DNA from: an uncultured Bacilli bacterium
GTDB taxonomy: Bacteria > Bacillota_I > Bacilli_A > RF39 > UBA660
DNA length: 64,000 bases
Reading direction: 5' to 3'
Assembly: GCA_947629165.1 (NCBI GenBank)
Contig: CANRCR010000004.1
Coordinates: 4,347 to 68,346 of the forward strand
The position numbers were made by a program, and so were the translations under genes. Of this stretch, positions 1 to 64,000 are shown in pieces (within the stretch, counting starts at the first letter, position 1; each line of letters begins with the position of its first letter). Under the pieces are notes generated by a model. It did not search any database. It saw only the letters and a program-made list of their open reading frames with translations, and had not been told where the DNA came from.

Positions 1-582
1 AGAATCATCTACTGATTGATTTAATTTAATTGTCTTTCTAGCTAATCGATAAGAATCCGTAGAATTACATTCTAATATATCTCCTGCTATTTTAAAATTA
101 ATTCCAGTTAAAACGGGTCTTGATTCATCACTTGATGCTGCAAAAGAAGTTTGATTAATTATTTCTTTGAAAATGCGATTTTTGATAGAAAGTGGTTTTT
201 TGCTTTCTTCAAGACTAATATTTGGATATTCTGTCTTACTGATACCATTTAAATTAAATTCACTGTTATCGGTATAAATAACAATCTTTAAGTCATCTAC
301 TACTTCAATATTAATATATTCATCCGGTAATTTACGAACAATATCTAAAACGTAACGACCTTGAATAATAATACAACCTTCATTCTCAATTTCCATATTA
401 TCTTTTGATTCGATAAATGTTTGAATAGTAATATCATTATCCGAAGCAGTTAATGTAAGCCCTTTCTTAGTTAAATCAAATTTTATACCAGATAGAACTG
501 GAATAAGATTTTTAGTTGAAATAGCTTTTGAAACTTTATTTAATCCTTCAAGTAAAATTTCCTTTTTAATTTTTAATTTCAT
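1..582 (-). CDS. dnaN: DNA polymerase III beta subunit (sliding clamp), N-terminal part; gene runs off the window start
   Basis: Reverse-strand translation from ATG (complement of 580-582) reads MKLKIKKEILLEGLNKVSKAISTKNLIPVLSGIKFDLTKKGLTLTASDNDITIQTF..., a typical DnaN N-terminus. RBS GAAGGA upstream. Sits directly downstream of dnaA. Confidence 0.85.
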   Translation of the reverse strand, partial: MKLKIKKEILLEGLNKVSKAISTKNLIPVLSGIKFDLTKKGLTLTASDNDITIQTFIESKDNMEIENEGCIIIQGRYVLDIVRKLPDEYINIEVVDDLKIVIYTDNSEFNLNGISKTEYPNISLEESKKPLSIKNRIFKEIINQTSFAASSDESRPVLTGINFKIAGDILECNSTDSYRLARKTIKLNQSVDDS

Positions 583-684
583 ATATATTCCTTCTTTCTT
601 TTACTTTTTTATTATTTTTACAGTGGAAAAAGTTTATAACTCACTTTTTTCCTTTTATATCAATAAAATAAAGCTATTTTTATT

Positions 685-693
685 TGTGGATAA
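685..693 (+). promoter_or_regulatory. Perfect DnaA box TGTGGATAA in the dnaA-dnaN intergenic region
   Basis: Exact 9-mer match to the DnaA box consensus (complement TTATCCACA). AT-rich flank at about 601-625 could serve as an unwinding element. Confidence 0.6.
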
Positions 694-715
694 AATGTTG
701 AAACTGTGAAATAAA

Positions 716-2092
716 TTAATGAATATCTTTTTTTAACTTCTCAATCGTATTATATAATTCTTTATTTGTCTTCATTTCTCGATCAATCTTTTCACAGGAA
801 TGCATTACAGTAGAATGATCTTTCCCGCCGAACTCCATTCCAATTTTTGGAAAAGATTCATCGGTCATTTGTCGACATAAGTACATAGCAACCTGCCTAG
901 GGAAAGCTAAATTAGCACTTCTCTTCTTACTTTTCATATCCTCAGGAGAAATTCGAAAGAATTCAGCGACAATCTTTTGAATTTTTTGAATATCATTTTT
1001 CTCACTAACGCCTCGATTAATAAAGTCCTTTAATGCTTCAATAGCAAGGTCTAAAGTAATCTCGGATCCACCCATGATTGTGGAATATGCCAGCAATCGA
1101 TTCACTGATCCTTCTAATTGTCGTACGTCACTTCCCATATTGGAAGCAATATATTCAATAACATCTTCTGGAATATTCTTTTCAATCGCTCCACCAAGTA
1201 TTTTCTTTCGTAAAATCGCGACTCTTAATTCAAAATCCGGTGGGAAGATATCTACAGTTAAACCCCAACAAAATCTGGTTCTTAAACGATCTTCCAATAA
1301 TTTTAAATCATCCGGTGATCGGTCAGATGAAATAATAATTTGTTTATTATCACTATATAAAGTATTGAAAGTGTGGAAAAATTCTTGTTGTGACTTCGCC
1401 GCTGTGCCTAAAAACTGAATATCATCAATGATTAATACATCAACACTTCGATATTTATTTTTAAAATATTCGATGTAATCAAAGTTGGTACCCATATCAT
1501 CTTTTTTATTAATACCGAGAAAATCACTAATAAATTGTTCACTTGTAACATATAAAACACGTTTGTTAGAGTTTTGCACAATATAATTTCCAATCGCATG
1601 CATCAGATGTGTCTTCCCTAACCCACTATTTCCATAAATAAACAAAGGATTGTACATCTTACCAGGATTTTCCGCTACTGATAGCGCGGCGGCGTGTGCA
1701 AATTTATTACTATTTCCTACAATAAAATTATCAAAGGTATAATTAACATTTAAATTAGATTTAAGCGGATTATTAAAAGGAACCCCTACTTCCTCTACTT
1801 TATTTAAATCTTCTTTTCTTCGGTCAATTTCTTCTTTTTCTTCAATTTCATCTTGTAATAAAAATTCGATATCAAAATTAGAATTAGCTATTTTATTAAA
1901 TGTTTCAGTAATTAAATCCTTATAATTATCAGCTAAATGCTTTTTATGAATAGCTAACGGAACAATAATAGTGGCAGTTCCATCTTTGAGAGAATAAAGA
2001 TGAGTATCTTGAAACCAAGTCTCATAAGACAGTGAAGTAACTTCCTTTTTTATTTCATCTAAGAAATTGTCCCATAAGACTGTAACATTCAT
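716..2092 (-). CDS. dnaA: Chromosomal replication initiator protein DnaA
   Basis: Walker A GNSGLGKTHL, AAA+ core and C-terminal DnaA-box-binding domain (KRSANLAFPRQVAMYLCRQMT). The ORF track starts at a TTG (2122). The more likely start is ATG 2090-2092 (MNVTVLWDNFLDEIKK), which aligns with DnaA N-termini. Confidence 0.95.
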   Translation of the reverse strand: MNVTVLWDNFLDEIKKEVTSLSYETWFQDTHLYSLKDGTATIIVPLAIHKKHLADNYKDLITETFNKIANSNFDIEFLLQDEIEEKEEIDRRKEDLNKVEEVGVPFNNPLKSNLNVNYTFDNFIVGNSNKFAHAAALSVAENPGKMYNPLFIYGNSGLGKTHLMHAIGNYIVQNSNKRVLYVTSEQFISDFLGINKKDDMGTNFDYIEYFKNKYRSVDVLIIDDIQFLGTAAKSQQEFFHTFNTLYSDNKQIIISSDRSPDDLKLLEDRLRTRFCWGLTVDIFPPDFELRVAILRKKILGGAIEKNIPEDVIEYIASNMGSDVRQLEGSVNRLLAYSTIMGGSEITLDLAIEALKDFINRGVSEKNDIQKIQKIVAEFFRISPEDMKSKKRSANLAFPRQVAMYLCRQMTDESFPKIGMEFGGKDHSTVMHSCEKIDREMKTNKELYNTIEKLKKDIH

Positions 2093-2191
2093 AATATCAC
2101 ATCCCTTACCAAGTATTCTCAAAAATAAAATTCATGTTTTCTATTGTAACTGAATTTGTGCAAAAAAGGAAGAAAAAAATTAAAAAAATAT

Positions 2192-2323
2192 TCATCCACA
2201 ACCTATTCACAATTTATACACAAAGTTTTCCACTATTTATACTCTTATTATAAAAGGATTTTAGTTATTTTTCCACAGAATATGTAATTTTAACTATGCA
2301 CATATCGGATTTTCTTTTCCACA
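2192..2323 (+). promoter_or_regulatory. Cluster of DnaA boxes upstream of dnaA (oriC region)
   Basis: At least five same-orientation 9-mers within one mismatch of TTATCCACA: TCATCCACA 2192-2200, TTATACACA 2214-2222, TTTTCCACA 2269-2277 and 2315-2323, plus weaker ones. Lies between rpmH and dnaA as in B. subtilis oriC. Confidence 0.7.
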
Positions 2324-2362
2324 AACTTGTGCAAAATGTGAAAAAGAAAAATTTAAAAGAGG

Positions 2363-2392
2363 TTGACAAAACTTTCTTTTTCTTATTATAAT
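2363..2392 (+). promoter_or_regulatory. Sigma-A type promoter of rpmH (TTGACA, 18-nt spacer, TATAAT)
   Basis: TTGACA at 2363-2368 and TATAAT at 2387-2392. Confidence 0.55.
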
Positions 2393-2422
2393 AATGGAGA
2401 TTTATGTTTGGAGGTGGAAATA

Positions 2423-2545
2423 ATGAAAAGAACGTATCAACCAAATAATCGTAAAAAAGCAAAAAAACATGGTTTCTTTGCAAGAGTAAAAACGAATGTT
2501 ATTAAAAGTCGTAGAGCAAAAGGGCGTAAACAACTAGCAAAATAA
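2423..2545 (+). CDS. rpmH: 50S ribosomal protein L34
   Basis: [40 protein letters not shown] is the canonical L34. RBS GGAGGTG 7 nt upstream. The longer tracked ORF (from 2363) is a spurious N-terminal extension. Confidence 0.95.
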
Positions 2546-2546
2546 T

Positions 2547-2573
2547 ACCACTGATCCTTTCAGTGGTTTTTTT
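2547..2573 (+). terminator. Rho-independent terminator after rpmH
   Basis: Stem ACCACTGA, loop TCCTT, stem TCAGTGGT, followed by a T6 run. Confidence 0.7.
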
Positions 2574-2598
2574 ACTATTATAATAAGGAAGTGATCCG

Positions 2599-2955
2599 AT
2601 GAAAAAATGTAATACAGTAAAGAATAATCGAGATTTTAATGATATCATTGGAAAAAATAACTATGTAAAAGATGCTAATTTAATGATATATTATAATAAT
2701 AAAGAAAAGGGATTTTATCGTTTTGGTATTTCTGTAGGAAAAAAATTAGGTAATGCGGTAGTTAGAAATTATAATAAAAGAAGAATAAGAAATATTATCG
2801 ATAAAAATAAAAATCTCTATTCAAATGAAACAGATTATATTATAATAGTAAGAAGAAATTGTTTAAGTCAAAGTTTTGAACAAATTAATGAAAGCTTTGT
2901 CCAATTAATGAATAGAATTAACCAAAAAGAAGGAGCAAAGAATGAAAAAAAATAG
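2599..2955 (+). CDS. rnpA: Ribonuclease P protein component
   Basis: Basic, about 118-aa protein directly after rpmH; conserved rpmH-rnpA-yidC synteny. Confidence 0.85.
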   Translation: MKKCNTVKNNRDFNDIIGKNNYVKDANLMIYYNNKEKGFYRFGISVGKKLGNAVVRNYNKRRIRNIIDKNKNLYSNETDYIIIVRRNCLSQSFEQINESFVQLMNRINQKEGAKNEKK

Positions 2956-3871
2956 TAAAAAGAAAATAATTATTATTTTGTTAGTGACATTATTATTGAC
3001 TGGTTGTACGCAAACATTAAAAGATCAAGAAAACAAAGTAGTTACCAATCCAGAAACTGGTCAAAGTTTAACGGGAAATATTTTATGTCAACCAACGGAT
3101 GAAACTACTAGGGAATTATATACAAACGCGGGTGTCGATTTAAACAAATATGTAGATTGTAGTAAATTTACCCCATTAACCGGCGGAGACGATGGTCTAT
3201 GGGAAATGATTTTCGTAAAACCATTGGCATTTGTTATTTTATGGGTTAGTCAATTCGTAAATAGTTCGGCTTTTTCCATAATTATTGTAACTTTATTAAT
3301 TCGTTTAGCCGTTTATCCTTTAACAAATAAAACAGCAATGCAATCCGAATTAATAAAGAAAGCGCAGCCTGAATTAAATAAGTTAGAAAAAAAATATGCT
3401 AATCGCAACGATCAAGAATCATTAATGAAAAAAAGTCAGGAAATGACGATGATTTATAAAAAATATAATATTAATCCACTTTCAGGATGTTTATTTGCAT
3501 TTATACAATTACCGCTATTCTTTGCTTTTTTAGAAGCAATTAATCGTTTACCAGTAATATTTGAAGAAGTATTCTTAAATATGCAAATGGGAACAACTCC
3601 ATGGAACGGTTTATTAAATCAACATAATTTTATCTATTTATTATTAGTATTACTAATTGGTGTTTCTACTTTTATCTCGATGAAAATGAATAGTACAAGT
3701 TCTACTTCCGATGAAGATCCAATGAAAAGTATGTCGACAATTATGACAGTAATGATTATAATAATGTCATTCTTTATGCCGGCAGCATTAGGAATTTATT
3801 GGTGCGCATCAAATGTATTTACGATAATCCAAAATTTGATTGTAAAAAGGAGTAAGAAGTTAAATGGATAA
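2942..3871 (+). CDS. yidC: Membrane protein insertase YidC/SpoIIIJ family (lipoprotein)
   Basis: Lipobox LLLTGC after an N-terminal hydrophobic stretch, multiple transmembrane segments, position after rnpA. Confidence 0.9.
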   Translation: MKKNSKKKIIIILLVTLLLTGCTQTLKDQENKVVTNPETGQSLTGNILCQPTDETTRELYTNAGVDLNKYVDCSKFTPLTGGDDGLWEMIFVKPLAFVILWVSQFVNSSAFSIIIVTLLIRLAVYPLTNKTAMQSELIKKAQPELNKLEKKYANRNDQESLMKKSQEMTMIYKKYNINPLSGCLFAFIQLPLFFAFLEAINRLPVIFEEVFLNMQMGTTPWNGLLNQHNFIYLLLVLLIGVSTFISMKMNSTSSTSDEDPMKSMSTIMTVMIIIMSFFMPAALGIYWCASNVFTIIQNLIVKRSKKLNG

Positions 3872-4481
3872 AAGAATTTTTTCAGGAAAAACAAAAGAAG
3901 AAGCAATTGAACAAGCATTAATTGAACTTCAAGAAGATCGCGAAAATATTTTTGTAAAAGAACTCGAAGAAACAAAAGGTGGCTTATTTAAAGCAAAAAA
4001 AGTAGAAATTGAAGTAGTAACTAAAGATGATATTATCGATTTCATTAAAGAATATCTTCAAAAATTAACACATGATATTGGAATTGGAATAAATCTTGAA
4101 GTAAAAAAGAGAGAAAATAATCTTTCTATTACGATTTTGTCGGACAATAATGCCTTGTTGATTGGTAAAAATGGAAGAACGATGGATGCTTTAAATACAA
4201 TATTGAGACAAGCTATCTATGCCAAATTCGGTTTCTATTATAAATTTGTTTTAGATGTTGGAGAATATAAAGAAAAACAACAACATAATTTAGAAAGATT
4301 AGCAAAACAACTTGCCCGAGAAGTTGCCAGAACGAAAGTAGAAGCAAAATTAGATCCAATGAATTCTTACGAAAGAAGAATTATTCATAATGCCTTAAAC
4401 GATTATAAAAAAGTATATACAGAAAGTGAAGGAACTGAACCAAATCGTTATGTTGTAATAAAACCAAAAGAGGAAGAATAA
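3864..4481 (+). CDS. khpB: Jag/KhpB RNA-binding protein (KH and R3H domains)
   Basis: C-terminal R3H-like region YERRIIHNALNDYKKVYTESEG; synteny after yidC. Confidence 0.85.
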   Translation: MDKRIFSGKTKEEAIEQALIELQEDRENIFVKELEETKGGLFKAKKVEIEVVTKDDIIDFIKEYLQKLTHDIGIGINLEVKKRENNLSITILSDNNALLIGKNGRTMDALNTILRQAIYAKFGFYYKFVLDVGEYKEKQQHNLERLAKQLAREVARTKVEAKLDPMNSYERRIIHNALNDYKKVYTESEGTEPNRYVVIKPKEEE

Positions 4482-4494
4482 TCCTCTTTTTTTA
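4469..4494 (+). terminator. Rho-independent terminator after jag (stop codon in loop)
   Basis: Stem AGAGGA, loop AGAATAA, stem TCCTCT, then T7. Confidence 0.6.
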
Positions 4495-4501
4495 TGAATT
4501 T

Positions 4502-4519
4502 TTATTTCCCGGGAAATAA
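4502..4519. repeat. Perfect 18-bp palindrome TTATTTCCCGGGAAATAA (copy 1, upstream of mnmE)
   Basis: Exact self-complementary 18-mer; an identical copy occurs at 5963-5980. Confidence 0.8.
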
Positions 4520-4600
4520 TTTTCATCTAATTTTATATAAAAAACAGAAAAAATATGTTATAATCAGTATCATTGTTTTGAAGAAAAAGGATGTGAGTTT

Positions 4601-5956
4601 ATGAATGATACTATAGCTGCTATTTCCACCGCTCTAGGAGTAGGTGCAATATCCATTATTCGAGTAAGTGGAAAAGAAGCAATTTCAATTGTTAATCAAT
4701 TATTTAAAGGAAAAGATTTAACTAAAGTAAACTCGCATACTATTCATTATGGTCACATTATTAATCAAGAAGAGATTATCGATGAAGTATTAGTATCTGT
4801 TATGAAAGCACCTAAAACATTTACTTGTGAAGATGTTGTTGAAATTAATTGTCATGGTGGAATTACTACTACTCATAAAATATTAGAATTGTTATTAAGA
4901 AATGGTGCTCGTTTAGCAGAACCAGGAGAATTTACTAAAAGAGCTTTTTTAAATGGTCGAATTGATTTAGTCAAAGCAGAATCAGTAATGGATTTAATTA
5001 ATGTGAAAAGTGAAGCAGCACGAAAACTTGCAATTCAAGGATTGGAAGGTCATGTTAGTAAAATAATTCGCGACTTACGACAAAAATTATTAGAAATAAT
5101 TGCTTCTATCGAAGTAAATATCGATTATCCAGAATATGAAGATATTGAGGTTATGACCAATGAAAAATTATTGCCAAAAATAAAAGATGTGAAGCAAGAT
5201 TTAAAACATATTATTGATGAGAGTGAATCTGGTCAAATTATAAAAGAAGGAATTAAAACGATTATTGTAGGACGTCCAAATGTTGGAAAAAGTAGTTTAT
5301 TAAATCGTTTAATTAATGAAAATAAAGCAATTGTAACGGAAATTGAAGGAACTACGAGAGATACGGTCGAAGGAACACTTATGTTAGATGGAATACAACT
5401 TCAGATTATTGATACTGCAGGAATTAGAGAAACAGACAATTTAGTAGAAAAAATTGGGGTAGATAAAAGTATTCAATTAATGGATGAAGCAGATTTAGTT
5501 TTGGTTGTATTAAATAACAATGAAGAATTAACTTCGAATGATTGGGAAATTCTTGATAAGACGAAAGATAAAACAACGATTATAGTAATCAATAAAAATG
5601 ATCTTCCATCGAAAATAGATCGTACTTTATTAAAAGATTATCCAATAGTAGAGATAAGTGTTACTGAAGATCAAGGAATTGATCAATTAAAAAATAAAAT
5701 TAAAGAAATGTTTAACTTATCGAAAATAAATCAAAAAGATTATAATTATCTATCGAATGTAAGACAAATATCGCTTGCTAAAAATGCCGATAAAGTTTTA
5801 AATGAAGTGATAGATGGAATTAATCAAAAAATGCCAATCGATATGGTGGAAATAGATTTAAAGAATGCTTGGGAAATATTAGGGGAAATAATTGGAGAAA
5901 CTTATACCGATGAATTATTAGACCAATTATTTAGTCAATTTTGTCTTGGGAAATAA
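4601..5956 (+). CDS. mnmE: tRNA modification GTPase MnmE
   Basis: G1 motif GRPNVGKSSL, DTAG motif, and C-terminal CxGK (CLGK) motif. Confidence 0.95.
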   Translation: MNDTIAAISTALGVGAISIIRVSGKEAISIVNQLFKGKDLTKVNSHTIHYGHIINQEEIIDEVLVSVMKAPKTFTCEDVVEINCHGGITTTHKILELLLRNGARLAEPGEFTKRAFLNGRIDLVKAESVMDLINVKSEAARKLAIQGLEGHVSKIIRDLRQKLLEIIASIEVNIDYPEYEDIEVMTNEKLLPKIKDVKQDLKHIIDESESGQIIKEGIKTIIVGRPNVGKSSLLNRLINENKAIVTEIEGTTRDTVEGTLMLDGIQLQIIDTAGIRETDNLVEKIGVDKSIQLMDEADLVLVVLNNNEELTSNDWEILDKTKDKTTIIVINKNDLPSKIDRTLLKDYPIVEISVTEDQGIDQLKNKIKEMFNLSKINQKDYNYLSNVRQISLAKNADKVLNEVIDGINQKMPIDMVEIDLKNAWEILGEIIGETYTDELLDQLFSQFCLGK

Positions 5957-5962
5957 TTAATT

Positions 5963-5980
5963 TTATTTCCCGGGAAATAA
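5963..5980. repeat. Perfect 18-bp palindrome TTATTTCCCGGGAAATAA (copy 2, downstream of mnmE)
   Basis: Identical to 4502-4519. The mnmE stop is embedded in GGGAAATAA, a third half-site copy at 5948-5956. Confidence 0.8.
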
Positions 5981-6006
5981 TTTTTAATTAGAGGAAGTGT
6001 TTTACT

Positions 6007-7866
6007 ATGGAATATGACATAATTGTTGTCGGAGGAGGACATGCTGGATGTGAAGCATCGTTAGCTTCGGCACGTTTGGGAAATAAAACATTATTGGTAA
6101 CTGGAAATATTAAAAATATTGCCGATATGCCTTGTAATCCATCGATTGGTGGTCCAGCGAAAGGAATAATTGTTCGTGAAATTGATGCGCTCGGTGGAGA
6201 AATGGGAAATAATATTGATCATAGCTTATTACAAATGAAAATGTTAAATACGAAAAAAGGTCCTGCCGTGCGAGCATTGAGAGCACAGGGGGATAAAGTA
6301 ACTTATCCGAAAGAAATGTTAAATACATTACAACATACTAAAAATCTAGAAATAAAAGAATCACTAGTAGAAAGATTAATTGTTGAAAACAAGAAAATTC
6401 GAGGAGTTATTTTAGAAGATGGTACAAAAATAGCATCAAAGATTGTTATTTTAACTACAGGAACCTATTTAAAAGGAATGGTTCTAGTAGGAAGTACGAA
6501 GACACCTAGTGGTCCTCATGGAGAAAGACCTTCTAAATTTCTTAGTGACCATTTAAGAGAATTAGGTTTTCAAATCCAACGTTTAAAAACCGGAACGCCA
6601 CCTCGTATTGAAAAAGATAGTATTGATTTCAGTAAAACGCAGCTAGAACCAGGCGATAATGAGCTATATACATTTTCTTTTGATAATGAACCAAATTACA
6701 CAGTAGAGGACCAAATTCCATGTCATTTAGTATATTCAAATGAAAAAACACATCAAATAATAAGAGATCATTTAAAAGAATCAAGTATGTATGGTGGTTA
6801 TGTCGAAGGAATTGGACCTCGTTACTGTCCATCTATCGAAGATAAAGTTGTACGCTTTGCTGATAAAGAAAGACATCAATTATTCCTAGAACCAGAAAGT
6901 ATTTACTACGATGATATTTATTTGCAAGGATTTTCGACAAGTATGCCTCATGAAGTCCAAGAACAAATGGTCCACAGTTTAGTTGGATTAGAACATGCTA
7001 AAATAAAAAAATATGCTTATGCTATCGAATACGATGCGATTGATCCAACTTGTTTAAAACAATCTTTAGAAACAAAGATAATTGAAAATTTATTTACTGC
7101 CGGTCAAATTAATGGAACTAGTGGTTATGAAGAAGCTGCCGGACAAGGTTTAATGGCAGGAATTAATGCCTCTTTAAAGTTGCAAGGAAAAGATCCTTTA
7201 ATTTTAAAAAGAAATGAGGCTTATATTGGAGTATTAATTGATGATTTAGTAACAAAAGGAACCAAAGAACCTTATCGTATGCTTACTTCCCGTGCAGAGT
7301 ATCGTCTTCTTTTACGCCATGATAATGCGGATTTACGACTTCGGGAATACGGTTATCAAGTCGGTTTAATTAGCAAAGAAAAGTATCAACGTTTTCAACA
7401 AAAAAAGAAAGATATCGACGAAGTAATAAAAAAATTGAAAGAGAATAAAATAACTCCTAAAAAAGCGACGAACGATTATTTGGTAAGTATTGGATCCATT
7501 CCAATTTTAGATGGAATTACTTTGTATGATTTGTTAAAAAGACCAGAAATAAAAATGGAACACATAAAACACTTTTTAAATCTTGATTATAATAAAGAAG
7601 TATTAGAACAAGTAGAAATAATGATTCGATACGAAGGATACATTGTTAAAGCAAATCGTGAAGCTGAAAAAATGCTTACGCTCGAAAATATAAAGATTCC
7701 AGTTGATATCGATTATCACGAAATAAAAAATCTTGCTCACGAAGCACTTCAAAAATTAGAAGAAATAAGACCTACTTCCATTGGTCAGGCCGCTCGTATA
7801 AGTGGTGTTAATCCCGCAGATATTGCTATTTTAAGTGTATATCTAAAAAAACAGGAGCAAAAATAA
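6007..7866 (+). CDS. mnmG: tRNA uridine 5-carboxymethylaminomethyl modification enzyme MnmG (GidA)
   Basis: FAD-binding N-terminus VVGGGHAGCEA and conserved GidA core; synteny with mnmE. Confidence 0.95.
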   Translation: MEYDIIVVGGGHAGCEASLASARLGNKTLLVTGNIKNIADMPCNPSIGGPAKGIIVREIDALGGEMGNNIDHSLLQMKMLNTKKGPAVRALRAQGDKVTYPKEMLNTLQHTKNLEIKESLVERLIVENKKIRGVILEDGTKIASKIVILTTGTYLKGMVLVGSTKTPSGPHGERPSKFLSDHLRELGFQIQRLKTGTPPRIEKDSIDFSKTQLEPGDNELYTFSFDNEPNYTVEDQIPCHLVYSNEKTHQIIRDHLKESSMYGGYVEGIGPRYCPSIEDKVVRFADKERHQLFLEPESIYYDDIYLQGFSTSMPHEVQEQMVHSLVGLEHAKIKKYAYAIEYDAIDPTCLKQSLETKIIENLFTAGQINGTSGYEEAAGQGLMAGINASLKLQGKDPLILKRNEAYIGVLIDDLVTKGTKEPYRMLTSRAEYRLLLRHDNADLRLREYGYQVGLISKEKYQRFQQKKKDIDEVIKKLKENKITPKKATNDYLVSIGSIPILDGITLYDLLKRPEIKMEHIKHFLNLDYNKEVLEQVEIMIRYEGYIVKANREAEKMLTLENIKIPVDIDYHEIKNLAHEALQKLEEIRPTSIGQAARISGVNPADIAILSVYLKKQEQK

Positions 7867-7867
7867 T

Positions 7868-8572
7868 ATGAATAAAGAACAATTTGAAGAAGCAATTACT
7901 TCATTAAATATTAAACTGACCGAACAACAAAAAGAACAACTAGAAAAATACTATGAATTATTAATAGAATGGAATCAAAAATTTAATTTAACGCGTATTA
8001 CTGAAAAAAGTGAAGTTTATTTAAAACATTTTTATGATAGCCTTACTTTAAATAAAGCTATTGATTTTAATACAATTGAAACAGTTTGTGATATCGGAAC
8101 GGGTGCGGGATTTCCAGGATTGGTTTTAAAAATTGTTTTTCCTCACTTAAAAGTAACATTAGTCGATTCCCTTCAAAAAAGAATAAATTTTTTAGATGAA
8201 ATAATTCGTATACTTGGGTTAAAAGAAGTATACACGGTACATAGTCGAGGTGAAGATTATGCAAGAATCCATCGTGAAGAATATGATCTTGTTACATCTC
8301 GTGCGGTAGCGGAATTAAGAATTATAAGTGAAATTTGTATTCCTTTAGTTAAAGAAAAAGGTTATTTTATCCCAATGAAAGCGAATATTAACGAAGAATT
8401 AGAGCAAGCTTCGTCCACTTTAAATAAACTAAATGCTACAGTTGAACAAGTAATTACTTTTTATCTTCCAAAAGAAAATAGTATACGAAATTTAGTAAAA
8501 ATAAAAAAAGAATCAAAAACAGATAAAAAGTATCCGCGTTCGGTGGATAAAATTAAAAAAATAGCATTGTAA
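7868..8572 (+). CDS. rsmG: 16S rRNA (guanine527-N7)-methyltransferase RsmG (GidB)
   Basis: SAM motif DIGTGAGFPG; position after mnmG. Confidence 0.9.
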   Translation: MNKEQFEEAITSLNIKLTEQQKEQLEKYYELLIEWNQKFNLTRITEKSEVYLKHFYDSLTLNKAIDFNTIETVCDIGTGAGFPGLVLKIVFPHLKVTLVDSLQKRINFLDEIIRILGLKEVYTVHSRGEDYARIHREEYDLVTSRAVAELRIISEICIPLVKEKGYFIPMKANINEELEQASSTLNKLNATVEQVITFYLPKENSIRNLVKIKKESKTDKKYPRSVDKIKKIAL

Positions 8573-8637
8573 AATGATAAAAAATAAATTATAATAATAA
8601 TAGGGTATTAAAAAGAATAAAAAGTGAGGTATAAAGT

Positions 8638-10116
8638 ATGAATATGGATAAAGAAATAGTAGATTTATTCGTGGATGATATTATTCCTAATCGTTTTCAA
8701 CCACGGGAAATTTTTGATGAAAAGGCTTTAAAAGAATTATCAGATTCAATTAAAGAACATGGTGTAATACAACCCATTATCGTACGTAAAATAGGTGATA
8801 AATATGAGATCATTGCCGGAGAGCGCCGTTACAAAGCCTCGATTATGGCTGGTCTTACTAAAATACCTGCTATTATTCGAAATTTAGATGATAAAGAAAG
8901 TTCAAAAGTAGCTCTTCTTGAAAACTTACAACGAAAAGACTTAAGTGCGATTGAAGAAGCAAGAACGTATCAAAAAATTCTAGATTTAGATTCGATGACA
9001 CAAGAAGAACTAGGAAAGACGATGGGCAAATCGCAAGCTGCAATTGCTAATAAATTACGTTTATTAGCGCTTCCAGATGAGATTCAAGAGGCATTACTAA
9101 CTAATCAAATTTCGGAACGTCATGCAAGAAGTTTATTAAATGTAAAAGATAAAGAACAACAAATTAACTTATTAAATAAAATTATTGAAAATAAAATGAC
9201 AGTAAGAGAATTAGATGCTGAAATTAAAAATTTAACTGGTGAAACAGAACCTGCACCAACGATGGTACCAAATGAGATGCCAACATCATCAACACTTGAA
9301 CAAACTACTTCCAATGAGGAACATCGTTTTATTCCAGATATGAATCCTGAAGTAAAACCTTTTGACACAATGGATAAAGGAATTAGTGATATTAAGTCAC
9401 AATCGTCAGATATTTTAACAACGAGCACACCACAAACAATGAATATAGAGCAATTATTAAGAGTTGATCCTGCTCCTGCAAATCCGCTTCCAACCCCAAC
9501 AACGATTCCAGAAGCACCTAACGCACCAGTGGAAATGCCAGCAACACCAAAAACAGTCGAAGAACCAAAAGATGCTTATCATTTTATTCCTACGTTTGAA
9601 GAACAACAGACGAAAGAAGATTTACCAAAACCTTCGATTATACCGGATACTTTTAACGGAACACCAAAAGATAATACAAATTCAGTAATGGATTTCATTG
9701 CAAATGTTCCATTAGTAACTCCAGAAGACGAGGACGAAACACCAACCGGTGGAACAGTTCAAACTCCTGTAGTAGAGCCACCGAAACCAGTACAAATTGA
9801 TGATGCTACCATTGATACTAATTCAAAACCAACGACCATTCCAAATTATCAGCCATTTACCAATACGGAGAGTTTACTTGATGAATTTCGAACAAAAAGA
9901 GAACCCGTAGAAGCACCTGCTGCAATGGTTACAAACCCAACTCCTGTAGTTGAAAAGGAAGAACCAGTATCAGCTATACCAAACTTGAGAGTTGCTATTA
10001 ATATGATTCGTGATATGGTCAAAAAATTAGAAGAAAACGGATTTGTAGTAAATTTAGATGAAATGGATTTCGAAAATAAATATCAAATCAATATCAGTAT
10101 TGATAAAAATAAATAG
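8638..10116 (+). CDS. noc: Nucleoid occlusion protein Noc-like ParB paralog with a long Pro/Thr-rich insertion
   Basis: N-terminal ParB box (IVRKIGDKYEIIAGERRYKAS) and HTH (TQEELGKTMGKSQAAIANKLRLL). C-terminal NLRVAINMIRDMVKKLEENG resembles the Noc C-terminus. Roughly 230 aa of PT/E-rich low complexity lie between them. Confidence 0.8.
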   Translation: MNMDKEIVDLFVDDIIPNRFQPREIFDEKALKELSDSIKEHGVIQPIIVRKIGDKYEIIAGERRYKASIMAGLTKIPAIIRNLDDKESSKVALLENLQRKDLSAIEEARTYQKILDLDSMTQEELGKTMGKSQAAIANKLRLLALPDEIQEALLTNQISERHARSLLNVKDKEQQINLLNKIIENKMTVRELDAEIKNLTGETEPAPTMVPNEMPTSSTLEQTTSNEEHRFIPDMNPEVKPFDTMDKGISDIKSQSSDILTTSTPQTMNIEQLLRVDPAPANPLPTPTTIPEAPNAPVEMPATPKTVEEPKDAYHFIPTFEEQQTKEDLPKPSIIPDTFNGTPKDNTNSVMDFIANVPLVTPEDEDETPTGGTVQTPVVEPPKPVQIDDATIDTNSKPTTIPNYQPFTNTESLLDEFRTKREPVEAPAAMVTNPTPVVEKEEPVSAIPNLRVAINMIRDMVKKLEENGFVVNLDEMDFENKYQINISIDKNK

Positions 10117-10141
10117 TAGACGAATAAGTCTACTTTTTTTT
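10115..10141 (+). terminator. Rho-independent terminator after noc
   Basis: Stem AGTAGAC, loop GAATAA, stem GTCTACT, then T8. Confidence 0.75.
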
Positions 10142-10211
10142 ATAAAACCATTTCCTAAAAGAGCAATTTTTGATACAATAATAATACATAAAAAAGAAAA
10201 GGTGATAGTAG

Positions 10212-11000
10212 ATGGGAAAGATTATTTCATTAGTTAATCAAAAAGGCGGAGTAGGTAAAACTACAACTAGTATTAATCTTTCTGCATCTTTAGCATTATT
10301 AGGAAAAAAAGTCTTATTAGTCGATATTGATCCACAAGGTAATGCAACCACTGGAATTGGAATTAATAAAGGCGATATTACGATAAGTGCTTACGATGTA
10401 ATAACGGGTAGATGCGGTATCGAAGAAGCAATTAAAAAAACGAAATACAAAAATTTATTTATTTTACCCGCTACAATTAATTTAGCAGGCGTAAATGTAG
10501 AATTATTAGAGCGTAGTCGTCAAGAACCGGGATTTGTTAAAGGAATGGCCCTAAAAAATGCGCTTCAGCCAATCGTAGATCAGTTTAATTATATTATCAT
10601 CGATTGCCCACCTTCCCTTGAAATATTAACAACGAATGCTTTAACGGCATCACACTCGGTAATTATACCTGTTCAATGTGAGTTTTTTGCCCTTGAAGGT
10701 ATTACTCAATTATTAAATACGATTATGCTTGCCCAAAAAAATCTAAATCCAAATTTAAATATTGAAGGAGTACTTCTTACAATGCTTGATTCAAGGACTA
10801 ATCTAGGATTAGAAGTGGTAGAAGAAATTCGAAAGTATTTTAAAGAACGTGTTTATAATACCATTATTCCAAGATTGATACGTTTAACGGAAGCTCCATC
10901 TCATGGAAAACCAATTATAGCATACGATCCAAAAAGTAGAGGATCGGAAGCTTATTTAAATTTAGCAAAGGAAGTGATTGAACGAAATGGAAACATCTAA
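10212..11000 (+). CDS. soj: Chromosome partitioning ATPase ParA/Soj
   Basis: Deviant Walker A KGGVGKTT; synteny noc-soj-spo0J. Confidence 0.95.
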   Translation: MGKIISLVNQKGGVGKTTTSINLSASLALLGKKVLLVDIDPQGNATTGIGINKGDITISAYDVITGRCGIEEAIKKTKYKNLFILPATINLAGVNVELLERSRQEPGFVKGMALKNALQPIVDQFNYIIIDCPPSLEILTTNALTASHSVIIPVQCEFFALEGITQLLNTIMLAQKNLNPNLNIEGVLLTMLDSRTNLGLEVVEEIRKYFKERVYNTIIPRLIRLTEAPSHGKPIIAYDPKSRGSEAYLNLAKEVIERNGNI

Positions 11001-11871
11001 AAGAAGAGCCCTTGGTCGTGGCTTGGAAGAACTATTTAATAATGAACCAATTGATTATAATCAATTAGAAGAACGAATTCTAACTTCTACTTCAAAAGAT
11101 GAAATCGTTGATCTTAAATTAAGTGAATTACGAAGTAATCCATATCAACCACGAAAAGTATTTGATCAAAAAGCACTTGAAGAATTGGCATCTTCAATTA
11201 AAGAACATGGTGTATTTCAACCAATTATTGCTAAAAAGAGTATCAAAGGTTATGAAATTATCGCTGGAGAACGAAGAGTAAAAGCGTCTAGATTAGCAGG
11301 AAAAGAAACGATTCCTGCCATTGTTCGAGATTTTACCGATGAAGAAATGATGGAAATTGCTTTGCTTGAAAATCTTCAAAGAGAAGATTTAAATGCGATT
11401 GAAGAAGCAACGGCGTATAAAAAATTATTGACAGAATTAAAAATTACCCAAGAGGAACTTGCTACTCGTGTTGGAAAGAGTCGTAGTCATATAACGAATA
11501 TGATTGGTTTACTGAACTTACCTGAAACTGTAAAAACGATGCTCATGGAAGATAAAATTTCAATGAGTCATGCCCGTATATTAAGTAAAATTGAAGATCC
11601 TGAAAAAGTCCTCGATTTAGCCAACCGCGTATATAATGATAATCTTAATGTCCGTACGTTAGAAATACTTTCTTCATCCAATGATTGGAAAAAGAGAAAT
11701 CAAAACGTAAGACATTATCATAAATCGAATGAATATCAATATGTCGAAGAGTTACTAACTGATAAATTAGGAACCAAAACGAGAATAAAAAATAATAAAA
11801 TAGAAATAACTTTTGCAAATACGAATGATTTAAATCGAATTCTAGAAATAATAGGAATGGATAACGAATAA
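10978..11871 (+). CDS. spo0J: Chromosome partitioning protein ParB/Spo0J
   Basis: ParB box GYEIIAGERRVKAS and HTH ELATRVGKSRSHITNMIGLL. Confidence 0.95.
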   Translation: MNEMETSKRRALGRGLEELFNNEPIDYNQLEERILTSTSKDEIVDLKLSELRSNPYQPRKVFDQKALEELASSIKEHGVFQPIIAKKSIKGYEIIAGERRVKASRLAGKETIPAIVRDFTDEEMMEIALLENLQREDLNAIEEATAYKKLLTELKITQEELATRVGKSRSHITNMIGLLNLPETVKTMLMEDKISMSHARILSKIEDPEKVLDLANRVYNDNLNVRTLEILSSSNDWKKRNQNVRHYHKSNEYQYVEELLTDKLGTKTRIKNNKIEITFANTNDLNRILEIIGMDNE

Positions 11872-12692
11872 TGGAATATATATTTAATTTTATAAATCAA
11901 AAGACAATCTATTTACCAGTTCTTTATATCTGTATTGCTATTTTAGTTTATGGTGTTTGTAAAAGAATATTAACTTATATTATTCAACTTCAATTAAAAC
12001 ATCTTCCTCAAAATGGTGGAAACTATAAAAAGGTAGAAACCCTTGGCATTTTACTAAAAAATATTGGGAAATATATCATTGGGTCGATTACTTTATTAGC
12101 TATATTAACCGTTTATGGTATTGATGTCGGAAGTATTTTAGCCGGTTTAGGTATATTAGGAGCTGTTCTTGGATTAGCTTTACAAGATACATTTAAAGAT
12201 TTTATTGCGGGTATATCGATTCTTTTAGAAAATCAATTTGCAATTGGAGATAATATTGAAATTGATGGATTTCGTGGCGAAGTAATTTTTTTAGGATTAA
12301 AGACTACAAAAATTAAAAGTTACGAAGGATCCGTTAAAATATTAGCAAATCGAAATATAGGGAATGTAATTAACTACAGTCTATCTCCTTCACTTGCTTT
12401 AGTAGATATTGCTGTATCGAATCGGGAAGATATTAAAAAAGTTGAAAAAATATTAAAAGAAGTAGCAGATGAACAAAGTAAAGAATTACAAAAACTAAAA
12501 GGACCTGTAGAAATTTTAGGAATTAACAAAATAGAAGATAGCAATCTAGTTTATCGTTTGTCGGTATTAACCGAACCTGCTGAAAATTTTCAAGTAGAAA
12601 GAGACTTAAGAAGAGCTATCAAAATTCATTTTGATCAAGCAAATATAAAAATTGCTTATCCTCATATGGAGGTAACCCATGGAGACAAATAA
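11871..12692 (+). CDS. mscS: Small-conductance mechanosensitive channel (MscS family)
   Basis: Three N-terminal transmembrane helices and an MscS beta-domain signature (LALQDTFKDFIAGISILLENQFAIGDNIEIDGFRGEV). Confidence 0.8.
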   Translation: MEYIFNFINQKTIYLPVLYICIAILVYGVCKRILTYIIQLQLKHLPQNGGNYKKVETLGILLKNIGKYIIGSITLLAILTVYGIDVGSILAGLGILGAVLGLALQDTFKDFIAGISILLENQFAIGDNIEIDGFRGEVIFLGLKTTKIKSYEGSVKILANRNIGNVINYSLSPSLALVDIAVSNREDIKKVEKILKEVADEQSKELQKLKGPVEILGINKIEDSNLVYRLSVLTEPAENFQVERDLRRAIKIHFDQANIKIAYPHMEVTHGDK

Positions 12693-12867
12693 TTATCAAT
12701 TAGGTTCTAAAGTTTTAATGAAAAAAAAACATCCTTGTGGTAGCGCTGAATGGGAAATCATTCGCGTTGGGATCGATATTAAAATAAAATGTATGGGATG
12801 TGGACATACTGTCTTAATTCCACGAATTGAATTTAATAAAAAAATTAAAAAAGTATTATCTGAATAA
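12679..12867 (+). CDS. DUF951 zinc-ribbon protein (YyzM-like)
   Basis: 62 aa with two CxxC pairs (CGS...CMGCGH). A conserved small gene in this origin-proximal neighbourhood of Bacilli. Confidence 0.6.
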   Translation: METNNYQLGSKVLMKKKHPCGSAEWEIIRVGIDIKIKCMGCGHTVLIPRIEFNKKIKKVLSE

Positions 12868-12879
12868 AGAAGGGAAAGT

Positions 12880-14493
12880 ATGAGAGAAAAAAAGAAATTA
12901 AAACTTAAAAAATTTAATTTACATCCCATCACATCCATTATTATAATGATTTTCTTAACCGTTATTATAAGTGGTATTTTTTCATGGTTGGAAGTTCAAG
13001 CAACTTACAGTAGAATTAATCCAGCTACAAACCAACTTGAAAATGTCTTAATTACGGTAGAAAATCTGTTTAGTTACGATGGCTTAAAGTTTATTATAAG
13101 TAATGCGGCCCGTAATTTTATTAGTTTTACTCCTTTAAGTACCTTATTGATTGCCTTAATTGGAGTAAGTGTCGCTCAAGCAACGGGTTTTTTTGATACT
13201 TTGATCAAACGTCATTTTGTAAAACTAAACAATCAATTTATTACTTTTATGCTCATATTTGTTGCGACTATTTCAAGTATTATTAACGATGTTGGATACG
13301 TAATACTAATTCCTTTAGGAGCTATTATCTTCCTTGCAAATAATCGAAATCCATTGGCTGGAATTATCGCTGCTTTTTCGGGAGTCGCTTTTGGATATGG
13401 TGCAACCATATTTGTGGGTTCGATGGAAGTGAATTTAATTCCGATTACAAGTCAAGCGGCAAGTTTAATTGATACCACTTTAATGGAAGGGGTTAGTCAT
13501 ATCAGTTTGACTTCGAATTTATTTATTATTATTGCCACTTCCTTGATTCTTTCTATCGTCGGAACACTCGTAATCGAAAAAATCATTGTTCCAAAATTAG
13601 GTCGTTATAAAGAAAAGACGGATTTATCTGAAACGACGACCAATCTTCAAGTTGTCGATATCGAAGAAGAGGAACAAAAGAAATTAGAGACTGAATTAAG
13701 AGAAAAGAAAGGCCTTCGTAATGCGCTCATTGCGGGAATTATTATTCTATTTATATTTATTTATTCTTTAATACCGGGTCTTCCATTTTCTGGAATATTA
13801 CTAGATATGGAACAAAAGGCATATGTGGATCAACTCTTTGGAACCAACGCTTATTTTCAAGATGGATTTACTTACTTAGTATCGATTTTCTTCCTCGTAA
13901 CCGGAATTGCATACGGAAAAGGTGCAAAGACATTTAAAAACGATAAGGAACTCTTTAATAAAACTGGCGAAGTCATGAAAGATATTGGAAGCATCGTAGT
14001 TATGATCTTCTTTGCTTCTCAATTAGTAGCTATCTTCCGTCAAACGAATATCGGAAATATAATTACGGCTTGGGGTGCCAATATTATTAGTAATTTATCC
14101 TTTACAGGTATTCCTTTAATATTACTTGTGTTAGTAGTAATTGCTGTAGTTAATTTATTTGCCACAACACCGGTATTAAAATGGAATATTTTAGCTCCTG
14201 TCGTAGTTCCTTGTTTAATGCAATCAAATATTACGCCTCAATTTGCCCAATTTATTTTAAGAGCAGGCGATTCGATGACCAAAGGATTGACTCCGCTACT
14301 AGCGTATTTTATAATTTATGTAGCTTATTTAAATATTTATAATAAAAAAAGAGATACGCCAATTACTATTAAACAATCGATTGCATGGATTGCTCCCTAT
14401 GGTGGAATCATGTGTATCACATGGATTTTAATTATTGTCGGTTGGTATTTAATAGGATTACCGATTGGACCAGGGGTATTTCCTACGGCATAA
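12880..14493 (+). CDS. abgT: AbgT-family transporter (p-aminobenzoyl-glutamate/antimetabolite exporter family)
   Basis: 537-aa polytopic membrane protein with AbgT-like organisation (two hydrophobic halves, central charged loop). Confidence 0.6.
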   Translation: MREKKKLKLKKFNLHPITSIIIMIFLTVIISGIFSWLEVQATYSRINPATNQLENVLITVENLFSYDGLKFIISNAARNFISFTPLSTLLIALIGVSVAQATGFFDTLIKRHFVKLNNQFITFMLIFVATISSIINDVGYVILIPLGAIIFLANNRNPLAGIIAAFSGVAFGYGATIFVGSMEVNLIPITSQAASLIDTTLMEGVSHISLTSNLFIIIATSLILSIVGTLVIEKIIVPKLGRYKEKTDLSETTTNLQVVDIEEEEQKKLETELREKKGLRNALIAGIIILFIFIYSLIPGLPFSGILLDMEQKAYVDQLFGTNAYFQDGFTYLVSIFFLVTGIAYGKGAKTFKNDKELFNKTGEVMKDIGSIVVMIFFASQLVAIFRQTNIGNIITAWGANIISNLSFTGIPLILLVLVVIAVVNLFATTPVLKWNILAPVVVPCLMQSNITPQFAQFILRAGDSMTKGLTPLLAYFIIYVAYLNIYNKKRDTPITIKQSIAWIAPYGGIMCITWILIIVGWYLIGLPIGPGVFPTA

Positions 14494-14584
14494 AAGATAT
14501 AAGAGAGAGGTTTTCCCTCTTTTTTTCTTTCTAAAAAGAAGTACCTATGCTATAATAACTATGAAAAGAAAGAGGTAATTAAAA

Positions 14585-15685
14585 ATGAGTTTAACCGCTG
14601 GAATTGTTGGTTTGCCTAATGTTGGTAAATCAACCTTATTTAACGCTATTACAAAAAAGAATATTTTAGCAGCCAATTATCCTTTTGCAACTATCGATCC
14701 GAATGTAGGAGTGGTAACGGTTCCTGATGAACGTCTTGCAAAATTAGAAGCGATGTATACACCTGAACGTACGATTCCTACTTCTTTTGAATTTACGGAT
14801 ATTGCAGGCCTTGTCAAAGGGGCAAGTCAAGGAGAAGGTTTAGGAAATCAATTTCTATCTTATATTCGTGAAACCGACGCTATATGTGAAGTTGTTCGTT
14901 GCTTTGAAGATAACAATATCATCCACGTCGAAGGGGGAATTGACCCTATTCGTGATATTGAAATAATCAATCTAGAATTAACGATTGCCGACCTAGAAAT
15001 TGTAGGAAATCGAATTGATAAAATGAAGAAAAAGGTCGAATCTAGCAAAGATAAAGAAGCACTAATTGAAATGGAGGCTTTAAAAAAAGCAAAAGAGGCC
15101 CTAGAAAAAAACATTCCTTTACGATTGGTAGACTTTTCTCAAGTGGAACAAAAAGCCCTTAAATCTTATAGTTTCCTTACGATTAAACCAATGATTTATC
15201 TTGCGAACATTAGTGAAGATGAAATTGCTAGTAAAGATAATGATTATGTATTAAAAGTACGCGCTTATGCCGAAAAAGAACATGCCAAATGTGTTAAAAT
15301 ATGTGCTAAAGTTGAATCGGAATTAAGTGAATTAAATGATGATGACAAAAAAGAAATGTTAGAAATGCTTGGTTTAAAAGAAAGTGGATTGGATCTTTTA
15401 ATTAAAGAAACATACGATTTACTTGGATTAGCAACTTATTTTACCGTTGGGCCAGATGAATGTCGGGCATGGACTTTTCGTAAAGGAATGAATGCAAAAG
15501 AATGTGCAGGTATCATTCATACGGATTTTGAAAAAGGTTTTATTCGTGCCGAAGTAATGTCTTATCAAGATTTAGTTGATTGTGGAAATGAACTTAAAGT
15601 TAAAGAAGCAGGAAAAGCTCGATTAGAAGGAAAAGATTATATTATGCAAGATGGAGATATTTGTCATTTCCGTTTTAATGTATAA
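14585..15685 (+). CDS. ychF: Ribosome-binding ATPase YchF
   Basis: G1 motif GLPNVGKST, TGS C-terminal domain, 366 aa. Confidence 0.95.
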   Translation: MSLTAGIVGLPNVGKSTLFNAITKKNILAANYPFATIDPNVGVVTVPDERLAKLEAMYTPERTIPTSFEFTDIAGLVKGASQGEGLGNQFLSYIRETDAICEVVRCFEDNNIIHVEGGIDPIRDIEIINLELTIADLEIVGNRIDKMKKKVESSKDKEALIEMEALKKAKEALEKNIPLRLVDFSQVEQKALKSYSFLTIKPMIYLANISEDEIASKDNDYVLKVRAYAEKEHAKCVKICAKVESELSELNDDDKKEMLEMLGLKESGLDLLIKETYDLLGLATYFTVGPDECRAWTFRKGMNAKECAGIIHTDFEKGFIRAEVMSYQDLVDCGNELKVKEAGKARLEGKDYIMQDGDICHFRFNV

Positions 15686-15720
15686 ATCATTTAAATTTTT
15701 AATAAAAAGCAAAAAGAACA

Positions 15721-15819
15721 TTTACAAATAATGAAACTTTTGTTATACTACTAGCGAGTATTTCGATACTCCTTGCCGAATTAAATGTTCGGCCATTTGT
15801 CCAAAAGGAGGTGTAAAAA
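15721..15819 (+). promoter_or_regulatory. rpsF promoter (TTTACA, 17 nt, extended TGtTATACT) and structured 5-prime leader with two hairpins
   Basis: -35 at 15721-15726, -10 at 15744-15749. Hairpins GAGTAT/ATACTC (15756-15771) and GCCGAA/TTCGGC (15775-15793) precede RBS AAAGGAGGTG. Confidence 0.5.
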
Positions 15820-16110
15820 ATGAAACAGTACGAAGTAATGTTCATTGTTAGACCGGATTTAGAGAAAGAAGCAAACCAAAAGGTAGCAGAAGAAATGAAG
15901 AAGGTTTTAACAAGCAAAGGTGCTAAAATCCTCGAAGAAAAAGAAATGGGTCAAAAGGAATTAGCTTACGAAATTAAAAAGTACAAAACAGGATATTACT
16001 ATTTCTTCAAAGTAGAAGTAAAGGATGCTACTGCAACCGAAGAATTCACTCGTGTAGCAAGTTTAAACGAAGATGTAATTCGTCATTTAGTGGTTAAAGT
16101 AGAAGACTAA
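15820..16110 (+). CDS. rpsF: 30S ribosomal protein S6
   Basis: MKQYEVMFIVRPDLEKE... canonical S6; rpsF-ssb-rpsR operon. Confidence 0.95.
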   Translation: MKQYEVMFIVRPDLEKEANQKVAEEMKKVLTSKGAKILEEKEMGQKELAYEIKKYKTGYYYFFKVEVKDATATEEFTRVASLNEDVIRHLVVKVED

Positions 16111-16124
16111 GAGAGGTAAAAAGA

Positions 16125-16604
16125 ATGAATAAAGTATTTTTAATTGGACGCTTAACAAAAGATCCTGAATTAAGATATACAGGAAGTAATACACCTGTAG
16201 CAAGTTTCACTGTCGCTGTAAATCGTAATTTTACGAATCAGTCAGGGGAACGCGAAGCTGATTTCATTCCTGTGGTTGTTTGGAGAAAACAAGCAGAAAA
16301 TGTAAAAAATTATTTAACACAAGGTAGCCAAGTTGCCATCGATGGACGCATTCAAACACGTTCTTACGACGATAATCAAGGACAACGTCGTTATGTTACA
16401 GAAGTCATTGCCGACAATGTACAGTTTTTAGATACAAAAGGTAGTAGAGAAAACAGTACATCAAACAATGAAACTTCTAATAACAATCCAACTCCTTACG
16501 ATTTCGATCCAACCGATGAACCGAAGACTACCGATGTTAAAAACGATCCATTTGCTGATTTTGGTGCCAATATTGAAATTAGCGATGACGATCTACCATT
16601 CTAA
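16125..16604 (+). CDS. ssb: Single-stranded DNA-binding protein
   Basis: OB-fold N-terminus and acidic C-terminal tail ending DDDLPF. Confidence 0.95.
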
Positions 16605-16621
16605 TAGAAAGGAGATTTAAC

Positions 16622-16837
16622 ATGGCAGAATTTTTTAGAAAAAAGAAAAAAGTTTGTTACATGTGTACCGGTAAAAATATCGATTACAAAGATGTAGAAA
16701 CTTTAAAGAAATATATTAATGATAAAGGTAAAATTTTACCTCGTCGTGTAACAGGAGCTTGTGCAAGACATCAAAGACACATTGCAACACAAATTAAAAG
16801 AGCTCGTGCTATTGGATTATTACCATATACAAAATAA
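16622..16837 (+). CDS. rpsR: 30S ribosomal protein S18
   Basis: Canonical S18 sequence with [21 protein letters not shown]. Confidence 0.95.
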
Positions 16838-16838
16838 G

Positions 16839-16866
16839 AAAACCGAAGTTATTCGGTTTTTTCTTT
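16839..16866 (+). terminator. Rho-independent terminator after rpsR
   Basis: Stem AACCGAA, loop GTTA, stem TTCGGTT, then a T-run. Confidence 0.8.
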
Positions 16867-16940
16867 TCGTGTACAAAACTTGGAAAACGAACTAAAATAG
16901 TGTATAATATATATTGGTATAGTGCCATTAGGAGGAATTC

Positions 16941-17897
16941 ATGGAAATAAACAAAAACAACTTTTTAAAAGCCTTAAATGGAATCGAAAGAGTCTATATC
17001 ATGGGTCACATTGAATTAGATTTAGACGCTTTAGGAAGTGCTATTGGACTAGTAAGTATACTAGAACAACTAGGAAAAAAAGCAGCTATCATCATTAATG
17101 ACAAAAAACCTGAGTTAGCCGTAAAAAGTGTTCTTGAAAAAATGGGTAATAAGATTACTTTTCTAAAAGGATCAGAGGTAACCCCTCATAATAAAGATTT
17201 AGTAATTGTGGTTGATACGAATAAACAAAGTATCGTTCAAGATCCAGAATTACTTACCAAAATTCCCAATCGCATGGTAATCGATCATCACAGTATAGGA
17301 GAAGATCATCTTGAAGCAAAATATATCTTCATCGATAGTGAAGCATCTTCTACTTGCCAAATTATCGTTGACCTATTAAAAGAGTTAGCAATCACTTTAC
17401 CGAAAGAAATAAATACGATTCTCCTATCTGGGATCGTTCTAGATACAAATAATTTTGTTGTAAAAACAGATGAAAAGACGTATTATAATGCTTATCTACT
17501 CACCAAAGCGGGAGCCAATCCTACCGAAGTACAATATTTACTAAAACAGGACATAAAAAACTACAGTGCGCGTCAAAAAGTAATTACCAATGTAAAAGTG
17601 TATCACGGTTTAGCAATTACCACCGGTGATAGCAATGTTCGTTATCGAAGAGAAGATCTTGCTAAAATTGCCGACACATTATTACAATTTAAAGGAATTG
17701 AAGCCTCGTTTGTAATCGGTTTATTAGATGAAAATACAGTAGGAATAAGTGCTCGTTCCATGGGAAATTACTCTGTTCAAGAGATTATGGAAAAAATGGG
17801 TGGTGGAGGAGATCACGATGCGGCCGCTACGAAAATAGCAGGAAAATCTTTAAAAGAAGCGGCCAAAGAATTATTCCAAATCATAAAAGAAAGATAG
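16941..17897 (+). CDS. nrnA: DHH/DHHA1 family phosphoesterase (NrnA-like oligoribonuclease/pAp phosphatase)
   Basis: DHH motif (IDHHS) and DHHA1 GGGH motif (GGGGDHDAA); 318 aa. Confidence 0.75.
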   Translation: MEINKNNFLKALNGIERVYIMGHIELDLDALGSAIGLVSILEQLGKKAAIIINDKKPELAVKSVLEKMGNKITFLKGSEVTPHNKDLVIVVDTNKQSIVQDPELLTKIPNRMVIDHHSIGEDHLEAKYIFIDSEASSTCQIIVDLLKELAITLPKEINTILLSGIVLDTNNFVVKTDEKTYYNAYLLTKAGANPTEVQYLLKQDIKNYSARQKVITNVKVYHGLAITTGDSNVRYRREDLAKIADTLLQFKGIEASFVIGLLDENTVGISARSMGNYSVQEIMEKMGGGGDHDAAATKIAGKSLKEAAKELFQIIKER

Positions 17898-17907
17898 GTG
17901 AATTATG

Positions 17908-18348
17908 ATGGAAGTAATTTTCATTAAAGATTTAAAGGGACAAGGAAAAAAAGACGAAATTAAAAATGTAAAAGATGGATATGCACAAAACTTTCTGATT
18001 AAGAAAGGATATGCAGTACCTTTAAATGAAATGAATCTTGCTAAATTAAAAAGAGATCAAGCAACTGCCAAAAAGCAGGATGAAGAAGCTCGTCAAAAAG
18101 CGATGGAGACAAAATCAAAAATCGAAAAGGAAATATTTACTTTTCAAGTGAAAACTGGTAAAGAAGATCGCGTTTTTGGAAGTGTCAGTCCAAAACAACT
18201 CAAGGAACAACTTGATAAAAAAGGATATCTTGTAGATAAAAGACAAATTCAATTAGAAAATAATCTTACCAGTCTCGGTTTTCATACCGTAGAGATTGAA
18301 TTATATAAAGGAGTTACTGCAAAAATACGCGTACAACTCGTGAAGTAG
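17908..18348 (+). CDS. rplI: 50S ribosomal protein L9
   Basis: [30 protein letters not shown] is canonical L9. The second ATG is chosen for RBS spacing (AGGTGA 6 nt upstream). Confidence 0.9.
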
Positions 18349-18359
18349 GAGGTGTTTTT

Positions 18360-19724
18360 ATGCCAGCCAAAAGTTTACCTTATGATAGTGAAGCAGAAGA
18401 ATCGGTTTTAGGAGCGATGTTCCTTTCTCCTTATGCTTTACAAAAATCTTGTGAAACTTTAACGAAAGATTCTTTTTATCTTGAAAAAAATGCCAAAGTC
18501 TTTCAAGCAATGAAATCTTTGGCTGATCAAAAAACCCCCGTTGATTTAACGACCGTAACGGCCGAATTAAAACAAAAAAAAGAATTAAATGATATCGGTG
18601 GAGTGGAATATTTAACGGAAATTTTAAACTTTGTTCCTACGGCTGCCAATATTGATCATTATTTAAAAATCGTCGAAAATGACGCTATTTTAAGAAATTT
18701 AATTACGACAGCCACCGATGTAGTAACGTTAGGATATAATAGTGATGGAAATGTAAACGAAACGTTAGATGAAGCCGAAAGAAAAATATTAAGTGTTATC
18801 AAGAATCGGAAATCAAGTGAATTCCGCAATATTAAAGATGTGCTATATAAAACCCAAAATGATCTAGAAAAGTTAGCGGAACGAAAGGGTGAAATAACAG
18901 GACTTCCAACCGGTTGGTACGATATTGACCGTATTACAGCAGGACTTCACGAAAATGAGTTTATTATTGTTGCGGCTCGACCAGCCATGGGAAAAACGGC
19001 CTTTGCGCTCAATATGGCAACCCATATTGCTATGAATACCGATAAGACCGTGGCTTTATTTAATATGGAAATGAGTGCTGAGCAATTAGCATTAAGAATG
19101 CTTTCGAGTCTAGGGCAAATCGAAGGCTATAAATTACGTACAGGAGCCCTACTAAATAATGATTGGAAACGTATTAACGAAGCGATCAGTCAACTTCAAG
19201 ATGCAAAATTATATATCGACGATACGCCTGGAATTACGATTGGAGAGATTCGTTCAAAATGTCGTCGCCTAGCCAGTTCAGAAGAAGGACTTGGAATCGT
19301 TATTATCGACTACTTACAACTTATTTCAGGTGGAGGAAAATATGGAACTAATCGACAACAAGAAGTATCGGATATTTCCCGTAGTTTAAAGACGATGGCA
19401 ATGGAACTTCATGTTCCCGTAGTAGCGTTAGCCCAATTGTCTCGTGCTGTTGAAGGACGTGAAGACAAACGCCCAATTATGAGTGATTTACGTGAATCTG
19501 GATCCATCGAGCAGGATGCCGATATTGTCTCTTTCTTATACCGTGACGATTACTACAACAAAGAAGCGCGTACCGACGATAATACGAGTATAAGTGAATT
19601 TATTATCGGAAAACACCGTAATGGACCTACGACCACCATTGAACTTTTATTTAAAAGAGACACGAGTACTTTCTTAAGTTATAAAAAAGAGGATAAAGAG
19701 GAAAAGGGTGAAAAGAATGAATAA
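18360..19724 (+). CDS. dnaB: Replicative DNA helicase (DnaB family; named DnaC in B. subtilis)
   Basis: Walker A ARPAMGKTAF and RecA-like C-terminal domain; follows rplI as in Bacilli. Confidence 0.95.
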   Translation: MPAKSLPYDSEAEESVLGAMFLSPYALQKSCETLTKDSFYLEKNAKVFQAMKSLADQKTPVDLTTVTAELKQKKELNDIGGVEYLTEILNFVPTAANIDHYLKIVENDAILRNLITTATDVVTLGYNSDGNVNETLDEAERKILSVIKNRKSSEFRNIKDVLYKTQNDLEKLAERKGEITGLPTGWYDIDRITAGLHENEFIIVAARPAMGKTAFALNMATHIAMNTDKTVALFNMEMSAEQLALRMLSSLGQIEGYKLRTGALLNNDWKRINEAISQLQDAKLYIDDTPGITIGEIRSKCRRLASSEEGLGIVIIDYLQLISGGGKYGTNRQQEVSDISRSLKTMAMELHVPVVALAQLSRAVEGREDKRPIMSDLRESGSIEQDADIVSFLYRDDYYNKEARTDDNTSISEFIIGKHRNGPTTTIELLFKRDTSTFLSYKKEDKEEKGEKNE

Positions 19725-21222
19725 AAAAACCATTTTATTTACCATATTAGCAGTATTTACTAGTGCTTTATTAGTTATAATTGATATTCCAGAAACAAAG
19801 GCAAGCCAACCTAAAGAAGTTTACCGCGTTTATCTTGATGGTCAATCACTCGGATTAGTGGAATCCAAAGACGAACTAGAAAATTATATTGACCAAGAAC
19901 AAACCGAAATTAAAGAAAAATATCATGTAGATAAAGTATATATTCCAAACGAACTCGACATTGTCAAAGAAATTACCTTTGATGAAGAAACTGTTTCAAA
20001 CGAAAAAATTTATAATCGAATTCAAAATCAAAGTCCATTTACGATTCAAGGATATAAAATTTTTATCCAAGGAGTCGAAGAACAAAATGAAAATGGCGAA
20101 ATTGAGAAAGAACCAGATCAAGTATTATACGTATTAGATGAAAATGTCTTCTTAGATTCCGTATATAAAACAGCGCGGACATTCATTGATGAAAAAGAAC
20201 TAGAAGCGTATGAAAATGATACTCAAAAACCGATTGTCGATACCGGTAAAATCATAGAAAACGTCTATATTCAAAACGAACAGATGATTACGAAAGAAAA
20301 AATTCCAGTCGATGAAAAAATTTATACCTCTGAAGATGAATTAAGTAAATATCTTTTGTTTGGTACGACCGAAGAGCAAGAAAAATATACCGTTCAAGAA
20401 GGCGATACCATTGAGGAAATTTCTTTTGCTAATAAAATTTCACCAGAAGAATTTTTAATTGCTAATCCTTCTTTTACCTCGGCAAATGACTTATTATTTC
20501 CTGGCGAAGTAGTTAATTTAGGTATTTTACAACCACAACTTAATATTGTAGAAGAAACACACGTAGTTGAACGTCAGACTATCGGTTACAATACTGTTTA
20601 CGAAGATGATCCAAACCAGTATTCTGGACAAGAACAAGTAAAACAAGAAGGACAAGAAGGAATACAACTAGTAACGCAAAAAATTAAAATTGTTAATGGC
20701 GAAAAAACGAACGTTGTAACCATTGAAACAAAAGAGGAAAAACCATCCGTTGATCGTATTATTGTTCGTGGTACAAAACAACGTAATGTCGGAGGAGGAA
20801 TTGATGACGGAGTAGAAGTACCAGTAGAAATAGGAACTTGGGTATGGCCAACCATTTCTCCATATCAAATAACGAGTCCATTCTCTTATCGTTGGGGAAA
20901 ATTACATGAAGCCGTCGATATTTCTGGTTGTGGTTATGGTTCTCCAATCAAAGCAGCAAACAATGGTATTATTGTTTACTCCGGATATAATGGAACGAAT
21001 GGTAATTTTATTTACATTAAACATAGTAATGGTCAGTATACGGAATACGCGCATATGGCTACACGATATAAAAAGGCAGGAGACATTGTATATGCCGGAG
21101 ACGTTATTGGAACCATGGGTCAAACCGGATATGCTTTTGGAACACACTTACACTTTGGACTTTGGTGGGGTCATCCACATCGTAGTTCTTCGACACCGGT
21201 TAATCCGCTCAGTCATTACTAA
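19717..21222 (+). CDS. Secreted/membrane-anchored M23 (LytM) peptidase with LysM and G5-like domains
   Basis: N-terminal transmembrane/signal segment, LysM (YTVQEGDTIEEISFANKISPEEF), and C-terminal LytM motifs HEAVDI and HLHFGL. Confidence 0.8.
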   Translation: MNKKTILFTILAVFTSALLVIIDIPETKASQPKEVYRVYLDGQSLGLVESKDELENYIDQEQTEIKEKYHVDKVYIPNELDIVKEITFDEETVSNEKIYNRIQNQSPFTIQGYKIFIQGVEEQNENGEIEKEPDQVLYVLDENVFLDSVYKTARTFIDEKELEAYENDTQKPIVDTGKIIENVYIQNEQMITKEKIPVDEKIYTSEDELSKYLLFGTTEEQEKYTVQEGDTIEEISFANKISPEEFLIANPSFTSANDLLFPGEVVNLGILQPQLNIVEETHVVERQTIGYNTVYEDDPNQYSGQEQVKQEGQEGIQLVTQKIKIVNGEKTNVVTIETKEEKPSVDRIIVRGTKQRNVGGGIDDGVEVPVEIGTWVWPTISPYQITSPFSYRWGKLHEAVDISGCGYGSPIKAANNGIIVYSGYNGTNGNFIYIKHSNGQYTEYAHMATRYKKAGDIVYAGDVIGTMGQTGYAFGTHLHFGLWWGHPHRSSSTPVNPLSHY

Positions 21223-21983
21223 TGAAAATTAAAGTATTAGCAAGTGGTTCCAAAGGAAATAGTACTTATATCGAAAGCCACCAAAGTAAAATATTAATCG
21301 ATATAGGAATCAATTATTTAACATTACAAAAAAAATTAAATGAGATAGCTATCGATGCTAAAACCATCGATGCTATCTTTATTACCCATACCCATACGGA
21401 TCATATTAAAGGATTGGCTAGTTTGGTAAAAAAGAATAAAATCCCAGTATATGGCTCTCCGTTAGTAATCGACGAATTAACGAAAATTATTTCCCAAGAA
21501 TATTTACATGTTATCGATCGAGAACTAACATTTCAAGATATCGAAATTGAAACGATTCCTTTATCACATGATGCCGAAGGCACAGTGGGTTATAAAATGA
21601 AAATGGATCAAGAAAATTTAGTTTATATAACGGATACGGGATATGTAAATGAACGCTTATTTAAACGGCTTACCAATGCAAGTGTCTATATTATAGAAAG
21701 TAATCACGATGAAAAAATGCTCATGAATGGTCCTTATCCTTATTATTTAAAACAACGCGTTGTAGGCGATAGTGGCCACCTTTCGAATTATACCACCGCC
21801 ACTTATTTAACCAATTGGATTGGTCCTAAAACAAAGTATGTAATATTAGCCCATTTAAGTGAAAACAATAATACAGAAGAAGTAGCGTATGAAACCGTAC
21901 ATGGTATTTTAGTGGAAGCAAAAAAAGAAAGACCACTCGTCATCGCTAAACAACGAGAAGCCACACCGTTAATCGAGGTTTAA
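21222..21983 (+). CDS. MBL-fold metallo-hydrolase (WalJ/YycJ-like)
   Basis: HxHxDH motif (ITHTHTDH). Sits immediately upstream of rlmH as walJ does in Bacilli. Confidence 0.8.
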   Translation: MKIKVLASGSKGNSTYIESHQSKILIDIGINYLTLQKKLNEIAIDAKTIDAIFITHTHTDHIKGLASLVKKNKIPVYGSPLVIDELTKIISQEYLHVIDRELTFQDIEIETIPLSHDAEGTVGYKMKMDQENLVYITDTGYVNERLFKRLTNASVYIIESNHDEKMLMNGPYPYYLKQRVVGDSGHLSNYTTATYLTNWIGPKTKYVILAHLSENNNTEEVAYETVHGILVEAKKERPLVIAKQREATPLIEV

Positions 21984-21984
21984 A

Positions 21985-22440
21985 ATGATTAAAATAATAT
22001 GTGTTGGAAAACTCAAGGAAACTTATTTACGAGAAGCACTTGAAGAATATCAAAAAAGACTTTCTAAATACACCAATTTAGAAATAATTGAACTACAAGA
22101 TGAAGGAATCGAAGATAAAGTAGTCGCTTTAAAAAAAGAAGAGGAACGTATTTTAAAAGTACTTTCTCCCAAGGATTATGTAGTTACTTTAGAGATTGAA
22201 GGAAAAGAGTACGATTCTATAACATTTTCTAAAAAAATAGAAACCTGGTTCATTCAAAATAGTAACCTAACATTTATAATTGGAGGATCCTACGGATTAA
22301 GTGATACGATTAAAAATCGATCGAACGAAAAAGTATCCTTTAGTAAAATGACTTTTCCTCATCAACTATTTCGTATTTTACTATTAGAACAACTCTATCG
22401 TGGTTTTAAAATTAGTAAAAACGAATCTTATCACAAATAA
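21985..22440 (+). CDS. rlmH: 23S rRNA (pseudouridine1915-N3)-methyltransferase RlmH
   Basis: SPOUT fold, about 150 aa, begins MIKIICVGKLKE. Confidence 0.9.
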   Translation: MIKIICVGKLKETYLREALEEYQKRLSKYTNLEIIELQDEGIEDKVVALKKEEERILKVLSPKDYVVTLEIEGKEYDSITFSKKIETWFIQNSNLTFIIGGSYGLSDTIKNRSNEKVSFSKMTFPHQLFRILLLEQLYRGFKISKNESYHK

Positions 22441-22466
22441 AAAAAGATTGATTATTCAACCTTTTT

Positions 22467-23699
22467 TTATTTTCTTTTTAATTTGAGTTTAACTTTATAT
22501 AAAGGAGAAAGTGGAAGTGAAAAACTTCCGATATATTCTTCGACATGACCATTGAATTTTCGTTTGAATTCGTAGACGCCATACTCGGGATCTTGTTTAT
22601 CAAAAATACCCGATATTCCATAAAAATTATATAATGGGAATTCCTTTTGAATAGCATATTTAATCATGTGCCATTGCATTAAATACTGGGCATTAAATTT
22701 CATATAAACATCGATATTTCCACTAAACAAATAAATTACTTCGTTTCCGTAAGTCATAAACATGGCAGCTGCAAGGGGTAAATAATCGCCTTTTTCTTGT
22801 TGTAGTTGCTTTGCTTCGACGATTCTTTTTTTACAAGAATCGATTAATTCTTGGTGTGTCTGAATATAGTTTTGAGAATATTTTTTAGTAGTTTGATTTA
22901 ATTTATCTTCTTCTTCGTGTAATTCTTCTTCGAGATTATGAAGATATTCCTTAAGTGGCAATTGAGCCAATAAAAATTTTACTTCTCCGGAATCGTGAAA
23001 AGCTTGATACATTGTCTGATAATAGGCCATTGGGCGGTCTTTAAAGTTTCTTCGTTTACTAGTATCTTCGGTAATCGCTTTATACTGATCTAATTCATCA
23101 TAAGAAAGTTCTTTGATTTGAACACCTATTTTTTCTGCTTTTCGAATTAAATTTCGAGTGATTGGTTTCATCTCATTCCAAATCGTAGTTTCATCTTTTC
23201 CTTGAAGTGGAAGCGTAAAAACCCATCGTACCTGTTTAGAATTATCGATTCCTCGATGGAAACCGTCATGTTTAAATCCTAACGATTTTAAGGTTTGAAC
23301 AATTTCACTATGATCGTATCCACCTTCGACAAGTTCGCCATTAATATCACGTTCTTTATAGGTAATTTTAGGATCGATAATTAAGACATAACCCTTTTTC
23401 TTCTTTAAATATTTTTTTAATTCCTTAATAAAAAAAGTTAATAATTCTTTGTCTTCGTAATCTAAAATAAGCCCACGAGGCGCATAACAACATATTCCAA
23501 ATTTTCTTTTTTCGAGAATAATTCTACTTCCTGCTACAATTTGATTATTCTTTTTAACACCTACATAACAAGAGGGATAGCCATTTAATAAACTAATTTC
23601 TTCCATTTTAGGAGACTGTGCAAAGTCGTTAAGCGGTTGATTTTTAAGAAATAAAGCAAACGCTTCTTTATCTAATTCGCAAAAATCCAAAATGATCAC
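22467..23699 (-). CDS. FemAB-family peptidoglycan interpeptide-bridge aminoacyltransferase
   Basis: 410-aa protein with two GNAT-like halves and a central coiled-coil insertion (EELHEEEDKLNQ), typical of FemABX. Confidence 0.75.
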   Translation of the reverse strand: MIILDFCELDKEAFALFLKNQPLNDFAQSPKMEEISLLNGYPSCYVGVKKNNQIVAGSRIILEKRKFGICCYAPRGLILDYEDKELLTFFIKELKKYLKKKKGYVLIIDPKITYKERDINGELVEGGYDHSEIVQTLKSLGFKHDGFHRGIDNSKQVRWVFTLPLQGKDETTIWNEMKPITRNLIRKAEKIGVQIKELSYDELDQYKAITEDTSKRRNFKDRPMAYYQTMYQAFHDSGEVKFLLAQLPLKEYLHNLEEELHEEEDKLNQTTKKYSQNYIQTHQELIDSCKKRIVEAKQLQQEKGDYLPLAAAMFMTYGNEVIYLFSGNIDVYMKFNAQYLMQWHMIKYAIQKEFPLYNFYGISGIFDKQDPEYGVYEFKRKFNGHVEEYIGSFSLPLSPLYKVKLKLKRK

Positions 23700-23824
23700 A
23701 TCCTTCTATTTCTTACTTCTAGTATAACCTTTTTTTATTTATTTTACAATGTAAGAAAAAAAGAACTATTTTTCGACAATAATAGTGGATAACTTTTAAT
23801 AAAGTAGTAATAGGTGATTCAAAA

Positions 23825-25120
23825 ATGGAAAGTTTAAAAAAGATAACTTGGGGAATAGCAACTTTCTTTTTATTAGGAGGAGGAATTTACTTTTCGTACA
23901 AATTAAAAGGAATTCAATTTCGTTTTAAAAAAATGTTCGATAGTTTTAAAAGTAAGAAAAAAGATAAAATAACCCCTTTTCAAAGTTTAATGATAGCATT
24001 AGCCGCCCAAATAGGAGTAGGATCTTTAGCAGGAATTGCCTTAGCTATCTTTTTAGGAGGACCAGGAACTTTATTTTGGATATGGCTTACCACGATACTA
24101 ACGGCACCCAATGCTTTTGCAGAAAGTTGCTTAAGTGTTGTTTATCGTGAAAAAGATGGAATTTATCATAAAGGAGGTCCTTCTTACTACATCCAAAAAG
24201 GGCTGGGAAATAAAACGTTAGCCAAAACGTATGCCTTACTTATTTTACTTGCCTATATTGTTGGTTTTATGACAATTCAAGCAAATACGATTGCTGTTTC
24301 CCTCCAAGAGACAATAAATTTAACTCCGTGGATGACAGGACTTGTTTTAAGTATTATTTCTTTTGCGATTATTAGTAAAGGTTTAAAAGGGGTTACCTCA
24401 ATTACAGAAAAAATGGTACCAATCATGGGAATTACTTATTTTTTGATTACATTGGTTATAATTCTTTTAAATATTCAAAAGATACCGATGATATTAGGAA
24501 CGATTCTTCAAGAAGCATTTCGTCCCAAGACGATAGGTGTAGGAATGATTACAACCATGATGATTGGATTAGAAAGAGGAATCTTTGCTACCGAAGCAGG
24601 ATTAGGAAGTAGTGCCATCGCAAGTGCTTCCGCGGACGGAAATCATCCGACAGGACAAGGATTAATTCAAATTTTAGGCGTTTATTTTACGAGTTTTATT
24701 ATTTGTACAGGAACAGCTTTTATGATATTAACTTCGAATTATCAAGAACTTTTTCTAGAACACATCAATGGAATTGAATTGACCCAATATGCCTTTTCTT
24801 ACCATTTAGGTTCTTTTGGTAATTTAATTTTAACGATAATGATTATTTTCTTTGCCTTTTCTACGATTATTACCGGTTACTATTACGGTGAAATCAATCT
24901 TAAGTTTTTAAAAAAAACATCTTCTAAAGAACTATGGATTTTAAAGATTGCCACCGCTTCCTTACTACTTTGGGGAAGTGTTGCAAGTGCTCCTTTTTTA
25001 TGGGATTTAGTCGACGTTTTAGTGGCACTTATGGCAATTATTAATATGTATGCAGTACTGAGTCTTTCGAAAGATATTCAGTATGAATATAATGAAATAA
25101 TAAGGTTGAATAAGCCGTAA
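23825..25120 (+). CDS. Sodium:alanine symporter family (AGCS) transporter
   Basis: About 10 transmembrane segments and the AGCS signature region (GGPGTLFWIW..., GLERGIFATEAGLGS). Confidence 0.85.
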   Translation: MESLKKITWGIATFFLLGGGIYFSYKLKGIQFRFKKMFDSFKSKKKDKITPFQSLMIALAAQIGVGSLAGIALAIFLGGPGTLFWIWLTTILTAPNAFAESCLSVVYREKDGIYHKGGPSYYIQKGLGNKTLAKTYALLILLAYIVGFMTIQANTIAVSLQETINLTPWMTGLVLSIISFAIISKGLKGVTSITEKMVPIMGITYFLITLVIILLNIQKIPMILGTILQEAFRPKTIGVGMITTMMIGLERGIFATEAGLGSSAIASASADGNHPTGQGLIQILGVYFTSFIICTGTAFMILTSNYQELFLEHINGIELTQYAFSYHLGSFGNLILTIMIIFFAFSTIITGYYYGEINLKFLKKTSSKELWILKIATASLLLWGSVASAPFLWDLVDVLVALMAIINMYAVLSLSKDIQYEYNEIIRLNKP

Positions 25121-25179
25121 ACCTGTAGTATAATTACCTTATCCAAAAAGAGACGCATCCGGTACAAGGAAGTGATAAA

Positions 25180-25842
25180 ATGATTGGAAATGATTGGGAT
25201 CAGATCTTAGAAGAGGAAATGAATAAACCTTACTTTGAAGAATTGATCGAATTTGTTAAAAAGGAATATAAAGAAAAGACCATTTATCCTAAACAGACTG
25301 AAATCTTTAATGCCTTTCGTTTTACCCCGTATGCAAATGTCAAAGTGGTTATTTTAGGTCAAGATCCTTATCATGGAATAGGACAGGCTCATGGACTATC
25401 ATTTTCGGTCCCAGAAGGTATCCCCAAACCACCATCGCTTATAAATATTTTTAAAGAATTACACGATGATTTAGGATGTGCTATCCCATCGACAGGATGT
25501 CTTATTCCTTGGACAAAAGAAGGAATATTACTATTAAATGCTGTATTGACCGTTGAAAAAGATAAAGCAGCATCCCATAGTAATCACGGTTGGGAACAAT
25601 TTACAAATGCGGTAATTCAAAAGTTAAATCAAAAAGAAGACCCTATCGTATTTATATTATGGGGAAGTTATGCACGAAGTAAAAAAAGTTTTATTACCAA
25701 TCCAAAACACTATATAATCGAGTCGGCACATCCGTCTCCTTTCTCTGCTTATAATGGATTCTTTGGTAGTAAGCCTTTTTCCAAAACCAACGAATTTTTA
25801 ATTAAAAATAAAAAAGAACCAATTAATTGGGAAATCAGGTGA
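25180..25842 (+). CDS. ung: Uracil-DNA glycosylase
   Basis: Catalytic motif GQDPYH, and HPSPFSA near the C-terminus. Confidence 0.95.
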   Translation: MIGNDWDQILEEEMNKPYFEELIEFVKKEYKEKTIYPKQTEIFNAFRFTPYANVKVVILGQDPYHGIGQAHGLSFSVPEGIPKPPSLINIFKELHDDLGCAIPSTGCLIPWTKEGILLLNAVLTVEKDKAASHSNHGWEQFTNAVIQKLNQKEDPIVFILWGSYARSKKSFITNPKHYIIESAHPSPFSAYNGFFGSKPFSKTNEFLIKNKKEPINWEIR

Positions 25843-25846
25843 TTTT

Positions 25847-26407
25847 ATGTTAGAAAGAGAAGTTTTAGAAAAACTATTTATCGAAGATCGAGATGCTTTT
25901 GATCTCTATATGGAATCATTAACACAATTAACGAAAGCAAAAGAACGTAATTCAGATTTAGTTGAGCAAGAAAAAAGTTATCGTGAAAATGATTTGGATG
26001 AAGTTACCAAAGAACAAATTACGCGTTATCCTGCCCAACTTCAAACAGAAGTAATCACAGCATGTTTGGCAGAACTAAATCGTCTAAATAAAACGGTAAA
26101 ATATACAGAAGAGAAGAAAGAACTAGCAAGTATTCGTAACAACTTCTTTCACGGTATGTGTTTAGCACTAGATTATTACAGTAAAGGTACCAAAGATCCC
26201 GATGCCGATGTAAATGAAATTTATTCTTACGAAGATTACTTAAAAGATACGATTGACGTAAGAGGAGACCTTGTTACCTTTTGTATTAAAAGAAAAGAAC
26301 CAACTCATCTTCTTACGACACTTGAAGCTTATAAAATGACCCAAGAGGCGATGGCAAGACAGAAAACGAGCGATGCCACCGAAGCGGAAGAAGCCAAAGC
26401 AATTTAA
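25847..26407 (+). CDS. Hypothetical cytoplasmic protein (186 aa, acidic)
   Basis: Long ORF tightly coupled to ung; no recognisable motif. Confidence 0.5.
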   Translation: MLEREVLEKLFIEDRDAFDLYMESLTQLTKAKERNSDLVEQEKSYRENDLDEVTKEQITRYPAQLQTEVITACLAELNRLNKTVKYTEEKKELASIRNNFFHGMCLALDYYSKGTKDPDADVNEIYSYEDYLKDTIDVRGDLVTFCIKRKEPTHLLTTLEAYKMTQEAMARQKTSDATEAEEAKAI

Positions 26408-26436
26408 GAACGTATAATAAAAACGTTCTTTTTTTG
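26406..26436 (+). terminator. Rho-independent terminator
   Basis: Stem AAGAACGT, loop ATAATAAAA, stem ACGTTCTT, then T6. Confidence 0.75.
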
Positions 26437-26504
26437 TGTTAAGTTTGTGTTCAGTGAATTGACGATACCTATTTTTTCCATTAGAATGAAAGTAGGAGGA
26501 TACC

Positions 26505-27251
26505 ATGGAAGTAAAAAATTTAATCCTTTTATCTCCCGAGGAATGGCAAAAAGAAAAAAAGTTATTAAAAAATAAAAGTCTTTTAGCGCGCATTACTGAC
26601 TTTGGTATTTTAACGGGTGGTTATGTCAGTTCCGACTTTCATGTCGAACAGTTTTGTCTCGAAGATCGAACCGGGTATTATTTTACGCAATCAAGCGACT
26701 TCGACCGTGTTGAAGTAATTAATGATATGGGATCAAAAGGTCTCTATTACGTTAATGAGCGAAAGATTGGAATTCGTCCGGTTTTAGAATACGAAGGAGC
26801 TCCAGCAAATTATCGTTTAAATGAAAAAGGAGAATTTCTTTTAGAATACGGAACTTATCCAACAAAAGTAGTTAGGTTACCCCTTCAAAAGAGTTTGGAA
26901 GAAAAATATCAACAAAAAGAATTAGAAGAGGGTACTAAAACAATTCATATTCAAGATAAAATATTGCCAACTTACCTTTTTTTGGAACAAGAATATGTTA
27001 GAGTACCTGCAAACTTTAATAAAAAGACCGCCATTTTATCGAATCGTCAAGGTTATGTTCAAAAAGATGATGTTTGGGTTCAAGTAACGCCCCTTTATTG
27101 GATGCTTGATCTTGATAATAAAAGAGCAATCAGTGAAAATATTCTAATTGCAGGACTTCCTTACTGTAATTCCAATAATCAAAACATCATAGAATATTTT
27201 AATCCACTATTATTAGAAGACATAAAAGTAAAAACCAAAAGAAAAGACTAG
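26505..27251 (+). CDS. Hypothetical protein (248 aa)
   Basis: ORF with its own TTGACG (17 nt) TAGAAT promoter at 26459-26487 and RBS AGGAGGA; function unknown. Confidence 0.5.
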   Translation: MEVKNLILLSPEEWQKEKKLLKNKSLLARITDFGILTGGYVSSDFHVEQFCLEDRTGYYFTQSSDFDRVEVINDMGSKGLYYVNERKIGIRPVLEYEGAPANYRLNEKGEFLLEYGTYPTKVVRLPLQKSLEEKYQQKELEEGTKTIHIQDKILPTYLFLEQEYVRVPANFNKKTAILSNRQGYVQKDDVWVQVTPLYWMLDLDNKRAISENILIAGLPYCNSNNQNIIEYFNPLLLEDIKVKTKRKD

Positions 27252-27255
27252 GTAA

Positions 27256-27798
27256 CTAGTCTTTTAATATTTGAAACATTTCTTCTTTTTCATCAGAATA
27301 GAATTCTTTGTGATGATAACGGAAGATAAAACCAACTAAATTGGAAGGAAAAACGTGTACATATCGATTATAATAAGCGACATTATCATTGTAATATTTC
27401 TTAGATGCCTCTAAATCATCCTCGTTTTCTTCTAATTCACATTGAAGTGTACTAATTTCTTCTACTTCATTTAAAGAAGGATTAATATCAAGTAATTCTA
27501 TAAATTGATGCATTCCTTTTTCTAATTCCGTATTAAGTTCAAAAGAATTAATATTTTTAGATTTTAAAAGCAATACTTTTTCAAAATCCTCCGTTCCTTC
27601 TTTTAAATTATCTTTTATAACTGGAACAATACGACATAAGATATCTAACTTTTTCTGTAAATAAATATCGATATTATTCTCGGCTTCATTTATTTTAACT
27701 AAAGTAAACTGGAATTTATTTTTGTAGTAAATTGTTCCTAAAACAATAATTAAAAGTACGATAGCAATAATTCCAATCGTCAAGACAAGTGGATCCAT
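27256..27798 (-). CDS. lemA: LemA family protein
   Basis: N-terminal transmembrane helix plus the LemA fold signature (NDNVAYYNRYVHVFPSNLV). Confidence 0.8.
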   Translation of the reverse strand: MDPLVLTIGIIAIVLLIIVLGTIYYKNKFQFTLVKINEAENNIDIYLQKKLDILCRIVPVIKDNLKEGTEDFEKVLLLKSKNINSFELNTELEKGMHQFIELLDINPSLNEVEEISTLQCELEENEDDLEASKKYYNDNVAYYNRYVHVFPSNLVGFIFRYHHKEFYSDEKEEMFQILKD

Positions 27799-27857
27799 AC
27801 AATCACCTCTAGTATAAGGTAATTATATCAAAGAAAAAGAAATGTTACAACATTCCT

Positions 27858-28232
27858 TTAAACTTTTACGGCTTCATCAAAGACGACATAATTGAGATAA
27901 ACCGTCCATAGTAATGTCCATTTTCCGGTATTCGGATCTTGTAGTAAAGCATAATCTCTTCCTGCTGCTTCGATGGTTCCAGTAAAAATTTTATCTCGCC
28001 ACTCGAGGGAATCGGAATAAGACATATAAAAAGTAGCTAGTTTTCCTACATTTTTTTCTAGTATGTTTTCTGCGTAGGGATCTGGATTTCCAGCTTGGGC
28101 GCCATAACTAGGAATATTGTTTGGAATATTTTGTAATGGTGGTTGAGTACTTTGTCCAGGAATAGTAACAGGTTCCCGAAATAAGGGATTTTGAAAGTAA
28201 TTATTATTCATCTTTGGTTCATCCTTTCTCAC
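27858..28232 (-). CDS. GerQ-like spore coat protein
   Basis: Gln/Pro-rich N-terminus and a C-terminal block FYMSYSDSLEWRDKIFTGTIEAAGRDYALLQDPNTGKWTLLWTVYLNYVVFDE that resembles the GerQ (YwdL) C-terminal domain. A CATATAGT sigE/sigK-like -10 lies upstream of the RBS. Confidence 0.5.
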   Translation of the reverse strand: MRKDEPKMNNNYFQNPLFREPVTIPGQSTQPPLQNIPNNIPSYGAQAGNPDPYAENILEKNVGKLATFYMSYSDSLEWRDKIFTGTIEAAGRDYALLQDPNTGKWTLLWTVYLNYVVFDEAVKV

Positions 28233-28319
28233 TTTACAGTAAAACTATATGAGAAAAACTATCTCTTTATCCCAAAAAGTAATTTCTTTGTTATAATGAG
28301 AATGAAAAGAGGGAAAAAA

Positions 28320-28889
28320 ATGAAAGTAACGGTTGGAATATCGAATCGCCATCTTCATTTAACCGAAGAAGACTATAAAATTTTATGTGGAGATGAACCG
28401 ATTGAACAAGTGCGACCTATTAATCAACCAGGACAATATGCATCGAATACATTTTTAAAATTAAAAACGGATAAAAGTGAAATCGACCGTGTTCGTCTTT
28501 TAGGACCTTTACGTTCGTATACACAAGTGGAAATATCACGAACAGATGCTTATCAATTAGGGCTTGATCCACCACTTCGTGAAAGTGGAGATGTCGAAGG
28601 AGCGGCTCCGATTACAATTATTGGTCCTTGTGGAACGATTACTAGAAATTGTGCTATTCTAGCTACGCGCCATATTCATATCGATCATGCGAAAAGAGAA
28701 GAATTAGGATTATTAAATGTAGATAAAGTACAAGTAAAAGTTCCGGGTATTAAAGGTGGAATTTTGGATAATGTCAGTATCAAAGAAACAAATCCTGCCT
28801 ACTTTGAAATGCATTTGGATACGGACGATGCCAACAGTCATCTCTTAAAAAACAACGACGAAGTAGAAATCATTGTAAACGAAAAATAG
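28320..28889 (+). CDS. pduL: PduL-type phosphate acyltransferase (phosphotransacetylase/propanoyltransferase)
   Basis: MKVTVGISNRHLHLTEEDY and a second VQVKVPG...DNVSIKE repeat are typical of PduL. RBS AGAGGGA and extended -10 TGtTATAAT. The ORF-track extension from 28191 is rejected. Confidence 0.8.
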   Translation: MKVTVGISNRHLHLTEEDYKILCGDEPIEQVRPINQPGQYASNTFLKLKTDKSEIDRVRLLGPLRSYTQVEISRTDAYQLGLDPPLRESGDVEGAAPITIIGPCGTITRNCAILATRHIHIDHAKREELGLLNVDKVQVKVPGIKGGILDNVSIKETNPAYFEMHLDTDDANSHLLKNNDEVEIIVNEK

Positions 28890-28893
28890 AACC

Positions 28894-30864
28894 TCAAGCA
28901 GGTTCTTTTTCTTTGTCTGTTAATTCATCAAAGACGGGTTCTAATCCAGTCGGTTCCGTTCCACGTAAATAATAAAGGATTTTGGTTTTAGTATCCTCAC
29001 TTGTCGCAGGATTTCCTGTAATTGGATTGACGAGTACCCCAACGACATTTTCTGGTTGAGCATACCAACTATCTTCTTTATTTGCCATATAATCTTCCAT
29101 CGTATCGGCCCAAATATTACGCGAATATTTATAATCACTCGTATCCAAACTTTGATTATCGTCATAACCGATCCAAACGGCCGTAACGACTTCAGGATTA
29201 TAACCGATCGACCAATGGTCGGTATCGGTGGTACCGGACTTTAAAGCGTAAGTATGGGTTAGTTTAGCCGCAATATTAATGGCCGTTGGATAGCTGTAAT
29301 CGATAAAAGCTGCATCGTAAGTAGAGGTCAATAATTGACTTAAAATATAAGTGAGATTACTATTTAATACCTGTTCTTTTTTATTGGATGCCTGGTATAG
29401 TACATTTCCCGCTAAATCTTCGACTCGTTCGATTAAATGAGGAGAAACACGGTATCCCTGATTCGCAAAAGCGGCATATCCTGCGGCCATTTCCATAATG
29501 TTTATTTCGGCCGTTCCCAAAGGAAGGGAAGGAATTGCCTGTAAATCAGCCGTAATTCCAAGCCGATGTGCGGTATCTACCAAAACTTCTTCTCCTAAAA
29601 ACATATGGGTCTTAACTGCATAAATATTGTCTGAATAAGCGATGGCAGTAGCAAGTGAAATTGGTTTCCCAGCATAGGTTCCACCGTAGTTTTGGGGCGA
29701 GTAAGTTTTATTATTAGAAAAAGTAAAAGTTGTTTCCTGACTCATAAATGAAGTACTCGAAGTAAATCCATTTTCGAGTGCCGCATAGTATAAAAAAGGT
29801 TTCATGACCGATCCCACTTGTCGCTTGGATTGTACCGCACGATTATATTGACTCGTAGTATAATCTTTTCCTCCAATTAATGCAAAGATACTTCCGGTAT
29901 CAGGATCCATCATCACACTGGCCACTTGTAAATTAGAATCCGCTTCAATATTATCTTTCACGTTTTCTTCGAGGGCCTTTTGAGCCGTTAAATCCAGTGC
30001 CGTAAAAATACGAATTCCCCCGGTTTCAAGGTAGGATTCTGGAATTTCCTCAATACTTTCTAACTCGCGCATAACTGCATCTTGATAATACATTACCGTA
30101 TTTGTATTGATCGTATTTTTTTCGCCAATAAAAGTTAACTCTTCCGCCATGGCTTGATTTTTTTCATCTTCCGAAATATAACCATTCTCTTGCATTCGAT
30201 TTAAAATTGATATTTGTCTTTTTTTAGCAATATCGTAATTGACTAAAGGAGAATAATTGGCTGGTGATTTAGGAATTCCTGTCAACATCGCGGCTTCTGC
30301 TAAAGTTAAGTCTTTCGCTTTTTTATTAAAATAGTAATTACTTGCATTTTCAATTCCAAAGTTTCCATGTCCGTAGTTAATCGTATTTAAATAACCTTCT
30401 AAAATTTCATCTTTAGAATAATGAACTTCTAATTGCATAGTTAACCACATTTCTTTAATTTTTCTTTCCCAAGTACGATCGAAATCCAAAAAAAGATTTT
30501 TAGCATACTGTTGTGAAATAGTGGATGCTCCTTGACTAGTACTACCACTCATAATATTAATATAAAAAGATTTTAAAATTCGTAAATAATCGAACCCAAA
30601 ATGTTCATAAAAATGTTTATCTTCCGTCGAAATAGTGGCATTGATTAAATAAGGAGAAATATCTTCAAGATTAACCCATTCCTGTGTCCCACTTCCCTGA
30701 AAAAATAAAGTGTTATCTTTATCGTACATCATGACGGCATTGGCACTTTTAATCTCTAATTTTGGAGTTAGTTTGGCATAGCCATACATTAACAATTGAA
30801 TAAAAACAAAACTAAATAAAAGAAAAATAATCGCTTTAAGACCACGTTTAATCCACTTTTTCAT
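28894..30864 (-). CDS. Bifunctional class A penicillin-binding protein (glycosyltransferase/transpeptidase)
   Basis: GT51 motifs (EDKHFYEH, GASTISQQ) and transpeptidase motifs SVMK, SDN, KSGT; N-terminal transmembrane anchor. Confidence 0.9.
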   Translation of the reverse strand: MKKWIKRGLKAIIFLLFSFVFIQLLMYGYAKLTPKLEIKSANAVMMYDKDNTLFFQGSGTQEWVNLEDISPYLINATISTEDKHFYEHFGFDYLRILKSFYINIMSGSTSQGASTISQQYAKNLFLDFDRTWERKIKEMWLTMQLEVHYSKDEILEGYLNTINYGHGNFGIENASNYYFNKKAKDLTLAEAAMLTGIPKSPANYSPLVNYDIAKKRQISILNRMQENGYISEDEKNQAMAEELTFIGEKNTINTNTVMYYQDAVMRELESIEEIPESYLETGGIRIFTALDLTAQKALEENVKDNIEADSNLQVASVMMDPDTGSIFALIGGKDYTTSQYNRAVQSKRQVGSVMKPFLYYAALENGFTSSTSFMSQETTFTFSNNKTYSPQNYGGTYAGKPISLATAIAYSDNIYAVKTHMFLGEEVLVDTAHRLGITADLQAIPSLPLGTAEINIMEMAAGYAAFANQGYRVSPHLIERVEDLAGNVLYQASNKKEQVLNSNLTYILSQLLTSTYDAAFIDYSYPTAINIAAKLTHTYALKSGTTDTDHWSIGYNPEVVTAVWIGYDDNQSLDTSDYKYSRNIWADTMEDYMANKEDSWYAQPENVVGVLVNPITGNPATSEDTKTKILYYLRGTEPTGLEPVFDELTDKEKEPA

Positions 30865-30969
30865 ATTTGTTTCCTCACTCTAACTTTAGTATTTCAAAAA
30901 GAATATAAAAATATGTATAGAAAAAAGGGACCTGTGTTATAATCGATAGTAGCAAAACGAGGTGATCAA

Positions 30970-31377
30970 ATGATTTATCACGTAAAAGGATTGCTCAAAA
31001 ATAAGGAACAAACGATTCAATATGATACCAAAGGTATTTGGAATCCGACTTTAGAAACTTTAACTTGGAAAGAGGAAGATGCCTTACATACAACGAATGT
31101 ACTCGATTTAAAAAATGGAAAATTATGTAGAAGTAATAAAGAATTAAAAATGATATTGACATTTGCTGAAAAGGAAGATAAAATCTTGAATTGTAAGTTA
31201 TCTAGTATATTGCATCCATTGATTATAAAAGTTCATATTTTAAAGATAAAACAAGAAAAAAATTATTTATTTTTAATGTATGAAACGAGTCTAAAAGAGG
31301 AAAAACTAGATAGCATCACACTAGAAATTCATTTTTCTAAATGGAAAAATGAAAAACAGATGCTAGAAGACATCTAA
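30970..31377 (+). CDS. Hypothetical protein (135 aa)
   Basis: ORF with RBS GAGGTGA; no recognisable motif. Confidence 0.45.
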   Translation: MIYHVKGLLKNKEQTIQYDTKGIWNPTLETLTWKEEDALHTTNVLDLKNGKLCRSNKELKMILTFAEKEDKILNCKLSSILHPLIIKVHILKIKQEKNYLFLMYETSLKEEKLDSITLEIHFSKWKNEKQMLEDI

Positions 31378-31426
31378 GTGCATATAATGTTTTAGTAAAA
31401 ACATAATTGTTTTAGTGGAGGATGTT

Positions 31427-31867
31427 ATGAGTGTAAAAAAGATGAAAAAAGATGAATTGGAATTATTATCCCATAAAGATATAACGAATTTACTATTAGA
31501 AGAAAAAGGAAAACGTAATACGGCCGATTTGTTTAAAGAGATTATTAAATTACTAGATTTACCGGCCTCAACTTTCGATACGAAAATTGGAGACTATTAC
31601 ACTTCCCTTACGACCGATAAAAGATTTATTCTTTTGGAAGATGGAACATGGGATTTAAAAAGTCGTCATACTTCCGATAAAAATATCCTAATCGATGACG
31701 AAGAAGATGAAGATTTAGAAGATTTAAAAGAAGAGGAAGAAGACGAAACCGACGAAGAAGATTTTGATTCGGCAAATAGTGATGAAGACGACGAGTTTGA
31801 CGATACCGATGATGATTTAAAAGATTTAGTTGTCCTTGATGAAGACGAACTAGAATTAGAACAATAA
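31427..31867 (+). CDS. rpoE: DNA-directed RNA polymerase delta subunit
   Basis: N-terminal HARE-HTH-like region and a very long Asp/Glu-rich C-terminal tail, typical of RpoE. Start ATG at 31427 with GGAGGA upstream. Confidence 0.85.
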   Translation: MSVKKMKKDELELLSHKDITNLLLEEKGKRNTADLFKEIIKLLDLPASTFDTKIGDYYTSLTTDKRFILLEDGTWDLKSRHTSDKNILIDDEEDEDLEDLKEEEEDETDEEDFDSANSDEDDEFDDTDDDLKDLVVLDEDELELEQ

Positions 31868-31928
31868 TTCTAGTTTTTTTAATCGAAAACTATGTTATAA
31901 TAATACCGACGGAAGAAAGGGTGAAACT

Positions 31929-32987
31929 ATGCTTGAAAGATTAAAGGCAATGGAAGAAAGGTACAATCAATTAAATAATGAATTGATGCAACAAGAAACG
32001 TTGACGAATATTCAAAGAACGACTGAAATATCAAAGGAAATGTCCGAATTAGAGGAAGCCGTACAAACATATCGTCATTATCGACAAGTAATCGAAGATT
32101 TAGAAACGGCGAAAGAAATGCAAAAAGATCCCGAACTAGCTGAAATGGCCCATGAAGAAGTCGAAAGTTTAACGCAGGAAAAAGAAGCCTTAGATCAAAA
32201 GATAGAATTATTGTTAGTACCTAAAGACCCAAACGATGGAAAAAATATTATTGCCGAAATTCGCGGTGCAGCAGGAGGAGACGAGGCCAATATTTTTGCC
32301 GGAGACTTATATCGAATGTATCAAAAATATGCTGAGAAACAAGGATGGAAGACTGAAGTGCTCGATGCGACCGAAGGAGAAGCCGGAGGTTTTTCGCAAA
32401 TTCAGTTTATGATTAAAGGAAAAAATGTTTATTCCAAGTTAAAATATGAAAGTGGTTCCCATCGGGTTCAAAGAGTACCGGAAACCGAATCACAAGGAAG
32501 AATTCAAACATCGACCGCGACCGTTCTCATTATGCCGGAAGCAGAAGATGTAAATATCGAAATTAATCCGCAAGATTTAAGAATTGATATTTTCCGTTCT
32601 TCCGGATGCGGTGGACAAGGGGTTAATACTACCGATTCGGCCGTACGAATTACGCACCTTCCTACGAACACAGTAGTAACGTGTCAAAATGAACGAAGCC
32701 AAATTCAGAATAAAGAACAAGCAATGAAAGTTTTAAAAGCCCGTCTTTACGAAGCGGAATTACAGCGTCAAGAAGAAGAATTAGGAACCGAACGTCGAAA
32801 CAAAATTGGATCGGGTAATCGTGCTGAAAAAATTAGAACGTACAATTATCCACAAAATCGTGTTACTGATCATCGTATAGGTTTTACAAGTAACAATCTC
32901 GATCGCATTATGAATGGGGACTTAGAAGACATTATTGAAGCCCTCATTACTGAAGATCAAAAAAGGAAATTGGCACAAGAAGAATGA
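31929..32987 (+). CDS. prfA: Peptide chain release factor 1
   Basis: GGQ motif (SGCGGQGVNTT) and PxT-region consistent with RF1. Confidence 0.95.
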   Translation: MLERLKAMEERYNQLNNELMQQETLTNIQRTTEISKEMSELEEAVQTYRHYRQVIEDLETAKEMQKDPELAEMAHEEVESLTQEKEALDQKIELLLVPKDPNDGKNIIAEIRGAAGGDEANIFAGDLYRMYQKYAEKQGWKTEVLDATEGEAGGFSQIQFMIKGKNVYSKLKYESGSHRVQRVPETESQGRIQTSTATVLIMPEAEDVNIEINPQDLRIDIFRSSGCGGQGVNTTDSAVRITHLPTNTVVTCQNERSQIQNKEQAMKVLKARLYEAELQRQEEELGTERRNKIGSGNRAEKIRTYNYPQNRVTDHRIGFTSNNLDRIMNGDLEDIIEALITEDQKRKLAQEE

Positions 32988-33799
32988 CCGTCGAAGAATT
33001 AATTGTTTATGGTAAACAAAAAGTTCATTCAACACATGCTAAAATGCTCCTTGCCGATTTATTAAATAAAAATGCTATCGAATTGATGACTTGTTTAAAC
33101 GAAGAAGTAAAACCAGAAATTGAAACAAAATATAGAGAAAAACTACAATCTCTACAAGCTCAAAAACCATTACAGTACGTAATAGGAAATGTTAATTTTT
33201 ACGGATATACATTTAAAGTCGATGAAAATGTATTAATTCCACGTTTTGAAACCGAAGAATTAGTAGAAAACACCTTAAAATTTTTAGATTTATTTGAAAA
33301 TGCCAAAACCGTAATTGATTTAGGATGTGGAAGTGGAGCCATTGGACTCACTTTAAAAAAGAAAAAACCAGATCTTGAAGTAACGCTAGTTGATATTAGT
33401 CCTGAAGCACTACAAATTGCGCAAGAGAATGCCACCACTTTAGAAGCACCCGTTACTTTTGTGCAAAGTGATATGTGGAATCAAATCGAAGGAACTTTCG
33501 ATGTAATTATTAGTAATCCACCTTACATTAAAGAAGGAGAACCCATCGATGAAATGGTTCGAAAAAATGAACCTGCACTAGCCCTTTATGGAGGACCAGA
33601 TGGACTTGATTTTTACCGAAAGATTATTAAAGAAATAAAAAATCACATAAAAGATTCGTATTTAATCGCCTTTGAAATTGGTGAAAGTCAAAAAGAAGCG
33701 GTCGAACAATTACTAAAAGAAGCTTTACCAGAAGCTCACATTATTACTAAAAAAGACTTACAGAATCGCGACCGAATGGTCTTTGCTTATCATTTTTAA
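32984..33799 (+). CDS. prmC: Release factor glutamine N5-methyltransferase
   Basis: NPPY motif (ISNPPYI) and SAM motif DLGCGSG; coupled to prfA. Confidence 0.9.
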   Translation: MTVEELIVYGKQKVHSTHAKMLLADLLNKNAIELMTCLNEEVKPEIETKYREKLQSLQAQKPLQYVIGNVNFYGYTFKVDENVLIPRFETEELVENTLKFLDLFENAKTVIDLGCGSGAIGLTLKKKKPDLEVTLVDISPEALQIAQENATTLEAPVTFVQSDMWNQIEGTFDVIISNPPYIKEGEPIDEMVRKNEPALALYGGPDGLDFYRKIIKEIKNHIKDSYLIAFEIGESQKEAVEQLLKEALPEAHIITKKDLQNRDRMVFAYHF

Positions 33800-33876
33800 A
33801 TAATTCCGAAAGGAATCGAACTTTGTCGTATCCTTTCTGTATAAATAAATAAATTTTTCAAAATGAGTATAAAAGA

Positions 33877-33920
33877 AAAATCACCTTTTCAAAATGAAAA
33901 ATAAGAAAAGGTGATTTTTT
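33877..33920 (+). terminator. Strong hairpin plus T-run (terminator of the prfA-prmC unit) whose 3-prime arm contains the spoIIR RBS
   Basis: 13-bp stem AAAATCACCTTTT / AAAAGGTGATTTT with a 16-nt loop, then TT, immediately followed by the GTG start of spoIIR. Confidence 0.7.
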
Positions 33921-34448
33921 GTGAATAAAAATATTTTAATTATAGTTATTTTCTTTCTTCTGATGAAGTTACTAACAAATTCTGTGGATAATTTAATTAT
34001 TCCAACCGATGCGATTCGTTTTCGAGTAATTGCAAATAGTAATAGTATGGAAGATCAAGCTTTAAAAATAAAAGTGCGCGATAACCTTCAAAAAGAAATG
34101 TTCGAAGTTTTAAAGAATAGTAAAACGAAAGAAGAAGCGAATATCTTAATTCAAACAAGTTTACCAACACTTGAAAAAACGTTAAAGAATAGTTTAAAAG
34201 GTACTTCTGAAACTTATAAAATTAATTATGGTATGAATTATTTTCCTAAAAAAATTTATAAAGGAGTAGAATATCCGGAAGGTAATTATGAATCGTTAGT
34301 CGTTACTTTGGGCGATGGTTTAGGGGATAATTGGTGGTGTGTTTTATTTCCTCCACTCTGTTTATTAGAAGCCGAAGAAACGGAAGACACAAGTGAAGTA
34401 GAGTACAAATTTTTTATTCAAGAACTTTTAGATAATTTTAACGTCTAA
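33921..34448 (+). CDS. spoIIR: Stage II sporulation protein R (SpoIIR)
   Basis: Signal peptide MNKNILIIVIFFLLM, then the conserved AIRFRVIANSNSMEDQALKIKVRD block and C-terminal WWCVLFPP. GTG start. Confidence 0.85.
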   Translation: MNKNILIIVIFFLLMKLLTNSVDNLIIPTDAIRFRVIANSNSMEDQALKIKVRDNLQKEMFEVLKNSKTKEEANILIQTSLPTLEKTLKNSLKGTSETYKINYGMNYFPKKIYKGVEYPEGNYESLVVTLGDGLGDNWWCVLFPPLCLLEAEETEDTSEVEYKFFIQELLDNFNV

Positions 34449-34478
34449 TTATACTTCTATTCTCGTAGAATAGTTTAG

Positions 34479-35024
34479 GTGATATACTTGGCAACCTTTT
34501 TTCCGATTATTCTAATGGGTATAGGACTCTCGATGGATGCTTTTTCCTTAGCTATTTTGTATGGAACGTTATCATTACCAAAGAAAAAGATGCTTACATT
34601 AAGCATCCTAGTAGGAATCTTCCACTTCTTTATGCCACTTTTTGGCTATGCTTGTGGCAAAACATTATTAAACTTTATCTCTATTAATCCACATGTTTTA
34701 ATGGGAGTAATCTTTTGCTTAATTGCTATTCAAATGTTTTTTTCACTTTCTAAAGAAGAAGAACTTCTTCCTTTAGAAGGCATAATTACTTTATTACTCT
34801 TTGCCTTTACTGTCAGTATAGATAGCTTTTCGATTGGTATCGGTCTAGGTGGATTTAGTGGAAATATCTTCATAGCTCCACTTATCTTTTCGCTTACATC
34901 ATTTACATTTACTATCTCAGGTTTAGTTTTAGGCAAAAAAATAAACAAAATCGTGGGAAATATCTCGACTTTAATAGGTAGCTTACTTTTGTTTATACTG
35001 GGACTTTATTACTTTTTTACCTAG
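34479..35024 (+). CDS. mntP: Manganese efflux pump MntP
   Basis: Two DUF204 repeats (GLSMDAFS and VSIDSFSIGIG); the start may be TTG at 34488. Confidence 0.8.
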   Translation: MIYLATFFPIILMGIGLSMDAFSLAILYGTLSLPKKKMLTLSILVGIFHFFMPLFGYACGKTLLNFISINPHVLMGVIFCLIAIQMFFSLSKEEELLPLEGIITLLLFAFTVSIDSFSIGIGLGGFSGNIFIAPLIFSLTSFTFTISGLVLGKKINKIVGNISTLIGSLLLFILGLYYFFT

Positions 35025-35025
35025 T

Positions 35026-35763
35026 TTATCCTACTTTTTTAGCATATAGAATAAGGAACTGTTTCGGATTAAAGAGACAAGTCTGCAAAACTAATATTTG
35101 ATCATTTTGAGTAACCTGCTCATTAGTATCAAAAAGCGCATTCTCTCTCATTCTTTGAACATGATTTACAAAGTCTTCTCCCTCATATGAAATAATCATA
35201 TGTTCATCATAACTTTTGGGTTCCAAACTAGCTGCAAAGATTTTATAAGAGTAATTTCCTTGATCCGTTTTTAAAACCAAATCTAAATTGTTATTAAAAA
35301 AATTCTCATCTTGATATTTTTCTAACTTTCCAAAAGGAATATCCTGACTATCCGAATTATGTCCATATATATTTATTTGTTTGGCAGAATCTACATCAAT
35401 CGTTCTATAATCCATAAAGATAGCTCCATTGATATCTTTATTTTTTTGAATGTTATGGTTTAAATAAAAATCATTGTCATTTCCTTTAACAACTAACTCC
35501 TCTAACTCGATAGAAGGTATTACTATAGAGGCGATAATATCGTCATTGTGATAAAGATCTCTAAAAAGAGCTAACGATTTTTCCTCTGCACTATTATTTT
35601 CGATAGGACTAGGGGTTGGTTCCATTGTTTCATTAGGTACGTTATTCTCCTGTTTATCTTGTCGATTGTTTTCATACAAAGCCCCCAAAACACCTAAAAA
35701 AATGACTGAAAAACCAATTATTACTATAGATAAAAACAAATATTTCTTTTTCATCGTTCCCAC
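35026..35763 (-). CDS. srtB: Class B sortase
   Basis: N-terminal transmembrane anchor and catalytic TLxTC motif (LQTCLF); divergent from its likely substrate gene. Confidence 0.8.
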   Translation of the reverse strand: MGTMKKKYLFLSIVIIGFSVIFLGVLGALYENNRQDKQENNVPNETMEPTPSPIENNSAEEKSLALFRDLYHNDDIIASIVIPSIELEELVVKGNDNDFYLNHNIQKNKDINGAIFMDYRTIDVDSAKQINIYGHNSDSQDIPFGKLEKYQDENFFNNNLDLVLKTDQGNYSYKIFAASLEPKSYDEHMIISYEGEDFVNHVQRMRENALFDTNEQVTQNDQILVLQTCLFNPKQFLILYAKKVG

Positions 35764-35911
35764 CTGGTATTAGTGTATCAAATAATCTATAAGAAGTCTA
35801 TTTCGATTTTGCTAGGAAAATATTAGATAGATACTTTATTTATGTTGACTTTCCAAGCTTCATCTTGATAGAATATGCTATAAAGACAAAAACTTTTTAT
35901 GGGAGGAATTT

Positions 35912-38900
35912 ATGAAAAAACACAAAGGTAGGATAATCTCATTTGTATTATTTGCGTTAGTCTTCTTAGGCTTTGCAGCGGTACCACAGGTTTTAGCGGA
36001 TCCAATTGTTCATAATGTTGAACCTGGTACAGGTACTTTAAAAAAGGCACTTGAAGATTCGAATGTAAATGATGGAGATATCTTTATTTTAAGAGAAGGT
36101 TCTTATAGTGGAGTAGCCGAAGAACCAGTAAAGATAACCAAGGCTATTACATTACAAGGAGTAGGAAGTAATTATCGTAGTAACCGTGCTACTACAACGA
36201 TTAACGTTCCTATTGAGATTGATGTAGAAAGTCCTGAGAAGACAGTAACTTTAAAAGGTATTTCATCAGGTATTCAATCAGTCTCTAGAGATTATATGTT
36301 TGTCAAAGTGAATAGTCCGGTTCATTTAATTATGGATGATGTTTCTAACTGGGGAATATTACGTGGTGAATCAAACGGAAAATTTGGTGTTCATGAAGCA
36401 ACATCTCTTAAAGTTGAACAAGAAGCGGATGGTTCTAATATCGAAATAAAAAATAGTCGCTTATCTCGTGCTGGAACACATTATGGAATCAATATTCTTT
36501 CATCGAATACCACAGTTACCGTTAATGATTCCGAGATTCATGGAAGAACAGCTATTAACTTAGAATCTGGAAGTGGTAATAACATTACCATTAATAATAC
36601 AGGTATCGAAGGACGTTCCATTTATTATGCCGATGCTATGGCTATTAACGTAAAAGAACAAAATAATCTAACAATGAATTTAAATAACGTAGATATCGTA
36701 GGTACCTATACAAAAGATGGTAACCCTGACCAAAAAGAAAGTATCTTTGCTTTTAGCAATAATAATAATACGGTAAATCTTAGTCTATCTGAAGTTACGA
36801 TTGAAGATAGAAGTAAATCAAGTGAAAGTGTAATTTTTGATTTCGGTGACAATGCTACTTCTCAAAATATCCAAATTACGGACAATGCCACCAAGTACTT
36901 ATCAACAGATAATCAACCTGTCACTTTAGACCATAAATATAGTAAAGGTGACACTTATGCCGTTGTTGGAACTTATGACTTTGAAGGCAAAGGTGAAATT
37001 AATATCCATGCAGGAAATACCGAAATTTCAGAATTAGAAAATCCAAAATATATAACCAAGGAAAATTATAACTTTAAAGGTTGGTTCAAGAATTTTGATG
37101 GAACTGCTTATTCGGACGAATATACCAAGGCTGGTGAAAGTTATCCTCAAACTGTTGCAGGAACTAACTTGGATTTATATGCTAAACTAGTTAAAGTTTT
37201 GAAAGTAAAAATTACAGGTATCCCTAAAGATGGTGGAACGGAAGAAAAAGAGTTTGATGTCGAAGAAGGAGAAACCCTTGAACAAAGCGCTTCTCATGTA
37301 GATATAAAAGATGCTTTAGATAAGATTAAAGCTAGTAAACCTGATCAAACATTCCAAGGATATATTGTTTATAATGATAAAGGTGCCCAAACCTATAAAC
37401 CTGAACAAGAAGATGTACTTTTCAAAGAATTATCGATTACTCAAGATTGTCAAATTGAGGCTATTCATCAAGTTAAAGTAACAATTAATGGTACGGAATT
37501 TTTTATCAATTCCGGTCAAACTTTAAAAGATCTTAAGAGTAGTAAACCAAGCGAATACGATACTGCTAAAATGTTAAATAGTAAAAACCGTGAATTTTCT
37601 CGTTTTGTTGATGCCGAAGGACAAGAAGTAAGTGAAGAAAAAATGCTTACTGCTAATGTCGAGTTAACTTCGAAGTTCCTAGTTAAAGTAACGATTGCTA
37701 GTCAAGAATATTCGATTGAAGAAGGACAAAAACTAAATAGTAAAGATGATATAAAAGAGGCTTTAGAAAGTCTTAAAACAGTCGAAGGAAAACGTTTTGG
37801 TAGATTTGTAATAAATAATGAAGAAATTAATCCAGATGACAAAACATTAACCGAAGATGCTACCATCACCGCTATTTATGTAATACAAGTAACCATCGGT
37901 GAAAGCGATTCTTATACGATTGATGAAGGCAAAAATTTAAATAGTTTAACAGCTCAACAAGAAGAAATAAAAGGTAAAATAAAGGCGCTAGAAAATACCG
38001 TTCCTATGGATCAAAGTTTTAAAGGAATCGCTGTATTTGATACAGAAAATGGTCAAGATAGGAAATTATATCAAACATCACAAGAAAAAAATATCGAAGC
38101 TATTGCTGAAGAAATAATGAATGAAACATTCTCTAAAGATACCAAAGTAATGGCTGAATACAATGTAAAAGTTACAATTAAAGGTGCTACGGAAGATGCC
38201 AATAAAACATTTGAGGTAGAAATTGGTTCAACCCTAGAAGACCTTACGAAAGATGCTAATGCTTCTTCTTATAAAGAGGCTAAATATCGGGATAAAGATG
38301 AAGATCGCTTCTCTCGTTTTATCGATGAAGAGAGTCATACGTTTGAAGAAAATAAACCGATTGAGGCCAATGTAACTTTAACGCCAATTTATTTTGTAAA
38401 GGTAACGATAAGTGGTAGCCAATATCTACTTGAAGAAAATCAAACCATCGATGATTTTACTAATGAAGATGCCAAGGCCGCTTTAGCAAAATTAAGAACT
38501 GATAAGACGGATGAAGATAGTAACATCAATTTACATTTTGAAAAGTTAGTACTTAAGGATAGTACCGATCAAACCGTCGATGATAAATACCAAATCACTA
38601 AAGATATTGAGATTATTGGAATCTATCACTACGATGTAAAAATTCACGAAGATTATAAAGATGAAACAGAAGATAAAGTCAAAAGATATAATGTCCTTGA
38701 AGGTAAAAATTTATCGGAAGATGACCAACAGGAAGCGATTTCTACATCCTTAGAAGCATTAAAAAACAGCACTATAGCATCAAATCAACAATTCTATAAA
38801 TTTTATGATTTATTATCAAGTAAAGAATACACGGAAGAAGAATTATTAAATACTATTTTCAATACGCATATTGATATTTCTGCTAAAGTTTCTTATAAGG

Positions 38901-41266
38901 TTACCGTTGGTGGAACCAGTGAATTTATTCCTGAAGGAATGCCACTAAGTAGTAATCAAAATATAATGAATGCCCTTAATGCTCTTAAAGAAACTTCTGA
39001 CAAAGAGTTCTCACAATATAAAGTAAATGAGGATTTAGAAGAGGTAAGTGGTGACACCATTGTTAATGAGCCAATGACGATAACGGCTGCTTATAACGTT
39101 TTATTAACGATTGGTGAAGAGACTTTTGAAATTCCTGAAAACGGAAAAATTACCGATTACAATCCTCAAGAAAAGATTACAGCAGCTCTTGATAATTTAA
39201 AAACTCAAGAAACGGCTACAAACCATAACTTTAAAGGTTATTACTATACTGCTGAAGATGGAAATCATGATATAGATGTGTCCGAAACAACATTTGCAAA
39301 AAATACTACGATTTTAGCAAAATACAATATTAAGATAACGATTAAAGGTATAACCGATGATCAAAATAAAGATTTTGAGCTAGACTCAAATCAAACGTTA
39401 AAAGATATTAAAGAACAACCGGATTATCAAACAGTAACATCGAAAGCAGATAGAACATTTGCAGAAAAATTCCGTGATGAAGATGGAAATATCGTTACCG
39501 AAGAAACACCTTTTGAAGAAAATGCTATTTTAACTCCAATCTTTAATGTTAAAGTAACTATTAATGATACGGATTATTATTTAGAAGAAGGAACAGAGTT
39601 AGGTACTCCAGAAATTAAAGCAGCACTTGAAGTATTTGAAAAAGAAGATAAACAAGTACATGGCTATGTCTATGGTGAAAACACTCCAATAACTTTAACT
39701 GATAAAGTTAACGATAATATTACCATTAAACCGGTATATTATGTTAGACTTACTATTCAATATGGAAGTGAAACTATTGGTACTTTCGAGTTCTCAGAAA
39801 ACAAATCAATTGCTGACCTTGAACTTGCAACGAAAACACCTATTCAAAATGCTTTGACTACTTTAAAATCTAAAGTTGCTGCCGATGATTATAATTTCAA
39901 GAAATATGTATCCGAAGATAATACCGAATTTACTGAAAGTACTCCGGTTACTAAAAATACGACGGTAACTGCTCAGTATAATATTCAAATTACGATCGAA
40001 GGAGAAAATGGAACTGAAACCTTTGAAATCGATTCGAATGGAACTTTAGAAAATGTTAAACAAGCCGATAGCACGAAGTTTGATAATATTCAAGAAAAAT
40101 CAGAAAGAACTTTCTTATATTTCGAAGTTCAAGATGAGGATAAAACGCAACTAAAGAACGATGATAATACGTATCAATTTACGAAAAACACTAAATTAGT
40201 TTCCAAGTATGCTGTCACTGTTAAGATTGATACTAATGATTATCAACTTCTAGAGGGAACCAAACTTTCAAGCAATGCGGATATTGTTACTGCTCTAAAA
40301 CAACTTGAAAAACCAAACAAACATCTCGTTTCTTACTCAACGGATAAAGGACAAACAATCACTGTTGAAGATCTTAATAGCAAAACAGATTCCGTTATTA
40401 ATGATAATGTTACTATAACTCCAAAATATATGATTGATATTGTAATTGAGGGTGCTGAAACATTTACAAGAACAGTTGAAGAAAATACAACTTTAGGAAG
40501 TCTCGATTATACAAAACCAACAAACTTTAAGAAGTTTGTAGACGCTGAAACAGGTCTTGATATATTAGAAGAAACTCCACTTACTGAAAATACGAAAGTA
40601 AAAGCAATTTATGGTATTAAAGTAATTGCTAATGGTCATGAATACGAATTAGATTCATTCAAAACCTTTGGTGATTTAAGTGGAGCCGATGATGATTTAG
40701 ATGCCTTAAAAGAAGTACCCGCCGGCAAAGTAGCATTTAGTCGTTTTGTCTATATAAATGGGCAAGGTGTAGAAATTGAACTTAAACCGGATACCATTCT
40801 TACAACGGATATTACAGTTGTTCCTAAATTTACAATCGAATTAACTATCGTCTACACAGATGATAAAGGCGAACAAGTTGAACTTGTTAAATTAGAACTT
40901 GAAGAAGGAAAAACAATAAACGATTTAAGTGAAGAGGAACTAACTAAACTAAATGCAAAGATAAAGGAACGTGAAGAAGAATTTGAAAACGAAGGCAAAC
41001 ACGATTTCAAATTTACTAAGTTTACTATTGAAGGCGAAGATGTTGATGTTTCGATTGCTACTTTCAAAGAAAATGCAATCTTAGAAGCAATTTTCGAGTA
41101 TAAACCCGAAACAGTACCAGAAAAACCTGAGGAAGATTATCCATTTAAAGAACCTGCTCCAAATACAGGCGTAACAACGACGACCAATAACACCATGTTT
41201 ATACCACTAATTATTCTTCCTGTAATAGGTATTTTAGGCCTTAGAAAAAAATTATTTAATCATTAA
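35912..41266 (+). CDS. Cell-wall-anchored giant surface protein (1784 aa): N-terminal beta-helix-like domain plus about 18 Flg_new/Listeria-Bacteroides-type repeats and a C-terminal sorting signal
   Basis: Signal peptide; parallel beta-helix-like repeats (NNITINNTGIEGRS). The repeat signature is GW[FY]...LYAKL (YNFKGWFKNFDG...LDLYAKLV), followed by many degenerate about 85-aa KVTI repeats. C-terminus is PAPNTG, then a transmembrane helix, then RKK. Confidence 0.85.
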   Translation: MKKHKGRIISFVLFALVFLGFAAVPQVLADPIVHNVEPGTGTLKKALEDSNVNDGDIFILREGSYSGVAEEPVKITKAITLQGVGSNYRSNRATTTINVPIEIDVESPEKTVTLKGISSGIQSVSRDYMFVKVNSPVHLIMDDVSNWGILRGESNGKFGVHEATSLKVEQEADGSNIEIKNSRLSRAGTHYGINILSSNTTVTVNDSEIHGRTAINLESGSGNNITINNTGIEGRSIYYADAMAINVKEQNNLTMNLNNVDIVGTYTKDGNPDQKESIFAFSNNNNTVNLSLSEVTIEDRSKSSESVIFDFGDNATSQNIQITDNATKYLSTDNQPVTLDHKYSKGDTYAVVGTYDFEGKGEINIHAGNTEISELENPKYITKENYNFKGWFKNFDGTAYSDEYTKAGESYPQTVAGTNLDLYAKLVKVLKVKITGIPKDGGTEEKEFDVEEGETLEQSASHVDIKDALDKIKASKPDQTFQGYIVYNDKGAQTYKPEQEDVLFKELSITQDCQIEAIHQVKVTINGTEFFINSGQTLKDLKSSKPSEYDTAKMLNSKNREFSRFVDAEGQEVSEEKMLTANVELTSKFLVKVTIASQEYSIEEGQKLNSKDDIKEALESLKTVEGKRFGRFVINNEEINPDDKTLTEDATITAIYVIQVTIGESDSYTIDEGKNLNSLTAQQEEIKGKIKALENTVPMDQSFKGIAVFDTENGQDRKLYQTSQEKNIEAIAEEIMNETFSKDTKVMAEYNVKVTIKGATEDANKTFEVEIGSTLEDLTKDANASSYKEAKYRDKDEDRFSRFIDEESHTFEENKPIEANVTLTPIYFVKVTISGSQYLLEENQTIDDFTNEDAKAALAKLRTDKTDEDSNINLHFEKLVLKDSTDQTVDDKYQITKDIEIIGIYHYDVKIHEDYKDETEDKVKRYNVLEGKNLSEDDQQEAISTSLEALKNSTIASNQQFYKFYDLLSSKEYTEEELLNTIFNTHIDISAKVSYKVTVGGTSEFIPEGMPLSSNQNIMNALNALKETSDKEFSQYKVNEDLEEVSGDTIVNEPMTITAAYNVLLTIGEETFEIPENGKITDYNPQEKITAALDNLKTQETATNHNFKGYYYTAEDGNHDIDVSETTFAKNTTILAKYNIKITIKGITDDQNKDFELDSNQTLKDIKEQPDYQTVTSKADRTFAEKFRDEDGNIVTEETPFEENAILTPIFNVKVTINDTDYYLEEGTELGTPEIKAALEVFEKEDKQVHGYVYGENTPITLTDKVNDNITIKPVYYVRLTIQYGSETIGTFEFSENKSIADLELATKTPIQNALTTLKSKVAADDYNFKKYVSEDNTEFTESTPVTKNTTVTAQYNIQITIEGENGTETFEIDSNGTLENVKQADSTKFDNIQEKSERTFLYFEVQDEDKTQLKNDDNTYQFTKNTKLVSKYAVTVKIDTNDYQLLEGTKLSSNADIVTALKQLEKPNKHLVSYSTDKGQTITVEDLNSKTDSVINDNVTITPKYMIDIVIEGAETFTRTVEENTTLGSLDYTKPTNFKKFVDAETGLDILEETPLTENTKVKAIYGIKVIANGHEYELDSFKTFGDLSGADDDLDALKEVPAGKVAFSRFVYINGQGVEIELKPDTILTTDITVVPKFTIELTIVYTDDKGEQVELVKLELEEGKTINDLSEEELTKLNAKIKEREEEFENEGKHDFKFTKFTIEGEDVDVSIATFKENAILEAIFEYKPETVPEKPEEDYPFKEPAPNTGVTTTTNNTMFIPLIILPVIGILGLRKKLFNH

Positions 41267-41277
41267 TAACTAAAAAA

Positions 41278-41304
41278 AGACAAAGAAAAGCTCTTTGTCT
41301 TTTT
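41278..41304. terminator. Bidirectional rho-independent terminator between convergent genes
   Basis: Stem AGACAAAGA, loop AAAGC, stem TCTTTGTCT, flanked by an A-run and a T-run. Confidence 0.75.
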
Positions 41305-41324
41305 CAGTTGAAGAGAAAAACTTC

Positions 41325-41483
41325 TTAACAGCAGTTGTTATTTCCTCTTGAACTGCAATTATTATTTCCCCAGAATAAGAAAATAACAATAAATATAATA
41401 ATGACTATCCATAGCCAACTACCAGAATTATTGTTATCGCCATAACTAGGGCACCCATAAACGGGATATCCATATCCGTACAT
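41325..41483 (-). CDS. YjcZ-like small sporulation protein (52 aa)
   Basis: MYGYGYPVYGCPSYG... Gly/Tyr-rich N-terminus followed by a hydrophobic helix, characteristic of the YjcZ family. RBS GGGAGAA 9 nt upstream of the internal ATG. CATATATTA (sigK-like -10) lies upstream. Confidence 0.6.
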   Translation of the reverse strand: MYGYGYPVYGCPSYGDNNNSGSWLWIVIIIFIVIFLFWGNNNCSSRGNNNCC

Positions 41484-41641
41484 AATATCTATTCTCCCTT
41501 CCCTATAATATATGGGAAAGAAAAAAAGGGCACTACAACAAATACCTATCCGTTTTTTCATTGACAACGCATAGACACCACGGACGATGCTTTTATTTGA
41601 CTTCTTTTAAGCGATATACTATGATTAAATTAGGTGATTAT

Positions 41642-42484
41642 ATGCTAGTAAATGCTCAAAAAATGTTAGAAGAAGCGAAAAGAAATCATTATGCTGTACC
41701 ACATTTCAATATCAATAATTTGGAATGGACAAGATATATTTTAGAAGTGGCTGAAGAACTTCATACACCACTTATTTTAGGTGTATCCGAAGGCGCTATG
41801 AGATACATGGGTGGATTTGATGTCGTTTATGGAATGGTAACAAATTTAATGAAAGATTTACATATAACGACGGATATTTGTTTACATGTCGATCATGGTT
41901 CTTCGTTCGAAGTATGTAAAAGTGCCATCGATGCTGGATTTACTTCGGTAATGATCGACGGAAGTAAATTTTCACTCGATGAAAATATTCGGATTACGAA
42001 AGAAGTCGTTAACTATGCCCATGCGAAAAATGTTACGGTCGAAGGTGAAATTGGTGCTATCGGAGGAGAAGAAGATGGTCTTGCCAACGAATTACTATAC
42101 GCCAAGTTTGATGACTGTATAAAATTTTATAATGAAACAAAAGTAGATTTATTAGCACCTGCCCTAGGAAGCGTTCATGGTCTTTATAAAGGTGAACCAA
42201 AACTCGATTTTGAAACGATGCGACGGTTAAATGAGGCATTACCGATTCCACTTGTTCTTCATGGAGGAAGTGGCATCCCCGACGAACTAATTCAAAAGGC
42301 GATTGCTGCTGGAATCAGTAAGATTAATGTGAATACCGAACTACAAATTGCTTGGCACGATGCCGTAATAGAATTTGTTAAAGAACATCCTGAAAAATAC
42401 GATCCTCGTAAAGTGATTGGTAGTGGAGAAGAAGCTATGAAAAATGCCATCCGTCAAAAAATTCAATTATTTCAACAAAAATAG
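41642..42484 (+). CDS. fba: Fructose-bisphosphate aldolase class II
   Basis: HFNINNLEW, GVSEGAMRYMGGF and HLDHG motifs. Start trimmed to MLVNAQKMLEEAK, which aligns with FbaA. Confidence 0.9.
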   Translation: MLVNAQKMLEEAKRNHYAVPHFNINNLEWTRYILEVAEELHTPLILGVSEGAMRYMGGFDVVYGMVTNLMKDLHITTDICLHVDHGSSFEVCKSAIDAGFTSVMIDGSKFSLDENIRITKEVVNYAHAKNVTVEGEIGAIGGEEDGLANELLYAKFDDCIKFYNETKVDLLAPALGSVHGLYKGEPKLDFETMRRLNEALPIPLVLHGGSGIPDELIQKAIAAGISKINVNTELQIAWHDAVIEFVKEHPEKYDPRKVIGSGEEAMKNAIRQKIQLFQQK

Positions 42485-42537
42485 GGACAAAAACCCTATT
42501 AATTAATAAAATATAATGATAAATACGGAGGTAAAAA

Positions 42538-43794
42538 ATGAAAGCGATCAAGATTGTCGGTGGAAAAACCCTTTCTGGTTCCATTCGTATTAGTGGTGCA
42601 AAAAACAGTGCCGTAGCTCTTATTCCTGCGGCCATTTTAGCAAGCGATAAAGTCACCATATGCAATGTTCCAGAAATAACCGATACCGATGCTTTAAGTG
42701 AAATATTGGAATATTTAGGAGCCAAAGTAAATCGTGCAAGTGAAAGTATGGTCATTGATCCAAGTACGATTACGAACAAAGAAATTCCTTCTAGTATTTC
42801 CAAAAAATTAAGAGCATCGTATTATTTTATGGGAGCCCTGTTAGGAAAATATAAAAAAGTTAGTATGTATTTCCCAGGAGGATGTTCGATTGGAAAACGT
42901 CCCATTAATCTCCATTTAAAAGGATTTGAAGCCCTAGGAGCAACGGTCACAATCGAAAATGATTTATACAAAGTCGAAGCGAAAGAATTAAAAGGGAATC
43001 AGATTTATCTCGATATTGCTTCGGTCGGAGCGACTATTAATATCATGTTAGCGGCTGTTCTTGCCAAAGGGGAGACCGTTATCGATAATGCAGCCAAAGA
43101 ACCAGAAATCGTAAATGTAGCCACCTTCTTAAATAATATGGGCGCTCACATTAGTGGAGCGGGTACTTCTAAAATTATTATAAAAGGTGTTACCGAATTA
43201 AAAGGATGCTTCCACGAAGTGATTCCAGACCGAATTGAAGCAGGCACTTATGCTATTATGGGTGCCTTATGTGGATCTTATCTAAAAATAGATAACATTA
43301 TTCCTAAACATTTAGAATCGTTACTTTTAAAATTTGAAGAAATGGGAGTCGATACTGAAGTAGGAGAAGATTATATTAGTATCAGTAAACCAAATAATTA
43401 TAAACCAACCTCGATTAAGACAATGGTATATCCTGGTTTTCCTACCGACTTACAACAACCGTTTACCGTTTTATTAACGCAAAGCAAAGGAACTTCGAGT
43501 GTCGAAGAAACCATATTTGAAAATCGTTTTATGCACGTTCCTTATTTAAATAAAATGGGAGCTAATATTGTAACTGCGGGAAATAAAGCCTCGATTAAAG
43601 GACCGACACCTTTAACTGGATGTGAAGTAGAAGCAACCGATTTGCGAGCAGGTGCCGCATTGGTGGTAGCCGCCTTAGTAGCCGATGGAGAAACAATTAT
43701 TACGAATGTCGAACATATTTTAAGAGGATACGAGGAAATAGTAGAAAAATTGACAAATGTAGGTGCTAAAATAGAGATCGTTGAAATAGACTAA
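42538..43794 (+). CDS. murA: UDP-N-acetylglucosamine 1-carboxyvinyltransferase
   Basis: 418 aa beginning MKAIKIVGGKTLSGSIRISGAKNSAVALIPAAILA; active-site Cys in FPGGCSIGKRPI. Confidence 0.95.
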   Translation: MKAIKIVGGKTLSGSIRISGAKNSAVALIPAAILASDKVTICNVPEITDTDALSEILEYLGAKVNRASESMVIDPSTITNKEIPSSISKKLRASYYFMGALLGKYKKVSMYFPGGCSIGKRPINLHLKGFEALGATVTIENDLYKVEAKELKGNQIYLDIASVGATINIMLAAVLAKGETVIDNAAKEPEIVNVATFLNNMGAHISGAGTSKIIIKGVTELKGCFHEVIPDRIEAGTYAIMGALCGSYLKIDNIIPKHLESLLLKFEEMGVDTEVGEDYISISKPNNYKPTSIKTMVYPGFPTDLQQPFTVLLTQSKGTSSVEETIFENRFMHVPYLNKMGANIVTAGNKASIKGPTPLTGCEVEATDLRAGAALVVAALVADGETIITNVEHILRGYEEIVEKLTNVGAKIEIVEID

Positions 43795-43831
43795 ACTATG
43801 AAACGAATCTCTTTTTTTTGGGAGGGAACCT

Positions 43832-44587
43832 ATGTTTAAAAAAATCTGGAAGTACCGTAAACCACTTATTTTATTTTTAACGCTTTCTAGTGTGTTTTTT
43901 ATTTATAAAACAGCTGGTGATGATCGGATACGTTATGTCGCGTTAGGAGATTCTCTTGCGGCAGGACAAAATCCCTATGGAGAAATTAATTACGGATATG
44001 TAGATTATGTCGCCAACTATTTAAACAAAAATCATCTATTAAAAGAATTTATAAAAGATTTTACAATGAGTGGAGCTCGTACCAAAGATATTATAAACGA
44101 TATTAATGGAGGGAAGACCAAACGGATAAATCAAAAAGAAATAAATCTAAAATACGCACTAAGAGAAGCCAATTTAGTTACTGTTTCGATTGGTGCCAAC
44201 GATTTTTTAGAACAATTGACCTCTCAAGGATATAACTCCGCTCCTTCGTTAGAGGATTTGAAAGATTTAGTAGATACGGTCTTTATCGATATTGAACAAA
44301 CCTTATCCCTAATACGTCAATTTGCCAAAGGACAAGTGATTGTGGTCGGTTACTATAATCCCTTCCCGAACCAGTATCTAAAAAATGCCAAAGAAATCGA
44401 TACCTTATTTGCCTATATCAAAGATAAATATCAACAAGTTTGTGCAAAATATAAAATCGATTACGTCGATATATATGAATGTATAAAAAAAGATGCCAGT
44501 TATTTACCTAATCCGTTCGATATCCATCCGAATGCCAAAGGATATGAAGCGATTGCCAACGAGATAATTCGTTTCCTCGAGTCTTAA
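43832..44587 (+). CDS. SGNH/GDSL-family hydrolase with N-terminal membrane anchor
   Basis: GDS motif (VALGDSLAAG) and a C-terminal DxxH block (DIHPN). Confidence 0.75.
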   Translation: MFKKIWKYRKPLILFLTLSSVFFIYKTAGDDRIRYVALGDSLAAGQNPYGEINYGYVDYVANYLNKNHLLKEFIKDFTMSGARTKDIINDINGGKTKRINQKEINLKYALREANLVTVSIGANDFLEQLTSQGYNSAPSLEDLKDLVDTVFIDIEQTLSLIRQFAKGQVIVVGYYNPFPNQYLKNAKEIDTLFAYIKDKYQQVCAKYKIDYVDIYECIKKDASYLPNPFDIHPNAKGYEAIANEIIRFLES

Positions 44588-44613
44588 ATAAAGATAAAAA
44601 CAAGAAAAACACT

Positions 44614-44642
44614 TGCGTACCTTAAAAATAATTGCTATAATA
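44614..44642 (+). promoter_or_regulatory. Sigma-A type promoter of rpmE (TTGCGT, 17 nt, TATAAT)
   Basis: Hexamers at 44614-44619 and 44637-44642. The leader contains palindrome ATGATGAA-AA-TTCATCAT (44662-44679). Confidence 0.5.
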
Positions 44643-44698
44643 AGTTAGCAAATGAATTACTATGATGAAAATTCATCATGGCGGAAGGAGAGATAGAA

Positions 44699-44917
44699 AT
44701 GAAAAAAGGAATCCATCCTGAATACAAAGATGCAAAAGTAGTATGTGCTTGTGGAAATACTTTCATGACGAAATCTACGAAAGAAGAAATCGATGTTGAA
44801 GTATGTTCTAAATGTCATCCGTTCTATACAGGAAAACAATCTCGTACATCAAAAGCTGGAAGAGTTGATAAATTTAACAAAAAATATGGATTTGATAAAG
44901 AAGAAAAAGCCGCTTAA
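44699..44917 (+). CDS. rpmE: 50S ribosomal protein L31 (zinc-binding C+ form)
   Basis: MKKGIHPEY start and CxxC...CxxC (CACGNT...CSKCHPF). The ORF-track N-terminal extension is rejected. Confidence 0.9.
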
Positions 44918-44932
44918 TCAAGCGTTTTTTTT
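44911..44932 (+). terminator. Rho-independent terminator after rpmE
   Basis: Stem CGCTT, loop AATC, stem AAGCG, then T8; stop codon in loop. Confidence 0.65.
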
Positions 44933-44998
44933 ATGATAAAATAGTTATAAATAGGGAATTCGTGTTATAATAAAAGAAGAGTAGAAAGAAGGAATAAA

Positions 44999-45553
44999 AT
45001 GAAGATTGGAATCGCTAGTGATCATCGTGGTCTTTTTCTAAAAACAAAGTTAATAAAATATTTAATAAAAAAGAAATACGAAGTAATTGACTATGGAACA
45101 AATTCGAAAGAAAGCGTCGATTATCCTCAATTTGGCTTTCGCTTAGGAGAAGCAGTAGTAACGAAAGAAGTCGATTTTGGAATTGCTGTTTGTGGCAGTG
45201 GAATAGGTATTTCCATTGCTTGCAATAAAGTTGAAGGTGTTCGTTGTGCGAAAGTAGATCAGCCGAAGGAAGCCATTGCGACAAGAAAAGATAACGATGC
45301 CAATATTTTAGCACTAAATGGTAGTATGCCCGTGTTTAAAGCTTTAGATATTGTGGATGCTTTTTTTAAAACAAATTTTTCAAACGAACCAAGACATCAA
45401 AGAAGAATCAATCAAATTCATGCTTATGAAAAAGAAAAAAATAAAGTAGAAACCAAAGAAGAAATAGAGCCAAAAGAAGAACAACAACCCGTATCTTATG
45501 AAGATTTTATTGAAGTTGAAGTGACGAGAGAAGGAACGGAAGATGAGCGCTAA
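44999..45553 (+). CDS. rpiB: Ribose-5-phosphate isomerase B (RpiB/LacAB family) with an unusual 35-aa charged C-terminal extension
   Basis: MKIGIASDHRG and CGSGIGISIACNK motifs; tail EPRHQRR...EGTEDER is beyond the usual roughly 150-aa length. Confidence 0.85.
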   Translation: MKIGIASDHRGLFLKTKLIKYLIKKKYEVIDYGTNSKESVDYPQFGFRLGEAVVTKEVDFGIAVCGSGIGISIACNKVEGVRCAKVDQPKEAIATRKDNDANILALNGSMPVFKALDIVDAFFKTNFSNEPRHQRRINQIHAYEKEKNKVETKEEIEPKEEQQPVSYEDFIEVEVTREGTEDER

Positions 45554-45743
45554 ATTTCTTTTATACTTAGTGATGACACCACTCGTTTTATGGAGTTTAG
45601 AAGCGGTTAATATAAATGGAATTTTTAAAAAGAATCGCGTCGTTCAAGCACGTATCTTTTACTTCTTATTAGGATTTGCTTTAATTTATTTAACAACAAA
45701 TTTTATTTATGATATTTTTGAATCCTCGAAAATAATCTTTTAA
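45543..45743 (+). CDS. Small membrane protein, DUF1146 (YwzB-like)
   Basis: 66 aa, two transmembrane helices. The family is conserved near murA/spoIID in Bacilli. Confidence 0.5.
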   Translation: MSAKFLLYLVMTPLVLWSLEAVNINGIFKKNRVVQARIFYFLLGFALIYLTTNFIYDIFESSKIIF

Positions 45744-45797
45744 ATGATGTATATTTTTTTATCTTTCGTTCAAACTCTTAATGAGGTGGAAAAAAAG

Positions 45798-46430
45798 ATG
45801 AAAAAAAGATTGAAATTGAAAGCATTTGTATTACCGATGATCTATACGACGGCAACATTAGTAATTGTTTTAAGTGCTTTCTTCTTAACGAATGCATTAC
45901 AAAGTGTACAACCGGAAGAAGAAGACTTAACCTATGTATCCAATGTGGTAGCAGAGCAAGAGGTCCCAGTCGTTAATACGGAAAAGACGATTATTCGTCC
46001 GTATAGCGATTCGGCAGTTACCATCGCGCGTTATTTTTATGATTCCAAAGCGGAACAAGAAAAACAGCAAAACGCTTTGATTTATTATGAAAATACGTAT
46101 ATGCAAAACTCTGGAGCCGATTATACGCTCGATACAACCTTTGATGTATTAGCCGTACTCGATGGAACAGTACTATCCGTCGAAGACAACGAACTTTTAG
46201 GTAAAACAGTCAAAATTCGTCACGAAAACGATTTGATTAGTGTATATCAAAGTTTAAGTGAAGTAGCTGTAAAGAAAGACGATACCGTAACACAAGGACA
46301 AATGATCGGTAAGAGTGGAACCAATACCCTCGATAGTAATCTTGGAAATCATTTACATTTTGAAATATACTATCAAGGACAAGTAATGGATCCCGAAGCA
46401 ATCTACAACAAAAAAATGAGTGATTTATAG
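45798..46430 (+). CDS. SpoIIQ-like membrane-anchored LytM (M23) domain protein
   Basis: Single N-terminal transmembrane segment plus a LytM domain with HxH (GNHLHFEIY). Sits directly upstream of spoIIID-mbl. RBS GAGGTGG; start trimmed to MKKRLKLK. Confidence 0.6.
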   Translation: MKKRLKLKAFVLPMIYTTATLVIVLSAFFLTNALQSVQPEEEDLTYVSNVVAEQEVPVVNTEKTIIRPYSDSAVTIARYFYDSKAEQEKQQNALIYYENTYMQNSGADYTLDTTFDVLAVLDGTVLSVEDNELLGKTVKIRHENDLISVYQSLSEVAVKKDDTVTQGQMIGKSGTNTLDSNLGNHLHFEIYYQGQVMDPEAIYNKKMSDL

Positions 46431-46485
46431 GCGTAAAGCCTTTTTTTCTTCATAAAACAAGGTGCTAAATTATAAACTTTATTAG

Positions 46486-46755
46486 GTGATAAAGTTGAAA
46501 AAAGAGATGAAAGAAAGAGTTTTACAGGAAGCCTTATATATGGAGAAAACCAAAGAAACGATTCGTGCGATTGCAAGCCATTTTAATGTTTCGAAAAGTA
46601 CCGTCCATAAAGATTTAAAAGAAAGATTAACTGATATTGACTTGGAACTGGCTTCTCGAATTAGCTCCATTTTAAATCATCATAAAGAAGAAAGACATAT
46701 TCGGGGAGGAGAATCGACGAAAAAGAAATATATGGAAATGAAAATAAAAAAGTAG
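46486..46755 (+). CDS. spoIIID: Stage III sporulation protein D (SpoIIID), HTH transcription factor
   Basis: VSKSTVHKDL HTH and ILNHHKEERHIRGGESTKKKY closely match SpoIIID. The start is probably TTG at 46495 (AGGTGA 5 nt upstream). Confidence 0.9.
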   Translation: MIKLKKEMKERVLQEALYMEKTKETIRAIASHFNVSKSTVHKDLKERLTDIDLELASRISSILNHHKEERHIRGGESTKKKYMEMKIKK

Positions 46756-46768
46756 AAGGAGATATAAC

Positions 46769-47749
46769 ATGAAAGATATTGGAATCGATCTTGGAACAGC
46801 AAATGTAGTAATCTATGTAAAAGGACAAGGAATTGTATTGAACGAGCCATCCGTTGTTGCGATAGATTCAGATACCAAAAAAGTATTAGCCGTGGGAAAT
46901 GAAGCAAATGAAATGTTGGGTAGAACACCAGGTAAAATTAAAGCCATTCGCCCTATGAAAGACGGTGTCATTGCGGATTTTGATATTACGGGTGCCATGC
47001 TCGATCATTTTATAAAAAAAGCCATTGGGAAACGAATTTTAAAACCGCGTATTTTAATTTGCTGTCCATCTAATATTACACAAGTAGAAAAAACCGCGAT
47101 TGTCGAGGCGGCAGAACATACGGGAGCAAGAAAAGTATTTTTAGAGGAAGAACCCAAAGTAGCCGCGGTCGGAGCTGGACTCGATATTGCCAAACCGAGT
47201 GGAAATATGGTCATCGATATTGGGGGAGGAACGACGGATATTGCCATCCTATCATTAGGAGGAATTGTAAATAGTGAATCGATTCGTATTGCTGGAAATA
47301 CTTTTGATAACGACATTGTGAAATATATAAAGGACAAGCATAAAATTATAATTGGCGACCGAACGGCAGAGCAAATTAAAAAAGAAATAGGAACCGTATA
47401 CGATAGCAGTAAAGAGGAAACCATGGAAGTGAAAGGAAGAGATGCTGTGAGTGGTCTTCCTCGAACCATCACAGTAACACAGGAAGAAATAGAATCCGCT
47501 TTAAAAGAAGATGCGATGAAACTCGTAAGAGCAACCAAATCGGTTTTAGAGCAAACCCCACCAGAGTTATCCGCAGATATTGTGGATAAAGGAATTATCT
47601 TAACCGGAGGAGGAGCCTTACTCGAAGGAATTCCACAACTTTTAAAAGAAGAATTACAAGTGCCTGTATTTGTTGCTGACAGTCCGCTTACTTGTGTTGC
47701 AGAAGGAACAGGAGTACTATTAAATCATTTAGAACTTTTAGATAATTAG
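46769..47749 (+). CDS. mbl: Rod shape-determining protein MreB-like (Mbl)
   Basis: Actin-fold motifs DLGTANVVIY and IDIGGGTTDIA; the spoIIID-mbl synteny of Bacilli. Confidence 0.9.
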   Translation: MKDIGIDLGTANVVIYVKGQGIVLNEPSVVAIDSDTKKVLAVGNEANEMLGRTPGKIKAIRPMKDGVIADFDITGAMLDHFIKKAIGKRILKPRILICCPSNITQVEKTAIVEAAEHTGARKVFLEEEPKVAAVGAGLDIAKPSGNMVIDIGGGTTDIAILSLGGIVNSESIRIAGNTFDNDIVKYIKDKHKIIIGDRTAEQIKKEIGTVYDSSKEETMEVKGRDAVSGLPRTITVTQEEIESALKEDAMKLVRATKSVLEQTPPELSADIVDKGIILTGGGALLEGIPQLLKEELQVPVFVADSPLTCVAEGTGVLLNHLELLDN

Positions 47750-47844
47750 AGAAGATAAAACCTTATAAAAATAGGTTTTTTTCTTTTACAATAGAATTTT
47801 AATTTGCTATAATCTAGGTAATGAGTTATAAAGAGGTGTCGTTT

Positions 47845-48936
47845 ATGTTCGATAAAGAAGTAACCAATGTTATTGTTATGGTACTAACGACGTTTATTGT
47901 AAGTGCACTTATTATGCCAGTGATGAAACGCATGGCACACCATATAGGAGCAATCGATGTTCCCCGAAATGATGAAGGGAAACGTCATATTCATAAAAAA
48001 CCCATCCCTAAATTAGGGGGCGTTGGAATTTTTTTAAGTTTTCTGGTTGGCTACATGATCTTTGGTACACACAGTGTTAAAATGAATGCTATTTTAATTG
48101 GAGGATTCCTTATTATCTTGACTGGTATTATGGATGATATTCATGATTTGAGAGCATCTTATAAACTCATCGGTCAAATTGCTGCGGCATTAGTAGTTAC
48201 TATTTACGGTGGAATTTTAATGGAAAATATTACCATTTTAGGTTTACCTAAAATTAACTTTGGAATCTATTCTTATCCCATTACGATCTTTTTCATCGTC
48301 GCTTGTGTGAATGTCATAAACTTAATCGACGGACTCGATGGATTGAGTGGGGGAATATCCTCTATTTTCTACTTAACGACCGGTATTATTTGTTTTTATC
48401 AAATGCGTGTCGGGAGTTTAGAAATGATTCTCAGTTTCATCATGCTAGGCGCTACTTTAGGATTTTTACTGCACAACTTTTATCCCGCCAAGATTTTCGC
48501 TGGAGATTGTTCCCAATTTATGGGATTTATGATCGCAATTATTTCCTTATTAGGATTTAAAACCACTGCTTTTACAACGATATTTGTTCCTTTATCGATT
48601 ATTGCGATTCCAATATTAGATACCTTATTTGCTATTATTAGAAGACTATTAAAAGGACAAGCACCTTTTCAAGCGGATAAACAACATTTACATCATCAAC
48701 TTTTAGGAATGAATTTTTCTCAACGAACTACGGTGTTAATAATATATGTAATTGATGCTTTATTTGCTTTAACATCGATCTTCTATGTCCTAAACGATTC
48801 TATTCTTGCTATGTCGATTTATGGAGTGTTATTTATTTTAATTATATGGTTTGTATGCTACACCAATATTATTACGGATAAAAGGCCTCCCAAATTTAAA
48901 GAGATAAAATCTAAAATAAAACAAAAAAGGGTATAA
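47845..48936 (+). CDS. tagO: Glycosyltransferase family 4 (MraY/WecA/TagO-like polyprenol-phosphate HexNAc-1-phosphate transferase)
   Basis: About 10 transmembrane helices and conserved DD and VINLIDGLDGL motifs. Start moved to ATG 47845 (AGAGGTG RBS). Confidence 0.8.
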   Translation: MFDKEVTNVIVMVLTTFIVSALIMPVMKRMAHHIGAIDVPRNDEGKRHIHKKPIPKLGGVGIFLSFLVGYMIFGTHSVKMNAILIGGFLIILTGIMDDIHDLRASYKLIGQIAAALVVTIYGGILMENITILGLPKINFGIYSYPITIFFIVACVNVINLIDGLDGLSGGISSIFYLTTGIICFYQMRVGSLEMILSFIMLGATLGFLLHNFYPAKIFAGDCSQFMGFMIAIISLLGFKTTAFTTIFVPLSIIAIPILDTLFAIIRRLLKGQAPFQADKQHLHHQLLGMNFSQRTTVLIIYVIDALFALTSIFYVLNDSILAMSIYGVLFILIIWFVCYTNIITDKRPPKFKEIKSKIKQKRV

Positions 48937-48988
48937 CATCTACTATACCTTTTTAAGTGCCTTAAATTAATTAGAAAGAGTGATAAAA

Positions 48989-49726
48989 ATGATTAATTTT
49001 ATTATTTGTGATGATAGTCATGAATTTATAGAAGAAATGAAACAATTGGTAGATCGTTTTATGATGAACTACGATATGGAATACCAATGTATTTTATTAG
49101 ATGATTATGGGAAGAAGTTTCGTGATGTAGTAAATAAAGAAATGGGCTTTAAAGTTTATTTATTAGATATTCAAATGGGAAAGAGTTCTGGACTCGATGC
49201 AGCACGTTATATTCGTGAAGAATATGATGATTGGGTATCGATTATCGTGATTGTTACTGCTTATAATCAGTACAAATACGATGCTATGAGCAATCGGCTC
49301 TATTTACTTGATTATATTAATAAGTTGGATAATTGTGAAAAGAAAGTAAAAGAAGTGTTAGAACTAGCAATCAAACACTATGACCATCGTCATAAAATGC
49401 TCACTTTTGAATATGAGCATGTCGTTCGTAAGATTGAGTACCGGCATATCGTCTATATCGAAAAAGAACCGGATTCAAAACTATGTAAAATTAAAACCAC
49501 CTATGGAGAACAATATATTAATAAATCCGTCAATCAAATTGCTAAAATTTTAGAGAAAGAAAAACGTTTTATGAAAGTAAGTAGAAGTATGATTGTAAAT
49601 CTTGATCAAATCGCAGAGTACGATACAATCGAAACAAAAATTTTATTCAAAAATGGCGAGAGCAGTTATCTTATCTCAAGAGATTACAAAAAGGAGTTGA
49701 GACGCCGTGTTAATAGCAATAACTAG
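48989..49726 (+). CDS. agrA: LytTR-family response regulator (AgrA-like)
   Basis: Receiver domain (IICDD...LLDIQM) and a C-terminal LytTR DNA-binding domain (KIEYRHIVYIEKEPDSKLCKIKTTYGEQYI...KVSRSMIVNLDQI). Confidence 0.85.
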   Translation: MINFIICDDSHEFIEEMKQLVDRFMMNYDMEYQCILLDDYGKKFRDVVNKEMGFKVYLLDIQMGKSSGLDAARYIREEYDDWVSIIVIVTAYNQYKYDAMSNRLYLLDYINKLDNCEKKVKEVLELAIKHYDHRHKMLTFEYEHVVRKIEYRHIVYIEKEPDSKLCKIKTTYGEQYINKSVNQIAKILEKEKRFMKVSRSMIVNLDQIAEYDTIETKILFKNGESSYLISRDYKKELRRRVNSNN

Positions 49727-51014
49727 AATTATATGTAATGAAATTCTATTAATAGCAGGTTTCTTTACGATACGAAAATTAATTAACGAACCTACTTTAA
49801 AATTTAGCCTTAACAAAATTATAATTATTTTAATTGGAGCATGTTTGGTTTCGTTTATAACAATAGAAAAGTATCAAATTATAACTCCTATTTTATCCTA
49901 TTTAATATTTTTAATAATTTATAAATTTATATTTTCTTTTTCTATAACTGAAGCAGTCGTCGATACAGGAATATTTATGATATTGGTTTTTCTTGCAGAA
50001 TTAATTCTTTCACCAATTGTCTTTATAACCCTTCCTAATGTAGAAGTAGCTCGATCTGTACCATGGATTATGATTCTATCTAATATCAGTATTAGCCTAC
50101 TTGCTTATCTTATTAGTAAAATAAAAATTGTTAATAATATGTGCAGTAAATTAGTAAGTAAAATTGACAAAATAAAATGGAAAGAAACCATTACTTTTAT
50201 TATACTAACAATTATTATCTTAAGTGTAATTTTTTCGATTATAGCTAATATCTATAAATTTACGCCCGAATCCTTTATTTGTTTACTGACCGTTATGATT
50301 TTTATTATATTGTTTAGTTTGTATAGTAGGGAAACAAATGAATATATTATCTTAACAGATCAGTATGATGAATTACTTAAATATGTAAGTGAGTTTGAAC
50401 AATTAGCCGATAGTATCGAAGTAGAAAGACATGAGTACAAAAATGATTTAGCCATTTTACAGACAAAAGTAAAAGATAAAGAAATAAAAGAATTTATAAA
50501 TCAAAAATTAACGCAGAAAATGGAAGTGGATACGAGTTGGCAAAAGTCTTTAAAAGAGTTACCGGAAGGCGGTATTAAAGGATTATTATATTATAAAATT
50601 ATTCTAGCTAAAAATAAAAAAATTGAAATTAAAGTGGATATTAGTAAGCAATCAAAAAAGTATTTAAAAAGAATCGATGAACCCGATTACAAAATTTTAT
50701 GTCGACTATTTGGAATCTATTTAGATAATGCGATTGATGCTACAATGAATTCCAAAGAAAAAAGTATGGCTATCGAAATATATGAGTTAAAAAATAAATT
50801 GAATATTGTTATATCCAACAGTTTTACTGGCACTATCGATTTATCGAAAGTAAATAAAAAGGGTTATACAACAAAAGGTGCTGGTCATGGTAAAGGCTTA
50901 TATTATGCAGACAGAATAATTAAAGAAAATCCAATATTTAAAGCAGAGAATAGTATTATAAACCATTTTTATATTTTAAGATTAGTAATCGATCCTACTA
51001 AAAAGAGCCTATGA
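49707..51014 (+). CDS. agrC: AgrC-like (HPK10) sensor histidine kinase
   Basis: 6-7 N-terminal transmembrane helices, H-box ERHEYKNDLAIL, and a GHKL ATPase of the AgrC/ComD type (LFGIYLDNAIDA...GAGHGKGLY). GTG start overlaps agrA by 20 nt. Confidence 0.85.
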   Translation: MLIAITRIICNEILLIAGFFTIRKLINEPTLKFSLNKIIIILIGACLVSFITIEKYQIITPILSYLIFLIIYKFIFSFSITEAVVDTGIFMILVFLAELILSPIVFITLPNVEVARSVPWIMILSNISISLLAYLISKIKIVNNMCSKLVSKIDKIKWKETITFIILTIIILSVIFSIIANIYKFTPESFICLLTVMIFIILFSLYSRETNEYIILTDQYDELLKYVSEFEQLADSIEVERHEYKNDLAILQTKVKDKEIKEFINQKLTQKMEVDTSWQKSLKELPEGGIKGLLYYKIILAKNKKIEIKVDISKQSKKYLKRIDEPDYKILCRLFGIYLDNAIDATMNSKEKSMAIEIYELKNKLNIVISNSFTGTIDLSKVNKKGYTTKGAGHGKGLYYADRIIKENPIFKAENSIINHFYILRLVIDPTKKSL

Positions 51015-51023
51015 TAGGCTCTT
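51003..51023. terminator. Bidirectional hairpin between convergent agrC and agrD
   Basis: AAGAGCCTAT / ATAGGCTCTT inverted repeat overlapping the agrC stop, flanked by A-runs and T-runs. Confidence 0.6.
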
Positions 51024-51026
51024 CTT

Positions 51027-51149
51027 TTAATCTTGTAAACTTTTTGGAGCAACAGGTTCGTCAATCATAATAATTAAGCATCCAAGACTTGCAGCACTTG
51101 ACGCAACCATTGCAGCAGCAGCTAAAGCTAATGATAACATTTTTTTCAT
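51027..51149 (-). CDS. agrD: AgrD-like autoinducing-peptide precursor (40 aa, not in the ORF track)
   Basis: Reverse-strand ORF MKKMLSLALAAAAMVASSAASLGCLIIMIDEPVAPKSLQD with strong RBS AAGGAGG. It has a hydrophobic leader, a single Cys followed by four hydrophobic residues (CLIIM), and a charged tail DEPxxPKSLxD. That tail resembles the staphylococcal and clostridial AgrD C-terminal recognition motif. Confidence 0.75.
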   Translation of the reverse strand: MKKMLSLALAAAAMVASSAASLGCLIIMIDEPVAPKSLQD

Positions 51150-51204
51150 TTTTACTACCTCCTTTAATTCTTCTCTATGTGAAGTACATTGCTGTACACT
51201 TCAC

Positions 51205-51801
51205 CTAATTGACCTTTTTCCAATTACAATAAGGTTGTCCTAAAATACGATAAGTAATTGGTAAAATAACAATCATTTGAATAATTAAAGAGATGAGTAA
51301 CAAGCGACTAATCGTATCATTTGGAATGAGAAAAACACCAAGTGTATAGATAATTCCAATAATAACGGTAACAATTTTTCGAATTAACCTTTTCTTTTTA
51401 TTTCGAAGAGGTCTTTTTACGGTGTCACTAGGAGCATATAAGAGATAAGATAAGAGACAAATACCACAAATAACTGCCTGAATCCAAAGATTCATTGATA
51501 AATGTAAAAAAATATAAGGGATTACAATAAAATAAATTGTAGAAGTAATTAAACAAGTTTTACTATCGCCAGCATGTACTCCAAAACCAGTAAAACGAAT
51601 AATATTAAAGAGAATTAATATTAGAAAAACTTCCTGTTCCATATGGAGCAAGAAAGCCAAAAGAACGATAACCACAAGTTTAGTAAGGGTTAAATAAATT
51701 CCCTCCAGTCCATAACGTAATAATTCTAATTCTTCTTTTGTATATGGATCATGATATTGTTGAATTAAGTTCATAGTTTTATTTAAAAATAATTCCTTCA
51801 T
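51205..51801 (-). CDS. agrB: AgrB-family membrane peptidase (AIP processing/export)
   Basis: Polytopic membrane protein with the conserved catalytic His...Cys block (RFTGFGVHAGDSKTCLITS) in the AgrB position. RBS GAGGTG 6 nt upstream of ATG (MKELFLNK). Confidence 0.8.
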   Translation of the reverse strand: MKELFLNKTMNLIQQYHDPYTKEELELLRYGLEGIYLTLTKLVVIVLLAFLLHMEQEVFLILILFNIIRFTGFGVHAGDSKTCLITSTIYFIVIPYIFLHLSMNLWIQAVICGICLLSYLLYAPSDTVKRPLRNKKKRLIRKIVTVIIGIIYTLGVFLIPNDTISRLLLISLIIQMIVILPITYRILGQPYCNWKKVN

Positions 51802-51861
51802 ACTGCACACCTCGGAATTCTAAATCATAAAAATTATATACAAAAAATAGCCCAAAGAATT

Positions 51862-51932
51862 AAATTGGTATTAATTGGTAAAAAATTTGTAAAAATTTGG
51901 TATTTTTTGTCGAATTTTATGAATTTGTTACC
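51862..51932. promoter_or_regulatory. Tandem about 10-bp direct repeats (AATTGGTA / AATTTGTA / AATTTGGTA / AATTTGTTA) upstream of agrB, candidate LytTR (AgrA) binding sites
   Basis: Copies at 51863, 51873, 51884 and 51894 with helical periodicity, plus a further copy at about 51922. They lie 55-130 bp upstream of the agrB start, in the agrB/csp divergent region. Confidence 0.45.
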
Positions 51933-52024
51933 GAAAAAGGCACTAAAATGACAAGTTAAGGAAATTTTTACCAAAGAGTAATTTTTTTGATAAGATGGAT
52001 ATGCGCAAAAAAGGAGTGTTATTC

Positions 52025-52285
52025 ATGAAAACGCAAATAGTTGAAGAGAAAGAAGGAGGAAATGCTGTGAGAGGTACAGTAAAGTGGTTCAACAATGAGA
52101 AAGGTTACGGATTTATTGATAGCCCTGGGAAAGAAGATATATTCGTACACTATTCAGCCATTAAATGTGAAGGATACAAAACATTAGCTGAAGGACAAAC
52201 GGTAGAATTTAAATTGCTTGAAACTTCAAAAGGATTACAAGCCGTTAATGTGACCCCAATCCAAGAAGCAGTAACAACCGCCTAA
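52025..52285 (+). CDS. csp: Cold-shock protein (CspA family) with a short N-terminal extension
   Basis: RNP1 KGYGFI and RNP2 FVHYS motifs; start ATG 52025 after AAAGGAGTG. Confidence 0.85.
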
Positions 52286-52300
52286 GCGGTTCTTTTTTTT
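52276..52300 (+). terminator. Rho-independent terminator after csp
   Basis: Stem AACCGC, loop CTAA, stem GCGGTT, then T9. Confidence 0.75.
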
Positions 52301-52376
52301 GAAAAATTATGGAAAAAAGACAAAATTAGATAAATTTTTAAGGAAACTATGATATGATATAGAAAAGGAGGACGAA

Positions 52377-52910
52377 TTGTACATGAAAGTTACAATCAGA
52401 GGGGAAAAGACAAAAATTACCCAAGCAATGACAGATTATGCAAATGAAAAGTTGGCAAAATTAGATAAGTATGTCGACAATAGTGCAACTGTAAATGCAA
52501 ATGTTTTGGTGAAACTTCGTAATCATCAAGACAAGGTAGAAGTTACGATTCCCCTAAAATCTTATATCTTAAGAGCAGAGGAGTCACAAGATGATTTCTA
52601 TGCTGCTATCGACGTCGTAGTAGAGAAATTAGAAAGGCAGATTCGAAAGAATAAGACCCGCTTACAATCACAAATAAGAGACAAGAAAGAATTCCTATTC
52701 GATAATTTAGAACAAGAAGAGGAAGAGGAAAAAGAAGTGATTGTAAAACGCAAAAAAGTCGAAGTAAAACCAATGAGTGAAGAAGAAGCTATTCTTCAAA
52801 TGGAATTACTCGGTCACCAATTTTATTTGTTTAAAGATGTCGATACCAATCAGCCAACAGTAATCTATAAGAGAAAAGATGGAGATTACGGAATTATCGA
52901 GGCTGAATAA
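52377..52910 (+). CDS. hpf: Ribosome hibernation promoting factor (long form HPF/YvyD)
   Basis: N-terminal RaiA-like domain (KVTIRGEK...IT) plus a C-terminal dimerisation domain. Start is TTG 52377 or ATG 52383. Confidence 0.9.
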   Translation: MYMKVTIRGEKTKITQAMTDYANEKLAKLDKYVDNSATVNANVLVKLRNHQDKVEVTIPLKSYILRAEESQDDFYAAIDVVVEKLERQIRKNKTRLQSQIRDKKEFLFDNLEQEEEEEKEVIVKRKKVEVKPMSEEEAILQMELLGHQFYLFKDVDTNQPTVIYKRKDGDYGIIEAE

Positions 52911-53046
52911 AATTTTATCTACGAAAAGAGAAGGAATAAGAAATACTTATTCTTTCTTTTGTGAAATAATATGTAATAATAGGGAAAAAACTTTTATTTT
53001 TATTTCATTTTTGTTAAAATAGAAGATATCTAAAGGAGTGATTCAG

Positions 53047-55536
53047 ATGAGTATATTTAAAAGTCTTTTTGATCATGAATATAAAGAATTAAAAAAGTTT
53101 AATGCTATCGCCGAAAAAGTAGATGCATTAGATGAAGAAATGCAAAAATTAACCGATGAACAATTAAAGAATAAAACAGTAGAATTTAAAAAGAGATTAG
53201 AAGATGGAGAAACTTTAGAAGATATATTAGTCGAAGCTTTTGCGGTGGTTCGTGAAGCCGATTACCGAGCTATTGGACTAAAACCATTCTATGTACAAAT
53301 ATTAGGTGCACTTGCCATTCATTACGGTAATATTGCCGAGATGAAAACTGGTGAAGGAAAAACATTGGTAGCAACGATGCCTGCGTATTTAAATGCCTTA
53401 ACAGGAAAAGGAGTACATATTGTAACGGTCAATGAATACCTAGCCGATCGTGATGCGAACTGGATGGGAAAAGTTTATAACTTTTTAGGACTAACCGTAG
53501 GTATCAATCGCCGTGATTTAACACCGAAAGAAAAACAAGACCAATATGCTTGTGATATTTTATATACTACTAATAATGAGGTTGGATTCGATTATTTGCG
53601 TGATAACATGGTTGTTCGTAAAGAAGATCGTGTACAACGTCCACTAAATTTTGCTATTGTCGACGAGGTGGATTCGGTTTTAATTGATGAAGCGAGAACG
53701 CCATTAATTATTTCTGGAGGTCAAATGCAAAGTGCCAATCTTTATATCGATGCCGATCGCTTTGCCAAGACCTTAAAGAAAGAAAAAGATTTTATATACG
53801 ATGAAAAAACAAAAAGTGTTTCACTTACGGACGAAGGAGTAACAAAGGCCGAAAAACATTTTAAAATAGATAATCTTTATGATTTAAAAGCGGCCTCTTT
53901 AGTACACTATATCAATCAAGCTTTACGTGCTAATTTCTCTATGCGTAAAGATGTCGATTATGTTGTTCAAGAAGATAAGATTATTATTGTCGATCAGTTT
54001 ACAGGGCGCTTAATGCCAGGACGTGCTTTTAGTGATGGTTTACATCAAGCTTTGGAAGCAAAAGAGGGCGTAACAATCAATCAAGAGACTAAAACGCTTG
54101 CCACTATTACGTTCCAAAATTTGTTCCGTATGTACAAAAAACTAGCTGGAATGACCGGTACAGCGAAGACAGAAGAGGAAGAATTCCGTAATATTTACAA
54201 CATGTATGTTATTACAATACCAACTAATATGCCAGTAATTCGTACGGATGCACCTGATTTAGTGTATGCTACAAAACAAGCAAAATATAAAGCAATCATA
54301 AATGAAATCGAACGTCGTTATAAAAATGGGCAACCTGTCTTAGTAGGTACGATTGCTATTGAAACCAGTGAATTAGTAAGTAGTTTATTAAAACAAAAAC
54401 ATATCCCACATGAAGTTTTAAACGCTAAAAACCATGCTCGTGAAGCAGAAATCATTGAAAAAATTGGTATGGGTAAATCCGTAACCATTGCTACTAACAT
54501 GGCTGGACGTGGAACCGATATTAAATTGTCAGATGAAGTGAGAGAATTAGGTGGATTATGTGTAATCGGAACCGAACGTCATGAATCACGCCGTATCGAT
54601 AACCAGTTACGTGGTCGTTCAGGACGGCAAGGAGATCCTGGATTTACACAATTCTTTGTTTCGATGGAAGACGACCTTATGGTTCGCTTCGGTTCGGATC
54701 GTATTAAAACGATGATGCAATCCTTTGGATTTAATGATCAACCAATTCAAAGTAAAGCCTTTACGAAAGCAATCTCTTCTGCACAACAACGTGTTGAAGG
54801 AAATAACTTCGATATTCGTAAACAATTACTTCAATACGATGATGTTATGAATCAACAAAGAGAAATCATGTATGGAAGACGTAATGAAATTTTGGATAGT
54901 GAATCAATCCATACGACAGTATTAGAATCTTTCCGTAACCATGTTTCTGATTTAGTCAAATCACATGTATATCCAGAAGGACATTTAACGAATCAAGATG
55001 TAGCTGAAATAACAGACTATGTAAATGAAAACCTCTTAAAAAAGAATATTAAAAAAGAAGAAATTGATAATAAAACAGAAGAAGAAATGACCGATTACTT
55101 ATACGATAAGGTCGTTAAAGAATATGAATCAAAATTAAAAGATTTACCGCCTGAAATTCGTGATGAATTTGAAAAAGCAATCACTCTTAATATTATCGAT
55201 AATTACTGGATGGAACACATTAATACTTTATCGCATTTAAGAGAAGGTATTGGTCTAAGAGGATATGGTCAAGAAGATCCGCTTCGTGCGTACACGATGG
55301 AAGGATTCGATTTATTCGATCAAATGCAACAAAGAATTGATAAAGATGTTACAACATTCCTAGTTCGTGCCGAAGTAAGACAAAACATCGAACGAAAAGA
55401 AGTTGTAAAAGAAAAAATGACCAACGAAGATAAAAGTGATAAAAAGAGCGCTCCAAAAAGAGTAAAGAAAATAGGAAGAAACGATCCATGTCCATGCGGC
55501 AGTGGTAAAAAGTATAAAAATTGTTGTGGTAAATAA
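53047..55536 (+). CDS. secA: Preprotein translocase ATPase SecA
   Basis: Walker A MKTGEGKT, DEAD-like DEVD, and a C-terminal zinc finger CPCGSGKKYKNCCG. Start at MSIFKSLF with AAAGGAGTG RBS. Confidence 0.95.
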   Translation: MSIFKSLFDHEYKELKKFNAIAEKVDALDEEMQKLTDEQLKNKTVEFKKRLEDGETLEDILVEAFAVVREADYRAIGLKPFYVQILGALAIHYGNIAEMKTGEGKTLVATMPAYLNALTGKGVHIVTVNEYLADRDANWMGKVYNFLGLTVGINRRDLTPKEKQDQYACDILYTTNNEVGFDYLRDNMVVRKEDRVQRPLNFAIVDEVDSVLIDEARTPLIISGGQMQSANLYIDADRFAKTLKKEKDFIYDEKTKSVSLTDEGVTKAEKHFKIDNLYDLKAASLVHYINQALRANFSMRKDVDYVVQEDKIIIVDQFTGRLMPGRAFSDGLHQALEAKEGVTINQETKTLATITFQNLFRMYKKLAGMTGTAKTEEEEFRNIYNMYVITIPTNMPVIRTDAPDLVYATKQAKYKAIINEIERRYKNGQPVLVGTIAIETSELVSSLLKQKHIPHEVLNAKNHAREAEIIEKIGMGKSVTIATNMAGRGTDIKLSDEVRELGGLCVIGTERHESRRIDNQLRGRSGRQGDPGFTQFFVSMEDDLMVRFGSDRIKTMMQSFGFNDQPIQSKAFTKAISSAQQRVEGNNFDIRKQLLQYDDVMNQQREIMYGRRNEILDSESIHTTVLESFRNHVSDLVKSHVYPEGHLTNQDVAEITDYVNENLLKKNIKKEEIDNKTEEEMTDYLYDKVVKEYESKLKDLPPEIRDEFEKAITLNIIDNYWMEHINTLSHLREGIGLRGYGQEDPLRAYTMEGFDLFDQMQQRIDKDVTTFLVRAEVRQNIERKEVVKEKMTNEDKSDKKSAPKRVKKIGRNDPCPCGSGKKYKNCCGK

Positions 55537-55580
55537 TCTCGCAAAGTCCCATAAATAAAGGGACGACGAGATTTTTCTTT
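55537..55580 (+). terminator. Terminator after secA (nested stems)
   Basis: Outer stem TCTCG/CGAGA and inner stem GTCCC/GGGAC, then a T-run. Confidence 0.6.
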
Positions 55581-55877
55581 TGTTAAAAAATGCTAAAAAA
55601 GTAGTAAAACAACTTAAAATGTTATCAAAATGTGCACAAAAATTTAAATTGTTCCCAAAAATGTCAAAAATCCCCGTAAAATTAAGGTTTCCCAATGGGA
55701 ACATTTATTTTGGATCAGCTTTTAAGCTGATTTTTTTGTTTTCATATAGAAATAGTTTAAAATTATAAACATTTATTTTAATTTTACGAATTAATAGTAT
55801 ATATATTTAAATAAAATATTTAAAATATAAATAATTATGATATAATTAATTTGAAAGTATAAAGGATGTGAAATAAA

Positions 55878-56105
55878 ATGAAAACAATTTCCTATCTTCC
55901 TTTAGAATGTGAATTAAAAAAGCATAGGATGACCAAAACTCGATTACGAAAACTAACAAAATTGTCTTCAGCAACAATTTCTAAAATATCGAAAAATGAA
56001 GATATGAGTATTGCCGCAATAAAAAAAATAGCTGAGATTTTAGACTGTAATATTGAAAATATAATTGAATTTGAAGATTCAGCCAAAAAGAAGGGGATGA
56101 AATAA
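55878..56105 (+). CDS. XRE-family (Cro/C1-type HTH) transcriptional regulator, 75 aa
   Basis: HTH MTKTRLRKLTKLSSATISKISKNE...AAIKKIAEIL; preceded by a very AT-rich repeated region. Confidence 0.7.
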   Translation: MKTISYLPLECELKKHRMTKTRLRKLTKLSSATISKISKNEDMSIAAIKKIAEILDCNIENIIEFEDSAKKKGMK

Positions 56106-56185
56106 AAATATAAGTCCAAGTAAAGAGCAATTTGATAATCTGTCTAAAAAATAAATAATAGTTCTATAAAGTAGGTGACATATAT

Positions 56186-57664
56186 ATGAATAATTACAGT
56201 TTACAAGTACCTTCTTCTGTTATAGGAGGTTACTTTAGTACCGAACAGATCGACTTGTTATCTATAATTCAGTGCCAATCGCTCGATGAATTAATTAAAT
56301 TCGTGGCAGAATGTGATCAGATAAATAATGTAAAAGGTATATTTGAATCTATGAATGGAATGGATTTAGAAACTGCTAAAAGGAAGGCCTTTAAAACTTA
56401 TCAAGATACACTTGTTTATCATGATCAAGGAATGATAGAATCGAGGAGTAATCGTCTAAATTATTTAGGACTTGCTTCCGAAGAAGAATTAATGTCTGTT
56501 CTTGAAAAGACGCATCCTAGAAGTCAGGAAATATTAGCACGAAATCACCATTTTATTTCGGAAGAGAGAGACCAGATAAAAGATCCGGATATGTATGATG
56601 AAATGGTATTATTGAATGAACAATTGTCCAATTTCAATTGCCTTTTAATCGAATCAGGTAAAATTCACTTTGTAGTTAATAAATACGATAGTGATAAAAG
56701 TAATCAATTTGATTTCTATCATGCCCAAAGAGATTTAGATTTTGCTTATCGAAATGGGAAACAAGTACGATATCATTCGTTATTAGTAAAAGAAACTGGT
56801 CGTGTATTGGAAAATAAATCGAAAGAAGAGATAATTGAATTAATAAAAGATTATGTTAAAGCAAGTATCGATTTTATAAATAGTTACAATAATAGTCACA
56901 AAGTAATGTTTGATGGAAAAGAAAAACCAGTGATAGGTGCTATCGATTTGTTTAATGAAATAATAAGCTTCGAAAAAAATCAACAAGGGGAATACTTTAA
57001 TATATGGGAAGAAAAATATGGAATAACATTACCCGAGTTATTGTCTTGCTTTGATTATGCTTTCGAACATAAGCCAGAGGGAGTTTCTTATTTGTATAAT
57101 GAGCCATTTTTAGAAAATGACGAGCGAAGAAAGAAAGTAATAGAAACTTTAAATCAAATCCATTCCCTCCGACCAGGATTAATTGATACAATGGGTACTC
57201 AAATGCACATTACCATTACGCAAGATTTAGATAGTGTGAAAAGAAGTTTAGAAGATTTAAGAAAACTAGAAGAACAGGAAATGAAAATTCAGATAACCGA
57301 ATTTGATATGTCTCTAGGTAGATTAGATGTATCACATGTTTTTGGTCCGAATCCCGATGCTACTTTGCAACAAGTATATCAACTTAAAACTGCTAAAATT
57401 GAAAAATTATCCGAAATAATTAGAACTTCAGGAGTACATCTATCGGGTGTATCCTATTGGGCATTAACCGATCGTGTTGATAGTAATTTAGAAAGAGTAC
57501 GTAGTAATGCTTTAAAGAATCGACAAATTACGGATGTTCATGAAATCCCAACGGTGTGTGGAGGACTTTTTCCAACCTATCAGATGCGTATAAAAAGTAA
57601 TGAAACAATCGAACGAACGAGTGGAAAAGAGAACACCAACCAACCTACTGGTATAAGTAAATAA
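56186..57664 (+). CDS. Hypothetical cytoplasmic protein (492 aa); C-terminal half has motifs reminiscent of a GH10-type (beta/alpha)8 glycoside hydrolase
   Basis: Ordered motifs AIDLFNE (like WDVVNE), GTQMH, QITEFDM (like ITELD nucleophile) and GVSYWALTD (like WGVxD). No signal peptide. Assignment is tentative. Confidence 0.45.
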   Translation: MNNYSLQVPSSVIGGYFSTEQIDLLSIIQCQSLDELIKFVAECDQINNVKGIFESMNGMDLETAKRKAFKTYQDTLVYHDQGMIESRSNRLNYLGLASEEELMSVLEKTHPRSQEILARNHHFISEERDQIKDPDMYDEMVLLNEQLSNFNCLLIESGKIHFVVNKYDSDKSNQFDFYHAQRDLDFAYRNGKQVRYHSLLVKETGRVLENKSKEEIIELIKDYVKASIDFINSYNNSHKVMFDGKEKPVIGAIDLFNEIISFEKNQQGEYFNIWEEKYGITLPELLSCFDYAFEHKPEGVSYLYNEPFLENDERRKKVIETLNQIHSLRPGLIDTMGTQMHITITQDLDSVKRSLEDLRKLEEQEMKIQITEFDMSLGRLDVSHVFGPNPDATLQQVYQLKTAKIEKLSEIIRTSGVHLSGVSYWALTDRVDSNLERVRSNALKNRQITDVHEIPTVCGGLFPTYQMRIKSNETIERTSGKENTNQPTGISK

Positions 57665-57687
57665 AAAGATAGAGATATCTTTTTTTT
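57665..57687 (+). terminator. AT-rich hairpin plus T-run after the 56186-57664 gene
   Basis: Stem AAAGATA, loop GAGA, stem TATCTTT, then T6. Confidence 0.45.
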
Positions 57688-57787
57688 AATAGTTTATTAT
57701 AAGTGTGTCTTATTAATATCATAATAAATATATATTTTACTTATTAATAATCCGGCCATACAATGGAAGTGCAAGGAGGAAAATAAG

Positions 57788-58531
57788 ATGAAATATAAAA
57801 TTATTATTACCTCGGGAGGTACCAGTGAAAGAATCGATAATGTTCGAAAAATAACGAATAGCAGTTCGGGTAAATTAGGTTGTACGATTGCTAATCAATT
57901 GATGACGCAGGAAGAAGAACGTATCGAAAAGATTTATTATGTATGTTCCAAAACGGCTGTAAGGCCACAAAATAGTAAAATCGAAGTACTAGAAATTATC
58001 AATACCGAAGACTTGAAAAGAACAATCGAAACATTACTAAAAAAGGAAAAAATCGATTACATTATCCATTCTATGGCCGTATCGGATTACACCGTTGATT
58101 TTGTTACAACGGCAAGAAACATAAGTGACAATATAAAAGGGCATCCTGAAAAAGATCCTTACGACTTAATTTGTCAAAATGTAAATAAACTCGTTGCCAA
58201 CAAGATTTCCTCGAACGAAGAAGATCTTATTATTAAATTAAAAAGAACGCCTAAAATAATCTCATTAATTAAAGAAATGAGTCCTGCTACCCATTTAATA
58301 GGTTTTAAATTATTAGATGGAGTAACGCAGGAAGAATTAATCGAAGTAGCCACAAAATTAAAAGAAAAGAACAAATGTGATTTAGTAGTAGCAAACGATT
58401 TAAGTAATATCCGAAAAGGGAATCATTTAGCTTATATCGTTAAAGATTGGCATGACTACATTCCAGTATCGGGAAAAGAAGCGATTGCTAATCAATTAGT
58501 AAGTGAGATGTTTAGAAATGATTCACTATAA
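57788..58531 (+). CDS. coaB: Phosphopantothenate--cysteine ligase-like protein (stand-alone CoaB domain)
   Basis: CoaB signature ITSGGTSERIDNVRKITNSSSGKLG, plus SMAVSDY, IGFKLLD and DLVVANDL blocks; 247 aa, no CoaC domain. Confidence 0.8.
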   Translation: MKYKIIITSGGTSERIDNVRKITNSSSGKLGCTIANQLMTQEEERIEKIYYVCSKTAVRPQNSKIEVLEIINTEDLKRTIETLLKKEKIDYIIHSMAVSDYTVDFVTTARNISDNIKGHPEKDPYDLICQNVNKLVANKISSNEEDLIIKLKRTPKIISLIKEMSPATHLIGFKLLDGVTQEELIEVATKLKEKNKCDLVVANDLSNIRKGNHLAYIVKDWHDYIPVSGKEAIANQLVSEMFRNDSL

Positions 58532-59189
58532 GGAAAAAGAAATAACCGATTTAGAAGCCACCACCATTGATCAACAATATAAAGAATTGTTACAAGGAAC
58601 CGAGAATTTTTTTATACTCCATTTTCAATCGATGGACTACGCGCTAACCAAAGAAAAAAGTTTCTTTCTCCTTGAAAATAAACAAAAGTTTATCGAAGAG
58701 ACGATGAAAGATGATTACTACCATACCGTAATTAAAGACCACATAATCGAAGAAAACGATACCCTCACTATTTTTAAAAAATATATAAAACAGTACCGTA
58801 ATTTGATGGAAAAACAACTCTATGGAAATAAGTATCTTTTTGGAAGTGTCGCGGTAAGAATTAATCAAGAAAGTTTTGTTACAACGATTCGTGGAAAAGA
58901 AAATCTAGATGAATACACCATCGTCCAAAAAGTTGATTTTAATCGACACGAAGTCTTAGTAAATAGGAAAAAAGCCACTTTAAATGCTCCTTTATTAGCG
59001 CATCTTTTTAAAAATCCAAAAGTGAAAGTTATTGTTCATATCAATCATACCTTTGATGAAAAACTTCCCTATTTGGAATATGCTTTTCCAGGAACAGTAA
59101 GAGATTCGATACGAAGTAACACGACCTCTTTTAATATCCAATACCACGGTTTATTTTATCTTTTCGATGAAGATGGAAATTTATTATAG
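58518..59189 (+). CDS. Class II aldolase/adducin-fold protein (divergent)
   Basis: GSVAVRINQESFVTTIRGKEN...APLLAHLFKNPKVKVIVHINHT follows the class II aldolase/MtnB/adducin pattern but is degenerate. Overlaps the coaB end; start uncertain (GTG 58503 or ATG 58518). Confidence 0.5.
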   Translation: MIHYKEKEITDLEATTIDQQYKELLQGTENFFILHFQSMDYALTKEKSFFLLENKQKFIEETMKDDYYHTVIKDHIIEENDTLTIFKKYIKQYRNLMEKQLYGNKYLFGSVAVRINQESFVTTIRGKENLDEYTIVQKVDFNRHEVLVNRKKATLNAPLLAHLFKNPKVKVIVHINHTFDEKLPYLEYAFPGTVRDSIRSNTTSFNIQYHGLFYLFDEDGNLL

Positions 59190-59204
59190 AAAGAAGTGAT
59201 TAAA

Positions 59205-59840
59205 ATGAAATATCCAAAACACGATGTTTATGAAGCGTTATACAAACGTTATTTTAAAAAGGGAGTCCAGTATTTAATGGACCCCATAACCTTTAATAAA
59301 AACGATAAAGTGCTCGATTTATGTGGAGGAAATGGAAGATTAACGAAAGAATTAAAGAAACAAGTAGAGGATGTCACCTACTTAGATCAAGAAAAAGATA
59401 TGATTCCGGAAGATTTAGAAACACTTGGGATAAAAGTATTTAATCAAAGCGTTCAAAGTTTTATCGATCATCCCAATCAAACGTATGATAAAGTTTTTTG
59501 TGAACAAGCAATCAATTATTGGCTATTAGAGGTGGATTCAAAAAAGTTAAGTCAGATTTTTCGTCCTAACGGATTATTTGTCTTTAATACTTTTTCTAAA
59601 AAACCATCGACCAAGCCAATGATAAAAGAATATGTAATTGATGAAGTTACCTATTTAGAAATAGCTTATTTAGTAGGAAATAAAGTAGAGCATATTCAAG
59701 TAAGAGAAGGGTATGCACCACATATAACGACTTTTGATTGGATTTCTAGGGATACGTATGAAAAATTACTAAGTCCATACTTTGATATTCAAGTACAGGA
59801 TGATGGCAAAAGTGCTTTATATATATTGAGGAGAAAATAA
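59205..59840 (+). CDS. Class I SAM-dependent methyltransferase
   Basis: Motif I VLDLCGGNGRLT; 212 aa. Confidence 0.75.
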   Translation: MKYPKHDVYEALYKRYFKKGVQYLMDPITFNKNDKVLDLCGGNGRLTKELKKQVEDVTYLDQEKDMIPEDLETLGIKVFNQSVQSFIDHPNQTYDKVFCEQAINYWLLEVDSKKLSQIFRPNGLFVFNTFSKKPSTKPMIKEYVIDEVTYLEIAYLVGNKVEHIQVREGYAPHITTFDWISRDTYEKLLSPYFDIQVQDDGKSALYILRRK

Positions 59841-60835
59841 TGAATTATTCGAGTGGTTTATACAATGTAATTAATCAAAAAGAAATTAACGAGAGTATTG
59901 AGCGGGTCCTTCAAAGTGACATAGATTTTAATACCTACGTATCGCCAAAGGGACTAAAAGAATTAAGAAAAACGATTGCTACTTTTTTAAATCAAAATGA
60001 ACAGATGAAGGTGACGGATCAGGAAATCTTAATTACTACAGGATCCCAACAATCGATTAATCTCGTCGTTGATACTTTCCTTAAAGAAAACGATAAAATT
60101 CTAGTCGAAGAACCTACCTATTATAGTGCCCTAGAGGTGTTTAGTAGAAAAAAGTTAAAGGTGACTGGAATTCCGTTAATGGAAGAAGGACTTGATCTTC
60201 AAGTTTTGGAAGAGAAGATAAAGGAACAAAAACCCCAATTAATCTACGTTGTTCCTACGTTTAATAATCCAACCGGATACACTTGGTCCATCGAGGAAAG
60301 AAAAGCTTTTTTAAAAATTATCAACACCTATCGTCTTTTAGTTATCGAAGATGACCCGTACCATTATCTTAACTATACTGATCAAAAATATCCTACATTA
60401 TACGAGTTAAATCAGGGAGAAAATGTTATCTATTTGGGAACATTTTCAAAACTAATCAGTCCCTCGATTAATGTCGGTTACATAGTGACGCATCACGCGA
60501 TGGAACAGCTTTATCAAATAAAGAAAAGTTATGATTTATGTACTTCAACGTTTCTTCAATACGTCGTGTTAGATTACTTAAATCATAATGATTTACGTGC
60601 ATTAATCTCAAAAAAAATACGGATTTATCGTTCTTTGTTAGAAAAAAGTAGAAACATACTAAAAAGTTCGAATCAAATTAGTAAAATGACAACACCAAAA
60701 GGAGGGCTTTTCTATTTAGTTCAGTTTAAAACACCGATAGATTTAAAGAAATACGAGAATGCCAACATTTTTTATCTCGATCAAAATCATGCACAGGAAG
60801 CGCGAATTAATATTTGTAGTTTCCTAGAAAGATAA
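59840..60835 (+). CDS. PLP-dependent aminotransferase (fold type I, class I/II-like), short form
   Basis: VVPTFNNPTGYTWS and SFSK-type lysine block (GTFSKLISPS); start overlaps the previous stop. Confidence 0.75.
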   Translation: MNYSSGLYNVINQKEINESIERVLQSDIDFNTYVSPKGLKELRKTIATFLNQNEQMKVTDQEILITTGSQQSINLVVDTFLKENDKILVEEPTYYSALEVFSRKKLKVTGIPLMEEGLDLQVLEEKIKEQKPQLIYVVPTFNNPTGYTWSIEERKAFLKIINTYRLLVIEDDPYHYLNYTDQKYPTLYELNQGENVIYLGTFSKLISPSINVGYIVTHHAMEQLYQIKKSYDLCTSTFLQYVVLDYLNHNDLRALISKKIRIYRSLLEKSRNILKSSNQISKMTTPKGGLFYLVQFKTPIDLKKYENANIFYLDQNHAQEARINICSFLER

Positions 60836-60894
60836 TATTGAAAAAGAAATAAGATTGTTTTATAATGAATACATAAATAATTTTTAAAAATTTA

Positions 60895-60988
60895 CCTTAT
60901 TGAGAGTGATGGAGGGAATAGGCCCTGTGAAGTCCAGCAACCTATTAAATTAGGTGCTAAATCCTACGGTAAATGCCGAGAGATAAGG
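60895..60988 (+). ncRNA. SAM-I (S-box) riboswitch aptamer upstream of metK
   Basis: CTTATTGAGAGTGATGGAGGGAATAGGCCCTGTGAAGTCCAGCAACC...GTGCTAAATCCTACGG...GCCGAGAGATAAGG matches the S-box consensus with P1 closure CTTAT/ATAAG. Confidence 0.85.
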
Positions 60989-60995
60989 ATAATCC

Positions 60996-61033
60996 AACGT
61001 TTAAAGTGATTATCTTTAAACGTTTTTCTTTTG
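60996..61033 (+). terminator. Riboswitch expression-platform terminator
   Basis: 11-bp stem AACGTTTAAAG / CTTTAAACGTT, then TTTCTTTT, 27 nt before the metK start. Confidence 0.8.
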
Positions 61034-61059
61034 TAAGGTAAATTTAGAAGGAGGATAAA

Positions 61060-62178
61060 ATGGAAAAATTATTTACAACAGAATCAGTAACGATGGGGCA
61101 TCCTGATAAATTGAGTGACCTCATTGCCGATTCGATTTTGGATGCTTACCTAGCAAAAGATGAAGATGCCCGGGTCGCTTGTGAGGTAGCGTTAAGCAAA
61201 AACAAAGTATTTATTATGGGAGAAATAACAAGTAAGGCGAAAGTGGATATCGAACAGGTGGTGCGCAAGGTTATCGTCGAAGTCGGATATAATCGAGACG
61301 AACTCCTTTTTAATGGAAATACCTGTGAATTTGTGATTGATATAAGTAACCAGTCGCCCGATATTGCGCAAGGAGTAAACAAAAAGGATATCGGTGCAGG
61401 AGATCAAGGAATCATGTACGGATATGCGACCAAAGAAACAGAAAATGGTATGCCATTAGTACATAATTTAGCACATGCGTTAACCAAAAGACTCGAAGAA
61501 GTACGAAAGAAAGGAGTTATCGAAGGGCTAAGGCCGGATGGAAAAGCCCAAGTGACACTTGCGAAAAGTGAAAAAGATACCTATGTGAAAACGTTAGTAC
61601 TATCTACCCAACACGATGCATCGAAAGAATTAACGGTATTACGAAAAGAGATTATCGAAAAAGTAATTAAAAAAGTAATTCCTGAGACGTTATTGCGTAA
61701 AGAGACAGAAATACTTATTAATCCAACGGGACGATTTGTAGTAGGAGGTCCCATCGCGGATACGGGTGTCACAGGCAGAAAGACGATGGTTGATACCTAT
61801 GGAGGTCTCGCCCATCATGGCGGAGGTGCTTTTAGTGGAAAAGACTACACCAAAGTGGACCGAAGTGCTGCCTATTATGCGCGATATGTCGCCAAAAACG
61901 TAGTGGCGAATCAGATGGCCGATGAATGTGAAGTGCGTGTTGCCTATGCCATCGGTATTTCAAAACCCGTCATGCTAGAAATAGATACTTTTCATACTTA
62001 TAAGATCCCCGAAATAGAAATAAAAGAATATATTCTAAATAATTTTGATTTTACACCGAAGAATATGATAAAAGAACTTGCTTTAAAAAAACAAAAGTAT
62101 GCAGAAACAACTAGAAACTATCATTTTGGAAAAGATTCTTTCCCTTGGGAAAAAGTAAAAAAAGTTCCTTCAAAATAA
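61060..62178 (+). CDS. metK: S-adenosylmethionine synthetase
   Basis: MEKLFTTESVTMGHPDKLSDLIADSILDAYL and GGGAFSGKD motifs. Confidence 0.95.
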   Translation: MEKLFTTESVTMGHPDKLSDLIADSILDAYLAKDEDARVACEVALSKNKVFIMGEITSKAKVDIEQVVRKVIVEVGYNRDELLFNGNTCEFVIDISNQSPDIAQGVNKKDIGAGDQGIMYGYATKETENGMPLVHNLAHALTKRLEEVRKKGVIEGLRPDGKAQVTLAKSEKDTYVKTLVLSTQHDASKELTVLRKEIIEKVIKKVIPETLLRKETEILINPTGRFVVGGPIADTGVTGRKTMVDTYGGLAHHGGGAFSGKDYTKVDRSAAYYARYVAKNVVANQMADECEVRVAYAIGISKPVMLEIDTFHTYKIPEIEIKEYILNNFDFTPKNMIKELALKKQKYAETTRNYHFGKDSFPWEKVKKVPSK

Positions 62179-62248
62179 AAAACTACTTCGTTGCTAGAAA
62201 ACCTAAATTATTATATAATTTAAAGTAGAGAATAAAAAAGAAGGTGTT

Positions 62249-63397
62249 TTGATGAAGGACTATTTTTTCACATTGAATAAAAAATGCTATAGTGTGAAGT
62301 TTCATCAAGATCGAATAGAAGTTACTAGGTTAGAAAATGGGCAATTAAAGGAATTAACTTCGGATGAGCAAAAAGAAATAGAAAAAGTAATTCATCCAAA
62401 CAGAGGATTCATTTATTATAGTGATCGTCTTACGGGTTTAATAGAAAATAACAATCAAATTGATAATAAAGAGTTTTTAACCCCTTATTTAAATTTACTT
62501 GAACAGGCGATTCCTGACCAACTACTTGAAACTTTTTATAATAATGTCAAAACTTTAAAAACTTCGTTAGGCTTAAATATTGATTTCCAACAACCGGTTT
62601 CAACAAAAGAAGTGGGTACTAGTGGAGAATATAATATACCAGAAAATACAATAAATATTTATGATGATGCCGTAAGAAGAAAGTGGGATATTGCTCAAAG
62701 CGCTGCCAATCCCCAACAATTCTTTTGGAATTATTATTCGGGTACACTTATTCATGAACTAACACATATGGCTTCGAGTCATTATGATAAAGAAGAAAAA
62801 ATTTGTTATTGTGGTTTTGACAAAATACCACCTCTTTCAGAAAACGATCGAAATCGAGGCCTTACCGAAGGATTCACAGAATTATTTGCTTTGTTACTTG
62901 TCCCAGGCACATCCGAAAAAGCTTCGGACTACTTTGTGGAGACAAGTTTTGTTTTGCAAATGGCAAGTTTAATTGGCTTTGAACCTTTATGTAACTGCTA
63001 CTTTGCTAATTTAGGAATTGCTCCATTAGAGCAAGAAATGAGTAAATGGCTACCAAATCCCAATCAAGTAAGTGAATTATTTCGAAGTATCGAATTGAAT
63101 TTTAATCTTACGGGACGCCCTGGACCTCAAAATATATTGGGAAATATTCAAGCTACTTTACTAACGGGTCTCGAAACAAAATGTGAACAATTAGAATTTA
63201 TGGGGTGTGATAAAGAAATTAAACCTTTACTTACTACTTATGGTACAGCATTTATAACCGAAGATAAACTGAAGTTTATAAATCGTGACCCAGATGATTA
63301 TATTGGTTTAAGAGAAAGCCAAGCAAGATGGAATGCACTTTGTACAAAATATGGATTCGTACACGATAATGAACAAGAAAAGTCAAGTATGAAATAG
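62249..63397 (+). CDS. Hypothetical protein with thermolysin-like HExxH zinc-binding motif (HELTH, with a downstream Glu in EGFTE)
   Basis: LIHELTHMAS followed 34 aa later by TEGFTELFA (gluzincin-like spacing); no signal peptide; own TTGCTA (17 nt) TATAAT promoter. Confidence 0.45.
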   Translation: MMKDYFFTLNKKCYSVKFHQDRIEVTRLENGQLKELTSDEQKEIEKVIHPNRGFIYYSDRLTGLIENNNQIDNKEFLTPYLNLLEQAIPDQLLETFYNNVKTLKTSLGLNIDFQQPVSTKEVGTSGEYNIPENTINIYDDAVRRKWDIAQSAANPQQFFWNYYSGTLIHELTHMASSHYDKEEKICYCGFDKIPPLSENDRNRGLTEGFTELFALLLVPGTSEKASDYFVETSFVLQMASLIGFEPLCNCYFANLGIAPLEQEMSKWLPNPNQVSELFRSIELNFNLTGRPGPQNILGNIQATLLTGLETKCEQLEFMGCDKEIKPLLTTYGTAFITEDKLKFINRDPDDYIGLRESQARWNALCTKYGFVHDNEQEKSSMK

Positions 63398-63556
63398 AAA
63401 AGAGTGGGCAATATGAATTTGGAAGAATAAATTGATGAGCAACGTGAAAAAAAACAGTAAATTAAATTACCTAAAAAGGGATTGTAAAAAGTATAAAAAT
63501 TATGATAAAATAAATTCAACAGATCCAGTCGGGTTTGAAGTATTGGGAAGAAAGGA

Positions 63557-63937
63557 GTGAAAGAGGTGGACGCATTAAAATTAAACAAAGCCGCAGGTAT
63601 TTTAGATATTATTGCATCCGTTTTATATTTCATTGCCATTTTTGTCCTTGTAGGGGCTGCTGTAAATGAAGCAATGACAACAGGTCAAACAAGTTCAACA
63701 GAAATGTTAAGAAATGTATTATTGGTTTTTTCTGCTGTTTGCTTAGTATTACACATTGTAGCTCTAGTAAAGTCAAAACCATTAGGAATTAAAATTACTG
63801 GAAACATTCTTGGAATTATTGGACATGCAATTTATCTTCTTCTTGGAGCATTATTCGGATGGGTTGCTATGATTTTAACAATTCTTTCAGCAGTATTTAC
63901 TTTAAAAGACAACAAACTTCCAGAAGGAACGAAATAA
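63557..63937 (+). CDS. Small integral membrane protein (3-4 transmembrane helices)
   Basis: Hydrophobic segments IIASVLYFIAIFVLVGAAV, VLLVFSAVCLVLHIVALV and ILGIIGHAIYLLLGALFGWVAMILTIL. RBS AAAGGAGTG; the start may be GTG 63566. Confidence 0.5.
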   Translation: MKEVDALKLNKAAGILDIIASVLYFIAIFVLVGAAVNEAMTTGQTSSTEMLRNVLLVFSAVCLVLHIVALVKSKPLGIKITGNILGIIGHAIYLLLGALFGWVAMILTILSAVFTLKDNKLPEGTK

Positions 63938-64000
63938 AACTTCATATTTGAAGTTTTTTTCTTTTTATAGATAAATTTTGTGTAGTTGTAAATGATGTGA

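Follow-up and report, generated by a model that had tools for sequence, protein, structure and literature searches.

A conserved chromosomal site in RF39-type Bacilli carries four intact genes that, judged by their sequences, are confirmed as a complete agr-type system, a well-known kind of cyclic-peptide quorum sensing (Table 1). We consider it very probable that they form a working autoinducing-peptide system, split over two converging operons. The element that is new here is a pair of LytTR-type direct repeats in front of the neighboring gene csp, which appears to be the most conserved DNA switch of the locus.

The agr genes and their arrangement

All four components named in the original prediction–a response regulator (RR), a histidine kinase (HK), agrD and agrB–are present, and their family scores greatly exceed chance. 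The RR gene has an ATG start codon preceded by AGAAAGAG and a stop codon at 49724-49726, and its product carries the expected Pfam domains, a receiver (with Asp8, Asp9 and Asp60) and then a LytTR DNA-binding domain. The best solved-structure matches of the RR family profile are ComE (4cbv, 6.6e-13) and the LytTR domain of S. aureus AgrA (3bs1/4xqq, ~7e-10). The HK gene starts with GTG, 10 nt downstream of AAAGGAG, and overlaps the end of the RR gene by 20 nt, so the translational coupling proposed for this RR-first pair is plausible. Its sensor consists of seven predicted transmembrane (TM) segments (by hydropathy, residues 2-207) with no extracellular domain, as in AgrC, and is followed by an H-box (His242) and a GHKL ATPase domain that matches HATPase_c_5, as foreseen. 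A kinase of some non-peptide-sensing family is not what we found: its only matches in the PDB are S. aureus AgrC structures (6e52 and 4bxi). The top NCBIfam match of the HK is likewise staphylococcal AgrC (residues 19-424), at 53 bits against an equivalog cutoff of 500, and the RR scores 38 bits against a cutoff of 400 for staphylococcal AgrA; both proteins miss these models widely, and we do not claim orthology to the S. aureus proteins.

The AgrD precursor reads MKKMLSLALAAAAMVASSAASLG-C24-LIIMI-DEP-VAPKSLQD, with a hydrophobic leader first, then the conserved Cys24, then a core that varies, and finally a conserved acidic/Pro tail. The staphylococcal Pfam model proposed for checking it, PF05931, does not match, but the NCBIfam model TIGR04223 ('AgrD family cyclic lactone autoinducer peptide') does. 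The agrB gene has an ATG start and a ribosome-binding site (RBS), GAGGTG, at 51808-51813. PF04647 matches its product and all 251 of its homologues, and the reading of this gene as a CAAX protease or as anything else is excluded by Pfam and NCBIfam. In 25 homologues His76 and, 7 residues on, Cys83 never vary, and we take the two to be the equivalents of the catalytic H77 and C84 of S. aureus. Sequence searches for a solved AgrB structure returned none.

The two operons meet at a hairpin, AAGAGCCTA-TGA-TAGGCTCTT, which is shared between the HK and agrD stop codons, as originally described. It has a 9-bp stem whose loop is the HK stop codon, ends 3 nt short of the agrD stop, and is flanked by an A-run upstream and a T-run downstream. 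It folds on both strands (-11.9 kcal/mol, z -3.4, on the + strand; -16.5 kcal/mol, z -4.5, on the - strand). At the other end of the RR-HK operon, the tagO hairpin leaves about 35 nt before the RR start codon, and no sigma-70-like promoter was found on the + strand at 48800-49037. The csp gene has its own RBS (GGAG, 52013-52016), and the hairpin over its stop codon suggests that it is probably monocistronic, with hpf behind it. An Rfam search of 48800-52400 found no known RNA (RNAIII-like or riboswitch), the lone match being a sub-threshold cspA hit inside the csp coding sequence.

Table 1. Features of the agr locus and its flanks
Feature	Positions	Strand	Details
GT4/TagO-like gene (tagO)	47821-48936		Upstream flank
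Hairpin and U-run, likely terminator	48925-48954	+	3' end of tagO; -10.4 kcal/mol, z -4.3
AgrA-like response regulator (RR)	48989-49726	+	245 aa; Pfam LytTR 1.9e-12, Response_reg 2e-8
AgrC-like (HPK10-type) sensor histidine kinase (HK)	49707-51014	+	435 aa; HATPase_c_5 4.6e-8
Bidirectional intrinsic-terminator hairpin	51003-51023	both	Common to the converging operons
agrD	51027-51149	-	40-aa precursor; TIGR04223 24 bits, cutoff 19
agrB, putative polytopic membrane peptidase/cyclase	51205-51801	-	198 aa; PF04647 1.5e-29, 103 bits, cutoff 23
Predicted agrBD -10 hexamer TATAAT	51833-51838	-	No good -35; read off the sequence
Four phased units ACCAAWTTWW/ACAAATTTTT	51863-51902	-	10-12 nt period; abut the agrB -35 position
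TGTCGAA	51908-51914	+	Single copy here; tandem with 10-nt spacing in many relatives
Distal LytTR-type box ACCGAAAAAGGCAC	51930-51943	+	Starts 21 nt upstream of proximal box; 73-species stack
Proximal LytTR-type box ACAAGTTAAGGAAA	51951-51964	+	18.7 bits against clade matrix
Predicted csp extended -10 TGATAAGAT	51988-51996	+	No -35; conserved TGnTAnAAT in relatives
csp, cold-shock-domain protein	52025-52285	+	86 aa (also in public gene calls); CSD 4.5e-26; divergent from agrBD
Terminator-like hairpin over csp stop codon	52276-52291	+	Terminator scan; weak fold, -7.7 kcal/mol, z -1.5

The gene order mreB-tagO-RR-HK> <agrD-agrB csp>hpf>secA is shared by the genomes of about 60 species of RF39-type gut Bacilli. 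All four genes stand together between tagO and csp in 61 of 80 species loci, most of the remainder being cut by contig ends; agrD was found in each relative locus extending that far, and every contig with an identical TagO or Csp has the agr genes where it is long enough. The flanking genes are as first described (tagO-like upstream; csp, hpf and secA downstream), but the idea that the agr genes had been inserted between them does not hold. The locus is inherited at one chromosomal spot in RF39, with no recent insertion, and we reject a horizontal insertion or a strain-variable island on the grounds of this clade-wide synteny. GC content is slightly below that of the flanks, which agrees with the membrane proteins encoded.

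Direct repeats between agrB and csp

The proximal box in the agrB-csp spacer is the top match to the clade matrix in the 64-kb window (the whole stretch of DNA analysed), and 8 of the 9 positions of its 9-mer CAAGTTAAG fit the AgrA consensus [TA][AC][CA]GTTN[AG][TG] (PMC5600425). It occupies a fixed position in 73 of the 80 species (ACAAtTtAaGGAAA, with C+1 in 97% and G+10 in 99%). In the stack of these 73 species, the distal box is found exactly 21 nt further upstream (C at offset -20 in 82%, and G enriched at -12/-11), and TGnTAnAAT lies at offsets +37 to +45. In our sequence 40 nt separate the first position of the proximal box from that of the csp extended -10 hexamer, leaving a gap of about 26 nt between the two elements. 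In one sub-clade the repeats are near-perfect, ACAATTCACGG-N10-ACAAGTTACGG. Matches to the clade matrix of at least 13 bits number 60 at the place of the proximal box, against 63 on both strands of the remaining ~1.8 Mb. A second strong match in the window, at 62341 (16.6 bits), is taken as chance because it is inside a coding sequence that has its own RBS.

Published LytTR sites are imperfect direct repeats of 8-13 bp, about 12 bp apart, upstream of a -35 (PMC4064291; PMC5600425), and the csp boxes agree with them in both geometry and sequence, placing a predicted LytTR operator at the csp-facing promoter. At the agrBD promoter there is such an operator in at least 18 relatives, with a degenerate version alone in the window: 18 relatives carry a LytTR-like box at the site of unit 51879-51866, which here lacks the GG. 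Since the agrB-side boxes are degenerate in this way, agrBD autoinduction is unsupported in this genome. Because conserved LytTR-type repeats with 21-nt spacing lie just upstream of its extended -10, csp is likely to be a direct output of the agr RR.

The main competing explanation is that the csp repeats are unrelated to the agr regulator and serve csp's own control–through another LytTR protein, a different transcription factor or an UP-like element–with csp and agrBD adjacent only through the frozen synteny of a small genome. Strong, special regulation of csp genes is common, and a LytTR protein encoded elsewhere in the genome, beyond the 64 kb of the window, could bind the boxes. The family-wide conserved boxes also point toward csp and away from agrB, and, since mreB, tagO, csp, hpf and secA are all syntenic, adjacency alone is little proof of a functional tie. 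Against this, the near-consensus match and the 21-nt period just upstream of a -35-less promoter are LytTR hallmarks, the agr RR is the sole LytTR protein seen across the 14-kb loci, and the same type of box is mirrored before the agrB -10 in the 18 relatives, a link between the motif and the agr genes. We regard control of csp apart from agr as rather unlikely, though it is the strongest of the alternatives.

A further element of the spacer, TGTCGAA, is exactly identical to the 7-bp core of the 0A-box bound by Spo0A (PMC3485338). Perfect copies number 78, on one strand, in 52 of the 80 spacers (expected 0.8), and in 26 loci a pair of copies stands at fixed offsets with a spacing of exactly 10 nt. 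A candidate agrB operator, TTCGACA(N3)TTCGACA, is the same element read from the opposite strand; we rejected it as the main LytTR site because its 10-nt period is unfit for LytTR. The tandem could be a Spo0A box pair that wires the locus to the master regulator of sporulation, like the agr-sporulation link of clostridia, and spoIIID is encoded within the window. However, the boxes are distributed inversely to spoIIID: they are present in 33 of 43 loci without it and absent in 9 of 14 that keep it. A direct repeat with a 10-nt period is also compatible with an OmpR-type regulator, and, because its C is 21 nt upstream of the C of the distal box, TGTCGAA could also be an extra site for the agr RR. 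Spo0A is thus an attractive candidate binder, weakened by the inverse association, and we judge this wiring unlikely. A literature search on quorum sensing or sporulation in RF39 found nothing usable.

Variation of the peptide and its receptor

Every one of the 81 AgrDs of relatives fits the pattern ..AS-x-G-C-x5-[DE]EP, and their x5 cores come in 77 different versions. Four core positions have an entropy of 2.6 bits or more; A-11, A-4 and G-1 stay at or below 0.2 bits. Core position +5 varies like +1, +3 and +4, so ring size is not readable from the sequence. On the receptor side, the kinase sensor evolves fastest, with a median identity of 27%; the kinase core has 41% and SecA 76%. Within one species, nucleotide divergence peaks in agrB (7.9%), agrD (7.3%, with M28L falling in the core) and the HK sensor (5.4%), as against 0.2-1.5% in tagO, mreB, the kinase part of HK and secA, and dS rises in parallel. 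Three peptide alleles are CLIIM, CLIIL and CIIIF.

Divergence of agrB, agrD and the sensor around a conserved kinase core is what co-diversification of peptide and receptor predicts. The RR-HK pair and agrBD could instead not be partners, the peptide serving another receptor or interspecies interference while the kinase senses something else; although production and sensing of the signal may be encoded at different loci in C. difficile (PMC4453554), and the two operons here have separate promoters and no visible control in common, the retention of the four genes together in 61 species loci, this pattern of divergence and a sensor made of TM helices alone, like AgrC, make that very improbable.

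Proposed pathway and relation to known systems

The pathway below is inferred in its peptide chemistry, in the identity of the repeat-binding protein, in the direction of regulation and in autoinduction. AgrB, using His76/Cys83, would cleave the conserved tail (D30-E31-P32...) from the 40-aa AgrD and join the newly formed C-terminus to Cys24 in a thiolactone of 5 (CLIIM) or 6 residues (CLIIMI), and the hydrophobic leader would be removed extracellularly. The calculated [M+H]+ of CLIIM and CLIIMI peptides bearing 0-4 tail residues ranges from 574.31 to 1015.57 (574.309 for CLIIM itself, 687.393 for CLIIMI; other predicted values include 631.331, 744.415, 831.447 and 857.499). The 7-TM AgrC-like kinase would sense the peptide and then phosphorylate Asp60 of the LytTR regulator, which would bind the 21-nt-spaced direct repeats of the agrB-csp spacer. 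Since the pair with the strongest conservation is located at about -41 to -73 relative to the -35-less extended -10 promoter driving csp, the direct output would probably be csp, and the weaker boxes on the opposite strand may feed back on agrBD. An extension of this pathway, which we hold only tentatively though above any of the alternatives, is that in RF39/CAG-611 csp (and perhaps hpf, by read-through) is the primary, ancestral direct target of the agr regulator, replacing RNAIII as the effector arm, with a second input via the tandem TGTCGAA.

The S. aureus agr system (agrBDCA plus RNAIII, with promoters P2/P3) has the same four protein families and the same spacing of the AgrB catalytic His/Cys. 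It likewise combines a polytopic AgrC-type sensor with a LytTR regulator, has imperfect direct repeats, spaced by 21 nt, that precede weak promoters whose predicted starts are ~180 nt apart across a divergent spacer, and contains a hypervariable agrB/agrD/sensor region with allelic groups. In contrast to its single agrBDCA operon, the genes here are arranged A-C> <D-B in two converging operons with a common terminator, and, as a result of this rearrangement, the conserved kinase core cuts the variable region into two parts. Neither RNAIII nor delta-toxin is found here, csp being at the P3/RNAIII position, and AgrD is of the clostridial type (TIGR04223, C-x5-DEP) rather than the PF05931 type. 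The locus thus falls outside a strict staphylococcal definition of agr (an agrBDCA operon with divergent RNAIII).

This arrangement had been pointed out as non-staphylococcal, which is correct, but it is unusual relative to staphylococci alone, because separate operons for making and sensing the signal (agrBD and agrCA) are already described in clostridia, as are 6-residue macrocycles (PMC12312760). Clostridial precursors resemble the AgrD found here in their leader and EP-containing tail. The agr2 locus of C. difficile (agrA2, agrC2, agrD2, agrB2) has the same listed order A, C, D, B (PMC3901668; PMC4453554); it is strain-variable, whereas the locus here has a fixed origin-proximal site throughout a family-level Bacilli clade (RF39) with ~1.4-Mb genomes (PMC8035907). 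The ComDE system of S. pneumoniae shares the HPK10 kinase type and the direct-repeat type of operator, and among solved structures the best full-length match to our RR is ComE. However, its signal is a double-glycine peptide exported via a C39 ABC transporter; here the signal would be an AgrB-processed AgrD, and the locus encodes no such transporter.

RF39-type Bacilli are abundant in the gut and have never been cultured. For agr biology in general, the locus is an extension rather than a surprise. It offers a resource of 77 natural peptide cores with matching receptors, and a natural experiment in which the hypervariable parts of peptide and receptor are physically apart, with a conserved kinase core between them. 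The retention of a four-gene signalling system at a fixed origin-proximal site amid gene loss suggests that cell-cell signalling matters for the RF39 lifestyle, and the csp promoter is a concrete candidate output. If csp is indeed the agr effector, there would be a direct link from peptide quorum sensing to RNA-chaperone function and the shutdown of translation in an uncultured commensal with a reduced genome, and this would account for the retention of the block as a unit.

Genes of the locus and the predicted peptide

The four open reading frames of the locus lie exactly where the original prediction, made from sequence alone, had placed them (see table). The GTG start of the AgrC-like histidine kinase gene (HK) sits 20 nt ahead of the stop codon of the response regulator gene (RR). 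The hairpin said to be shared by the converging stop codons (AAGAGCCTA-TGA-TAGGCTCTT) gives a good fold whichever strand is read (-11.9 kcal/mol, z = -3.4, on one and -16.5 kcal/mol, z = -4.5, on the other), and because it is preceded by an A-run and followed by a T-run, both operons can be terminated there.

RR matches the Pfam LytTR model, as had been claimed (1.9e-12), together with Response_reg; it has acidic residues Asp8, Asp9 and Asp60, and in profile searches with its family ComE and the AgrA LytTR domain come first. HK matches HATPase_c_5 and has about seven hydrophobic segments (residues 2-207) followed by an H-box at His242. The two points on which the prediction had been staked, the AgrB identity of the 198-residue product and a peptide-sensing family for the kinase, both argue for an agr system: the product matches Pfam AgrB (1.5e-29; 103 bits, cutoff 23), and the only solved structures related to HK are those of S. 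aureus AgrC. His76 and Cys83 of AgrB are invariant among 25 homologues, in the spacing of the catalytic H77 and C84 of S. aureus AgrB. The AgrD-like ORF gives no match to the staphylococcal Pfam AgrD model, but at 24 bits it clears the cutoff of 19 for NCBIfam TIGR04223, "AgrD family cyclic lactone autoinducer peptide". The proteins of the locus score far under the NCBI staphylococcal equivalog cutoffs, and to judge by their sequences they belong to the agr protein families without being orthologous to their S. aureus counterparts.

The AgrD sequence is MKKMLSLALAAAAMVASSAASLG-C24-LIIMI-D30EP-VAPKSLQD. In each related locus long enough to include it we identified the counterpart of this ORF (n = 81), and exactly five residues separate Cys from [DE]EP in all 81. 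Positions A-11, A-4, S-3, G-1, Cys and [DE]EP are near-invariant, whereas core positions +1, +3, +4 and +5 have entropies of 2.6-3.2 bits and 77 of the 81 cores are distinct. Autoinducing peptides are recognised by just this pattern, a hypervariable core set in a conserved processing frame. Since +5 varies just as much as the other core positions, the sequence is compatible with a ring of five residues (CLIIM) or of six (CLIIMI). Clostridia are known to make macrocycles of six residues, and also tail-less peptides that rearrange (PMC12312760; PMC8251862).

Features of the window
Feature	Position	Strand	Remarks
Replication-origin region	716-2122	-	window start
Replication-origin region	2599-22440	+	window start
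1784-aa ORF	35912-41266	+	faint repeat-domain matches only (Listeria-Bacteroides repeat, E 7.5e-4); probably a large surface protein
L31 ribosomal-protein leader	44660-44690	+	Firmicutes type, 34.4 bits
M23 peptidase	45744-46430		adjoins spoIIID
spoIIID	46486-46755	+	Pfam 1e-27; directly upstream of mreB/mbl-like gene
RR	48989-49726	+	ORF
HK	49707-51014	+	ORF; GTG start 10 nt after AAAGGAG
Hairpin	51003-51023		between converging stop codons; loop is HK stop codon
agrD	51027-51149	-	ORF, 40 codons
agrB	51205-51801	-	ORF, 198 codons
agrB-csp regulatory spacer	51802-52024
Predicted agrBD -10	51838-51833	-	TATAAT, without -35
Phased ACCAAWT/ACAAAT units	51902-51863		four units
agrB-facing site	51879-51866	-	ACCAATTAATACCA, one of the four units
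TGTCGAA	51908-51914	+	one copy, plus decayed second
Distal LytTR box	51930-51943	+	ACCGAAAAAGGCAC
Proximal LytTR box	51951-51964	+	ACAAGTTAAGGAAA
Predicted csp extended -10	51988-51996	+	TGATAAGAT, without -35
csp start (ATG)	52025	+	86 aa; agrees with public gene calls
SAM riboswitch	60894-60989	+	73 bits; ahead of S-adenosylmethionine synthetase gene
S-adenosylmethionine synthetase gene	61060-62178

Synteny and allelic divergence

Seven metagenomic contigs encode exactly this AgrB, in the same gene neighbourhood. An AgrB profile run against a single genome from each GTDB species, a search that covers only genomes carrying the locus, gave 197 loci, of which the best 80 were retained. These come from metagenome-assembled genomes labelled uncultured Bacilli, Tenericutes, Mycoplasma sp. 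CAG:877, Ca. Faecimonas and Ca. Faecenecus; both Candidatus genera belong to family CAG-611 of GTDB order RF39 and have genomes of about 1.4 Mb and 28% GC (PMC8035907). In 61 of the 80, tagO and csp bracket the complete set of agr genes (mreB-tagO-RR-HK> <agrD-agrB csp>hpf>secA), and most of the remainder are truncated by contig ends. Contigs encoding an identical TagO or Csp carry the agr genes whenever they are long enough. The original description of the locus as inserted between tagO and csp/hpf/secA is therefore unsupported; among AgrB-carrying genomes, its distribution and gene order point to an ancestral locus inherited vertically within the clade.

The window begins near the replication origin (dnaA, rnpA, yidC, jag, mnmE, mnmG, rsmG, parA (soj), two parB-like genes, ssb, rplI, dnaB), and almost all of its genes are on the plus strand, agrBD being among the few exceptions. 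Four related loci (L010, 6656-9150; L015, 7631-10251; L032, 7813-10362; L044, 7450-10176) have two tandem AgrC-like kinase genes between agrD and RR, which could be two receptors for one locus; one of the pair in L032 is possibly defective. In two related species (L028, 657-1241; L058, 5341-5961) two tandem copies of csp adjoin agrB.

Compared with the proteins of the window, those of the other species have a median identity of 76% for SecA, 71% for Csp, 69% for MreB, 64% for TagO and 60% for Hpf; it is 52% for the RR receiver, 50% for AgrB, 45% for the LytTR domain, 41% for the kinase core and 27% for the kinase sensor, which is detectable in 40 loci only. A second allele within the same species is found on two contigs (L088 and L089). 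Nucleotide divergence is 0.2-0.5% in mreB, tagO and secA and reaches 1.2% in the kinase core and 1.5% in RR, against 5.4% in the sensor half of HK, 7.3% in agrD and 7.9% in agrB, and the AgrD core is changed to CLIIL (M28L). Since dS rises in parallel (0.18-0.30 in the divergent parts, 0.008 in tagO), the sequences indicate old alleles and not merely relaxed constraint. The two divergent blocks, agrBD and the HK sensor, lie either side of the conserved kinase core because agrBD is inverted here, and this split pattern is what joint selection on peptide, maturase and receptor predicts. A third AgrD core, CIIIF, occurs in L092 (ERZ27249446), whose AgrB protein is identical to that of L093; its kinase is 32% diverged in nucleotide sequence beside agrB and csp genes only 2-8% diverged. 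Assembly coverage there is about 2x, and L092 is either a recombinant whose agrD-kinase cassette was exchanged or a chimeric product of the low-coverage assembly.

Candidate operators between agrB and csp

We stacked the agrB-csp spacers of 80 species (the best 80 of 197 loci) gap-free on their best-conserved block. A proximal box, A-C-A-a-t-T-t-A-a-G-G-A-A-A, is present in 73 of the 80 (C+1 97%, G+10 99%), and exactly 21 nt upstream is a distal box in which C is conserved in 82% and the corresponding positions are enriched for G; in one sub-clade the repeats are near-perfect (ACAATTCACGG-N10-ACAAGTTACGG). TGnTAnAAT begins 37 nt downstream of the start of the proximal box, and if transcription starts about 7 nt past the hexamer the boxes span about -41 to -73 of the predicted csp promoter. 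LytTR regulators recognise imperfect direct repeats of 8-13 bp, set apart by about 12 bp and lying immediately 5' of weak promoters (PMC4064291; PMC4227749), and CAAGTTAAG within the window's proximal box agrees with the AgrA consensus [TA][AC][CA]GTTN[AG][TG] at 8 of 9 positions (PMC5600425). At a threshold of at least 13 bits, the proximal-box matrix matches 60 loci at this place, compared with 63 matches on both strands of the other ~1.8 Mb, many of them in conserved coding sequence. On the agrB-facing strand it matches in 18 species at one fixed offset, the agrB -10 following about 28 nt later; pairs 21 nt apart are clear in two loci (L082 and L066), but conservation over the family as a whole is poor, and at the window's site the 5' half of the box is preserved and the GG is missing. 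In one sub-clade (L024, L035, L048, L055, L061) a near-perfect AT-rich palindrome, AGATTAAAAATTT...AAATTTTTAATCT, overlaps the agrB -35/-10 region and may be the operator of a dimeric repressor.

A further element, TGTCGAA, is found perfectly conserved on the csp-sense strand between the two promoter regions in 52 of the 80 spacers (78 copies observed, 0.8 expected), with pairs exactly 10 nt apart in 26 spacers and fixed offsets from the LytTR boxes (-44/-54). It is a candidate for additional sites of the agr RR, its C lying 21 nt upstream of the C of the distal box; an OmpR-type regulator is another candidate. Spo0A is also a candidate, as TGTCGAA is letter for letter the core of the "0A box" (PMC3485338) and the window encodes SpoIIID, but the distribution of the boxes runs against it: the gap beside mreB is too small for spoIIID in 43 of the 57 related loci spanning it, so the gene was lost repeatedly or early, and boxes are present in 33 of these 43 species and missing in 9 of the 14 that retain it.

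No promoter for the RR-HK operon is visible in the window behind the tagO hairpin. Most relatives (e.g. L021, L033, L052, L067) have a conserved cTGGAAAAATATGGTAAAAT between the tagO terminator and RR; this is a direct repeat of a 10-nt unit, the second unit resembling an extended -10. It is missing in the window and its nearest relatives, where the gap measures only 52 nt (48937-48988 in the window). The operon is probably expressed at a basal level.

A proposed circuit and its relation to known agr systems

We regard it as very probable that the locus is a working agr-type system. AgrB would cut the DEP... tail from AgrD and cyclise the core via Cys24, the leader being removed on export; the membrane sensor of HK would read the peptide, Asp60 of RR would become phosphorylated, and RR dimers would occupy the boxes spaced 21 nt. 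Because the strongest and most conserved operator faces csp, which carries a terminator-like hairpin of its own, we propose csp as the direct output, taking the place of staphylococcal RNAIII, with feedback on agrBD weaker and lineage-dependent; on balance we lean slightly towards csp being a direct RR target.

All the sequence features that define an agr-type system are present, but the locus does not follow the staphylococcal plan of agrBDCA plus RNAIII in the strict sense: the order, as originally noted, is RR-HK> <agrD-agrB, and where staphylococci have RNAIII in divergent position, here csp is faced by the strongest operator. For clostridia, separate agrBD and agrCA operons have already been described, as have six-residue rings (PMC12312760), and the genes of C. 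difficile agr2 are listed as A, C, D, B (PMC3901668; PMC4453554). Large surveys have also catalogued the AgrD families of human gut genomes (PMC11953309). What would go beyond these systems is the fixation of the locus in a genome-reduced uncultured order, the splitting of its hypervariable region in two, the operator facing csp, and the TGTCGAA tandem.
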